NCBI GenBank assembly: GCA_040437565.1
Contig: JBDOQK010000043.1
Span: 248,001-312,000 of the forward strand
DNA length: 64,000 nt
Origin: Albugo candida
Lineage: Eukaryota
Direction: 5' to 3'
Shown: one piece after another, positions 1 through 64,000 of the stretch
Position numbering within the stretch: the first letter of the stretch is position 1
Layout: each line of letters begins with the position of its first letter
Made by a program: the position numbers and the translations under genes
Notes under the pieces: model-generated
Database searches by the model: none
Seen by the model: the letters and a program-made list of their open reading frames with translations, nothing else
What the model was told of the DNA's origin: nothing

Positions 1-519
1 CGGCAGCCTTCTGTTTCATGGTTTCTCGACAGTACAAGGAGCACAAGGAAGATCAATAATGAGGCTCATACTTTGCTGGTGGGTTCGTTCATATTACGCG
101 AGATCATAACCATGACGACGTGCTCCATTGCTTCGGTCACCACAAGCTCATGTTGAGCAGCTGGGGCAAGAGTGAATGAGTATGAACAATGCTCGAATGC
201 GGTCATGAGGCACGTTCGTATTGGACTGCTTGTTCGGTTGCGTGAAGCTGATGCGAAACTACGCACAGAAACTCAATGATCGACACCTTACACACATTCT
301 CAATGTTATCGATTTTGGTCATCAAAACTCGACTTTGACTGCAAAATCATGTATTGATTCCTACTGAGCAGGAAATTAACTTTTGGCATAAAGCCCGGGT
401 CTCTATTACGCTTTAATCGAATGATGGTTCACTGGATGCGAAAACCTTTGATTATCAAATGAGTGTGCGATACAACAGACACGAGACTGTATTTTCCGTG
501 CTTGAGATCTTTGCAAGAA

Positions 520-2403
520 TTACCGCCTTTCGGGTCCCAGGTACTTGCGTAGGTCATTTGCGGGTATAGGGCGCATGGAATGGAAATTGTCAATATTAAT
601 ACCCCACACCGTCTTCAGCTGACATGGACATCTCGGTGCTATTATCGAGTTCTTCATCCAAATGAGGTTACGACGTGGCAACATGACCAGTATCTCGCGT
701 TTTAGAGCAAGACAGAACAAACAATTCTTATCAGAATACTTTACAAGCAAAAGTGAGAATTGCATATCAGAACTGGGCGCGTCGTCTTCAATAGCTACAG
801 TATAGTGTGACGAGCCCACTTTCACTCGAGGTGGTTGTCGATGAACGGATCGTATTTTCTTTGCCGAGGCTCGTTCCAGTGTATTTAATACCATTTGCCG
901 AAAGTCTGTTCGAGCAGCGACGAGAGCTGATCCTGAAGGCGTTCTCTTTGCCATACTTTTCAGACTTCTACGCCCCGTCTTATCTTGTTTACTGATAAGA
1001 GAAGAAATGCTAGTGCGGTTTCCAGAGCCCGCTGATAACATTCGCGCCGGTGCAACAACTTGCTCGGACGAACCATAGGTCCAACAAATTTCGTTGGGGA
1101 CGAATAAAAACCTATTGCAGGTTTGCACGTTAAAGTTGCTGACGCAAGCTGCTAGCCTCAATTTCTCGATGTCCTTTACAGGAAACAGAGATGTTATATC
1201 CGAAATTACGACGGGAGCTCGATCGTCGAAAAATTCCTGAATGCAAGCGAGACAATTCCCATAACCACCTGGCTCATTGTACGTGACAACACAATCACTA
1301 TAGTAATCCAATTTGATATTTTTCGGCTCCACTAGTGCTATGAAAGTAGAGACTTGGTCGCCAATCGGTGTCGTGTCAAATTGTTTGTGGTACTTTTTGT
1401 AGCATTCGTTGGTTGGCACGTCCAGAATTGTGCATATTCCAGCACAAGCATCAGGAAATTGCGAATTGCTAGTCTCGCCGATCTTGCCAAATAAGAAATA
1501 TGCATTCGACCTAGACTCCGTGCTGACCCTCATCCAATGCACAAATAAGTTTGTTTGTCGTGCTAAACAGTTTAAACAAGGTAACATTGAATTATTAGTA
1601 TCTCCCCTCTCTTCGGAAGTGCTTTCCAGTGGCGTTGCCAGTGCGCAGTGTAATTTCCGAACATTCTGCTCATGTTTATTATCTGATTGCCTTGCTTCTC
1701 CAGTGATGCCAGCCTGATCCTTGACTATAATGCCTGATTCTCCATAATAGGTAGAGACTCCTTCGCTATGCATCACTTCACATAATTCATCACTGTATTT
1801 ATCAGCCAGTACTTCTCTGCAACTTCGGGAATCCATGCAAGCTTTAGCTGTAATGTGTTTCTGATGCGATGTGCGCAGTATATACACGAAATAATCATCT
1901 TGTAAATCTCGGAACAAAAACTCACCCATGCTTTTCGAATCACTCGTCTCTCTGAGACATACTCTGCATCTTTCTTCGACATGAATGTGTTTTTGAGCTA
2001 AACATACGACTTTTTCTTCGAGCTCATTCATCCCAATCTTTTCTATAATTCGTGTAATCGATTCCGCGCTCTCTTTGGGAGATATTTCTGGTGAAGCGCG
2101 TGGTGTCATCCGAATCAGATCGGCACAATGCCCTACGTGATTGCAGTGAGTCTGGATACGTACATGGCTCACATACGAAGCAGTGAGAACAAGTTTCACT
2201 GCGCTTTTTTGTGATTCCATGATACTAAAACCTTGGACACCTGCGGAGTTAAGCAAGCACTCCTGACAATCCCGGTACTTGGCATACTCCGAATCTGACT
2301 GCGGCTTTATTGCCAAACGATAAGTTTTTTTGATCATTTCATCGGAAGTTGCACGATATGATACCAGAGTGATGAGAACGATTATTCGATGAAGACATTG
2401 CAT
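520..2403 (-). CDS. Secreted Cys-rich CCG-type effector (627 aa)
   Basis: Intronless ORF with an N-terminal hydrophobic signal (IIVLITLVSYRATS). CQECLLNSAG matches CxxCxxxxxG shortly after the signal. Further CxxC[L/I] modules follow. Clear paralog of 59978-61909. Confidence 0.85.
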   Translation of the reverse strand: MQCLHRIIVLITLVSYRATSDEMIKKTYRLAIKPQSDSEYAKYRDCQECLLNSAGVQGFSIMESQKSAVKLVLTASYVSHVRIQTHCNHVGHCADLIRMTPRASPEISPKESAESITRIIEKIGMNELEEKVVCLAQKHIHVEERCRVCLRETSDSKSMGEFLFRDLQDDYFVYILRTSHQKHITAKACMDSRSCREVLADKYSDELCEVMHSEGVSTYYGESGIIVKDQAGITGEARQSDNKHEQNVRKLHCALATPLESTSEERGDTNNSMLPCLNCLARQTNLFVHWMRVSTESRSNAYFLFGKIGETSNSQFPDACAGICTILDVPTNECYKKYHKQFDTTPIGDQVSTFIALVEPKNIKLDYYSDCVVTYNEPGGYGNCLACIQEFFDDRAPVVISDITSLFPVKDIEKLRLAACVSNFNVQTCNRFLFVPNEICWTYGSSEQVVAPARMLSAGSGNRTSISSLISKQDKTGRRSLKSMAKRTPSGSALVAARTDFRQMVLNTLERASAKKIRSVHRQPPRVKVGSSHYTVAIEDDAPSSDMQFSLLLVKYSDKNCLFCLALKREILVMLPRRNLIWMKNSIIAPRCPCQLKTVWGINIDNFHSMRPIPANDLRKYLGPERR

Positions 2404-2749
2404 GGAGCAAAATCAAAAATAAGCATTTTGTAAAGAATTATAATCAAATTGCTTCTCATTACTGATCAATAGTTCAAAGCGACAATTGAAAGCCCTTTTT
2501 GTCTCAGTTTATTCTATATATTTTTCGCATAATGTAGGGTTGGCTTGAATCCAACGAATGAGGAACGATGCGCGTTTTCGAATCCATCAAACAGACAAAA
2601 AAGACAGCTCTTTTACCAGCCCTACCAGCAATTTGCGGTTAGAAACTGCAGCTGACAATTTCCATTTTTTTATAGCTATCGCATGCGACTCTACCCTCGA
2701 TCTATAGAACAATTTAAATCCATTCATATTTCTGATCTGATAATACCAT

Positions 2750-4340
2750 TCATTCCATCAGGCAATACATTCTCGCAAAATTTGGTGTCAAATTAACAAT
2801 TTTTTTTTTAATCAAATTCGAGCAAAAAGCTGTAGTAAAATCGGAAGAGCACTTCCTGGATCGAAGATGATTAACTCGTTTACTCATTCGAAGGCTTTGT
2901 ATCTTGTTATTAGATACAGCTTAAGAATTACAACTCTAGAAAACCATGTGCTGGGTTCTCAATCCAATTTATTCAAGCTATCAGATAGAACACATTACAC
3001 AAAGCAACGAGTGGTATCTCTCGCAGCCAATCGTGTGATGACCACGCATCTAAGGAACAAAGTCCTGAGCCGGAGGTTTTCTATTTTTCCGCTTCCGTCA
3101 ACGGACATGTCAACTCTTGTGCAGGGCACTCAAGCTCATAAGTGGAGGAGAAAGACAGCTCGTTCGTTGCTTCATGGTGAAACCGATTCGACAACAGATT
3201 CAGTGGGTAGAACTGTTCCCGCCACTATCCAATTCATCATTCCCAAGGCACATCTGAAATAGCACCAGCAACTACATCCGGCTTCACTTTCAGCAAATTT
3301 CATCCCATGAAGCTGAGCCTCACGCTACAGCAAACTAACTTCGATCAAACAGTCTCTAAACAGGAAAGGATGCCCTCAGAAGATGGTTCGGAAGTTATCA
3401 TGTCTACCATGTCCGTATGGATAACCTTGCGCCGCAAATGTTCGAAATGATGCCAGTTAGCAGTCACATCGCGCCCGAGTAGCGGTTTCCTCAGCATTCC
3501 CCATTGCTTTCACCATTGAATTCTGTTTGTGTTCAACCGACTGAGACCGGATAAGGGGAAGAAAAGTCCATGAATCAAGCAGCACATACCCTTCACGAAA
3601 CACCATTCATAAAACCTTTGCAGGAATTCTAACAAAATCGAAAAGCGGCACGAAAATTTGGAGAAAACACCAGTCGCAAGTCGAAGTGCTAGAAAATGAG
3701 TGCAAACGTCTTCAATCCAATTGTCTGTACATGATCAGCTGGTATCGGTCGATACCTTTACATTATATGCGACATAAACGAGTTTCATCATACGTGGAAG
3801 ATATTTACGCTTTGAAGATACTGACGGCAAGCACACTTCGTCGTCGAGAGGTTAAGAGTCTTTCGAAGGACGGCTTCGTCAGCTTGTTGTCGGATACTTT
3901 TCGCAGACCGAAACTTTCTTGGACAGGATACAGGATCATCTTATCGCGTTTTGTTTGGCAGCTCAACTCGGCAGACGGTTGATGAAAGTTACGGAGGACG
4001 TTTTGCGCCTTACAAATGTAGAAAAGCAACAGAACGGCATTTTCATTTTTTCGAACAAATTTGTCCGTAAGGTATGCCTTTATTGTGATCGCCAAAGCTA
4101 TCACTGCTCTCCAAGTCAAGCTCACGACCTGGTCTATCATGCTTCCGCTGCAGAGCTTCCATAACCGAGTCTGTGCGTCGAAACGATTGCAACAATTCTT
4201 GAGTTCACGTAGAACGAAGACATCATGTCACAGGAAATGTTGTATAATGTGGAATGCTTTTGTACTCATGACTTTTATCGCATATGCGCGTCAGCTCCGT
4301 CAACATGGTTGCAAGCTGATCAACTCCTCAAGCTCTTCAC
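2750..4340 (+). pseudogene. Decayed copy of orphan gene X
   Basis: Fragments (ILTASTLRRREVKSLS; GCKLINSSSS) align by eye to the 58075-58647 ORF (LMARTRYHRAVMDI; GCKLSNFSSS). Many stops. Boundaries approximate. Confidence 0.5.
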
Positions 4341-7300
4341 CGATGACAGGCGACTTGAAAGTGGCTTCAAAGGGTGTCAAATCTCTGAACACAGTTGATT
4401 ATAGTTTTGGAGACGTTCGTGGTACTTCGTCGAATATGAGTGAGATTGAAGTATGTATGAGGCACATTTGCAAGTACTCTCGAGCGGGTGTAATGATCGT
4501 TTGAACTAACTTGACCTTCATGGGAAGCTTCACTTCTAACTCAGGCTCCGGAACCATGCGACCGAGGATGTGCGTTGGATACGAGGACTGCATTCGATAT
4601 GCAGCGTGATGGATGCTGGTTCCTGGGCAATACGAGAATAGCGAGTAACGGGCGAGCTTCAGATTGAAGAAAAAGATCCGCGATTTGAGGTTATTCTGCA
4701 TTTTTTGAGTTGAAATATGTGCAAAAGCGAGAGAGTACGAGCTGGAATGTTCCTTTGTGATGTCTGACTGTAAACGCTTCAAAGATCGACGGGGGAACCG
4801 ACGTGTTTGTGTGTGAACGAATTCTCCATCGCACGATAGCTGGGAATACTCAAGACGTACAAAGAGATCACAATGATAATACACACTTTGCTGGTGATTT
4901 GCTCATATTCCATAAAAATTCTCCCTGCCTCTTTCTCTTTCGTGCAAATGGAAGACTGTTCTTAACTGTCATCGTATCCATTTCCTATGTAACCTGACCG
5001 TATTCAAACTCCAACATGGCGCACTATTTCAAACAGCACGGTCGTTAAATGACATCTTCCAACATATTCCGTGCAGAGTCGAGGGAAATGAACAGCTTGG
5101 CTCGAAAATGAGCTCGAATGCGTTTATCGAGCACGCGTCGTGTTTTATTCCTCCTTTGATTGCGTGAAGCTGATTCAAAACGGAAGAGCTATCAACAGCA
5201 TGAAAGTCTGCTTCTCTTGAGAAAGATACACTTGCAAAAGACCCACTACACGCAACTAAAAATGAATTTGTCGCTGTTCCATACTTTTGTCTCATGCTTC
5301 TTGATCGATTTGCCTTTGACTTGACGCACAATTACCGCCAACTCCATGTCATGTTGTTCCAAAGACGGGATACTTCCCACAAAGCGTTGGAAGCCTCCTC
5401 TGAATACAGTTAAATCTCTTCGCCATCTTCTTGATCCTCATCTTCCTCGTCTTCTATAGATTTTTCTTCTTCATTCCGATACTGAGAAGTAAAGACTTAA
5501 GTGATGAACTCAAGAGTCTTCCAATTCACCTGAGTTAAAAGAGACTTGGAGAGATCCATGGCCACATTTCGTACTCCTAGGACATCATGCTGAGCAAAGT
5601 AACAATCAATACGCCACATAGTCTCGACATTGATCATCGAGGTTGTTGCAATTTCGTCGTTGAAAAGATCTATAGCGAGCGCTTTAGATATTGGAGCACG
5701 ACAACTGCTCTGTTAGATGATGAGCCGTCCAGCCATTGGATGCTCACAGCAACAATATGCAGCTGAAGAGGCTAAATTGAAGGAGTGCTGTTGGTCGAAT
5801 GTTTCGACTTGAGCGAAATTACTCGAGCAAAAAAAATCAGTAGACGGGATTTGTGTGAAGCATTCTTCGAAGCGACTTCTCCACCGGCATATTGCAGCGT
5901 CCAGTTGTTGGAGTTTTTCTGATTCGCAAAAAATTGAGAGAATTTCTATGGACGAGAGTGAGGAGGTTTGGAGTGTGGTCGTTGGGAATTGACTTGCAAC
6001 ATTGAAGCTCAAAAACAACAAGACGCGTCTCATCAACTATTTGGAAAGATTTTGAGATTTGTAAATGTTCCCATCGTGATTCCACTGTTGATCGGTATTG
6101 TGTGCGTTCAAAAGTCCATTGGAAGGGTGAGCGGAGGTGATTTCTTCAGCCGGCTTTGTTTCGTTCATAAAATGAAAACTGATGAGAAATTTATAGAATT
6201 TTACCGCTATCTTTATTCCGTCGTCTTTGTCATGGTTGGACATGCTTTGAGAAAGCGGTTAAAACAATTGATCCTGTGTCCATAATCAGATATGATCTTT
6301 TCTGTATTCCGATTCTTGAGTAAAATCGCGCTCTTCTTCGATCTCGATTCAATTCGTGAGATTCCATGCTTTTCTTTGTTAATCCGAGTGTTTTCTGCTT
6401 TTGAGCGCACTGCAAATTTGGAAGGTTTGTAAACCAGTTCTCACACTAATGTGTGGTATTTCATCCTCGAGCGACAGTTTATTGACCACTGTTTGTCAAT
6501 GTCTCCAGTCAAAGTAAATGATCAACGAGTTTTATCTTCACCCTGAGATTAATATGCGACCAAAACTCCGTTCTATAACGAATTTATTCGCATATAGCAT
6601 GAGGCTCACGCTTTGAAAACCTTTAACAGGAGATCTATATTATAGCAACTGCATTTCCTTGCTGAATAATTGATCCACAAATTTTTTCGGTCAGATTTTT
6701 GTCCCCAATGTGGTGATACAATCAAAAGAACAATTGTTGTGGTTCGGGATCATCCTCTTCCTACGAAGCATGTAGCAAAGAGCCTAAAGGCTTGACAAGA
6801 TTGAGATATCTCTTCGGTAGTGAATGCAGAATGCCCTTATGATAAAAAACCTCACGCAATCAATCCTTTCATTAAGAGATTTTAATGAGCTTAATCTCTA
6901 TCTTGCTGCATTTTCGAATCTAAATTGACGTGATGTATAACTGGCCATAACACTAAACCTCTGGCCAAATTGGTTGTCTCATTGCTCCCATAGTCTCACA
7001 GACGGACCCCTTTGTATGTGCTCGTTCAGCAAAATGATCGTATCCTACGACTCGACTAGTGAATAAAGACTGCAAGAGAATCGCAAGCGCTACATTGAAG
7101 CCTTGGCGAGAAGCATCTCAAGAGGACGCCAACCTTGTATTGAAGCTTTTCTCATGCGTTATAGCCACTGATAGATATTCATGTACGTGATGAGGCTACG
7201 GACCGAAAATTCGCACAGGTGCCTTATAATCCGCAAGTGCCCAGAAAAATTGCAAGCTGACTTTCGCCATTGCTTTTCTCCTTCGTGGTATATTGAGGCT

Positions 7301-7345
7301 GTTCTTGAATATGATGGGTATTAATAAAGGCTGTGCAACCTTTTT
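4300..7345 (-). pseudogene. Pol5/MYBBP1A (DNA polymerase phi family) pseudogene
   Basis: PEPELEVKLPMKVKLVQTIITPAREYLQMC matches the C-terminus of 56240-58123. The stretches near 6320-6370 and 7070-7260 match the middle and N-terminus of the intact gene. Many stops and frameshifts. Confidence 0.8.
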
Positions 7346-7604
7346 TTCCATTCTGTGATCATAAGAAGTATCCCGAAGTCACGAAAGCTTTTGATGGTGG
7401 ATAATGACCAAAGCTTGATAAATGAAATACTGTGTAGTGCACTTGATCTTAGCCATGAGGCCGAGAAGTTATATGAAATACTGTCTATTTTTTTTTCTTT
7501 TTTTGTCAAGGATTTCATTACACTGTTTATCTGGTTCTTTAACTACCTTCCTTATCCTGTCATGAGCCCCTGACCGTGTGAATATCACCAAGGTCCAACT
7601 TCAA

Positions 7605-8460
7605 ATTGAAATACTGTCTATTGCAGTAGCTTACGATGATTCCTTTTATTCGCACAACATTATGTGATATCTATTGCAAAATATCATCGAGCCATTGCTC
7701 CAAGCTATCTTCGACATGAACGCCTGCTGTCGGTATAACGGTTTGGACTGGAGCGTGCTGCTCTAAGCTATCGGAGTTTTCGGTGCGCTCGTCTACTCGA
7801 ATTAAAACGTTAAGAAGAGTCTCCTGCTTGATAACGTAACAGGTATCTTACCACTCGCAATATTTGTTGCTGCATGAATTGACCTGATGCTATCACACTT
7901 TATTTCACACTATTGACTCGGAGTGATATTGAAATCATTCAGATTCAGGTTGAGTCATCTTACACAGTATCTTTCACCAATACGGTATCGTAAACTTGGA
8001 ATGACGAGTTGAACCTTGGTGGCGATCTGATCCAAGTCCTATGATCAGAAGCTTGTATGATTGCTCATGCAATCATGGTTGTATGCATACCATGAATATT
8101 TCATTGATCGTAGACGGCACACTCAAATCGCTTCCTTTCATTTCGAAAGCCTGCAGCGCACCGGTCTGACAATATGCTTCACGGGGAAGGTGAGGCTGTG
8201 TAAGGTTGAAGCTGAAATCAAACTGTCTCATCGATTGCTTTTCCCCTTTGTTCTGTTGTTTCATCACCGTTGATCGAAGTCTCTCGCAAGAAACGGAATC
8301 TAATCAACAGAATCCATCCTTGTGAGCAATATTAGCGCTTTGCTTCCCTTACGATTACTTTTTCTTGTTTTGCGCACGTTCTGGAGCTGTCTCGTAGGTG
8401 CGCCATAATGTACAAGCTATATGTAAAGTACGCAACCCATTGAGCTCCAAGCTCGAATCT
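7605..8460 (+). repeat. Conserved cassette block A (probable decayed membrane-protein gene)
   Basis: Homologous to 30845-31790, 39030-39710 and, inverted, 55440-56160. Always lies just upstream of a Pol5 copy. Confidence 0.6.
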
Positions 8461-8599
8461 GAACGATGTCACCTAATGAACTTATGGAACCAAAGCGCAG
8501 CTACTTTACTTTTATAACAAGTAGTGGCAATTCAGTAACAGCCATACCGGAGCAATTCCACCAAGTAGCAGAATGTATGCGATCCTTAAGGCATGGTTA

Positions 8600-11500
8600 A
8601 GAAATCAAAATACAGTATTTTATTCGGTTCGGTTGCACGCAGCGTGTCATTATAAGGTCTTGGACACATTTCTCCTTCGCCACCAACCAATGTGAGAACT
8701 TCTTAACAAAAACCTCGCACATCTGACTTCATTGTCGTCATACGACATGTTCTGATAGTATGTAGAGTTTTGTAGCCATCTCATGATGACCTGCTGAGCC
8801 AGCATGAGTGAAGAATCATAGCGCCTCTTTTGTAACTTAATAGCTGCATCTAGTATCTATATGCATTTTTTTCTATCAAACCATATCGATCTTTCGATAT
8901 TCTTTGTCAGATCCTAATGTATCTGTTTTGTGGAGCTCTGCTTCCTGTGATTCCCTAGTTTCATCCAAGGAAGGCTTTCGAAATGTTTATTTTACAGCGG
9001 CGAGATGTTTTGCACCGTTGCTAATGAATAGCACGTCGGCGCTTCCGGCTCAATAACTTCATGTTTAGCACCCTCATTAGGATAATGAAGCCGCTCCTAC
9101 GTTAAGCCCACTTGACACATGCTCCCCCGTATATCTCACCATTATTAACTATGGCCCAACGTTGTAGTTTGCTCCCTTCTATGTCAAGAAATAGTATCAT
9201 AAACACTATGCGTATCGAAAATGAACAGCCAAGTACGATGGGCGATGGATATATGAAATCCCTTTCCTCTCAACAGTAGGTATTCCAATAGCTTTCATGC
9301 GTTCCCGATCGCGTATGCGTCTTCCTTAATCCTTGCTCACCTCAACATTGTTCTTTTCTGATGATCCGCTTAGAAATGTTGATGGGAGAGGATTTTGCTC
9401 TGGCCTTTGTATTGGGATATTTGTCAGAGCCAGCCGCGTAAGCATAGCGCCCTGTTGATCTTGCGATGCATCTGTGCACATGTAGATTTACCACGTTTCT
9501 TTTGGATGAGTCATGAGTACATTGCGTCTTTTAATTTGTTTGGACATTTGTCCTGATGCATGTGGCCTTCCAAGAACCTTTATAAGGTTTGGATTATTTG
9601 CAGATTTGGTCACACTTTCAACAACTTCGTGCAAATCGAGTAACAGTGCCGAGTAATTTGGCCTGTTGTTACGAATCGAGTTCACAGCGAATAGTCTATG
9701 CTCAAGTTCAGCCGCACTTTACGGGTTTTTGAGTTAGCAAAGGCCCCGGAACCGACTCACGCAATGAATGATTTTTTATTTTGAGACTTCTTTCAGCACC
9801 ATACTTTGAAATAATCTCTGAATTTTGCTGGATTGGCTTTCTCGTCGTAGTCCGTGCACTGCTTTAGGACTACCTCCAATGTCTCCAAAAGTCTGGGTTT
9901 TTCTCGGCATATCCGAGAGCATCATCTAACCATACTTGTAATCAGTTTTCCCAGGCTCTTTCATAACTTGTAAAGCCACCTGTTGTACGCAAGCCACTGT
10001 ATCATTGATCTCACGATGACACAAACCCTGTGAAATACTCTTGCTGGTCTCATAAAGATGTAGTTTCCAATATAAATGCAAATAATCTAGCGAAAAATAA
10101 CACGTTGATCCTTCCAATCGAGCCAAGACTACCTCCAGACGCGGCATTGGCCACGCCATAGGTACTGTTACGGCATCGATAGAACGGAATCCGCTGTCAT
10201 GCCATACTCACCGAATTATTTTTGCCGCAATTCGAGTCGCACTTTCACATTGCGAATCTGGATTTTTGTTAACCAAGCTGTGTTACGCCACTCCGACGAA
10301 TGATTCTCCGAATAGTCCTTGTGCAAACATGGGTATCGTCCAGACTTTGCCATAATGGGACTTGATCCAACATCTGCTTTCACTTCAAGAGGAGTGACTA
10401 TCACTGGATTGTCTGCTGCAGCTCTCTCAGATGTTCATACGACTTTGGCTCTGCGCGTGGTCAATGATCTCTACTGCCAATACTAGCCATATTCTCGCTA
10501 AACTTGTTCACAGCCTTGAAGAAAAATCACGCAAGCGTTTGAATCCTTATGTCTTTACGTGCAACTATAACAGTGCAATATGCAAGGTACTTAAGGTCAT
10601 GGGCCTCTTTAGCTTCTATACTGTTTTTGAAGAAAGCATATTGATGAAACGCACTGATAAGATGCGGCAATCAGAGCCTGAATCCGATAGCTTTTTTAAT
10701 TCTTAATTCCGTCCATCCTAGACCCGGTGTTTCCACACCCGTATGCTTTATTTACCCGTAATTCAGCTTCTCATTTCTGCATGGGCAATCTCCGCTGCTT
10801 CGCTTGTCCCGGCGCAAAAGACGAACAATTCCGAGGAAAATCCTGATTACTATCACTCTTCACGCACTTAAACCTTTGTTTCCCGCCCGTATCAGAAAAG
10901 AAGTCCTCTCATTCTTGACTTCTGAAAAATTTCTTCGTTGCATTATCTTATTTTGGCTTGCCTCACTGAAAAAATTATTTTGCTGGCTACCTCCTGTTAT
11001 CGCTTTCGGCTACACTCGATGATCAGATTCTGGAATCACTTGCAAAACAGCACCGGATTCCTTCTTCCTCTTCCATGAAAGTCCATCTCCAATTTTCCCA
11101 CAATTACTCATTTGAACGCTGCTGGATCCAATGCGTCAACTATCCATTTGACGTTTGTGTCCCAGAACGACGCTGTGACGAGTTCGCGGATGTCCGGTCA
11201 TCTCAGTACGCGTTGGGCGGACATACCGTCTGGAAGTAAAACTGGTTCCTCGACCGAGAATTCGATCCGACACCAGTAAATGTTGAAGCAAGCATTGGCC
11301 ATCGTATTTCTGCGTCTATTGTTGCAAAATCCACGCAATCGGGATGTTCGGCTTCTCGAAAAGAATAAATTCAATGTTGGTTGGTGATGCCCTCAGGATC
11401 CTTTCTTTCGAATCTTTTGATCTGATCCTTTGCCAAACGTCCATGCAGGCTGAGACCGGCATTACAAAAAATTGTTCATGCACGCTTCATAGGTGAGCAG

Positions 11501-13455
11501 CGTGTGGTACCATTTTTTTTGTATAATTTGATTCTTGAACGTTTCTTTTCTGTAAAATGGGTGTCGTGGAAGGTGAGTCACGCTTATTATCTGACTCTGC
11601 CGAAAACGTCCGCCATTTTGATGTCGTCTTCCACCCTTCGGACATGCTTTTTGGTTACGAACGGTCCTGACGGATCAACTCTTCTCAACGCACGTATTTG
11701 TCGTATTCTTCTGCTTCTAGTGCGATGCGCTTGAGTTTCTCGTACGCGTTTTTTATTTGTNNNNNNNNNNNNNNNNNNNNNNNNNNNNNNNNNNNNNNNN
11801 NNNNNNNNNNNNNNNNNNNNNNNNNNNNNNNNNNNNNNNNNNNNNNNNNNNNNNNNNNNNGTATCGTCCAGACTTTGCCATAATGGGACTTGATCCAACA
11901 TCTGCTTTCACTTCAAGAGGAGTGACTATCACTGGATTGTCTGCTGCAGCTCTCTCAGATGTTCATACGACTTTGGCTCTGCGCGTGGTCAATGATCTCT
12001 ACTGCCAATACTAGCCATATTCTCGCTAAACTTGTTCACAGCCTTGAAGAAAAATCACGCAAGCGTTTGAATCCTTATGTCTTTACGTGCAACTATAACA
12101 GTGCAATATGCAAGGTACTTAAGGTCATGGGCCTCTTTAGCTTCTATACTGTTTTTGAAGAAAGCATATTGATGAAACGCACTGATAAGATGCGGCAATC
12201 AGAGCCTGAATCCGATAGCTTTTTTAATTCTTAATTCCGTCCATCCTAGACCCGGTGTTTCCACACCCGTATGCTTTATTTACCCGTAATTCAGCTTCTC
12301 ATTTCTGCATGGGCAATCTCCGCTGCTTCGCTTGTCCCGGCGCAAAAGACGAACAATTCCGAGGAAAATCCTGATTACTATCACTCTTCACGCACTTAAA
12401 CCTTTGTTTCCCGCCCGTATCAGAAAAGAAGTCCTCTCATTCTTGACTTCTGAAAAATTTCTTCGTTGCATTATCTTATTTTGGCTTGCCTCACTGAAAA
12501 AATTATTTTGCTGGCTACCTCCTGTTATCGCTTTCGGCTACACTCGATGATCAGATTCTGGAATCACTTGCAAAACAGCACCGGATTCCTTCTTCCTCTT
12601 CCATGAAAGTCCATCTCCAATTTTCCCACAATTACTCATTTGAACGCTGCTGGATCCAATGCGTCAACTATCCATTTGACGTTTGTGTCCCAGAACGACG
12701 CTGTGACGAGTTCGCGGATGTCCGGTCATCTCAGTACGCGTTGGGCGGACATACCGTCTGGAAGTAAAACTGGTTCCTCGACCGAGAATTCGATCCGACA
12801 CCAGTAAATGTTGAAGCAAGCATTGGCCATCGTATTTCTGCGTCTATTGTTGCAAAATCCACGCAATCGGGATGTTCGGCTTCTCGAAAAGAATAAATTC
12901 AATGTTGGTTGGTGATGCCCTCAGGATCCTTTCTTTCGAATCTTTTGATCTGATCCTTTGCCAAACGTCCATGCAGGCTGAGACCGGCATTACAAAAAAT
13001 TGTTCATGCACGCTTCATAGGTGAGCAGCGTGTGGTACCATTTTTTTTGTATAATTTGATTCTTGAACGTTTCTTTTCTGTAAAATGGGTGTCGTGGAAG
13101 GTGAGTCACGCTTATTATCTGACTCTGCCGAAAACGTCCGCCATTTTGATGTCGTCTTCCACCCTTCGGACATGCTTTTTGGTTACGAACGGTCCTGACG
13201 GATCAACTCTTCTCAACGCACGTATTTGTCGTATTCTTCTGCTTCTAGTGCGATGCGCTTGAGTTTCTCGTACGCGTTTTTTATTTGTATCCCTGTACTC
13301 CATAAGTAACCAGTTTGTTTTCTATTAAAAACAAGCAGCGAACTCAACTTAGCGGTGGTATCTCTTCACTTATGAACAAGTCCTCCCTGCACAACCGCCC
13401 ACGACTCCGTGGATGTTCGACTCCTATAACTTCAAATATAAAGTGTATCGGTTGA
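8600..13455 (-). mobile_element. Degenerate Ty3/Gypsy LTR-retrotransposon gag-pol remnant (includes an artefactual 1.4 kb duplication)
   Basis: RT-like MPRLEVVLARLEGSTCYFSLDYLHLYWKL at 9926-10159. Integrase Zn-finger-like H-x-H remnant near 8700-8820, downstream of RT (Gypsy order). Many stops. No LTRs identified. Confidence 0.7.
11861..13288 (+). other. Exact duplicate of 10333-11760 across an N gap (assembly artefact)
   Basis: Identical ORFs at a 1528 bp offset. The duplication ends exactly at the gap edges. Confidence 0.85.
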
Positions 13456-13476
13456 GGTTTTTCTTGGTACCTGTGC

Positions 13477-14045
13477 TCGGAATCGTGGTGACTTCGTTAC
13501 CAACTTGGATCGTAACCTTTATGTGACCTATATCAAGTGAGCCTTCTAATCTGATCTCGCTATCTGACATCTCCTCTATTGTAGACTGAATTCCATTCAC
13601 TGATTCTCTTGATATTGTTGATTCAAAAAGTGCATAGGACCATCATTCTTCAAACATGTAAATGCATATAATCCTCTTGCATAATCAGCGAAAGCATGGA
13701 AGTCGAACCTTGATCAAGCGAAAGATGGCCTCGGTGTCCAGTGACATAATCATGAGATCTAGTCATGGGACCTAAGCATGGGATGGATATCGGACCCATC
13801 AATCCCTCAACAAGTCTCGACTGCCAAGCTTTTGTTGAATACACGAGAGGATTATATGTATTTACATGTTTGAAGAGTGATGGTCCTATGCACTTTTTGA
13901 ATCAACAATATCAAGAGAATCGGTGAATGGAATTCAGTCTACAATAGAGGAGATGTCAGATAGCGAGATCAGATTAGAAGGCTCACTTGATATAGGTCAC
14001 ATAAGGTTACGATCCAAGTTGGTAACGAAGTCACCTTGATTCCGA
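13477..14045. repeat. Fold-back inverted repeat (~570 bp) derived from the pepsin-like pseudo-protease gene
   Basis: 13477-13678 is the near-perfect reverse complement of 13846-14045. Imperfect pairing continues to a centre near 13760. The arms encode KVTIQVGNEVTLIP-like sequence. Confidence 0.9.
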
Positions 14046-14420
14046 ATAGCGAATTTTACGCACTATACCATTTTCGAAAAATAGTACGCAACTCGAGATT
14101 AGAGAATATCGCTATCGAGGAGGATGTGCATCACTCGTCATGTTCAACAAGAGTTGGCAATTACCTTTGTCCGGTCCGCTTACCTCTGTATGCACCATCT
14201 GAATGTTCGATTCGTATATATTCCATCTCAATTGTTTGTCAGTAATGGTGACACTGTACAGTTCGTATTGCAATTTAAGGAATGATGATTATATTGGATA
14301 CTGGAATATTATGTTCAAATAATAAAATTAAAACGAATAATGTACATTTGTATCTGTTCCTGAAAGATGATACGATGAACACTAAAGGAATGAAAATGAT
14401 CAACAATGTAGCATGCCAAG
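13770..14420 (+). pseudogene. Pepsin-like pseudo-protease pseudogene fragment
   Basis: Matches 53063-53780 (GNEVTLIP, RYRGGC, NGDTCT, YLFLKDD). Contains stops and frameshifts. Confidence 0.7.
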
Positions 14421-16065
14421 GCTTAACGGAAGAGATACACTTAGTCACCCCACATTCAAAACAATCGGAGAAACTATTAGCCGTGCGTGGGCAATACGCT
14501 CCGGTATCACTCGAATGCTGAGTCAATATGTGTGAAGCCAAATACAGAGAAGTTGTGTCTGCTTCTGAGACTCAGCAAACGCTGCTAGCTCTACCGTTTT
14601 GTAAAGTCGACTTCTGCTTGATTGAAAATTGAGAGTATTCGCTGCACAAGAACAGAACAACAAGACAATTACGTTCGAGCGCAAAATAATTTGTGATCGC
14701 CCAGTCAGTCATTCGCTGAAATCGTTAGACGATGTATAAGAAGCACTATCAAAATGAGGATGAATTAGAAAGGTTTTAGTCACTTTCAAGAGCGATCAAA
14801 GAATGCTTTTGTGGCTGTTAGCTCACGCCAAGCGCTCACCTCATAAGCTGGGTGCGGCATGACCGAAACAGATGCTGAAACTTGAAATGTTCAAGAGGTA
14901 TTACATCGAATGAGCAAGACGAAACAAACAAATGCCATCGATTTTACCGATAGCGCATTAGCTGCAAGTTCGTCCAGCACGATTTCATCAGATTGATCAT
15001 TGCAATAGAAAGCCAGATTTGCGGCAAGCCCCCTGTCTGAAGAAGTGGGACCATGTTGAAAAGCATCACTTTCTTGAATTCTGCAAAGTGAACATTGTGT
15101 GAACATGCTTGATTGCCCAACCACAAATTTATCGTCAAGAACGAGTATGACCGTCAAAAATGACAATTTCTTCCACACATGGCGCTCTCCCGCAAATTTA
15201 TTGCTGTGAAAATCCATGTGAACAATCGCCCATGTTGAAGTAAACTTCTACTTCGGTCAAAGTTGACTGTCGGCATCAAATCCTTCCAAGTAGGTCTCCT
15301 GTAGCTTGATATTTCTACAATCCTATGTGTATGTTATGAAGAACTTGATCAGCGACGAAGAGTACGCGCCAAAACTCCTGAGGGTCTCCATGGCAAACGA
15401 TTAAAAGCGAGCGAGACTTTTTCGTCTAGTCTCTATCAAGATAACGTCGGACGAACCAGCATTATTCAAAACTGACATCCATGAAATACTTGACGTCGCA
15501 GAGCTTGCAATTAGTAGCACGTTGACAAGCTTGCCCGTATAAGGAGCTTATCAGTTCATATCTTTTGATCATTACTGTACATTTATGATCAGTAGAATTG
15601 ATATACGCATGCGCCAGCTATTGCGGCTCCGTTCAGAACAAACTGCAATGGCTTCAGCAATATATAAACGGGTAATATAACGCTTTGCTATTTAACCACA
15701 AGGGCAGTCGCCGGTCGCGTCGTTTCGAACGCGATAGAGGCTTGCCGACCACTAGAAAGGTCCCGCGATTTGAACAAGAGAACAAAGAGAAAACAACTTC
15801 CATCTATTTTTACGTGCATGTTTGTAACGGTACTAAGCTTTCAGCTAGTGGTAATGCATCGCGAATGAGAGCAGAGGACGTTGATCAACCGTGATTGCAA
15901 CACTACAAAGAGTGAGAACACGAAGAAAGTTACTTCTATTCTCAGCATTACATAGGGAAGTTTGCATTGTTTTATGGTATAGGGAAGAATAATATGTGAA
16001 CTGCTTTGTTCTGACTTCCTATCAGAGAAGTAAGAACTCCACTTGCGACGGATCGAATTCATATC

Positions 16066-16078
16066 TCATTCTTCAAAT
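16066..16078 (+). promoter_or_regulatory. Oomycete Inr/FPR core promoter motif
   Basis: TCATTCTTCAAAT about 60 bp upstream of the elicitin-like ATG. Conserved at 25760 and 43662. Confidence 0.6.
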
Positions 16079-16129
16079 CGACTTGATCTTCACAGCCATC
16101 TTCTGTACGAAATCGCTCTTTCATCAAAA

Positions 16130-16831
16130 ATGAAGACTACTACTTTTTCCCTCATCTCTGCTACCCTTGCTTTGTACACTGCTGGACAAGACGCTCCATC
16201 GAATGCGACCATAATGAACACTGCTTCCAACACGGATGACGATTCATCCAACAACATGAACACTCCTTCTAACAACATGCCGAACAACATGCCGAACAAC
16301 ATGCCGAGCAACATCATGCGACCTGTGGCTAACAATGAGATGACGATTGTATCCCCCAGTCCAATGAACACTGATCGACCAATGTGCAATGACACTGTTA
16401 CTAAAATGGCAATCAAACAGTGGACGGATGTGAAATGGATCACATCATGTTCCAAAGCAGTTTTAATGCCCATCAAAAGCATTAATGACGTTGCAAAACT
16501 CTCCACTGAGAATATGCAGAAAATGTGTTTATCTTCGGAATGTATGAAACCATTCTCGGATATGGCATCGTCAAATGTGTACAAGAACTGTGATGTCATG
16601 TATGATGGAAAAAAGCAAAATCTTGCCGTTGAAGCTGGAAAAATGTCTGATATGTGCAAAAAAGACGATAAAGATGAGAAGCTTTCAGGAAGCACTGATA
16701 ATTCAGGCGATGCAGAACCCAAAGAATCTGTGGCTGATCCTACCGTCAAGGATGAAAAGTCCAGCGCCGCATTCCACTCATTCAGCGCAGTCTGTATCGC
16801 TGTTACTTTCTTCGTATTAGCTTCGTACTAG
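16130..16831 (+). CDS. GPI-anchored elicitin-like protein (ELL), copy 1
   Basis: Signal peptide MKTTTFSLISATLALYTAG, Asn/Met/Pro-rich linker, six-Cys elicitin-like domain, acidic/Ser spacer, and SSA omega-like site with a hydrophobic C-terminal tail. Confidence 0.8.
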   Translation: MKTTTFSLISATLALYTAGQDAPSNATIMNTASNTDDDSSNNMNTPSNNMPNNMPNNMPSNIMRPVANNEMTIVSPSPMNTDRPMCNDTVTKMAIKQWTDVKWITSCSKAVLMPIKSINDVAKLSTENMQKMCLSSECMKPFSDMASSNVYKNCDVMYDGKKQNLAVEAGKMSDMCKKDDKDEKLSGSTDNSGDAEPKESVADPTVKDEKSSAAFHSFSAVCIAVTFFVLASY

Positions 16832-16899
16832 GAATAAAGGTATTGTAGATTGTATACTCCAATATCATTCATATACATTACATTGATTTCCTGTTCAAA

Positions 16900-17130
16900 A
16901 TATCTTACTCATTGCATTCTATCCCTGCTATATCCGCAATTGGCTCATCGAAAGCCTAAAAAAGAGTGAATTTTGGTCAATGCCAGCCGAAAGATAAAAA
17001 TAGTCGTGCAAAACCTGGAAAGTATGCTGACTCCCCAATATTCACGTTTGTGCAATCTATTTCTGACATCGATAAGAAAGTTGGTTTCAGATCCAGGAAT
17101 CAAGCTTTGACCCGAAAGCGTTGCTCCACG
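16900..17130 (-). pseudogene. Probable 5' stub of a CCG effector
   Basis: The upstream region 17200-17450 resembles the CCG/gene X intergenic region at 2480-2650 and 59580-59800. Decayed CQK-..G-like codons. Paralog at 26570-26787. Confidence 0.35.
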
Positions 17131-18529
17131 AGGGCTTTAATTATACTTTTCGGCATTGATAAATAGAACCTATTCTTCGATCTTTAGATGAAGCTTACAT
17201 AGATGCAGAATCCACTTCCTTGTCCCGGTGCAATATACATCTTTTTGTACAAAGTGGAAGATTTTACAGTTTTACAAAGAAATTGTTGGGCATATCGAAT
17301 GCATCGAATTCTAAGAAAAAGGGCAGCTTCAAGAGCATCCACAACCATACCATGTATCTGTGAGTAGAAACCGCACTTGACAGCTTACAACATCGTAATA
17401 GCTATAGCTTAAACTCTTCACCAACTCTCGGAACAAGCTCTATTTGATCCCATTTTTTTTTAGAGAAAGTTTGAGGATTAAAAACTCTACAATTCTTTCA
17501 CTGGTTATCAATCTACTATTTCTTCTTGAAAGACTTTTTCCAAACTGCTGGTGCTAATGTTCCAGAACACAACTCAACACAGTGATGTCAATGTGTTCGG
17601 AAGGATAGTAATACTAAGCAGGAAACACTAGAATCGAATTATGAGCTCTCAAGTCCTGAAATCGTGTTCGCTTCCAAATTTTCAAAGAAAAAAAGACATC
17701 CACTCCACTTTTGCCCATAAACTTGACTAATCTTTTGGATAATACTTTGGCCCATTTATAGGAGGAGAAACGCAATCGTTCAGTGCTCCATCGTTTGACC
17801 ACCTACGCAACAAAGGATTAAGCGAGGAGAATCATTTCCAGCACCATCATCTCCAAGCACAAATTGAAAGAATACCAATGACTTAACCCGACCTTCCAAT
17901 CAAGAGGATGTAGCACACGAAAGTGATCTTTACGCTACGCCAAACAACAATCACCTGATTGGTTCTATCAACAAGCTCCGATGGCGCAATTGGCTTAACT
18001 CTGCATAAATAAAGCAGACAATGAATCAGCCTAGACGCAATTTCTTTTTTTTTATTTCGCTCGCTTTGAAGCGCCTTGCCATTCAAGCCCTCAGTAATGT
18101 TTGGCCCCCGAATATGATCGTGTATGCATGACGACATGATCAGCGATATGACAGTCATATTCGGTCATGACGATAGAATTGTAATTGAGTTATAAAGTGT
18201 GTTTGCACAATGTTTCGTCGAAAGAAGCGCTTGCAAGATTGTGCCAGTTATCGAAAGTGGACTTCACGCCATAAGATTTCGCTGGTGCAATGATCACATC
18301 CGATGTGCTCACCGTAATCGGTCCTAGGACCAGCTTCGCATTAAACTCGTGCTGATCAAGCTGGGTCACCTTGCAGCCGAATCGCGATCGGTAAAATGGA
18401 TGTTGCGTTCTTTTTCCGGTCATGCGTCGTGCTCATTTCGATGGAATTACTTGGTGATTTTCAATTCTCAGCATCTGTTTCGGTGTAGTCGTACCATTTT
18501 GAAGAGAGCCCTCAGCGTCTCCATTATTG

Positions 18530-18790
18530 CATTGGCCTCAACGGCATTTACCACTTTCTCATCCTTCCTCATTGTCGCTGTTACTACTTATACAGCGTGC
18601 GACGCTTTGCTTTTTGCGTGTGGTCGGTTTGGCGATCACACACCAATTGCGCGCTCGATCTGAATCACTTTGGTGTTTTGTTGATGTGATATGTGGCAAT
18701 CACAAGCAAGTCGTTATGATTCGAGCGTTGCGTGATCAATATCAGACATGTGCTTTTACGCTTACAAAAGGTCATCGATCGATCAAATGG
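18530..18790 (+). pseudogene. Small secreted Cys protein pseudogene
   Basis: FLIVAVTTYTACDALLFACG matches 32788-33054. Premature TGA at 18661. Confidence 0.6.
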
Positions 18791-19059
18791 CAAAAAAGCT
18801 CATGGTATTCGTCGGTTCTAGAGAATGCTCGCTACTCTTAGTTCACACCCAGTATTCGAGTGACCCAAGCTGACACGTATTGTGAACGCGTGGCCATTAG
18901 CCACGCCGATTGTTTGAATGATTTTTGTCAGAACAGGTTGTACACATTACGACAAGCCGGGATAGTTTAGTCTATGACGTCACATCATGGATCTTTATAT
19001 CGCAATGGTTTCGACATTGACTGTCTAGTGCTCGCTTATTTTGATTTATAAATCGACTA

Positions 19060-19790
19060 AAAGCATGCATTGATAAAAGAACTCGTCGAATCCAGTGTGT
19101 GATGACTTCCTATCTCACGTTCGCTCAGTCTTGTTAATATCGTTTTTCTTCGACAGGTTCTCTTCACTTGCGTGCTACATCTTTGATCCCTCCAGTTCCT
19201 CGCTCATGATCAATTTGTTATCATGATCTTTGCTGAATAGATACCGATGTACACCATTTTTTGCTACAATATATCAGGCTGATAACTCCTGAATATCGAT
19301 GACCCCAGTATCCATTCATTATCATCTTTCTTTGAATCTTCAGTGAGAAGAATACAGGTGTCACCCTCTCTGTAAAATGATCGAGCTGTAATATGAATTA
19401 GTTCCAATTTTTCATGAAAAATGATCAAGCTGGCCAAATCAATATAAGGTGTCGAACTTTTAATAAACTTGACGAGTGCGCGCAGTCTGCTTGATAACGA
19501 CCATTTTCTAATTTTATGTTGGGTACATATTCCTTTCAAAAGATCCAAAACAATTTGAATTGGCTACTCGGAATCAAGTTACTTCGTTTCAAAGCTGGAT
19601 TGTAACATTTTGATCCGTATGCTTTGATCCTCCAAAATGGATTTCGACGTCCAAATCCTCTATCACAAGCCAACTCTTGCATTGCTCTGGTTCAAATGCC
19701 ACAACAGGTACTTGGAAAATAGGAACATGATTCATCACCCATCTAAATGAAAAAGGTCCTAGACCTTTATTGCGCCCAAAAACAATCCAA
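19060..19790 (-). pseudogene. Pepsin-like pseudo-protease pseudogene
   Basis: GDTCILLTEDSKKDDNEWILGSSIFRSYQ matches 53063-53749. Frameshifted. Confidence 0.8.
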
Positions 19791-19799
19791 GGTTAAGAC

Positions 19800-22700
19800 G
19801 TGTCTCCGGAGAAAGTATACCTTCTTGCTCTCAACAAGCAAGTTCAAAGAACACCACTTCATCTTCCAGCCAAAGCGCATAAATCTTGAAATACAGTATT
19901 TTATTCGGTTTGGTTGCACGCAGCGTGTCATCATAAGGTCTTGGACACATTTCTCCATTCGCCACAAACCGATGTGGTAATTTCTTAACAAAAACATTGC
20001 ACATCTGACTTCATTGTCGTCGATACGACATTTTCTGAATCTATATAGGGTTTTGTAGCCATCCCATGATGGCCTGCTGAGCCAGCATGAGTAAGGAATC
20101 ATAGCGCCTCTTTTATAAGTTGATAGCTGCATTAAGTATCCACATACATTTTTTTGTATCAATCCATATCGATCTTTCGATATTCTTTGTCAGATCCCAA
20201 TGTATCTGTTTTGTGGAGCTCTCCTTTCTGTGATTCGCTAGTTTCATCCAAGGAAGGCTTTCGAAATGCTTATTTTACAGCGGCAGATGCTTTTGCACCG
20301 TTGCTAATGAATAGCACGTCGGTGCTTCCCGCTTAATAACTTCATGTTTAGTACTCACATTGTGGTATTAAAGCCATCCTAAGCTAAGCCCACTTGACAC
20401 ATGCTCCCACGTATATCTTACCATTATTAACTATGACTCAACTTTGTAGTTTGCTCCCTTTATATCGAGAAATAGTATCATAAACACTATACTTATCGAA
20501 AATGAACAGCCAAGTACGATGGGTGATGAATATATGACATCCCTTTTCTCTCAACAATAGGTACTTCAATAGCTTTAATGTGTTCCCGATCGCGTGTGCG
20601 TCTTCCTTAATCCTTGCTTACCTCAACATTTTTTTTTTGACGATCCGCTTAGAAATGTTGATGGGAAATGATTTTGCTCTGGCCTTTGAATTGGGATATT
20701 TCTCAGAGCCAGCCGCGTAAGCATAGCGCCCTGTTGATCTTGCGATGCATCCGTGCACATGCACGTACCTTTTGCATGAATCATGAGTAACATTGCTAAT
20801 AGTGCGTCTTGTACTTTTTTTGGACATTTGACTTGCTGCATGTGGCCTTCCAAGAACCTTCAGAAGGTTTCGATTATTTATACTTCCGGCAGATTTGGTC
20901 ACACTACCAACAACCTCGTGCAGATTGTGTACCATTGAAGTGTAATTGGTCTGCTGTTACGCTCACAGCACATAGACTATGCTTAAGTTCAGCCGCAGTA
21001 TACGGGCATTTCGAGTCAGCAAAGTCACCGGAAACGACTCAGCAATGACTCATCCTTTCTTTTAATACTTCTTCCAGCACCATAATTTGAGATGATCTGT
21101 GTATTTTGCTTCACGTCGTAGTCCATGCACTGCTGTAGGACTACGTCCAATGTCTCCAAAAGTCTAGATTTCCTCGGTATACCCGAGAACATCATCTATC
21201 CTACTTTTAATCAGTTTTCCCAGTCTCTTTCATAACTTGTGAAGCCACGGATTGTGCGCAATCCACTGCATGATTGATCTCACGATCACTCAACCCCTGT
21301 TAAATACTCTTGATGGTCTCAGAAAGATGTAGTTGCCAATATAAACGCAAACAATCTAGTGCAAAATAACACGTTGATCCTGCCAATCGAGCCAAGACTA
21401 CCTCCAGACGCGGCATTGGACACGTCATAGTTGCTGTTACGGCATCGATAGCACGGAAATCCACTGTGCCATACTTACCGACTTATTTTGCCGAAATTCG
21501 AGACGCACTTCCGAATTACGAATTTAGCTTTTTTTTTAACAGCTTGTGGTATGCTACTCCGATGGAAGATTCTCCGAATAATCCTTGTGCGCAAACATGG
21601 GTATCGTATAGGCTTTGCCCAGATGGGACTTGATCCTTCATCTGGTTTCACTTCGACAGCAGTGTCTATCACTGGAGAGTCCGCTGCAGCTCTCTCAGAC
21701 GTTCAGACGACTTCGGCTCTGCGCCTGGTCCATCAACTCTTCTTCCAATACTAGCCATATTCTCGTGAAACGTTCTCCATAGCCTTGCAGGAAATTTCAC
21801 GCAAGCGTTCAAATCCTTGTGCCCTTACGCGCATTCCCTTATGAATATCCTATTGCTCTATCAAATGTCTGTGTAATATTAGGGATAAGGATTCATCCTC
21901 TACATTTACCAGCACTCCAAGATTTTTCCATAAATGTGGTCTACCATTAGCTTCTAACTTAACGTAATCCATTAGTACCTTTCTTCTCACCCATAGCAGT
22001 GCAATATGCAAGTTACTTAAAGTCATGGGCCTATTCACCTTTTATACTGTTTTTAAAGAAAGCATATTTGTCAAACCCGCTGATACGATGCGGGCTATCA
22101 GAGCCTGGATCCAATAGCGTTCTTGAAAATCAATTCCGTCCACCTCAGACACGGTGTTTCCACACCCCTATGCTTTATTTACCCGTAATGCAGCTTTCAT
22201 TTCTATACGGGCAATCTCCGCTGCTTCTCTTGTCCCGGTGAAAATGACGAACAATTCCGAGGTCAGTCTTGAGCACTATCACTCTTCAGGCACTTGAACC
22301 TTTGTTTCCCGCTTGTATCAGAAAAATAGGCCCTCTCGTTCTTGACTTCTGTATATATTTCTTCATTGCATTTTCTTATTTTGGCTTGCCTCGCTGAAAA
22401 TATTTCTCTGCTCGGTACCTCCTCTTATCGCTTTCGGCTACACTCAATGAGCAGATTCTGGCACCACTTGCAAACTATCACCGAATGTCTTCTTCCTCTT
22501 CCATAAAAGTCCATCTCTAACTTTGAACGCTGGTGAATCCAATGCGTCAACCATCCACTTGACGTTTTTCAATTCTCTTGCTCCACGTACCTCTGTATAC
22601 CGTGCTAATTTGTGTTTGTAAAATTGGTTCCTCAACCGAGAATTTCTCGATCCGACACCAGTAAATGTTGAACCAATCATTGTACAGCGTATTTCTGCGT

Positions 22701-23630
22701 CGATTGTTGCCAATTTCACGCAATCGGGGTGTTCGTTTTCTCGAAAGGAAGTAATTCAATGTTGGCTGGTGATGTCCTCAGGATCCTTTCTTTCGAATCT
22801 TTTGATCTGATACCTTTGCCAAACGTCCATGCGGGATGATACCGGCATTACAAAAAATTGTTCATGCACGTTTCATAGGTGAGCAGCGTGTTGTGACATT
22901 TTCTGTATAATTTTGATTCTTGGACGTTTAAAATGGGTGCCGTGGAAGGTGACGCACGCTTTTTATCTGGCTGTGCCGAGACCGTCACCCCTATGATGGA
23001 GTCTGCCATCCTTCGGACACGCTGTTCGGTCGCGAACGGTCCTGACATATCAACTGCTCAACGCACGTATTCGTCGTATTCTTCTGCTTCTAGTGCGATA
23101 CGCTTAAGTTTCTCGTGCGCGTCTTCATTTGTATTCATGTACTTCGCAAGTAACCAGTTTCTTTTCTGAATCAAACTTCTTTTAAAGAAAACAAGCAGCG
23201 AACTCAACNNNNNNNNNNNNNNNNNNNNNNNNNNNNNNNNNNNNNNNNNNNNNNNNNNNNNNNNNNNNNNNNNNNNNNNNNNNNNNNNNNNNNNNNNNNN
23301 NNNNNNNNGATCCAGTACCTTTGCAAGCCGAATGCGTTCCTCTTGGTCGTAACACTGTCTTCGAAAGTACCGAACGTGCGCACTAAACGTGGTGTAAATG
23401 ACGGAAAGTGCTGGAACTGTCGGAGTTGCTGATCGTTGATCGAACAAACGACGATTCCGATCTGCCCAGAAGAACTGCAGTGTCACCGCTTGCAATGCAA
23501 GCCATAAATCTAAGATAATTGCTAAATAATCTTTCCAATTCGACCGTAGTGTGTCCTCCCTACACAACCGCCCACGACTTCGGGGATGTTCGACTCTTAT
23601 AAATCCAAATATAGAGTGTATCGGTACTAC
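19800..23630 (-). mobile_element. Degenerate Ty3/Gypsy remnant, paralog of 8600-13455
   Basis: Colinear similarity from ~19890 onward with 8610 onward. Same RT and integrase remnants. Confidence 0.7.
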
Positions 23631-23660
23631 TTAAAAAGACACGTGGGCTCCCCTGTTACA

Positions 23661-24227
23661 CGGAATCGAGGTGACTTCGTTACCAAGTTGGAGCGTAAGC
23701 TTTGTGTGACCTATATCAAGTGAGCCTCCTAATCTGAACTCGCTATCTGATAACTCCTCCATCGTAGACCAAATTTCATTCACCGATTATCTTGATACTG
23801 TTGATTCAAAAAGTGCATAGGACCATCATTCTTCAAACATGTAAATACATATAATTCCCTTGTATAATCAACGAAAGCTTGGAAGTCGAGACTTGTATAA
23901 GTGAGTGATGGCCTCGGTATCCAGTGATCTAATCATGGGATCTAATCATGGGACCTAATGATGGGATGGATATCGCACCCATCAATCCATTAAACCAGTC
24001 TCGACTCCCAAGATTTTGTTGAAGGCACAAGAGGATTATATGCATTTACATGTTTGAAGAGTGATGGTCGTATGCATTTTTGAATAAATAAACTAAAGAG
24101 AATCGGTGAATGGACTTCGGTCCAAGATAGAGGAGTTATCAGATAGCGAAATCAATCAAGAGGTTCACTTGATATAGGTCACATAAAGGTTACGATCCAA
24201 GTTGGTAACGAAATCACCTTGATTCCG
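23661..24227. repeat. Second copy of the fold-back inverted repeat of the pseudo-protease gene
   Basis: 23661-~23900 is the reverse complement of ~23995-24227. Paralog of 13477-14045. The + strand pseudogene continues to ~24600. Confidence 0.85.
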
Positions 24228-25110
24228 AGTAGCGAATTTTACGCACTGGACCATTTTCGAAAAAAAGTACGCAACTCGAGGTTAGAGAATGTCGCTATCG
24301 AGGAGGATGTGCATCACTCATCAGATTCAACAAGAGTTGGCAATTACCTTTGCCCGATCCGCTTACTTTCTGTGTGCGCCATCTGAATATTCGGTTGGTA
24401 TATATTCATCTTAATTGGTTTTCAGTAATGGTGACACTGTACACTTCTTATTGAAAACTCAAGGAATGATGATTATATTGGTACTGGAATCTTAAGTTCA
24501 AATAATACAACTAAAATGATCATGTACATTTGTATCTATTCCTGAAGATGATACGATGATACGATGGACACTAAAGGAATGAAAATGATCAACAATGCAG
24601 CGTGCCAAGGCTTACGGAAGAGATAGGCTTATCTTATGTTTTAACTTAAGTCATGCCCTTAATAATCGAGTAACCAGATAGCTAATGTTTTGATATGTTT
24701 CGATTCCAGGCACTCTAATATGTCGTCATAGTTTTAGCTGTCTAGATTCGTCTATGCATAAAACCTGATCTAGTAAGCCATTCAGAACAATCGTAGAAGC
24801 TAATACACTGTAGCCGTGCGTGGACAATACTCGCCGCTATCACTCCAATGCTGAGTCAATATGTGTGAAGCCAAATGCTGAGAAGTTGTTTCTGCTTCTG
24901 AGACTCACAAAACTCTGCTAGATCTACTTTTTTGTAAAGTCGACTCCCGCTTGGTTAAAAATTGCGAGCATCCTCTGCATCCAACACATACAGTGTGACC
25001 TCGCAACAGTCGAGTGATGTAGACTTGCTTGTCATTGCACGCGAAAAGAAAATCCATGATGTAACGATCCTGTGAGCTCTTCTATGCTCATAACACGGCC
25101 ACAAGAACAG

Positions 25111-25158
25111 ACAACAGAACAACAGAACAACAGAACAACAGAACAACAGAACAACAGA
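25111..25158 (+). repeat. (ACAACAGA)6 tandem repeat
   Basis: Six perfect 8-mers. The paralogous site near 14650 has only about one unit. Confidence 0.95.
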
Positions 25159-25823
25159 GCAGCAAGACAATTGAGTTCGAGGGCAAAATCAATTTTTGAT
25201 CACCCAGCCAGCCATGCTCTGAAAGCGTTGGACGATGTATAAAGAAGCACTATTAACAATGAGGATGAATTATTGAGTTTATAGTCACTTTCGAGAACGG
25301 TCAAAAGATGCTTTTGTGGCTTTTAGCTCAGGCCAAGCGCTCACCTCATAAGGATGAGTGCGGCATGACCGAAACAGATTCTGAAACTTGAACTGTTAAG
25401 AGATATTTACATCGAATGAGCAAGTTCTCTGACGAAACAAACAAACGCCATCGATTCTACCGATCGCGCATCAGCTGCAAGTTGGTACAGCACGAANNNN
25501 NNNNNNNNNNNNNNNNNNNNNNNNNNNNNNNNNNNNNNNNNNNNNNNNNNNNNNNNNNNNNNNNNNNNNNNNNNNNNNNNNNNNNNNNNNNNNNNNCTAT
25601 AGAGAGTAAGAACATGAAGAAAGTTACTTCTGTTCTCAGCATTACAGACCGAAGTTTGCATTGTTTTATGGTAAAGAGAAGAACCATATGCGAACTGCTT
25701 TGTTCTGACTTCCTATCAGAGGAGTAAGAACTTCACTTGCGACGGATCGAACTTATATCTCACTCTTCAAATCGACTTGATCTTCACTGCCATCTTCTGT
25801 ACGAATTCGATCTTTCATCAAAA

Positions 25824-26489
25824 ATGAAGACTACTACCTTTTCCCTCATCTCTGCTACGCTTGCTTTGTACACTTCTGGACAAGACGCTCCATCGAATGC
25901 GACCACCATGAACACTGCTTCCAACATGGATGACGATTCATCCAGCAACATGAACACTCCTTCCAACAACATGCCGAGCAACAACATGCGACCTATGGCT
26001 AACAATGAGATGAAGATTGTATCCCCCAGTCCAATGAACACTGATCGACCAATGTGCAATGACACTGTTACTAAAATGGCAATCAAACAGTGGAAGGATG
26101 TGATATCGTTCACATCATGTTCCAAAGCAGTGTCAATGCCCATCAAAAGCATTAATGACGTTGCAAAACTCTCCACTGAGAATCTTCTGAAAATGTGTTC
26201 ATCTTCGGAATGCATCAAACCATTCTCGGATATGGCATCGTCAACTGTGTACAAGAGCTGTGATGTCATGTATGATGGAAAAAAGCAAAATCTTGCCGTT
26301 GAAGCTGGAAAAATTTCTGATATGTGCCAAAAAGACGATAAAGATGAGAAGCTTTCAGGAAGCACTGATAATTCAGGCGATGCGGACCCCAAAGATCCTA
26401 CCGTCAAGGATGAAAAGTCCAGCGCCGCTTTTCACTCATTCAGCGCAGCCTGTATCGCTATTACTTTCTTTGTATTGGCTTCGTACTAG
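25824..26489 (+). CDS. GPI-anchored elicitin-like protein (ELL), copy 2
   Basis: Close paralog of 16130-16831 with six Cys, signal peptide and GPI-like tail. Confidence 0.8.
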   Translation: MKTTTFSLISATLALYTSGQDAPSNATTMNTASNMDDDSSSNMNTPSNNMPSNNMRPMANNEMKIVSPSPMNTDRPMCNDTVTKMAIKQWKDVISFTSCSKAVSMPIKSINDVAKLSTENLLKMCSSSECIKPFSDMASSTVYKSCDVMYDGKKQNLAVEAGKISDMCQKDDKDEKLSGSTDNSGDADPKDPTVKDEKSSAAFHSFSAACIAITFFVLASY

Positions 26490-26949
26490 GAATAAAAGTA
26501 TCGTAGATTGTATACTCCAATATCATTCATATACAATACATTGACTTCCTGTCCAAAATATCTTACTCATTGCACTTCTATACCTGCTATATCCGTAATT
26601 GGCTCATCGAAAGCCCCCAAAGAGTGAATTTTGGTCAATGGCAACCGAAATATAAAAATAGTCGTGCGAAGCCTGGAAACTATGCTGACTCCCCAATGTT
26701 CACGTTTGTGCAATCCATTTCTGACATCTATAAGAAAGTTGATTACAGATCCAGGAATAAAGCTTTGACTCAAAGCGTTGCTCCATGAGCGCTTTAAATA
26801 TACTTTTCGGCATTGATAAATAGAACCTATTCATCGGTCTTTAGATTAAGCTTACATAGATGCAGAATCCACTTCCTTGTCCCGGTCCAATTTACATCTT
26901 TTTCTACAAAGTGGAAGATTTTAGAGTTTTACGAAGGAATTGTTGGTCA

Positions 26950-28420
26950 TGTCGAAAGCATCGAAGTCTAAGAAAAAGAGCAGCTTCCAGACCATCCACA
27001 ACCATAGCATGTATCTTTGAGTAGAAAGTGCACTTGACAGCTTACAACATCGTAATAGCTATGCCTTAGAACTCTTCTTCAAACTTTCGGAACAAGCTCT
27101 TTTTTCTCCACTTTTTTTTAAAAAAACTTTGAGAATTGGAGACTCTACAATTCTTTCACTGTTCATCAATCCACTATTTCTTCTTGAAAGACTTTTTCCA
27201 AAGTGTTGGTGCCAATGTTCCAGAACACAACTCAATCCAGTGATGTCAATGCGTTGGATGGATAGTAATACTGAGCAGAAAACATTGGAATCGAGCTATG
27301 AGCTCTCAAGTGCTGAAACCGTGTTCCCTTCTCATTTTTCTAGAGAAAAAAAGACATCCACTCCACTTTTGCCCATAAACTTGACAAATCCTTGAATAAT
27401 ACTTGGGCCCATTTAGAGAAGTAGAAACGCAACTCGTTCAGTGCTCCACCGTCTGACGACCTACGCGACAACGGATTCAGCGGGAAAAATCATTTCCAGC
27501 ACCATCATCTCCGAAGAAATAATGGCACAACCCGACCTTCAAAATAAGAGAATGTAACACACTGAAGTTATCTTCACGCTACGCCAAATAACAGTCACCT
27601 TCATGAGTTCATCAACAAGCTTCGATGGAGATGGTGGCTTTAACTCTGCATAAAGGAAAGCAGACGATGAATTTGATGCCAGTCAGTATGCGAAATCAAC
27701 TAAATATCGCGCCTGGAATGCAATTCCAGCACCCTTCGTCATTGGGTCTCATCAAATGTAAAGCTATTTCATGTCAAGACGACTGTGACCTTACAAGTGA
27801 AAGAGGAATGCATGAATCAAGAAACACATTTCCTCAAGCAACACACTTTACAAAGTCTTCGAATTGTGCGAATCGCGCGATGTTGCCTTATCCAAGCGAA
27901 TAATCTGTACCAGAGCTCTCAGCTCTTGGTCACTTTACTGCATTTCAACCTTTGGAAAACTTCCAAATCGCAAGTCAAGTTCAAAAAAATGATGGCAAGC
28001 ACACGTGCACGACAAGCGGTGATGATTCTCTCAGGACGATGGAGTGGGGCACTTTTTGTGTTGCCAAATGTTTTGCGAAGATCGGAACTTTGCTGGCCAG
28101 GGTATCTGGTCAAATTATCGCGTTTTGCATCTAAATGCGTTCCGTGATGTATGCCTTTATTGCGATCGCCAAAGCTATCACTGCTTTCCAATCATAAGCT
28201 CACGACCTCGTCTACCATGCTTTCGCTCTAGAGATTCCATTCGGCCGAGTGCGTTTGCTGAAACAGTTGAGCATTGTTTCAGTTAATGGATGACAAAGAC
28301 ATATTGCTAAAGGATCTGCTGTTGCAATGCAACACGTATTATACATGGACTTCTATCTTATATGCGCATCAGCTTTACAAAGTGCTAGTTGCAAGCTGCA
28401 CAACTTCCCAAGCTCTTTAC
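26950..28420 (+). pseudogene. Decayed copy of orphan gene X
   Basis: MMASTRARQAVMIL and ASCKLHNFPSSL match the 58075-58647 ORF. Confidence 0.55.
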
Positions 28421-30770
28421 CGAGGACAGGCGACTTGAAAGTGGCTGCGAAGTACTATAAACCTTTGTACACAGCCTGCACCGTTCGGAGATGTTTGTGG
28501 TGGTTCGACGATCATGGAGCTTGATACACGTTTGCAAGTACTTTCGTGGATGATCAGTGGTCGTTTTGATTCGCCTAAATTTCTTGAGAAGCCTCAATTC
28601 TAACTCGGGCTCTGGAGACATGCTGCTCACGATGACGCGATGGAATACGTGCACTACATTCTTCATAAACCGTGTTGAATGCCGGCTCACACAAAATGAC
28701 TTGGATCGCACGAGTATAATGAGTAATTGTCGAGCCTCTTAATAATAGAATAGATCCACATTTAAGACTCTTCTGCATTGTGTGAGCTGAGATATGCGCA
28801 AAATCCAGGAAGCAAGAGCTGGAAGCTTCTGTGGCATGTCTGACTATAGACACTTCACAGGGAGCCGAGTATGTTTGCGTGCGAATGAGCTCTCCACGAT
28901 GGCTCGGAAGGCTCATGACGTACAAGTAATTTCAAGAGAAAAACACAACTTCCTCGTAAGGTTTGCTTATGCTCCGCCTGATCAGAGGATTGACGGCGTG
29001 CTCGGTTACCACAAGAAAAATCTCTCCAAAAGCGAAGTCGTGGGAGATAAATGGCTTGGCTCGAGATTGGTTGAGCTTGATAATCTTCCAACACGTTCAC
29101 GAAGCACGTCGTTCGTTTGCTTGAAGCTGATCCAGATGCGGGGGAATGATTTACACTGGAAGACGTGCATGTCGGCATCCGTACAGCTATAAAATCGTGG
29201 GCCAGCATACTTAGCGAAATATCAATTGATAGTACCGGGGGTTTACAGCATCCACGTCGATCTTGTAGCAAATCTCTCATTAGGAATATCTTTAAAGGAG
29301 CGCCAGAGATCTTGGAGCACGACCACTGTTGCTTCAGATAATGAGGCGAAAAGCCAGTGGATGCGCACAAACATGAAAACCAGCTGAAATGCCTGTTGTA
29401 GACCAACGATGTAGGCCGGTTCTTTCGATCTGACATGGATTTTTTGAATCAGCGAAGCTGTATTCGGTATTTGTAGGAAAGTATTCTTCAAATCGCCTTT
29501 TTCCACCAGTACATTTAGCTTATCCTTGTTCGATTTCTTCCGCTTCTAAAAAGGCTGTGATTTTTTTGAGAATTGAAGTGTTATTGCTCGGAGTTTGCTT
29601 GCTATTGGAGCTTGATAGCATCGAGTGGCGTTTCATAAATGTTTCCCGGGAAGGATTTGATATCGGATGAGTTTTGCCATCATGATTGCATTCTTATCAG
29701 CATCGTTGTCCTTCCTTGCATATGATGGACTCTTTTATGTGCATTTTTAGCGGCAATGCGTTCTTGTTCGATCTCACGCAAAATCGTAGGATCCCAATGC
29801 TTCTCCTTTGCTAAATCGAATGCTTTTGTTTACAATGTCGTTGCGAGTTTTAAAGAATACAAATCTGCTTGTCCAGATGCAACCTGCTTTGAAATACTCG
29901 AAACATTGCTTTGTGTGCGGCTGGATGGAGGTTACTGGGGGTTTAGTGCATTATTACAAAAACACGTGAGGGAATCATGGCTGAGGATAATTTATACTTG
30001 GGTAATCCTCCAGTGATAGATTATCGATCCTCGTGGTCCAAATGGCCTCAAACGAGTAGAAGATTGGTAAGTTTGCATATTCTTCCTGAGAATGCAATGC
30101 TGCCAAAAAATGTAGCATAATGAATGAATTTGTGGGTAGTATGAGGATGACGCTTTGAATGCCTTTCAGTCTAGAGGCCCATAAGAACTGTGGAGAGAAT
30201 ATCCCTCGTAACTTGCGGAAGTAATCGCAGATTGCACTCATAACAAACCTCATAGATCCAATTCTCCCATCTACATATATTAGTGAGCCGTAGGACAAAG
30301 CGTCCAAGTAATTTTGCTGCATCCTTGAAATTGAACTGGTGCGCTTGTATGAAGGAGTGGCTCTTTTATCATAAGTCTGACCGTATCGATTGTCTCATTG
30401 CTCCATAACCTTCATAGACGAGCTCATTTGCATGTGTTCATTTCGAAAATCGATCGTTTCTTTCAAGATTCATTTGTGGAAAGACTGCAAGGTAGTCTCA
30501 AAAGCTGCACCAAAGCCTTGCTGCGCAGCTTCCATCTCGACTGGACGCCAATTGTGTATTAACCCTTCTTGTTGCGTTGCAGCGGTCTGGGAGAAATTCC
30601 AAGTACTTGATGAAGCTATGGACCGAGGAGATATGCAAGGTGCATCATGATCCCAGAAAAATCAGAAAAAAAAAGCCGAGCTGGTTTCACCGTTGCTTTT
30701 CTGTCCAAAATATTGTAAGTAATTGATTGGGGTTGTTTTCAACTATGCGACGTCAGATCCAACTTTATGA
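28380..30770 (-). pseudogene. Pol5/MYBBP1A pseudogene
   Basis: PEPELELRLLKKFRRIKTTT at ~28600 and an ASSRDGSCAARLWC-like remnant of ASSRDAARQGF at ~30520-30550. Heavily decayed. Confidence 0.7.
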
Positions 30771-30844
30771 TGCCATGAATTCTCGTAAAAGCACGAAAGT
30801 ATCCGATGACAAATGATGTCAACGTTGTTCGCAGTTTGATAGAA

Positions 30845-31790
30845 GAAATACTGTCTATGGTTGTAGTTTTCGATTACTGCTGTTATTGGTATAGCATCAT
30901 GTCGAATGTATCGAAAAACATCATCAAGCCATTGCTCAGAGAGTCTTCTTACACCTAAACGTCTCTTGTCGTTGTCACATCTTTTACTGGAGCGTGCTGC
31001 TTTGAGCTATAGGGATATTTGTTGTTCCCGTCTGCTCAAAATTAGGACGTTGTAAATAATCTACCGCTTGATAACGTGAATAGTATCGTACCGATCGCAA
31101 TATTTCCTGCTGTGTGAACCAAGCTAACGTTGTCACACGTTGTTTCCTCCAATTAACTTGACGTGAGAACGGATCCAGGGTAGACAAATGCAAGATCCTG
31201 TAGAAGGAAAGCTTTCGGCAACCGACGAAAATCGATGCCGGTGATCTATTCTTATGAAGACGGGCATCAAAGAGAGCATGAGCGAGCCTCTGCATCAGTC
31301 CGAGTCATCGACACGGTATCGTACACTAGGAATGACGAGGTGAAGCTTGGTGACAATCTGATTCAAGTCCCATGACATCAAATGCTTGCCTCCTTACACA
31401 AGCAATTATGAATTTATACGAGCCGTGGATATATCGTCAACCGAGACGACACGTTCGAATCGCTTCCTTTCATGTCAAACGATTGTAGCGCACTGATCTG
31501 TGAAATTGCTTTTTGGGGATGGTGAGGCTATGCGCAGTTAGAGCTAAATTTAAACTGTTCAAGCGATCGCGTTTCCCCTATGTGATGTCGTTTTGTCACT
31601 GTTGATTGACTTGTTACAAGTAAAGATTATAGCTCGACAGAATCCATTTTTCTGAGCGATATCAGTTCTTTTTCCATTTAAGATTACTTTTTCCTGCTTT
31701 TGCGCACGTAACTCGAGCTATCTCGTAGATGCGCTATCGCGTACAACCTCTATGTGTAAAGGACGCATTCTATTGAGCTCCATGCTCAAA
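30845..31790 (+). repeat. Cassette block A copy
   Basis: Homologous to 7605-8460. Confidence 0.6.
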
Positions 31791-31889
31791 TACGAAATGA
31801 ATTGGGACTCTTCGAACTTGCTGGTTGCGAGAGAAACTTTACCGTTTCCTGGAAATGAGTCTCAGTCTTCAGACTTTCTTTGTATAAAG

Positions 31890-32440
31890 TCACGACGTTT
31901 CCGTATCCATATCGGTCAAGGCTCATGGTCCTACTCAACGGTTTCGTTCCCCGGTTTATGCAGCTCGGCCTAAGATAGAGGCCTTGCGGATAGTAGAATC
32001 GAAAGGTTGGAGGCTTAGATCATAGAAGGCAATTGGTTACAATACAACTTGTTGACGAATTTATTTGATTCCGAGTACCAAATTCTATGACATTTGCATG
32101 AATGGAAACGCACTCAACTTGACATAAGAAAATGGTCGTTATCAAGATATTTCCCGTCATTCGTCACAATCGGCAAACGTTTTAGAAGATATGTGCACGA
32201 TCCATTTACCTTGGGAATATATCATCAATATTCTTCACTAGTACATACGTCCACTCAACTGTTTGTCAGAAATATTGACGCTTGTACTTTTCCCATAGAA
32301 GATTGAAAGAAGATGATGATGAATGCATACTGGGATCTTCGATATTTAAAAGTTTTAACCTGCTATAATGACATGTGGAATAAGTATCTGTGGATGATGA
32401 TGCGATGGACAGTGTGAAGGAATCTGATCTCAATATTAAA
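31890..32440 (+). pseudogene. Pepsin-like pseudo-protease pseudogene
   Basis: HGPT, NGRYQ and CTFPIED*KKDDDECILGSSIF remnants. Confidence 0.7.
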
Positions 32441-32787
32441 TCGATGATAAAGGTGAAATGAAGAAGGAATCAAGGATGCACTGTTGTACGGAGGAGAAGT
32501 TTAGGAAAACAAGCGATATTGACTGGACTAAGGGGAGGAAAAATACATAGTCATCGCACATTGGATGCGCGAATTCGATGTTTCTCTCTCTCAGTCTTAC
32601 CTGGTAGCAGCCATTCGAAACAATCGGCAACGCTGATGGCCGCGGTTGACAATACGAGATCCGCATTTTATTGCAATTTTATCTTTTCTTATTTGAAAGT
32701 TGCTATCATTCTCGGTACCCGACTAATATCGTGTTTTGTTTGTATGGCCAATCGTTAGAATCTTGTAATTGTAAAGGGCATGTCAGC

Positions 32788-33054
32788 TTATGATCTCGCA
32801 ACCGTCGATTTCATATCGACTTTCCTCTCATTGCCCGCGAAACCGAAGCATACGCTGTAGCGATTCATCAAGTAGTCGTTTGCATATGGCATGGTCTCAT
32901 CGACACATCGAAAGGATACAAGACTGAATGAGATCGAGCGCTGAATCAATGTGGGATTGCCAAGCCAACCACACGCAAAAAGCAAAGCGTCACACGCTGT
33001 ACAAGTAGTAACAGCGGGAATGAGGATGGTTAAGAAGGTCTTGATGGCCTTCAT
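32788..33054 (-). CDS. Small secreted Cys-containing protein (88 aa), candidate effector
   Basis: Signal-like MKAIKTFLTILIPAVTTCTA followed by CDALLFACG. Homologous decayed copies recur in other cassette units. Confidence 0.5.
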   Translation of the reverse strand: MKAIKTFLTILIPAVTTCTACDALLFACGWLGNPTLIQRSISFSLVSFRCVDETMPYANDYLMNRYSVCFGFAGNERKVDMKSTVARS

Positions 33055-33424
33055 ACAAAATGAAATAATGGATTTTTGGTTGGTGTCAACAAACGCCGAG
33101 GGCTCCCTTTAAGAGTACGAATACGACCGAAATAGATGCTCAGACCAGGATTAAGATTTATTTACAACGGAGTGAGCGAGGAGCCTGACGAGACAAAGAA
33201 GACATTTTCCATATCACCGATTACGATTCAGCTGCAACTTGACCCGTTTTGTTCAGCTCGATTCAATGCTAGGATGAACCCGTGATCTATTATGGCAGAG
33301 GCATCTGATGTGGTAATTAGACCANNNNNNNNNNNNNNNNNNNNNNNNNNNNNNNNNNNNNNNNNNNNNNNNNNNNNNNNNNNNNNNNNNNNNNNNNNNN
33401 NNNNNNNNNNNNNNNNNNNNNNNN

Positions 33425-34281
33425 AATCAAGGATGCACTGTTGTACGGAGGAGAAGTTTAGGAAAACAAGCGATATTGACTGGACTAAGGGGAGGAAAAA
33501 TACATAGTCATCGCACATTGGATGCGCGAATTCGATGTTTCTCTCTCTCAGTCTTACCTGGTAGCAGCCATTCGAAACAATCGGCAACGCTGATGGCCGC
33601 GGTTGACAATACGAGATCCGCATTTTATTGCAATTTTATCTTTTCTTATTTGAAAGTTGCTATCATTCTCGGTACCCGACTAATATCGTGTTTTGTTTGT
33701 ATGGCCAATCGTTAGAATCTTGTAATTGTAAAGGGCATGTCAGCTTATGATCTCGCAACCGTCGATTTCATATCGACTTTCCTCTCATTGCCCGCGAAAC
33801 CGAAGCATACGCTGTAGCGATTCATCAAGTAGTCGTTTGCATATGGCATGGTCTCATCGACACATCGAAAGGATACAAGACTGAATGAGATCGAGCGCTG
33901 AATCAATGTGGGATTGCCAAGCCAACCACACGCAAAAAGCAAAGCGTCACACGCTGTACAAGTAGTAACAGCGGGAATGAGGATGGTTAAGAAGGTCTTG
34001 ATGGCCTTCATACAAAATGAAATAATGGATTTTTGGTTGGTGTCAACAAACGCCGAGGGCTCCCTTTAAGAGTACGAATACGACCGAAATAGATGCTCAG
34101 ACCAGGATTAAGATTTATTTACAACGGAGTGAGCGAGGAGCCTGACGAGACAAAGAAGACATTTTCCATATCACCGATTACGATTCAGCTGCAACTTGAC
34201 CCGTTTTGTTCAGCTCGATTCAATGCTAGGATGAACCCGTGATCTATTATGGCAGAGGCATCTGATGTGGTAATTAGACCA
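33425..34281 (+). other. Exact duplicate of 32468-33324 across an N gap (assembly artefact)
   Basis: Identical ORFs at a 957 bp offset, bounded by the gap. Confidence 0.85.
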
Positions 34282-34775
34282 GCGAAACTGATGGTGACGC
34301 AACGCTTCTTTCATGGTTTTGTCGAATAAAGGTCAAGCAAACAAACCCGATACCTCAACCACAACTTGTCATCACGATCGAATAATGACAGCCATTGAAT
34401 GATTGATCAACTTTTTAACACAGAAGCGGTTTCCTGGCGCACTGTTAGCGAAGAAGCGCCATATGATTCTGCGCCCATCTTATAGCTTGCCATTTCTGTC
34501 ATCCGACTTATATTTTGTGACGACATGATCAATACATTTAGGTAAAATGACTACTGAGGGTCTGGCCAGCAAAGCGCTTCAAAGCGAGCGAAATAGACGA
34601 ACATAACTGGCGTCTAGTCTATCAAGATCTACATACATGATTTGGCTATTGCGTCTCCGTACTCAGCAAACTACATCAATGAATTTCGTCGGGTACATTG
34701 ACGATATAATCGATTAATGATAACGTGCGAGCTACTCAATTTGCAATTACTCTCTCTCCTAAGTGCGTAGGTGCA

Positions 34776-35262
34776 TCAACCATTCTTGGCTTCATTGTTC
34801 AGATGCCTATGCATCTCATTTACGGATATAGGCCGCATTGAACTGTACAGGGCAACGGGGAATGTTTCAATCTTGTTCCACTCACAGCCACAATCAATTG
34901 TTTCTTGCGCTTCTACCTTTGCCCAGATGAAATTCTTTTCAGTCGATACCGCCAGGATATTCATTTTGAGAGCAAGACACAATAAGCATGCCTTATCAGG
35001 ATAACGAAACAACGCAATATCGTATCCGTTCATGGAGGGGTTCAAGTTGTCGGAAGAGCCTGCTCTGTCTCCGAGTGATTTTCTGGAACTGCTGGCCTCT
35101 TCGTTGGGACCCAGCAATGTTTGTTTCCCCTGTACAGTTCGGAAATACTCGTCTGCATTTTTGAAGCAGATACCATTGTTGACATAGGAAATCCTCATGC
35201 AGGCACGCTTGCTGGATTTTGTGATGCAATATGGTAGGTCTCGCTGAATCCCACTACTGTCG
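34776..35262 (-). CDS. 3' part of a CCG effector, 5' end lost in an N gap
   Basis: The frame is open back to the gap. LFRYPDKACLLCLALKMNILAVS...SMRPI matches the C-terminal module of both full CCG genes. Confidence 0.75.
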
Positions 35263-35362
35263 NNNNNNNNNNNNNNNNNNNNNNNNNNNNNNNNNNNNNN
35301 NNNNNNNNNNNNNNNNNNNNNNNNNNNNNNNNNNNNNNNNNNNNNNNNNNNNNNNNNNNNNN

Positions 35363-36420
35363 ACGATTTGTAAGTAGAAAACGCAGTTAGGGCTTACAGT
35401 ATCGTGAGAACTATCGGAAAGAACTCTTCTACCAGTCTTTTGAAAGAAACTTTACTGGATCCCAGTTTCAGGTAACATAATCCACACATTCCAATACAAA
35501 ATACGATTGCATGCAACATGTCAAAATGACGTTTTTATATTAACAGAAATGAGTCGGAGGACTGAAAACGCACTTCCTGCATCAAAGATGAAGAGATGTC
35601 GTTAGCTCATTCGCACCATTTCATTTTTTTTGGTGAATTTGCCTTGTACCATAGAATTAAATGTCCAGAAAAACGTTTGCTTATCATAAATCTAATATGT
35701 CTTCGTGGATTGCTTCCCAAACTGTCGACACTGTCAATTTGCTCGGGTCACAACGTGTGATAGAACTCAATATTTCTAATCTCTCGCACCTAAATTGTGT
35801 GATTGGATGAATGCTAATATTGAGCAATACACATATATCTCCAATCACAAACTCTCAATCCCTCAGACGTCTTTTTTGAACACTAAGGAAAGAAGATGCT
35901 TCATTTGGCTCAACACTTCCGTCCATGGAACGACTCGCAACAGCTTCAGTAGGCAGAACCATTTCCGGCACCATCGATTTCATCCTTCGATGATGTTGCA
36001 ATANNNNNNNNNNNNNNNNNNNNNNNNNNNNNNNNNNNNNNNNNNNNNNNNNNNNNNNNNNNNNNNNNNNNNNNNNNNNNNNNNNNNNNNNNNNNNNNNN
36101 NNNATCAGTCGAACGGTGATTACTGTTATGGACGGCGTATGGTCATTGTGACCCGATTCATGATGAAATGCCTTAGTTGCTTTCCAATCGCAAGCTGACA
36201 CCGTCGTTTATCATGTTTCCGCGCTAAAGCTCCCCTTTGGCCGAATGCAAGCGTCAAACCAATTGCAGCAATTGGTGCAATTTGTGGAGGACAAAGAGGC
36301 AATACTATAGGATATGTTGTTTCAACTGAAAAGTCATCCACGCGTGGAATTCTTTCTCATGCGCGCGTCAACTTTGTCAAAGTGCTGGGGGTTGCAAGCT
36401 TAACAACTTCTAAACTCTTT
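35363..36420 (+). pseudogene. Decayed copy of orphan gene X
   Basis: Similar to 17360-17880, 27020-27500 and 28000-28420. Confidence 0.45.
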
Positions 36421-38910
36421 ACCAAGGACAGGCGACCTAGGCGCAACTGCAAAGGACGCTATACTTTCAAGCCCCGACTGCATATCGTCATCAAGATGTT
36501 CGTGGTGGTCCGTTGAACATGAGCGAGATCGGAGCTTGATGCGCGTCTCCCCGTGTTCTCTCGAGCGAGAATAACGATTGCTTTTGGTTGCTTGGCTTTC
36601 ATGGACACCTTCGGTTTGAAATGGACTCCGAAGCCATGCTGCTTAGAAAAACGCGATGGATGCTGGTTCGCGGAGTAGTGGCTCGGCTCGAACGAGTAAC
36701 CGGCGTGCTTCGGACTGAAGGAATGCATCGTCAGTTCGAGGCTTTTCTGCTTTTTGTCAATCCAAATATGTCCAAATCGAGGAAGTAAGAGCTGGGAAGC
36801 ATCTATGTGGTGTCTGGCTATGAACTCTTGAAAGAATGGACGAGGGAACCGATCGTGCTTGCGTGGGAATGTGGTCTCTATCGCATGACGCATCACTCCT
36901 CCCACACCTTCCGTCAACTCTGGCTGGGAACACGAATGACATACAGAGAGAGCAACACATATGTTGCTGGTGGGTTTGCTCATATTCCGATTGACACAAG
37001 GCTTGATGACGTGTTCGGTGACCAAAACGGAATCTTCTTCAAAGCCTAGTCAAGGGAAGTAAACAGCTTGGCTCGAGAATGAAAGAGTTCAGACAACATT
37101 TTTATACGTTTGTAGAGCACGCGTATTCGATTCCTCTTTCGGTTGCTTGAACCTGGCTCAAAAGCGTAGGGATGATCAACAGCGTGAACGATAGCTTGCT
37201 GTCACGAGACAATTACACTTGCACGAGATCCAACTCTAGCAACTCGAAATGAAGGTGCCGTTGTTACAGTATTTTCGTCTCATATTTCTTTTATCATTCA
37301 TCTTTCGATTTCAAGTCTCAAGTGATGAACTCTAGACTATTTCGATGCACCAAAGTTGAAACAGAGTCGAAGACATTCATAAACATATTTCGAACGGTAC
37401 TAAAGTCTTAGTCCATCACACTGAGAAGTAACAATCAATACGCCACGGGGTCTGTAGTCCCGACATTGACCTTCGATGTTGTAGCATCTTTGTCATTGTA
37501 AAGATCGCTAGAGAACGCTCTAGGTGTTGAAGCACGACGACTGCTTCGTCCAATAATGAGCCGTCAGCAATTAGAAGCTCGCACACATTCAAAACAGCTA
37601 AAACAGCTGAAGAGGCTAAATTGAAGGAGCGTTGTCGGTCAAATGATTCGATTTGATAGGAAGTATTTAAACCAGCAGAACGGTACTCGGAATTTGTTTG
37701 AAAGCATTCTTCGCAACGACTTTTCTACCAGCACATTGCAGTGTACACTTGTTCGATTTCTTCCGCTCTTCACAAGGTTTGGGGAGTTTTCTACGGACGA
37801 AAGTTCGTGTTCACTGGAAATTGACTTGCAATATTAGAGCTCAAAAACAACAAGACGCGTTTCATCAGTACTTCCTGGAAAGAGTCCGAGATTGATTAAA
37901 TGTTCCCATCGTAATTCCGCTTTTACTTTTGATCGGCATCGTGTACGTTCAAAGGATCATTTAATGGTGAGCATAGAGAATTAGCAAATACGGCTTTGTT
38001 TCGTTCAAAAAGTGCGAAACTTACGAGCAATCAAAGAGGATCTTGCCAGTCCTTTTGTTTCCGCGTCGTATCTGTCTAAAGGGGTTGAATCAATCGATCT
38101 AATGCCCATACTCGAATGTGATGTACTCTACCAACCAATTCCTAAGTAAATTAGTGCTTTTGCGCTCCTCTTCGATCTCAAGCAAATCGGGAGATATTCA
38201 TGCTTCTTCTCTGTTGAACTGACTGGTTTGCTTCCAAGGTCGCTGCAAATATGGAGGGCTTGAAAACAAGTCTTTTGCGCTGCTATGTAATATGCTCCTC
38301 TGATAGAAATCTCATCGATCAATGCTTTCCAAATTTACCTAACAAAATAACCGGAATGTATTGGCGGGTGGCATGAGAATGACGCTTAGAATTACAACGA
38401 AATTCACATTTTGATACGGGAGCAATGGCTTTTCCTTGCTAAATAGTAAAGGGAATTTGTCTTCGGTTACGTTATCAGTCGAAAACGTTATCATAGACTT
38501 TGAGAAGCAATTGAAGCTGTTCGTGCTCATACGCTTTACATGTACACGTAATGAAGAGCCTATAGGGATTTATGAATAAGAAGATATCTTGTGTCCCTGC
38601 GGTAGTAATTGGAGAATGCACTCATTTCAAACGTCAAATATTCATTTATCCCTTCTAGATATATCAATAGGCTTGATCTCTATTTTGCACCCTATCAAAA
38701 GTTGTTTGAGGCGTCTGGATGTACACATGGCCATATTCACCCGATTATTGTCTCGTTGCTTCTCCCTTATCATAGATGGACGCATGTGTAGACTGAGTTA
38801 GTTCCTCTCTTTGATTGCATAGTAAGTACAGACCCGAAAAGGCTTGTATTCCAGCTTTGTTGAGGAGCATCTCGAGAGGACGTCAGGTCGTAAATAAGGC
38901 GATGAGTGTG
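36385..38910 (-). pseudogene. Pol5/MYBBP1A pseudogene
   Basis: FKPKVSMKAKQPKAIVILARE at ~36560-36630. LTSSRDAPQQSWN at ~38850-38900. Confidence 0.75.
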
Positions 38911-39029
38911 TATTNNNNNNNNNNNNNNNNNNNNNNNNNNNNNNNNNNNNNNNNNNNNNNNNNNNNNNNNNNNNNNNNNNNNNNNNNNNNNNNNNNNNNN
39001 NNNNNNNNNNNNNNGTTGTAGCAAGTTAA

Positions 39030-39710
39030 GATTATGCCTGATATTGGAACAACATTCGGTGGTAATCACTGCAAAATATCGTCAAGCCATTGATGTGAGC
39101 CATCTTCGATACGAACGCCTGCTGTCATTGTAATGTTTTCGAATTGAGCCTGCTACTTTGAAGCAATCGGGGTATCTTGTGTATGATAAATCTCCCGCTG
39201 GATAGCGTGGAAAGCATCGTACCGAATGCAATTATCTCTGCTTTATAATTCGAGCTGACATTGTCGCACGTTCTTTTCTCCTACTGACTCGGAGTGAAAG
39301 TAAAATCAGTAAGAATCAGGTCGATTCTTCTGTCACAGTACCTATCATCGATGCGGTATCGTAAACAAGGAATGACGAGCTGAAGCTTGATGACAATCTG
39401 ATTCAAATCCTATGACATCGAAAGCTTGCATTATCGCTCATGTAATCACTATCCGCATGGATAGATCGTCAATCGGAGGATACCACATACTTTCATGTTG
39501 CACGATTGCAGCGCCCTAGTGCTTCCGGAGAATGTGAGGCTGTACGTGATTGAAGCTGAAATCAAAATGGCTCAGCGATCGCTATCTCTGCAGAATTCAT
39601 CGTTTTGAGCAATACCAGAGATTTGCCTCCCTTTAAATTGACTTTTTCTGCTTCTACACAAGTCCTCGAGCTGTCTCCTATGTGCGCTATTACATACAAC
39701 ATATGTGTGC
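39030..39710 (+). repeat. Cassette block A copy
   Basis: Homologous to 7605-8460 and 30845-31790. Confidence 0.55.
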
Positions 39711-39949
39711 AATGTAAGCATTAAATCATCGGCTGCGCACAAAGCACCTTATTTGTGTGCGCCTTGTGTGTCCATACTCATAAAGAATATTGAAAGTGCG
39801 AAGTGTACACATGTGAATATAACCATCTTGACATTTGGTCGAGGAAAGCGCAGCTCACTGGACGATTGTATCAAGTACTGTGTTAAACGTGCGTTTTCAT
39901 GGTAATAAAGCTGGAATCTAAAAAACGAAGGTTGCCAGTTTATCAAGTT

Positions 39950-40880
39950 ATCGAGGTGGACAACCTCCTCCCGAAGTGCTACACAACGTGTGTACAAACA
40001 TTCTTGTAGAAGAACCTGTTGCGAACTTAAAATTCCTTCGTCAAGGGGATTTCGAAACCGGGCGTGCAAGTTTTATCAAGGTTGCGACGCGATGATAAAT
40101 ATCATTCTATCATTATTCAGAATTCAACCTGGAGAAATAATGGAGACGCTTCGTTTCGAGACGTACTGTCTTGTCCTGTTGGAAGTATTCCACTCGTCTC
40201 CACCAACCGATTTGGGTCCTCTCACACGAACTTGATCCTGGCAGGAAGCAAGATAGGAGAGGTATGTCATCGAGGCGTGAGGGTCCACATATCTCCTCTT
40301 TATTTCTATCCCGACGAAACTTTGGAAAAGAGCTTCCCTCGTGAAGAAGAGTTGTCGTAGGTAAAACTTGTGACAAACTGACACTTTATGTCGCAAAATG
40401 CAGTGGGTAAGGTTACCAAAAAGTAAGGCGACGGAGGATAAGAGCAAAAATGAAATTGTAGCAGTATTTGCTTAATTTGTTTCATGCTCTTTGGCTTCTC
40501 GTCCACGCTTCTAGTCCTAGAGTTCGTTTCCTTGAGTGTGCTTGTTATTTGTCCTCTCAAAGACTTGTGAGAAAATGTATTATATCTTTCCAATGCATTC
40601 CAAGCTTCGCAAATTAAAGGGTAACAGCTTTCGTTAATCAATGACGATTCGTGAACGTGCGAACGACGCACAACTCAGCCGGGCTTTATATATTTCGGTG
40701 GTATGAGAGGTATGTCCGAACAGCTGACGATTTACTGTGAATGGCCAGACATTCTCGGCAATGAGTATCTTCAAAAGAATGAGGAATGATCAGACATTGT
40801 CGCGATGAGGCAATATATGACGGGATTTGCGCGCTTGGGATGATGCCGTTTGTGGCAGCAGAAATCACTGGAGCTTGCCT
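39950..40880 (-). pseudogene. Internal fragment of a CCG-like effector pseudogene
   Basis: QCLIIPHSFEDTHCRECLAIHSKSSAVRTYL resembles the second CCG module (VCLAQKHIHVEERCRVCLRETSDSKSMGEFL). Stops and frameshifts follow. Confidence 0.45.
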
Positions 40881-40899
40881 CGAACGAGCTTCGGCTTGT

Positions 40900-41180
40900 T
40901 TTGACAGAATATAACCAATACTTTAAATTGAAACTACGGAATGGTCGCTATCAAGGCGACAGAATCATCAAAAGTTGCCAATTGTCTATGGATGATCCGC
41001 TCGCTTGGGTATAAATTGTAAAAATTCGACAAAGGAAGATGATAATGATTAGAAACTGGCATCTTCCATCTCAAAAGGTTATCAAGTTCATATAAATACA
41101 GCGAAGCATGTACAGTCGTATCTGTTCATGGAAGATGACGCGGAAGACATCGTAAAATACCTAATCTCGATATTAAATTG
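40900..41180 (+). pseudogene. Pepsin-like pseudo-protease 3' fragment
   Basis: NGRYQG, EDDND*KLASSI and YLFMEDD remnants. Confidence 0.55.
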
Positions 41181-41678
41181 ATGCTGAAAGATGAATTGAA
41201 GAGGGAACCGCGCATATAGCACGCAAGGGATGAGAAGTTGTCAAAGGAAAACAATATCGACAAGGCTGGGGGGACGAGAGATACGCACACACTGGAGGCT
41301 TTGAACGCGATGAGTTCTCTTCAAGTCTTGTACTTCGTCGACTCGTAAAACGCAACAAGCGAGTAATCTGACATACAATGTCTGATAAATTTCGATTCGA
41401 AGCTCCATAGTGAAGCACTTGATTTAGAGGTTCTTTGAGCTGTCGTACGCTTATGGTATGGCCCCACAAACACACAGAACACCAAGACTGATTGAGATCG
41501 AGCGCATGATCGGTGCGTGATCGCCAACCACATGCAAAAAGTGTCAGACGTTGTATGAGTAGCAACAGCGGTACTGAGNNNNNNNNNNNNNNNNNNNNNN
41601 NNNNNNNNNNNNNNNNNNNNNNNNNNNNNNNNNNNNNNNNNNNNNNNNNNNNNNNNNNNNNNNNNNNNNNNNNNNNNN

Positions 41679-42359
41679 GTTTTGACAGAATATAACCAAT
41701 ACTTTAAATTGAAACTACGGAATGGTCGCTATCAAGGCGACAGAATCATCAAAAGTTGCCAATTGTCTATGGATGATCCGCTCGCTTGGGTATAAATTGT
41801 AAAAATTCGACAAAGGAAGATGATAATGATTAGAAACTGGCATCTTCCATCTCAAAAGGTTATCAAGTTCATATAAATACAGCGAAGCATGTACAGTCGT
41901 ATCTGTTCATGGAAGATGACGCGGAAGACATCGTAAAATACCTAATCTCGATATTAAATTGATGCTGAAAGATGAATTGAAGAGGGAACCGCGCATATAG
42001 CACGCAAGGGATGAGAAGTTGTCAAAGGAAAACAATATCGACAAGGCTGGGGGGACGAGAGATACGCACACACTGGAGGCTTTGAACGCGATGAGTTCTC
42101 TTCAAGTCTTGTACTTCGTCGACTCGTAAAACGCAACAAGCGAGTAATCTGACATACAATGTCTGATAAATTTCGATTCGAAGCTCCATAGTGAAGCACT
42201 TGATTTAGAGGTTCTTTGAGCTGTCGTACGCTTATGGTATGGCCCCACAAACACACAGAACACCAAGACTGATTGAGATCGAGCGCATGATCGGTGCGTG
42301 ATCGCCAACCACATGCAAAAAGTGTCAGACGTTGTATGAGTAGCAACAGCGGTACTGAG
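41679..42359 (+). other. Exact duplicate of 40898-41578 across an N gap (assembly artefact)
   Basis: Identical ORFs at a 781 bp offset, bounded by the gap. Confidence 0.85.
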
Positions 42360-42390
42360 CATCGATAGAAAGATCGGAATCGCCTTCACA
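42120..42390 (-). pseudogene. Small secreted Cys protein pseudogene
   Basis: VKAIPIFLSMLSTAVATHTTSDT then FACGW in a shifted frame. Confidence 0.5.
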
Positions 42391-43725
42391 ATGAGACGAT
42401 ACTTTTCTGGTTTGTGTAATGTCACTCTAGAAGCTCTACTCGGGAGGGCGCGAGTAGGAACAAAACAAATACTGAAAGTCGGATTTACAAGTATTCACGT
42501 CAGAGTGAGTTAGGCGCCTGATGAGACAAAGAACGCATCATCCATATTACCGATTACAATTCAGCTGCAAGTTGACCCAGCATGATCAGCACGAATTGAT
42601 TGCTACAAAAAAATCAGGACTTATTGCGGTGGATGCATCAGATGTGATCATTAGATCAGGAAAATTAATTGGCGATCACTCCACTTTTGCAATAAGTGGC
42701 TTGATCTTGTAATCGTTTCTTTCATCATTTCTTTAACCTAAGAATTGTGCAAACACACTCAATACTTGCCCCAACTCTATCGTCACGACCCAAGATGACG
42801 GTCACTTGAAACTGATCAACTTTTTCAACTCCTTAGCGGTGTTCCCGCAAATTAGTGGGTGAGAAGAGTCACATGATCCATCGCCCATGCTGAAATAGAA
42901 TTTGGCTTTCAGCGAGAGCAGTTTAACGTCGACGTCTAATCCTTTCGAGTGACATTTATATCGTCATGTGTATATTATGACGACATGACCGGCGATGAGG
43001 AGTAGGCGCCAAACACTACTGAGCGCCAGTGTAGCAACCGATTCAAAGTGAACGAAACAGACGAACACAGTTTTCGTCTAGTATCTATCAAGATCACGTC
43101 GGACACATCAGCATCACTCAAAATTGACAATTTCAGATTTTAAAAGTGTTTGCCAGAAGCTTCTACGTTGCTATGTTTTGATCATTACTGCACTTTGAGA
43201 ATCAGTATACTGCATCTCCGTTCACAGCAACTCCAATGGCTTCAGCAATATATACAGGAGTAACAGAGAGCTTTGTCTTTAGAACACAAGCATGGTGACA
43301 GGTCGTGCCATTTCGATAAGGCGATAGGCTTGGCGACCACAAGAAAGTCACGGATTTCAAATAAAAAGAAAAAAGAGAAGAACGACATAATCTATTTTTA
43401 CGTGCACATTTGTAATAGTACAAAGGGCTCAGCTATCGGTAATGCATCGCGAATGAGAGAAGACGACGTTCATCAACTATCGATCGAATCACGTGTGCAA
43501 CACCATAGAGGAAGAACACGACGAAAGTTACTTTCGTTCACAGAATTACATACGGAGATTTGCATTGTAATGGTAAAGGGAGGAATCATATTCGAAACGG
43601 CTCGGCCTGACTTCTTATCGGATTAGTAGCGAGCTCACTTGCGACAGACCGGAACCATATCTCATTCTTCAAATCGACTCGATCTTCACAGCCATCTTCT
43701 GTACGAATTCGCTCTTTTATCACAA

Positions 43726-44415
43726 ATGAAGACTACTACTTTTTCCATCCTCTCTGCTACCCTTGCTTTGTACACTGCTGGACAAGATGCCCCAACGAAC
43801 GCGACCATAATGAACACTGCTTCCAACATGGATGACAATTCATCGAACAACATGAACACTCCTTCCAACAATATGCCCAACACCATGCCGAACAACAACA
43901 TGAAACCTGTGGCTAACAATGAGATGACGATTGTATCCCCCAGTCCAATGAACACTGATCGACCAATGTGCAATGACACTGTTACTAAAATGGCAATCAA
44001 ACAGTGGACAGATAAGAAATTGCTATTATCGTGTTCCAAAGCAGTGTCAATGCCCGTCAAAAGCATTGATGACATTGCAAAACTCTCCAATGAGAATCTG
44101 CTGAAAATGTGTTCATCTTCGGAATGCATCACACCATTCTCGGATATGGCATCATCAAGTGTCTACAAGAGCTGTGATGTCATGTATGATGGCAAAAAGC
44201 AAAATGTTGCCGTTGAAGCCCACAAGATTACCGGTTTGTGCAAAAAAGATGGTAAAGATGAGAAGCTCTCAGAAAGCACTGATGGTTCAGGCGATGCAGA
44301 ACCCAAAGGTGCTGTTGCTGATCCTACCGTTAAGGATGTAAAGTCTAGCGCCGTGTTACACTCATTCAGCGCAGCCTGTATCGCTGTTACTTTCTTCGTA
44401 CTGGCCTCGTACTAG
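43726..44415 (+). CDS. GPI-anchored elicitin-like protein (ELL), copy 3
   Basis: Paralog of 16130-16831 with six Cys, signal peptide and hydrophobic tail. Confidence 0.8.
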   Translation: MKTTTFSILSATLALYTAGQDAPTNATIMNTASNMDDNSSNNMNTPSNNMPNTMPNNNMKPVANNEMTIVSPSPMNTDRPMCNDTVTKMAIKQWTDKKLLLSCSKAVSMPVKSIDDIAKLSNENLLKMCSSSECITPFSDMASSSVYKSCDVMYDGKKQNVAVEAHKITGLCKKDGKDEKLSESTDGSGDAEPKGAVADPTVKDVKSSAVLHSFSAACIAVTFFVLASY

Positions 44416-44784
44416 GAGTAAAAGTATCGTTGTAGGCATTCATATATGATTTTGCATTCCTTCTGTCTTGGCACTTTGCTGCAGCACTTGGCATAAAAGT
44501 GATGTACGATATTTTTCCCTTTCCTTATCCTAGTCGTAGCAACAAGTCATCACGGTGATACCGCTCATTATACGATGTGGATCACTTGATACTATAGCCC
44601 AGGATAGCACCAATTCGAATGCGTAAAGTTAGCGTGTCATTCGCAATAAGACGAACACGGCCACCAACATATCATTTCGTGTGCATACTTCATGCAGCTG
44701 CACCGAAATCGAAGTCAAAATGCTCAATCTATACTTCTCATCGGATTACTTGATATACTTGAGCACAAGGACCAATCACACTCC

Positions 44785-45828
44785 ATGAATTTTGATGAAT
44801 TGGCTCGGAAAAGTGGCCACATTTCTTCCTCTGTAATTGCAAAAGCGCGTGAGTATCAAAGACTTACTGAAGCCAAAAAGACATGCTGTGGATCCCAATC
44901 TCTTTGTCTGGCTCCTGCCTGCTTATACATAGCAGCGGTAGCTGAAAAAGAGAGCATTGATCTTCGAAAACTCTGTAGTGTCGCAGGCGCTAAATATCGT
45001 CAGACAGAACAAACGATACAACAAGTTGTAAATGCGGTCGGGAAGCAGAATATCATTCGGCTATCCACAACAGCACTGTGTATTCGTTACGGATGCTCTT
45101 CGATTGTGACATTAGTGACGGCAGTGAATGATGACTATCGCGTACGGCTTTATTGATCTCGACTTTATGCGCTGATCAAAATACTGCAGGAAGTGGCCTT
45201 GCGTCTACTGAGAAACCGAAGAGGAGCCAGAGATTGTGTTCAGAATGCATCAAAGGAATATAATGATCCCGTGTATGCAGCAGCTTGTCTATACGCATGC
45301 AGTAAATATGCAAAGGTGGAGATTTTTGTGAGATCATAGAAACTCTCTCAAGCCAAGCATTAGCTTCACGTAGATAAGGAAGCACTGGTAAGGGATGTAC
45401 TTGCAAATGAGCAAACCTTTGACTCGATTTTGACGTCCATCGAAGTGCGTGTTTTTCATTTGCATCACATTTTCATCGTTTCTAACTTTTTTCATAGTAT
45501 CACTGCAAAGATATAATCAGTGGAGTCAAGCCGATTGAGATAAAAAAATGGTCACAAGAAAGCGATTCGACTCATTCTGCACGATCGATCACGACCGGCA
45601 CTGAGGTTTTGTCAATGGATAAGAGTACGCATCACTACTGCGTACTTCTTTGTTCTCATGACAGAATGTGTAGTTGTCAAAGAAACTGCGACGTTAAAGA
45701 GAAAGAACGTCATGCAAGCGACTTCGATTACGTTGAAGAGAAAAATGGCCATCAAAGCAGCGTCAAGAGATGAATATTTACAGTGGCGTCAACTTGTCCT
45801 GAAATCCATACAAGCAGCTCGGGAGTAA
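44785..45828 (+). CDS. ORC6: Origin recognition complex subunit 6 (five exons)
   Basis: Exons ~44785-45141, 45190-45315, 45364-45444, 45499-45625 and 45674-45828, joined by short GT-AG introns. Motifs AKAREYQRL, LCIRYGC, PVYAAACLY, VDK and the C-terminal EYLQWRQLVL. Confidence 0.75.
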
Positions 45829-45960
45829 GGTGCAACTGACATCATACAAGCACATCCAACGCGCAGGGGACAGTCAAGCAGTACTTCCAAACGACCACGT
45901 CACAGAATTGACTTTTTCGAATCCACAAACGATATATTGGTTGTAACGACGCTATGCGTA

Positions 45961-48096
45961 TCACCTTTTACCTTGTTCTATCAGAATCACAGCAAGACTC
46001 AGCGCCAACACCAAAAATATAATCAGCAGAATCTTCATCCAGAAAATCTTGGCTTCCATCGGTTTGATTCGATTCGCACGATCCTCTGATTTATCTTCAC
46101 CGACACCTTGCTCATAATGCAAAGGAATGAAATCCACGCGACGAAATCCTTGGGTATTTCGCAAATGCTCATTTTCCAATCGAAAAAAGCTCCAAAACGT
46201 ACGTCGAAAGAGTTCCAGTACCATTGTAAAAGGCTGTAGATATAGAGGTAACGTACTGCTCGTATTTGGCGGAACAAGAGAAAGAGTCCAAGAGAACCTC
46301 AAGAAGAGATCGGCTACGATGGCGACATAATATACCCACAGACGACCAAACATGTGCCGATCACCTAAATAGTTGTATTGAGGACGGCCGAGACCCCAAT
46401 CCATACCGACATCCCACACCCAAGTATATAGAGAGCTTATTGTGAACAGGAACACCCACACAATCTGAAAGCTTTGAATGTGATAGAAAACTTGAGGATA
46501 AAATGGATGGAAAATTCCAAATAGCGCCACAACTTGTGCGAGAGCGTATTTGATCGCATTGGGAAAGTTTGGCCACCATTTCTGTGTATCATGAATCCGC
46601 CGAAGACTTTGTAAGAATCTCCACCACAACGGTAATGCGCAAATGAGCGGAGTGACGACATTGACATAATAATAATTGGTGCTGCAAGTGTGCTGTACTC
46701 GATCATATCGCCATCTTTCGGATGCGAAAATGGTCACTTCGCTCGCACTTGTGAAATAACGCTGCGAGGATGCTACTGCACCTTCAGAATCTGGAAGTAA
46801 GAATTCTTTCGAAAGGAAAAAGCAAAGCGACCAACTCAAATCCTGGTTGACTTTGACCGTACTTGTGAGGTAATCGCCTACAAAAGTATGAAAGAACGAC
46901 ACCGGGAAAAGCGGCGAGCACACTATTTCCAAAATCGTCTTCCACAATCCTTTGTACGCTCTCCACGACCGAATGACATAAAAATAAAACGAGTATCCGA
47001 AAAGAAGCAATGGGTAGTACCCTCGATGCAAAATACGCTCTGGAAAATTTTGGTTGACCACTTTGTAATACAACAATACATTTAGTAAAAACACAATTGT
47101 CATATTTGTCGCTTCGTTGAATACTTGAGTATAACTTTGACTTTTACGAGGATCTATCTCAAAGATATAGCGATAATTGATTCTAGCCGTTCGCCATACA
47201 AACATGGAGAGGCCAATAAGCCAATGTAATAAGAGCAGCCCTCCGATTCCACGATAAACTGGATAGGCTCTCGTGAGGGCCAAGTCAATGATATGCCGTT
47301 CATTTCCGCTAGGGAAGCTTGGTACAATGATAGAATCCCATACAACCCACGTTAGCAGCACCAAACAGGATCCAATTTTGACTCCGATATAAATGTGTCC
47401 CCAATGAATGAACGCTTCTTTTCGGGTCATTAACGTCGCCATGGCTACTTGACGATTCCCATCAGTGAAGCAATTAGCAAAAAATGTTTCTAATTTTGCA
47501 ATTAGTTGCTGACATTCTTGAGCATTGGAAAAGGAATAGTTCTGTAAATACTGGTGAATATGCTGCTTTCTGAGTGATTTTTGTAAAAGTTTGTCATGTT
47601 TTTTCAGGATTTTGATGAAACCTGTATAATTTAATATTGCAAAATTGTGCAATTGATGCAGTAAGCGATGTAACTCAACTAACGAGTATTTCATAGATTC
47701 CGTGGTGGTGTTGGACGCATTGGATCGATATTGTGAGCTTAGTAAATCAAACTGATCGGAGAATTCCTTCAGATGGCGTTTATAAGCATTTTCTACTTTT
47801 TCGTACTCCATCTCAATCAGTTCTTCGAATTCGGAGCAAGATGATACAAGTGGTTGCATTTCACTACGATAAGTATCAGTACCCACGATGGAAGGAGATG
47901 ACGGAGCGGTTTGGAATTGCCATTGCTCTTTGTGATTGAATGCCTTTGTACTCGATCGTGCTGAGCTACTGGACGTAGTGGAACAGGTTGCACGCACTTT
48001 TTTATTCAACATCTTTTTCAATTTCTTGTATTCCATGTACTCATGTTCCCATTCAGTGTAAATATTATCACGTAAACGATGGCTAAAGTGAACCAT
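45961..48096 (-). CDS. SPX-EXS phosphate exporter (XPR1/SYG1/PHO1 family)
   Basis: SPX motifs (MVHFS, YMEYKKLKK, LNYTGFIKILKKHDK) and EXS motifs (GDYLTS, WDVGMDWGL, ELFRRTFWSFFRLENEHL). Confidence 0.95.
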   Translation of the reverse strand: MVHFSHRLRDNIYTEWEHEYMEYKKLKKMLNKKVRATCSTTSSSSARSSTKAFNHKEQWQFQTAPSSPSIVGTDTYRSEMQPLVSSCSEFEELIEMEYEKVENAYKRHLKEFSDQFDLLSSQYRSNASNTTTESMKYSLVELHRLLHQLHNFAILNYTGFIKILKKHDKLLQKSLRKQHIHQYLQNYSFSNAQECQQLIAKLETFFANCFTDGNRQVAMATLMTRKEAFIHWGHIYIGVKIGSCLVLLTWVVWDSIIVPSFPSGNERHIIDLALTRAYPVYRGIGGLLLLHWLIGLSMFVWRTARINYRYIFEIDPRKSQSYTQVFNEATNMTIVFLLNVLLYYKVVNQNFPERILHRGYYPLLLFGYSFYFYVIRSWRAYKGLWKTILEIVCSPLFPVSFFHTFVGDYLTSTVKVNQDLSWSLCFFLSKEFLLPDSEGAVASSQRYFTSASEVTIFASERWRYDRVQHTCSTNYYYVNVVTPLICALPLWWRFLQSLRRIHDTQKWWPNFPNAIKYALAQVVALFGIFHPFYPQVFYHIQSFQIVWVFLFTISSLYTWVWDVGMDWGLGRPQYNYLGDRHMFGRLWVYYVAIVADLFLRFSWTLSLVPPNTSSTLPLYLQPFTMVLELFRRTFWSFFRLENEHLRNTQGFRRVDFIPLHYEQGVGEDKSEDRANRIKPMEAKIFWMKILLIIFLVLALSLAVILIEQGKR

Positions 48097-48376
48097 TCGG
48101 ATACGATCCAAGAAGCCTTGCGAGCTCCGATTGATTGGATGAAATTAGTTTGATCTCGATTATTGCGCATCGATGTCATTTCTTTGCGAGTTCTTTTATA
48201 CATTCGCAATCACTTTTTGTCAATAAACGATGCAGATAAATAAGTGTATCAGCTCAAATGCTTTCCTTCCATTACAATGTATCTTAAATTTTACGATTAC
48301 TTTGCATAAATGTTACGATAGAATTTCTCGAATTTCGACAGCACTTTACGGTTTATTTGTACCAGTTAGAAATCAA

Positions 48377-49378
48377 ATGGCGGATCCTAATAAATGGCTC
48401 GGGCTCATGAAATGGAGCATGAAGTATTGCGATGGTACTACACCTGCAAATGCCACAGAAATGTCCGAAGAGAAACGTGCTTTTCTCGATAAAGTACTGA
48501 AAGAGGCTGTTATTGATGAAAACGAACGAATAAAACAAATTCTTCGGATTTTAGACGGAGAACATCCGAGTGTTGTGTACGAAAAGAAAAATGACGAAAA
48601 TAATGAGTTGAATGACTCGGAAGATTCCAAAGTAACGGAAGAGGATTTGGAAATGTACAAAGAAGCACTGATTGATGAGTTGCTCGTTCGCATCGATCAG
48701 ATCGATAACGCGCAAAACTTTGTGAAAATGAACGGCCTCGACGTTTGTATTAAAGTCGTACAACAGTCGCCTCGTCAAGTGCTGAGAGCGTCGGCGATGG
48801 AAGTAATTTCAGTTGTGGTACAAAATAATCCGTTTTGTCAAGATGCGGCTCATAAAAGCGGAATGTTGAAGCTCCTCTGCGATATCGCCAAGACCGACCC
48901 AGATACCACCACACAAGTAAAAGCTTTTATGGCCATCTCCTGTCTGATCAGGAATCATCTGCCATCTCAGCAAGACTTTTTATCAAATGCATTTGACGGT
49001 ATAGGGCTGATTGAAAAATGTTTACAATCGGAAGACGTGAGACTTGAGCGAAAAGCACTGTTTTTATCCCGCTCGCTGGTTACGACATCAGACACTTTTG
49101 CTCGTCAAATAGTCGCATCTGGGAAATTTCTCAACGAATTGAGTACATTCATTCTGAGCGAAGACATCGATCTGTGCGAGAGCAGTGTCGACGCATTGTA
49201 TGAAATCATGCAAATAAATGCGGAATTCAAAAAAATTTGTCGTCAACCATCGTTCCAAATCAGTGACCGATTGGATCAAAAATTGATTGCTTTGGATTCA
49301 TTGAAGGAAGAAGAAAAACAATATTTTGTAGAAACTCGAAAGAAAGTCTCCGATTTGCGTAATTGGATGCAAAGCTGA
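48377..49378 (+). CDS. Hsp70 nucleotide exchange factor (Fes1/HspBP1 family)
   Basis: WLGLMKWS, MSEEKRAFL, QIDNAQNF, VQNNPFCQ and KAFMAISCLIRN armadillo-type motifs. Confidence 0.9.
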   Translation: MADPNKWLGLMKWSMKYCDGTTPANATEMSEEKRAFLDKVLKEAVIDENERIKQILRILDGEHPSVVYEKKNDENNELNDSEDSKVTEEDLEMYKEALIDELLVRIDQIDNAQNFVKMNGLDVCIKVVQQSPRQVLRASAMEVISVVVQNNPFCQDAAHKSGMLKLLCDIAKTDPDTTTQVKAFMAISCLIRNHLPSQQDFLSNAFDGIGLIEKCLQSEDVRLERKALFLSRSLVTTSDTFARQIVASGKFLNELSTFILSEDIDLCESSVDALYEIMQINAEFKKICRQPSFQISDRLDQKLIALDSLKEEEKQYFVETRKKVSDLRNWMQS

Positions 49379-49465
49379 ATTGCCATTTCATAACTTCCAC
49401 GATATCTATAATGCATGCATTCTTCGGATAATAACCTTTTCGCTAGCTTTGGCAGTCTTCAATAA

Positions 49466-49795
49466 CTATTCCGTTAATTCACGCTTCGACCCACACTGTG
49501 CACAGAATTTCGCGTGAATGGGTTCATAGACTAGATTACAGTTGATACATCGATCCTGATGTTGCTCTTTGTTTTGAATTTTGATTTGATACATCTTATG
49601 GTAATATCGCATTCGGTCTAATTCCTCGTTTCCTTCTCTCAGAAGAAGTTTGATGGCACCAGCATCTCTCAGATTCTTCTGATCGCGGAACTTTAGTGCA
49701 ATGTATGTCTTCATCATCTCGCGATGCTGCCATTCCGGACACTTGCGAGCTGATCGAAGGCAATCGCGATATAATCGTAACACATACTCCCGCAT
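49466..49795 (-). CDS. LYR-motif protein with C-terminal zinc ribbon
   Basis: VLRLYRDCLRSA...KFR LYR signature and a C-terminal CxxC-x10-CxxCG. Confidence 0.8.
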   Translation of the reverse strand: MREYVLRLYRDCLRSARKCPEWQHREMMKTYIALKFRDQKNLRDAGAIKLLLREGNEELDRMRYYHKMYQIKIQNKEQHQDRCINCNLVYEPIHAKFCAQCGSKRELTE

Positions 49796-50079
49796 CTCGC
49801 TCTATTGGCTAGAAATCGCCGATAGTTCATGCTTTGCATTCGGTCATTTTCGTAGAAAAAAAAGATAATTAACGCTCGATAGAAGGAGGTGACTACTGTT
49901 TATTACATGATTTAATAATAAATTCGATAATCTGATTGACATGGATGAATTTTGACAGTATTTGGCTCGTTACGATCACGAGAGAGTCATCCTTCTCCTT
50001 CTGCTTCATTCTCAGTGACGCTTCAACAACTCTTCCGTTACATTGGGTACTCGCGATTGGATATTGCTATCCTCAATCA

Positions 50080-50855
50080 TTAGTTGAACGATTTCTCTGT
50101 CGAAGTTTCCGTCCGTTCTCTCATGATGGAATCGATGATTCCAAAATTGACCGCTTCTTCTGGGTCCATGAACAAATCACGATCCATTGCTTTCTCAATC
50201 TTGACAATTGATTTCCCGGTGTGCAAGGAATACAATTTGTTTAGTCTGAAGCAAGCTCGTAAACAAAATGGAACGATGTTCAATTCTATAATTGTGACAA
50301 AACCTGTGGCGAAGTTTGATGATCTCTTCAGCGTGAATTGCAATATCACTCGCCATCCCTTGTGTACCTCCCGATGGTTGATGGATCATGATCTGCACAT
50401 ATCGATGATTATAAGATGTAGGACTATGTATCAATATGTACCCTAGAATTCGGAAGCGCGCAACGATGGCCCGGTGCACCGCCTGCCAGTAAGAGTGCAG
50501 CCATAGAAGCTGCTTGTCCGAGACACAAAGTCTTTACTTTTGAGTGGATGTATTGCATTGTATCGAATATAGCCAGTCCTGACGTCACAATTCCTCCTGG
50601 ACTATTGATGTACATGTATATGTCTTTTTCAGGTTGTTCCGATTCCAAATATAATAATTGAGCCGTCACAAGCGACGAAAGCGTATCATCAATGGGTCCT
50701 TGCACAAATACAATTCTTTCTTTCAAAAGTCTCGAGTAGATATCGTACGCTCTCTCTCCTGAATGAGACTTTTCCAACACGATCGGAATGTATGAAGATA
50801 AACGGGCAAACTGCTTTGAAGAGCGCATCAACTTCCAGCGTTGGATACCGAACAT
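50080..50855 (-). CDS. clpP: Mitochondrial ATP-dependent Clp protease proteolytic subunit (three exons)
   Basis: [23 protein letters not shown] (catalytic Ser), MIHQPSGG (His), MDRD (Asp). Introns at ~50441-50393 and ~50303-50246. N-terminal presequence-like segment. Confidence 0.95.
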
Positions 50856-50949
50856 AGCGCGTAAGTTGTGCTCGTACGTACTGAATGTCTGTTAAATTCG
50901 CCTCATTTGGCTGGCTGACAATTTGCGCCATCCAATCGCTGACACAAAG

Positions 50950-50962
50950 CATTCTCCAAGTT
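50950..50962 (+). promoter_or_regulatory. Inr/FPR-like core promoter in a 114 bp divergent clpP/RPS8 intergenic region
   Basis: CATTCTCCAAGTT about 20 bp before the RPS8 ATG, with CCAAT at ~50932. Confidence 0.5.
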
Positions 50963-50969
50963 AAGAGCA

Positions 50970-51782
50970 ATGGGTACGTCCTCTGCACATATCACGTTCG
51001 CCTTGATGCGAGTGGAAGTATAAGAGCCGACCAAAGCTTCGAGAAACCCTTGTAGTTTTGGTCAGCTCTCGTTCTTACCACGTGATGTCATATTCACTGC
51101 TGTATCCCTTTTTTCGTGCAGCATTCGAATATGTCCGACAATGCTTACTATCTCTGTATTGGTAGGTATCTCTCGTGATTCTCGTCACAAACGCCGTGAA
51201 ACTGGTGGAAAGCGAAAGCAATTCCGCAAGAAGCGAAAGTTTGAGTTGGGGCGACAACCGGCCAACACAAAACTAGGAGGAAAGCGTGTTCACCGCGTAC
51301 GTGTTCGTGGAGGACATTTCAAGTTCCGTGCATTGCGTTTGGAAACTGGAAACTTTTCGTGGGGAAGTGAAGCCGTTTCTCGAAAAACGAGGATTTTGGA
51401 TGTCGTTTACAACGCGTCAAATAATGAATTGGTGCGAACTAAGACACTGGTTAAGAGCGCTGTTGTTTCCATTGATGCAACTCCCTTCCGACACTGGTAT
51501 GAAACTCATTATGGAGTCAAAATTGGTGTGAAAAAGAATACAGAAAGCACAGAAAAAGTTGAACAAGAAAAGAAATCCGACCACGTCATGCGAAAACTTG
51601 CTCAACGACAACGTGGCCGTATTTTTGACCCGAAACTTGACGACCAGTTTATGTCAGGGCGAATCCTGGCATGTGTCTCATCTCGTCCTGGACAATCTGG
51701 ACGTGCAGATGGTTACATCTTAGAAGGCAAAGAACTGGAGTTTTACCAGCGTAAACTGGCCACTAAGAAATCGAAAAAGTGA
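50970..51782 (+). CDS. RPS8: 40S ribosomal protein S8 (eS8)
   Basis: Exon 1 ATGG at 50970-50973, intron GTACGT...TAG at 50974-51165, then [11 protein letters not shown]...[10 protein letters not shown]...[19 protein letters not shown]. Confidence 0.97.
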
Positions 51783-52519
51783 TTGTGCTGAGACATTGCG
51801 GGCTTTCAATAGTCGAAGAACCATGAGAGGATTGGAGTAATCAAATACGCAAATTTGCACCATTGCCGCTATTACAAGTGATCTTGTCTTGCTTGACCTG
51901 TACTGGACTCTGCTCTGCTCTCCTGTTCCATGTCTTATATCGCAATGGTTCACAGCCAAGTAGCTCTATTTCCTGACTACGCGATGCTCTGAAGCATTGC
52001 TTGTTGATATCGATATCAATAGTTTATCCCTCCTTAATGGACTTTGACGCCACACCATTCTAATGCTCTCACTGATGAAAATCACATCTGCGATAATTTC
52101 TTTCTCAACGCCTAACGAAAGCGAGGTAGAACCAGGCGATACCGTGCTTTGATCTTGACGTTTCCAATTCTCGCGGTGAATGCTGTGGCATTTCTTACGT
52201 TAATAAGAAATGGTCATAGGAACGGTAGGCTATCTCTTGGAGTTGTACAATAAAGGCCGCTTAGGTTCTTCAGTACACATCCTTTGGTTCTACAAGTCGT
52301 ATTTTGGGTATCGAACATTTGCGCTGTAAAGCTGAACTTTGATATATTCTGTTCGTCGCCTCCCGAGTCGTTAGACGTGCGACCTCGCATTTACAAGTCG
52401 GCATTAACGGAAAGCTTACTGAGGCAGTGAGTAATTACAAGTTGGTACATATGCAAGATTGAGACTTTAATTGCAAAAAGGGATTTGCCGTCATTCAGTT
52501 TCGCTGGTCTATTGATCAC

Positions 52520-52760
52520 ACTGATGATTATAATCGTGCTGATCAATATTGCTACTTATACAGCATGTGACACTTTTGCGTGTGGTTGCTTGACGATCGC
52601 ATTCAGATTTTGCGATCGATCTCAATCTGTCAAAGTGCTTGTGTGGGTATGTTATCAGCACACGAGAGCTTGAAGATTGCTACATCATGTGTTTCGCTAT
52701 CGCAGGCAATGACAACCAATGCGTTTTGCGCTTGCAAGTCGTTTCTGACCCGTCATCAAT
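52520..52760 (+). pseudogene. Small secreted Cys protein copy, probably truncated
   Basis: MIIIVLINIATYTACDTFACG matches 32788-33054. Confidence 0.5.
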
Positions 52761-53062
52761 GTTTTATTGTAGTTTTTCCATGAATTTGAGGATCTTGGAG
52801 CAGCCTACAAGACCTCAAGTTTCATGTATTTGGCTTTGAATGTGTCCACTCAGTATTCGAGTGATCCAGGCTGATGCGAATTGTCGAAGCGCGGCAGTGA
52901 GCCCGGCCCAAGGTTTGAATGGCTTTGACCAGAACAGGTTCTACCAATGACGACAAATCGGGATAATATAAAACTATGACGTCACGTCATAGAGCTCAAA
53001 GTCGAAATGTATCAGATATTGGATGTCACGTGCTCGCTTCTTGAGATTTTTTTATAACTCGA

Positions 53063-54259
53063 CTAAAAGCAACCCTTGAAAATCGCATTCCAGCATCCAG
53101 TGTTTGGTGGCTCTGGATCTCTCTTCTGTTCAGCCTTGCCGATAGCATCTTCCTTTTGTAAGTTATCCTCCCTCATCCTTGATTCTTCCTTCAGATCCAA
53201 ATCATATTCCTCTGCAATGTTCACCATGTTATCTTCCACGAAGAGATACGTATATGGATGATTCGCTGTATTTATTACAATTTGATAACTTCTCAAAATG
53301 GAAGATCCCAGTATCCAGTCATTATCATCTTTCTTTGAATCTTCAATGAGAAGAGTACAAGTGTCACCATTTCTGACAAACGATTGGGGTGGATTGTGCT
53401 TTGAGGTATGATCTGAAAAGAAAATATATAAGGCGAGCTGGTCGCCATGAAATGGTTTCGATGTTTTGATGTAGGCGACGAGTGACGCGCACTCTCCTTG
53501 ATAACGACCATCTTCTAGTTTCGGGTCGCGCACCTTTTCCTTGAAGATATCCCAAAAATTCTTGGATTTGCTAGTCGGAATCAAGGTGACCTCGTTACCA
53601 AGTTCGACTGTAACCCTCTGATCCTTATACTCTATGCCTCCAAATTGGATGCTGCATTTCTCCATTTCCTTCACCGATAGCTTAGTTTGATAATTCGGTC
53701 CTTTTGAATCTGGTGAAGTTAATTGGAGAGTAGGACCATGATCCTTCACCCATTTGAATAGAGAAGTCCCTTGACTGATTTTTAGGACAGCCTGAATGCT
53801 GAGACTTGGACTTGGGAGAGACTATAATTGGTTGCTTCTAACCAGCGAATTTAAAGATTCCAAACTCATTTTCCACACGACATGCGTTTCTCGTTTATAT
53901 TTAGCGGCTTCGAAACATCTCACAACTTCCACGATATAACCCTCAAATAAACCAGAAGACCATCTCGGCAGCACGCATGGACTCTTTATGAGAAATGTCA
54001 CGTCAAACAAGAAATCAGTAAACGAAGGTGTGGTTTCCTTCTTTGACTTTTTCTTAGTAGGAGGGCTCTTCACAAATGTTCCGTCGGGCATCATTCTAAC
54101 CAAAGAAGATATGTCAACACTCAGGCCTCGCTGACCTACCTCTCCTGTCTTTCCTGATACTATGATCGTTTCCATGTGAGAAACATCGAAACAGTTTGAT
54201 TGAGATTGAGCTGCATTCAATAAGACAAGACCGCACATTTTGAATGTAAGTGTCTTCAT
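53063..54259 (-). pseudogene. Secreted pepsin-fold-like protein lacking catalytic motifs, interrupted by one in-frame TAG (53822-53824)
   Basis: ORFs 53822-54259 and 53063-53749 are in the same frame with an open linker. Signal MKTLTFKMCGLVLLNAAQS. CTLLIE...WILGSSILRSYQIVIN resembles the A1 aspartic-protease C-terminal ILG motif. Confidence 0.6.
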
Positions 54260-55279
54260 CTCTACTGTGATATTTGTATAATGCTGGAATAGAGGGTTAT
54301 TCTCGCATTGCAAACTTAATATACGTGCACGCACGTATTGAATCCCCTTGACCAAGGCCACGGTTTTTTCAATTTGACAACTAGTTCGTCTGATTGTACT
54401 TACGTTGTTGCAATCTGGTAGGACATGGTTTACCTCATAACTTGATAAACCTAGCAAGTATCGTTTTTTAGAATTCCAGATTTATTACAGTATTTTTAGG
54501 AAATTGCTATTTCCACCCCCCACGTGGCTTTCTGACCAATCAGATTACAGCGATATCCAAGATATGGCTGCGGTTTCACAGTCTTGCATCCCGATTGAAA
54601 GTATTAGAACTCATAGTTACACACCTAAACCATTTCTAGATCAGCCAGCTTTCTCATGCTTTTCGTTGTACAGCGTCGTTCGCAATAGTAGAGTATGCAT
54701 TTACGGATCGCCATCATCTGTCGTCTGAATACTACATCTTGCGAGAAAGTATTTGGAAGTTGAAGTACGTTTAGTCTGGTCTGAGAAATGGACTGATAAC
54801 GACAGCAAGCTTTTGCCGTATTTCTTTAACACGAGCAAAAGGTTAAAATACGTTGTAAATACTTTTTTTTTTGTAACTTGATTAAGACGGTTCCCAAGCG
54901 CACAGACGCCCTGCCGTTGTACTGTTATGGAATGGGCTATCGTTTCTAAATGTTGCACGTAGCTGCTTTTAGTGAACTTGACATCTTCATGCCGCTATGC
55001 CGTTTGTGTGCATCGCCCGAATTTCAAAGTGACCTGTGTTGCAATCGAGTGCATGTTTGCGAAAGCTTCTGCCAGCACAATTTTTTGTACTGGAAAGGGT
55101 ACTGTACATTATCTCTTACGGATGCGACAAGGATAGCGGATTTTCAATACACTTGGAGTAATGCCGTCCATGGCAGCTTATATGCATCCAGGGGTGTTCT
55201 ACCAATCAATACTTTCGAGAGAAGTGCTTAAAACATTAAAAGTTGGTGGACATGGTATTTCCCTATTTTTACCATGGAA

Positions 55280-55367
55280 GCGCATCCAACACAGTACTTT
55301 TATACATAAGATTACTAAGCTGCGCATCCAACACAACACTTTTATACATAAGATTACTAAGCTGCGC
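55280..55367 (+). repeat. 42 bp tandem duplication
   Basis: GCGCATCCAACACA..ACTTTTATACATAAGATTACTAAGCT occurs twice. Confidence 0.95.
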
Positions 55368-55439
55368 CTCCTTCGCCAAGTTGATAACGTTGCACTGTCA
55401 AAATTGGCACTTGTTGCATTCAGTCTGAAGGGAACGCGT

Positions 55440-56160
55440 ACTCAACACACAGAGATTCTACGTGATAGCGCACCTACGAGACAGCTCGAGTCACGTGCGC
55501 AATAACAGGAAAAAGTAAACGTAAACGTAAAGGGACAAAGCGCTGCTATTACTCAAAAGGATGGATTCTGTGGAGATGGAGTTTGTACTTGTAAGGAATT
55601 TCAATGAAACGACATCAAATAATGGAAAAGTGATCGGTAAGAAAGTTTGATTTTAGCTCTAACAGCCCGCAGCCTCACAATCTCCAAAAAGCAATTTGAC
55701 AGACCAGTGCGCTGCAATCGTGCAATATGAAAGGAAGCGATTCGAATGTGCCTCCTCTATTGAAGATATATTCATGGTTCGAATAAAATCTAATCTGGTT
55801 CAGATTATCACGAAGCTTCAGCTCGGCATTCCTAGTTTACTATTATACCGCGTCGATGAAAGATACCGTGTATCATGACAAGTTCTGATTCTTGATAATC
55901 TCAACATCATTTCGAGACAAGAAGAGGAAATAACGTGTGACTACATCAGCTCGATCTATGAAGCAGACAATATAGAATATTGCGATCGGTACAATACCAC
56001 GAAAGCTCAAAGCAGCACAAAAACATTATAACGGCAGCAGGCGTTTATGCCGCCGATGGGTTGGAGCAATAGCTTGACGATAGTTTGCAATACTTACCAC
56101 ATAATGTTGTACCAAACGCAGGCATAATCTCAAACAATTACTACAATAGACAGTATTTTA
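55440..56160 (-). repeat. Cassette block A copy (inverted)
   Basis: Reverse-complement similarity to 7605-8460. Confidence 0.55.
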
Positions 56161-56239
56161 TGTACCAACCTTCGGACAACATCGACATCATCTACCATCC
56201 AATTCTTTTGTGATCTCGACACTTTTTTGTCATCATAAA

Positions 56240-58123
56240 ATGGTGAAGAAACGTCGCGCAACCTCTATCGATAGCCAGCATGATCAAAAACAACCCCAAT
56301 CAATTACTGACAGTAATTTGAATGAATCAAATCGCTTGATTTTGGAGAAAAGCGACGGTGAAAGTCAGCCCGGCTTCTTGCAATTTTTCTGGGAACTTGC
56401 GGATCACGATGCCCCTGTGCGTACTTCTTCGGTCCATAGCCTCATCACGTACATAGAATCTCTCTCTGACGCTGCAACGCAACAGGAAAAGCTCCAATAC
56501 ACACTCAAACGCCTCATTCGCGGCCTGGCATCGTCTCGAGATGCTGCCCGTCAAGGCTTTAGTGTAGCTCTTGCGAGTCTCTTGCAGTCTTTTCCCCAAC
56601 TCGACCTACAAGAAACAATCAATTTACTGAATGAATACTTGCAAATACGTCCGTCTATGAAGAGTATGGAGCAACGAGACAATCAATTCGGTCAGATTTT
56701 TGGTATTATGGCCATTTATTCATCCAAACGACTCAGTGCAGAATCTGAAGATGCAGCAAAGTACCTTCCACTGTTGATTCTCAAGCTCATTGATATCTCT
56801 AAATGGAAAAAATGGATCCGTGAGGTTTGTTATGAATGCATTCTGAGATTACTGCCTCAAGTTACGGAAGATATCTTCTTAGAAGCTCTTATAGAGCCTC
56901 TGAGCTCCTTATTACGTGCTTTATGGGAAGAGTATGAGCCCGAACAGCTCCAACTGCTTCTTGGAGTGTATCACTACGTTGAGACCAATACCCTGACCGA
57001 AAACGAATTTGTCACTCCAATTTTCGGCAAGAAGGAGCCGTTGCTCACGGCTACTAACGTAAAGCTCTTTTCAAAAGCATTCAAAGCGTCTTCCTCATGC
57101 TATCCGCGGATACATTCGTTATGGTACGGGCTTTTGGCAGCATTACTGTCTCAGGATGACGATAAAACTCCTCAATCCTTCACTTTGTTTGAAGACATTT
57201 GGAAAGCACTGGTGGATGATCTATTGCTCGAGGATGAGCATACGACACATGAGCGCAAGGGACTGGTTTTCAAGCTTTTTGAACTGATTCTTACAAAAGT
57301 CCCGGCCACGGTACTACACGGAACCATCCTCAGCCACAAATTGGTCACGTGTTTGTGTAACAACGCACTCAAACCCTCCAATTACCTTCATGCAGCTGCA
57401 AAGCATTGTTTCCGAATATTCGCAAGCAGCTTGCCAGCTGAATTCATCCGTTTTTTGGAACAGCAGATACTGTATCCGTCCAAACTTGCAGCGACCTTGG
57501 AAGCAAAACCATACGATTTAACGATGGACAAGGATGCACAACCGACGAGTTTGCTTGAGATCGAAGAAGAGCGCGATTTTGCCCAAGATTTGGAGAAAAG
57601 AGTACATCACATTCGAGTATGGGCACTCGATCAATTAATTCAAATTGTTTCTCAAGACATTCTCAAGCACGACAAAAACGATATGGAATCAAAAGGCTGG
57701 CAAGAACCTCTCGAATTTCTCGTCAGTTTCGCATTCTTTGAACGTAACAAAGCCGCACCGGAGAAAGNNNNNNNNNNNNNNNNNNNNNNNNNNNNNNNNN
57801 NNNNNNNNNNNNNNNNNNNNNNNNNNNNNNNNNNNNNNNNNNNNNNNNNNNNNNNNNNNNNNNNNNNGACTCCAGAATCCGATGTAGAAGCAAAGGTGCC
57901 CATGAAAGCCAAGCGAATCAAAACGATCATTACACTCGCTCGAGAGTACTTGCAAACGTGCACCAAACTCCAATCCCAATCGTGTTCGATGGACGACAAC
58001 AAACGTCTCCAGACCGATATGCAGGCGGTGTTGAAAGGTGTAGCGTCCTTTACAGCCGCTTCCAAGTCGCCTGTTTACGTTAAAGAGCTTGAAAAGTTGC
58101 TGAGCTTGCAACCAGCAATTTGA
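56240..58123 (+). CDS. Pol5/MYBBP1A (DNA polymerase phi family nucleolar protein), spanning an under-sized gap
   Basis: FFWELAD, YTLKRLIRGLASSRDAARQGFSVAL and PRIHSLW are family signatures. Frame open on both sides of the N gap. Confidence 0.88.
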   Translation: MVKKRRATSIDSQHDQKQPQSITDSNLNESNRLILEKSDGESQPGFLQFFWELADHDAPVRTSSVHSLITYIESLSDAATQQEKLQYTLKRLIRGLASSRDAARQGFSVALASLLQSFPQLDLQETINLLNEYLQIRPSMKSMEQRDNQFGQIFGIMAIYSSKRLSAESEDAAKYLPLLILKLIDISKWKKWIREVCYECILRLLPQVTEDIFLEALIEPLSSLLRALWEEYEPEQLQLLLGVYHYVETNTLTENEFVTPIFGKKEPLLTATNVKLFSKAFKASSSCYPRIHSLWYGLLAALLSQDDDKTPQSFTLFEDIWKALVDDLLLEDEHTTHERKGLVFKLFELILTKVPATVLHGTILSHKLVTCLCNNALKPSNYLHAAAKHCFRIFASSLPAEFIRFLEQQILYPSKLAATLEAKPYDLTMDKDAQPTSLLEIEEERDFAQDLEKRVHHIRVWALDQLIQIVSQDILKHDKNDMESKGWQEPLEFLVSFAFFERNKAAPEKXXXXXXXXXXXXXXXXXXXXXXXXXXXXXXXXXXTPESDVEAKVPMKAKRIKTIITLAREYLQTCTKLQSQSCSMDDNKRLQTDMQAVLKGVASFTAASKSPVYVKELEKLLSLQPAI

Positions 58124-59600
58124 CAGAGTTGACGCACACAGGAGATAGAATTCCATGCATTGATAATTTCAAGTTCATACAACATATTCCTTAGCGTTAT
58201 GTGTTCGTTCTCCGCAATATGCACAAATTCCTGCAATAGTGTTGAAACGAAAGCTTGAAGGATCAAAATAAAGGCATAGTCATGGAACGAGTATGTTCGG
58301 GAAGATGCAAAGCGCTGAGTGAACTGGGTATCCTGGTCAGCAAATTCCCAGCTGGCGCAAAGCATTTGGCAACAAGCTGACTTGTCTTTAGCAATATCCA
58401 TCACCGCTCGATGATAACGTGTACGTGCCATCAGTCTCTCTAGAAAGTGAATATCCTCCATCGGTAAAAACTCCTCTTCGCCGCATACAATGGTAAAGTA
58501 CTGACAGATCCCAAAATCGTCTTCGTGAGACGGATTTAATTGCATGTCTGTCTTCGTAAGACCCCAATGATACGACACGACGTATTCGCGCTCAATGCAG
58601 ACGTTTGATCCCACTTTCCGGCATTCCAACACTGCTACTTTCTCCAACTTTTACGTACAGAGCATTGATTTGATTGTGTTCTTTCTCCTTTTTCTTGACA
58701 TCTTCTATCAAGGACTTCAGAATGCTACTCACTTGAAGCTTTAAAGTCTTAGTAATACTGACAAGACTCGGCTTTGAATTTGGAGGTTGTGCAATGCGTT
58801 TGAAAAAAGGAAATTGAGCAAACGCTCAAGGAGCTCGTCCTGACACTTGGTGTTGCTTGGGTATCGCAAAATCGCGGAATTCGCAGAGTTCGAAGATTAA
58901 GATATAGGCGCTCACTCAGAGTAAAAATGTTGAAATCGGTGGTGCTGGAAATCGTTCTATCCATTGAATACGTTGTCACGTCAGACCGCAAACGATAAAA
59001 CAGAAAGAAACGAGATGTCTTTCTCCTTCACTGAATGGACTGAAGTATTTTGCACAAGACTTGTTAGGTCCATGGAAAAGAGCATATATCAATTATAGCG
59101 TCTTCGTATGATAATAATAGAATAAGTCGCGTGTCCAAGATTCTTGGATTCAATATGATTGTTCGTTGCTGAGTATAATTACTGATGAAATGTATTGCTA
59201 TCACACAGTTTGGCTGCGAGAGATGTACAGGATGTGCTACCTCATTTCATTTGAGCTTCTATACTGCAATCTAGTGGGAGGGTGGGTTGTATTGTATGTC
59301 CTACGTGTTCCAATTGACAGCATCAACAGTTTGAAAAGAAGAGAGTTCCAGGAAGACGTGTTGAATTGAAGACAAGCAATAGCGTTTTTGGAGGTTTGAT
59401 CCTTAGGCTGTATCTCCTTAAAGCTATACATACCTTGTAGATGAGTCAAACGAGTTCTATTCATCCTCGATCCTTCCGATCGTACCAAGCATTTCTGCTC
59501 CGATCGGACATAATGACACTACTTTGACAAGTTGCATCAGAACGCATTCTGTAATAGAAGAATTCATACTGTTACCTTGAACTAGGATCCAGCAAAGCTT
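58075..59600 (-). pseudogene. Orphan gene X (unknown function), best-preserved copy, 3' end overlapping Pol5
   Basis: 190-codon open 3' segment. The upstream part appears frameshifted. Homologs recur in the other cassette units. 5' boundary uncertain. Confidence 0.4.
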
Positions 59601-59815
59601 CAGAAAATTGGTAGAAGATTTCTAACCGATAGTTTTCATGATACCGTAAGCTTTCTATTCTCTAATTGTTGCTATGACCGCGAAACGAGCTGTTCTTTTT
59701 CCGCCTTTGGTGCGTTCGACGTAGGCATCATTCGTTGCATTCTAGCCAATCTTACATTCTGTAGAATTAAATGTAGAACAGACTGAGATGAAAAGGTCTT
59801 CGATTTTCTATTTGG

Positions 59816-59939
59816 ACATTCAACGGCGTACTTTAACAGCAACCAAAGGTTTATAATGCGACTGCATACTTTAAAAGCACCACAGGTTCGAACATTCGAC
59901 GGCGTACTTTAACAGCGATCACAGGTTTGTAATGCGAAT
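59816..59939 (+). repeat. Imperfect tandem repeat in the CCG promoter
   Basis: ACATTC(A/G)ACGGCGTACTTTAACAGC..AGGTTT.TAATGCGA at 59816 and 59892, with a partial copy between them. Confidence 0.8.
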
Positions 59940-59977
59940 ACAAATCTCTATAAAATCATCAATTACGATTTTGCGCT

Positions 59978-61909
59978 ATGGAACGTCTCCATCGAATGAT
60001 TCTAGTCATCGCTGTGGCCTCGTACCATGCGAAGTCTTATGAAATGAGCAAAAAGTATACCATTTTTCACACAAACGTCCATGCTCCGTCGGCCTACCAC
60101 CAATTCCATAATTGTCAGAAGTGCTTGCTTATAGCCGCAGGTATCAGAAAGTTCAGCATCACCGAATCGGCATTGTTTGTACCGCAAATTACAATCACTG
60201 CTTCGCAAATAGGTTTTATGCGTATACAAACCCACTGCTACTACAAGGAAATATGTGCCAATCTGATTTTGGAATCGTCGCACCTTCTCGAAGTTTCAAC
60301 ACATGCCCAGACGAGTGTATATGCGACTCCCCAGCCTTCAGAAACGATTGGGATTAATCAAAGTGAAGAAAACATCGTGTGTCTTACGCTATCCCACGTT
60401 AATGCTGAAGAAACATGCAGAATATGTCTCAGAGAAGCGAGTGATTCGAAAAGCATTGGTGAATTTTTGTTCACAGACGAAGAACAGTCTCTCAATTTTG
60501 TGTACGTACTGCGCACACTGCATACTGAAGAAGTGATAGTCAAAGCTTGCGAAATCTGCAGCAGACTTCGGAACATTTACAGTGATGAACTATGTGAAGC
60601 GATGCACAACGTGAAAGCCTCCGATTCGAATGTGGTTGTTAGGAATGCGAAAGCGAGAAAGTCAAACAATGGGGATAAGCAAAGTGCTCTGAAGGTTCAC
60701 TGCGTACATGCTGTGCTACAAGAGGACGCTTCGAAAGAAGGAAAAAGTACTTTTGGACCAGTTACAGATTGTATGAAGTGTTTAGCACGTAAAACCAAGT
60801 CAATAGTCCACTGGATAATGGATGATGCTGATCCGCAACGCCGTTCGTATTTCCTGCTTGGCATAACCGACAACATCTACATTTGGATGTTACATGATTC
60901 GGAAATTTGTGCTCCCACGTGCACAATCTTGTTCGTAGGAAACGAGAATTGTTACGCTGGATACCATAAACACTTTGACTCGACACCGATTGGCTACCAA
61001 ATCTCTTCTTCCGTGCCAACGTCATGGAGAAAGAATAACAAACCGGATTATTATAGTGAGTGTATTCTCGTGCACTTTGTATTGAACGAAAAATGTCGTC
61101 AATGTATCAGTAAATACATCAATGGAAGAACTAAATTCTTGGATATGACAGTCCTGGTTGAGATCAAGAACAAGAAGAACAAAGAAAAACTGCATCATTG
61201 CATCACCACACCTTCGAAGCACATCTGCACCAGCTTTCTGTTCCTTCCCAACGAGGTCTGTCTGCAGGATGGAAAGTATCCGAAAATACGTGAGTTGAGC
61301 GTCGCGTCATCATCGAATTTTAGATCTGCCGGAAGCTCTTCTTCGCAATCCAGTGGAGAAATTGGGTTAAGCTTGAGAAGTCTAAGAGAGATGCCGACGG
61401 GAACACCTTCATTATCAGTTACGGGTGGAGGTCGCATACACTCCACGCAAATGGTGTTGGATGGATTGGATCGAAATTTGGTAAATCGCAAACGATCCGT
61501 CCGCGAACGTTTACCACAGACAGCAGAAGCAGGGTCCTCTCACTCTACTTCGAGTATTGGAAGCCCCACGCACAAGTCTGATCCGAAATTTCCTCTTCTG
61601 TTGGTCAATTATCGTACTACAGAGTGCTTGATGTGTCTTGCTCTTGTACGTGAAGTACTTGTAGTATCAGCTCACAAGAAGCTTGTCTATATACGGAAAC
61701 CGATAAAAGAAGCAGTGACATGTAATTGTGAGGAGATAATGATGGAAATCGAGGTGCCCAGCATCAATTCAATGCTGCCTATACCCGCAACTAGTATCCC
61801 CGAGTACATTGAAAGTGAAAAGTGGTTATTAGGAGTACGACACATATGGTGGGAAAACCATGCTGTATCGCACGAATTTGTTGTGCCTGGAAAAAAAGCT
61901 AATGATTAA
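59978..61909 (+). CDS. Secreted Cys-rich CCG-type effector (643 aa)
   Basis: Signal peptide, CQKCLLIAAG (CxxCxxxxxG) and repeated CxxC modules. Paralog of 520-2403. Confidence 0.85.
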   Translation: MERLHRMILVIAVASYHAKSYEMSKKYTIFHTNVHAPSAYHQFHNCQKCLLIAAGIRKFSITESALFVPQITITASQIGFMRIQTHCYYKEICANLILESSHLLEVSTHAQTSVYATPQPSETIGINQSEENIVCLTLSHVNAEETCRICLREASDSKSIGEFLFTDEEQSLNFVYVLRTLHTEEVIVKACEICSRLRNIYSDELCEAMHNVKASDSNVVVRNAKARKSNNGDKQSALKVHCVHAVLQEDASKEGKSTFGPVTDCMKCLARKTKSIVHWIMDDADPQRRSYFLLGITDNIYIWMLHDSEICAPTCTILFVGNENCYAGYHKHFDSTPIGYQISSSVPTSWRKNNKPDYYSECILVHFVLNEKCRQCISKYINGRTKFLDMTVLVEIKNKKNKEKLHHCITTPSKHICTSFLFLPNEVCLQDGKYPKIRELSVASSSNFRSAGSSSSQSSGEIGLSLRSLREMPTGTPSLSVTGGGRIHSTQMVLDGLDRNLVNRKRSVRERLPQTAEAGSSHSTSSIGSPTHKSDPKFPLLLVNYRTTECLMCLALVREVLVVSAHKKLVYIRKPIKEAVTCNCEEIMMEIEVPSINSMLPIPATSIPEYIESEKWLLGVRHIWWENHAVSHEFVVPGKKAND

Positions 61910-62639
61910 GCTAGGATCGCTATTTCTTGCTGATCATAAGACAATATATATAATTGTGCTTCAAGTCAAGGTCTAATACGCAAAGGTCAAGATAACAGAC
62001 TGGACTCTTCGATATATTACACTGCCTTGTCACGCAATCTATATACTAAAGGGGGAAGTGTATTTAGCGAAAACATGCCTCCTTCATCCGTCCTTTGACT
62101 CAATTCGACCTACTCACCACAATTCACTTATCCTTGTACGAGTTATTTACCTTTAGAGCACATAGGACGACGCAATTGACTGAGCACTGCCCGCCGTTAT
62201 TCTTCAAATGCATTCGATTTGAGATACATTGAGTTGGTTCCAGCTAATCTCGCTTGGAACTATCACGTAATCAAGTAAGTTTTACGATTCTATCGCTCTT
62301 GATTTGCGAATAAAACCTATTGCTGCTATCTTCGCATACCTCACAAAATCAGCATCAAGTGCGTCATGACGTGCACCATTGCGTAAACAAGTTATTGGGA
62401 TGAAAATCAGTCATCCAGCTGCAGCCGCATCATCTACCGCCTATTTTTTGGGGGGAGGTCAGAGTGTATCAGTACCTATATCTAAAATTGGGGCTAAAAT
62501 GTCACGCAATCCGTACTCGATAAGAAGGTCAATAAATGCAGCTTATCGCTCAAGTCCGCACTCGTGGGGTTCAAAAACCAATTTGAGATGCTCATACACA
62601 ATAGCGCATTTAGTATTCTCTTCCGGAACCAATGACATA

Positions 62640-64000
62640 AATCGCTCTACGATGGAGAAAAGCAATGACGAAATCCAGCCTGACTACTTGCAAATTTTCT
62701 GGAAAGTTGCGGATCATACTGCGTCTGAGCGGACTTGTTCGGCCCACGACCCCAACACATCCATAAAATCTCTCTCAGACGCTGTAACGCAAGAAAAAAG
62801 CTCCAACTGACACTCAAACGCCTCATTCGCAACCTGTCTTTTTGTCGAGATGCTGCTCGACAAGGCTTTAGTGTAGCTCTTGCGAGTCTCTTGCAGTCTT
62901 TACCACAACGCGAGCTACAAGAAACGATCAATTAACTGAATGAATCCCTGCGAATACGCCTTCTATGGAGAGTATGAACAACGAGATAATCAATCTGTTC
63001 AGAGTTTTGATGCTATGGCCATTTATACATCCAAACGACTCAGTGTGAAATCTGAAGATGCAGCAAAGTACCTTCCACTGTTGATTCTAAAGCTCATTGA
63101 TATCTCTTGATAGAAAAATTGGATCCGTGAGATTTGTTATGAATGCATTCTGAGATTACTGCCTCAAGTTACGGAAGATATCTTCTTAGAAGCTCTTATA
63201 GAGCCTCTGAGCTCTTATTACGTGCTTCATGGGAAGAGTATGAGCCCGAACAGCTCCAACTGCTTCTTGGAGTGTATCACTACGTTGAGACCAATACCCT
63301 GACCGAAAACGAATTTATCACTCCTATATTCAACAAGAAGAAGCCGTTGCTCACTGCTACTAACGTAAAGCTTTTTTCAAAGGCATTCAAAGCGTCTTCC
63401 TCATGCTATCCGCGGATACATTCGTTATGGTACGGGCTTTTGGCAGCATTGCTGTCTCAGGATGACGATAAAACTCCTCAATCCTTCACTTTGTTTGAAG
63501 ACGTTTGGAAAGCACTGGTGGATGATCTATTGCTCGAGAATGAGCATACGACACATGAGCGCAAGGGACTGGTTTTCAAGCTTTTTGAACTGATTCTTAC
63601 AAAAGTCCCGGCCACGGTACTACACGGAACCATCCTAAGCCACAAATTGGTCACATGTTTGTGTAACAACGCACTCAAACCCTCCAATTACCTCCATGCA
63701 GCTGCAAAGCATTGTTTCCGAATTTATTTGCAAGCAGCTTGCCAGCTGAATTCATCCGTTTTTTGGAACAACAGATACTGTATCCGTCCAAACTTGCAGC
63801 GACCTTGGAAGCAAAACCATACGATTCAACGATGGACAAGGAGGCACATCTCACGAATTTGCTTGAGATCGAAGAAGAGCGCGATTTTGCCCAAGATTTG
63901 GAGAAAAGAGTACATCACATTCGAGTATGGGCACTCGATCAATTAATTCAAATTGTTTCTCAAGACATTCTCAAGCACGACAAAAACGATATGGAATCAA
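62640..64000 (+). pseudogene. Recent Pol5/MYBBP1A pseudogene (runs off the window)
   Basis: Near-identical to 56340-57690 but with frameshifts (~62800, ~62960, ~63725) and TGA TAG at ~63108. Confidence 0.85.

What the first reader, a model, noticed from the sequence alone, without database searches (positions are those of the whole stretch)
13477..14045. Gene-derived fold-back hairpin whose arms co-evolve: candidate hairpin-RNA/siRNA locus
Seen: a head-to-head duplication of part of the pseudo-protease gene forms a ~570 bp palindrome, and the same palindrome is present at 23661-24227. Within each copy the two arms share substitutions that differ between the copies. Both arms of copy 1 read CTGACATCTCC..ATT..GACT (13564-13587 and its partner). 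Both arms of copy 2 read CTGATAACTCC..ATC..GACC (23747-23770 and its partner). That is four co-varying sites in about 25 nt. Inference: the arms were homogenised after the segmental duplication, either by arm-to-arm gene conversion or by selection for pairing. If transcribed, the long dsRNA could give siRNAs against the whole pseudo-protease family. This would parallel the inverted-duplication origin of plant miRNA/hpRNA genes, here inside an oomycete effector region.
Basis: partly seen in the sequence, partly recalled or inferred. Interest (0 to 1): 0.8.

Follow-up and report, generated by a model that had tools for sequence, protein, structure and literature searches.

The report
Gene-derived palindrome inside a retrotransposon LTR
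A piece of a broken secreted-protein gene was copied back on itself inside a dead retrotransposon, and in one of two duplicated copies the two halves have since been copied onto each other, which most likely reflects ordinary DNA repair, though the locus could also be a source of small silencing RNAs.

Summary
Both palindromes are real (13477-14045, 23657-24231); an independent DNA run confirms copy 1's outer junctions. The four quoted sites exist, plus a fifth. The co-evolution is one-sided. Copy-1 arms differ at 3 of 188 core sites, copy-2 arms at 28 of 188, the copies at 18-21. Copy 1 carries a sharp-edged conversion tract (p=5e-5); copy 2 has none. With four paralogs as outgroups, 3 shared states are derived in copy 1, 1 in copy 2 (0.43 expected by chance), 1 is tied. 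New anatomy: the loop and left flank are the LTR of a decayed retrotransposon that inserted into a pepsin-fold pseudo-protease gene; the left arm is an inverted copy of LTR tip plus gene, set into that LTR. Family-wide silencing fails: 0 of 13 long family ORFs match better than shuffled DNA; only two broken paralogs have a near-perfect site. Best reading: template-switch origin, repeated DNA-level arm conversion. A selected hairpin-RNA role for copy 1 stays open (G:U bias 3 of 3, halved substitution rate, Dicer/Argonaute present); no small-RNA data could be tested.

The parts
13477..13740 (-). Copy 1 left arm: inverted copy of 13784-14045 (LTR tip plus gene), inserted into the LTR about 60 nt from its outer end
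   Evidence: absent from four relatives of the LTR in the alignment
13487..13677 (.). Homogenised core of copy 1 (partner about 13846-14035): 3 substitutions and one 1-nt gap between arms; longest identical run 82 nt; all 3 substitutions give G:U on a + strand RNA
13741..13783 (.). Loop: LTR sequence, with a short unit of about 13 nt repeated three times
   Evidence: relatives on C2, C20, C34, C9; repeats read from the sequence
13784..14045 (+). Copy 1 right arm: last 18 nt of the LTR (to 13801), then the middle of the pseudo-protease gene in sense orientation
   Evidence: X17 contig 13795-14111 with 0 differences
13356..13801 (-). LTR of about 180 nt (TG at 13801, CA at 13356 on the minus strand) split by the left arm
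   Evidence: 20 matches in the genome, same-strand pairs 4.1 kb apart on C20 and 3.3 kb apart on C5. Inner end inferred from where the matches stop
12150..13355 (-). Decayed gag-like body of the retroelement
   Evidence: 67-68% to C20, C34, C2 copies; the C20 relative carries a CCHC knuckle, a DSG word (read; Pfam found nothing for these two pieces) and RVT_1 over its cut-off, E=1e-7
13802..14450 (+). Remnant of a secreted pepsin-fold pseudo-protease gene, many stops and frameshifts, 5' third not found beside it
   Evidence: (62-64% nucleotide identity to four paralogs)
23661..23923 (-). Copy 2 left arm, decaying
23924..23966 (.). Copy 2 loop (LTR sequence; LTR outer end at 23984)
23967..24227 (+). 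Copy 2 right arm; 28 of 188 core sites differ from its left arm, longest identical run 20 nt
23309..23553 (.). High-copy dispersed repeat inserted into the copy-2 LTR remnant; absent from copy 1
   Evidence: 40 matches scored of 222 candidates, 87-95%; very high depth in X4
8608..18026 (+). First unit of the tandem segmental duplication (second unit 19889-27672); non-coding blocks differ by 9-15%, mean about 12.5%
   Evidence: rates equal in the two units outside the stem, 24 vs 26 and 14 vs 17
14288..15722 (-). Stretch covered by contigs of a probably-RNA run, with a skip that reads as a GT..AG intron on the minus strand (14746-14839); it points toward the hairpin; longest ORF 108 aa
   Evidence: (X18; X19 covers 14340-15235 unspliced)
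53063..54259 (-). Nearest near-complete paralog, split by one stop at codon 146; holds the only near-perfect site for hairpin-derived small RNAs in the window (53575-53599)

Best explanation
An old DNA accident kept tidy by DNA repair. (1) An LTR retrotransposon inserted antisense into a secreted pepsin-fold pseudo-protease gene at 13801/13802 and broke it (shown by homology). (2) A two-switch template event copied about 262 nt (LTR tip plus gene) backwards and set it into the LTR 43 nt away, making a hairpin with a short loop (structure shown; mechanism inferred). (3) The outer 190 nt of the arms were then copied onto each other more than once by arm-to-arm conversion or template switching, while the inner 60 nt escaped and drifted to about 30% difference (pattern shown; mechanism inferred). 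(4) The region was duplicated; copy 1 was converted again, copy 2 was not and now decays at the rate of its flanks. The mirrored sites are the by-product of copying. If the locus is ever read through, it would fold and probably be diced, but no selected function or intact target is needed to explain it.
For: Sharp mosaic: core L1-R1 3 of 188 against inner 20 of 61 (p=4e-11), run of 21 agreeing polymorphic sites, p=5e-5; the core was chosen after seeing the data, the run test was not. Copy 2: no run (p=1.0), private changes mostly derived (8 of 11 and 12 of 14), no strand bias of G:U (9 vs 12). LTR anatomy. No intact target: best 21-mer has 4-6 mismatches in 13 of 13 long family ORFs for copy 1, shuffled controls 4-7; 0 of 13 have a site scoring 2 or better on either strand of either copy; the best-matching 25-mer occurs genome-wide only in the four arms and two broken paralogs. 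Concerted evolution of inverted-repeat arms by recombination or template switching is described generally (PMC5941160, PMC1803023, passages), and conversion biased to the ancestral state lowers arm divergence without function (PMC3723533, passages).
Against: It does not explain why only copy 1 stayed homogeneous, why the same outer 190 nt were favoured before and after the duplication, why all 3 core differences are G:U on one strand (about 0.05 by my rough reckoning from the copy-2 spectrum, no call; 7 vs 3 over the longer stem), or why copy 1 gained only 5-6 changes where 11.8 are expected (P 0.02-0.05). The five by-locus sites cluster in 43 nt (p=0.009), unexplained. Long close palindromes away from gaps are rare in 817 kb surveyed, so long survival is not the norm here.
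Confidence: 0.6

Rival explanations
1. Copy 1 is a functional hairpin-RNA gene. A + strand (antisense-to-element) or read-through minus-strand transcript folds into a 159-bp unbroken stem, is cut by Dicer into heterogeneous siRNAs, and selection keeps the stem; conversion supplies the mirrored changes and selection retains them; copy 2 became redundant and decays.
For: Unbroken 159-bp stem on the + strand, 113 on the minus; 3 of 3 core differences G:U on +; copy-1 stem evolves at about half the flank rate while flanks are symmetric; stem kept while loop-proximal arms drift, over a time about 2.5 times the age of the duplication (inference); one-kept-one-lost pattern; 4 Piwi and 4 RNase III matches over cut-off, two of the latter in one 1218-aa frame; Phytophthora inverted repeats give 21-nt small RNAs, e.g. 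the 714-nt pin-IR2758 (PMC3804510, passages); a spliced minus-strand contig points at the hairpin.
Against: No intact target among 13 ORFs; only two broken paralogs have sites, all in one window at the base of the stem, and that window is no more conserved than windows between paralogs unrelated to the hairpin (27 of 27 for par53k vs par19k). The LTR's own direction of transcription leads away from the right arm (inference). Statistical hints are borderline and each has a neutral explanation.
Confidence: 0.25
2. The hairpin is an incidental siRNA source with only local effect: occasional read-through yields 25-nt siRNAs that add to chromatin silencing of the two duplicated units and the two near-matching broken paralogs, with little or no selection.
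For: Perfect self-targets and a 90% identical second copy exist; sites scoring 0.5-2 in par53k and C149; 25-nt small RNAs map to transposon loci in Phytophthora (PMC3804510, abstract and passages); all four closest paralogs found are broken.
Against: No small-RNA or chromatin data; the stem holds only about 18 diverged nt of LTR, so it cannot target the retroelement family; two other broken paralogs have no site, so breakage of the sub-clade does not track targeting.
Confidence: 0.12
3. The palindrome or the identity of the copy-1 arms is an assembly artefact.
For: This assembly does contain perfect fold-backs at scaffold gaps (L052, L122) and 100% duplications across N-runs.
Against: Two loci share the same junctions but differ by 10%; arms are imperfect; copy 1 is 1617 nt from the nearest gap; X4 contigs confirm both outer junctions and stop at the predicted mirror positions; depth is about doubled on the left arm and low on the right, as for collapsed identical arms (91 vs 41).
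Confidence: 0.03

Closest known systems
Phytophthora inverted-repeat siRNA loci (pin-IR2758, 714 nt) and MIR8788 (PMC3804510; abstract and passages seen)
   Same: Oomycete, long inverted repeat of similar size predicted to fold into a hairpin; RNAi genes present.
   Different: Those loci are defined by sequenced 21-nt RNAs; none could be tested here. MIR8788 is short, conserved across species and has validated targets; this locus has no intact target found and no Rfam match.
Drosophila hpRNAs Nmy, Tmy, mini-Tmy (bioRxiv 10.1101/2021.08.05.454923; passages seen)
   Same: Near-perfect inverted repeat built from a copy of a multigene-family member, then locally duplicated.
   Different: Those match living target genes closely and silence them in trans; here the parent gene is dead and intact relatives are 18-33% identical to one another in protein with no usable site.
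Concerted evolution of inverted-repeat arms: C. elegans gene-pair palindromes (PMC1803023), human Y palindrome P6 (PMC3723533), template-switch correction (PMC5941160); passages seen
   Same: Arms more alike within a locus than between loci; duplicated copies can lose the structure (a C. briggsae case is described); lower divergence in arms.
   Different: Much shorter than Y palindromes, no intact gene in the arms, built on an LTR-gene junction.
Inverted-duplication origin of plant MIRNA genes (PMC6523410; passage seen)
   Same: Inverted duplication of coding sequence that would fold when transcribed.
   Different: No narrowing to a short precise stem, no evidence of processing, parent and near paralogs broken.

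Membership tests
hairpin-RNA / inverted-repeat siRNA locus | Long intramolecular stem | tested here: met
   Copy 1: -426 kcal/mol, 159-bp unbroken stem; copy 2: longest run 29
hairpin-RNA / inverted-repeat siRNA locus | One transcript spanning both arms | tested here: inconclusive
   Only contigs of guessed-RNA runs could be laid; they cannot show strand, start or absence
hairpin-RNA / inverted-repeat siRNA locus | 21-nt or 25-nt reads from both arms on one strand | not testable with these tools
   No raw small-RNA reads among the 24 listed runs
hairpin-RNA / inverted-repeat siRNA locus | Dicer and Argonaute in the organism | tested here: met
   4 Piwi, 4 RNase III matches over cut-off; activity untested, and PMC4791657 notes altered RNase III motifs in A. 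laibachii DCL2 (passage)
hpRNA that silences its gene family in trans | Near-perfect sites in intact family members | tested here: not met
   0 of 13 long ORFs; other family loci at best 3 mismatches in 21; motif only in arms and 2 broken paralogs. Not all family members were in hand
MIRNA gene | Short precise miRNA/miRNA* duplex, known family | tested here: inconclusive
   No Rfam match in 12000-26000; precision needs reads
Palindrome under arm-to-arm conversion | Arms closer within a locus than between loci, with derived states shared by both arms | tested here: met
   Copy 1: 3 vs 18-21 of 188; 3 derived shared sites; run p=5e-5
Palindrome under arm-to-arm conversion | The same in copy 2 since the duplication | tested here: not met
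   28 of 188; no run; 1 derived site, 0.43 expected, 1 tie
LTR retrotransposon (flank and loop) | Paired direct LTRs with TG..CA ends around gag-pol | tested here: met
   Met in relatives on C20 and C5; the window's own element is truncated and no second LTR was found beside it
Pepsin-like aspartic protease (source gene family) | Pepsin fold | tested here: met
   Profile hits HAP, chymosin, pepsin E 0.002-0.35; model pLDDT 72, Foldseek plasmepsin/renin E about 1e-10, TM only about 0.4
Pepsin-like aspartic protease (source gene family) | Two catalytic D[TS]G[ST] motifs | tested here: not met
   0 of 13 aligned proteins have one; 2 of 13 have a lone D[TS]G

The most novel reading that the evidence does not exclude
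Copy 1 is an old, selected hairpin-RNA gene of a white-rust-type oomycete, born when a retrotransposon LTR and a secreted pseudo-protease gene were fused and folded back, kept paired by conversion for about 2.5 times the age of its duplication, and acting through siRNAs on a target outside the intact family (unassembled paralogs, local chromatin or the host), with its duplicate caught in the act of decay.
Probability: 0.2. Interest if true: 0.65.

Novelty: new member of a known kind. Interest (0 to 1): 0.36.

Why it matters
As it stands it is a clean natural experiment: two copies of one palindrome, one converted and one decaying, which shows that mirrored substitutions in hairpin arms can come from DNA copying and are not by themselves evidence of RNA function. 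If small RNAs are found it would be a traceable birth of a hairpin-RNA gene in an oomycete lineage for which my four searches (listings only, open-licence library) showed no described hairpin or small-RNA locus, and it is cheap to test with one small-RNA library.

Tried and rejected
Expression: no RNA holder listed on record; this is no evidence either way. Of 4 runs laid, X18 looks like RNA (two skips with intron ends, highest depth on the elicitin-like gene) and has no cover in 3 of 3 bins over 12900-14090 and 3 of 3 over 23619-24800; X19 has one contig, 14340-15235. Parts without cover prove nothing, and hairpins are easily lost in such libraries. X18 and X19 (two studies) stop 52 nt apart (14288, 14340) where the DNA run goes on; at best a weak hint that this transcript ends before the hairpin, and 73 rows of the loose-end table were not shown. 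X17 covers part of the right arm but has thin scattered depth everywhere and high depth on the dispersed repeat, so I take it for DNA. Promoters: the bacterial-type scan is irrelevant and at chance level (7 vs 4.7); a recalled oomycete core-promoter pattern gave 1 hit near each side of copy 1 but none upstream of two control genes, so it was dropped. I first took the left flank for a CCG effector pseudogene; rejected (no match to the two CCG ORFs; retroelement). The conserved 27-nt window at the stem base as a sign of target co-evolution: rejected, similar windows occur between other paralogs. Inter-copy conversion as cause of the clustering: no significant run for any cross-locus pair. A closer intact parent gene elsewhere: none among 150 proteins held, one homolog only. 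No related genome was available, so no cross-species test. Rfam and tRNA scans empty. Background survey: 80 stretches, 816,944 non-N bases, not random, repeats across stretch borders missed; 8 rows with arms of 50 nt or more and spacer up to 600: the two hairpins, 3 at or across N-gaps, L063, a 66% inverted gene pair, one 56-nt arm. Supplementary files were not read; the inverted-repeat table of PMC3804510 and the annotation files of the Albugo papers may bear on novelty.

Full report
Observation. A four-arm alignment gives five by-locus sites (13545, 13568, 13570, 13580, 13587), five by-side sites in 13477-13712 and one crosswise site. With no homogenisation 0.76 by-locus sites are expected, so the signal is real. 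The structure is not an assembly error: DNA run X4 has contigs reaching into both arms from the flanks with no difference and stopping at 13516 and 14006, the mirror positions predicted by the first 31-mer that both arms share. No piece spans the whole palindrome.

Setting. The window holds two ORFs with the CxxCxxxxxG motif that defines Albugo CCG effectors (motif from bioRxiv 10.1101/2021.03.29.437041, passages; ORFs) and elicitin-like genes, so an Albugo-type oomycete is inferred. The hairpins lie in a tandem duplication, 8608-18026 and 19889-27672, whose non-coding blocks differ by about 12.5%, evenly on both sides.

Source gene. The right arm and the sequence after it are a remnant of a secreted family with 30 listed matches in the genome. 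Twelve intact members plus the nearest broken paralog were aligned (a thirteenth ORF that crosses an N-run was left out). The profile hits histo-aspartic protease, chymosin and pepsin weakly, the model matches plasmepsins and renin, and none of 13 has a D[TS]G[ST] motif. 'Pseudo-protease' is a fair name. The four closest paralogs found, 62-64% identical in DNA, are all broken.

Anatomy. The left flank is not a host gene. It matches dispersed copies at 67-68%, one of which continues into reverse transcriptase. In four relatives the sequence left of 13477 runs straight on into what is here the loop, and ends at a shared terminus equal to 13801, beyond which their flanks differ. This 180-nt segment has 20 matches in the genome, some as same-strand pairs 3-4 kb apart: an LTR. 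So a retrotransposon inserted antisense into the gene, and later 13784-14045 (LTR tip plus gene) was copied in reverse into the LTR 43 nt away. The arrangement A, inverted B, C, B is what two template switches during replication give (inference; mechanism as described in PMC5941160, passages). Copy 2 later took a high-copy repeat into its LTR remnant.

Who co-evolves. In the core (188 ungapped columns) L1-R1 differ at 3, L2-R2 at 28, cross-locus pairs at 18-21. In the inner 61 columns arms group by side and differ at 20 and 16. A run test that does not preselect the core finds one tract, between L1 and R1 (21 sites, p=5e-5), and none for the other five pairs; whole-stem sign tests are not significant. 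Outgroups make three shared states derived in copy 1, one derived in copy 2 and one tied; the outgroups are distant, so polarity is uncertain. One derived site in copy 2 is within chance (0.43 expected; two would be p=0.07). Copy-2 private changes are mostly derived, so the core was already nearly homogeneous when the region was duplicated while the inner arms were not: conversion acted before the duplication and again in copy 1 after it. Exact mirror changes at three or four sites need copying; selection can only decide whether they are kept.

Targets. Every 21-mer of copy 1 was compared with all loci then held. Near-perfect sites occur only in two broken paralogs, in one window at the base of the stem; the genome-wide pattern search agrees. 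For 13 long family ORFs the best match is at the level of shuffled DNA (one copy-2 match of 3 mismatches), and none scores 2 or better with G:U allowed. Silencing of the whole family is therefore not supported, within the members I held.

What keeps the RNA reading alive. Copy 1 has a 159-bp unbroken stem on the + strand, its three core differences are all G:U on that strand, it gained 5-6 changes where 11.8 are expected (P 0.02-0.05), and its duplicate decays. Argonaute and RNase III genes are present, and inverted repeats do yield 21-nt RNAs in Phytophthora (PMC3804510, abstract and passages). A spliced minus-strand contig lies at 14288-15722 and points toward the hairpin. Against this, conversion biased to the ancestral state gives slow arms without function (PMC3723533, passages), each statistic is borderline, and no target is in sight. 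Transcription of the hairpin itself was not shown.

Verdict. A real gene-derived palindrome with one-sided concerted evolution, most likely DNA-level (0.60); selected hairpin RNA 0.25; incidental siRNA source 0.12; artefact 0.03. New member of a known kind (closest: PMC1803023-type conserved inverted repeats; if diced, pin-IR2758-type loci or Nmy/Tmy-type hpRNAs, bioRxiv 10.1101/2021.08.05.454923, passages). Papers PMC4791657, PMC12503489 and PMC6523410 were seen as passages; PMC12503489 lists aspartyl-protease folds as shared by all secretomes studied, and the passages shown said nothing of this family in particular; PMC7297541 was seen only in search listings. Interest 0.36.

Noticed in passing
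window 10333-11760 = 11861-13288; 32468-33324 = 33425-34281; 40898-41578 = 41679-42359: Three 100% identical direct duplications, each across a 100-N gap: overlapping contig ends placed in tandem, assembly artefacts.
   Followed up: partly
window 23309-23553: Dispersed repeat of 245 nt or more, 222 candidate places, 87-95% identical, with extreme summed depth in DNA run X4 (217,533 against about 55); class not determined.
   Followed up: partly
L063:8702-8944 (G000:C24:68702-68944): A second fold-back inside another member of the same pseudo-protease family: near-perfect arms of about 120 nt, no spacer. The following 846 nt are repeated 100% after the next N-gap, so it may be an artefact or a very young event.
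   Followed up: partly
L052:8818-8953, L122:7762-8488, L072:2270-2457: Perfect or near-perfect fold-backs at or across scaffold gaps; probable assembly artefacts.
   Followed up: partly
G000 contigs C24, C43, C52, C53, C54, C95, C505: A large expanded family of secreted pepsin-fold proteins without catalytic motifs (at least 12 intact ORFs of 332-414 aa, mean column identity 27%; 149 profile hits, the weakest likely true aspartic proteases). My one search for it listed no dedicated paper; possibly more interesting than the hairpin.
   Followed up: partly
window 520-2403 (-), 59978-61909 (+), fragment 34785-35096: Two intact CCG-motif effector-like ORFs, 37% identical, and a fragment.
   Followed up: no
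window 16130-16831, 25824-26489, 43726-44415: Three elicitin-domain genes (Pfam E=1e-8 for the first), the best conserved part of the duplication (5% between the first two).
   Followed up: no
window 14288-15722 (-) and 19894-20650 (+): Spliced contigs of a probably-RNA run with no long ORF found for the first, both antisense to pseudo-protease remnants; the second carries 34 differences and may come from the other duplicate.
   Followed up: partly
window 53822-53824: The single stop that splits the 53063-54259 paralog seems shared: database proteins 97-98% identical match the two halves separately (P0052, P0029).
   Followed up: no
window 13545-13587: All five by-locus sites fall in 43 of 190 nt (p=0.009); unexplained.
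   Followed up: partly
window 44692-58123, 62631-64000: Housekeeping-type genes (ORC6-like, SPX-EXS, Fes1-like, a ribosomal-protein-like ORF recognised from recall, DNA polymerase phi-like with a 92% partial duplicate).
   Followed up: no
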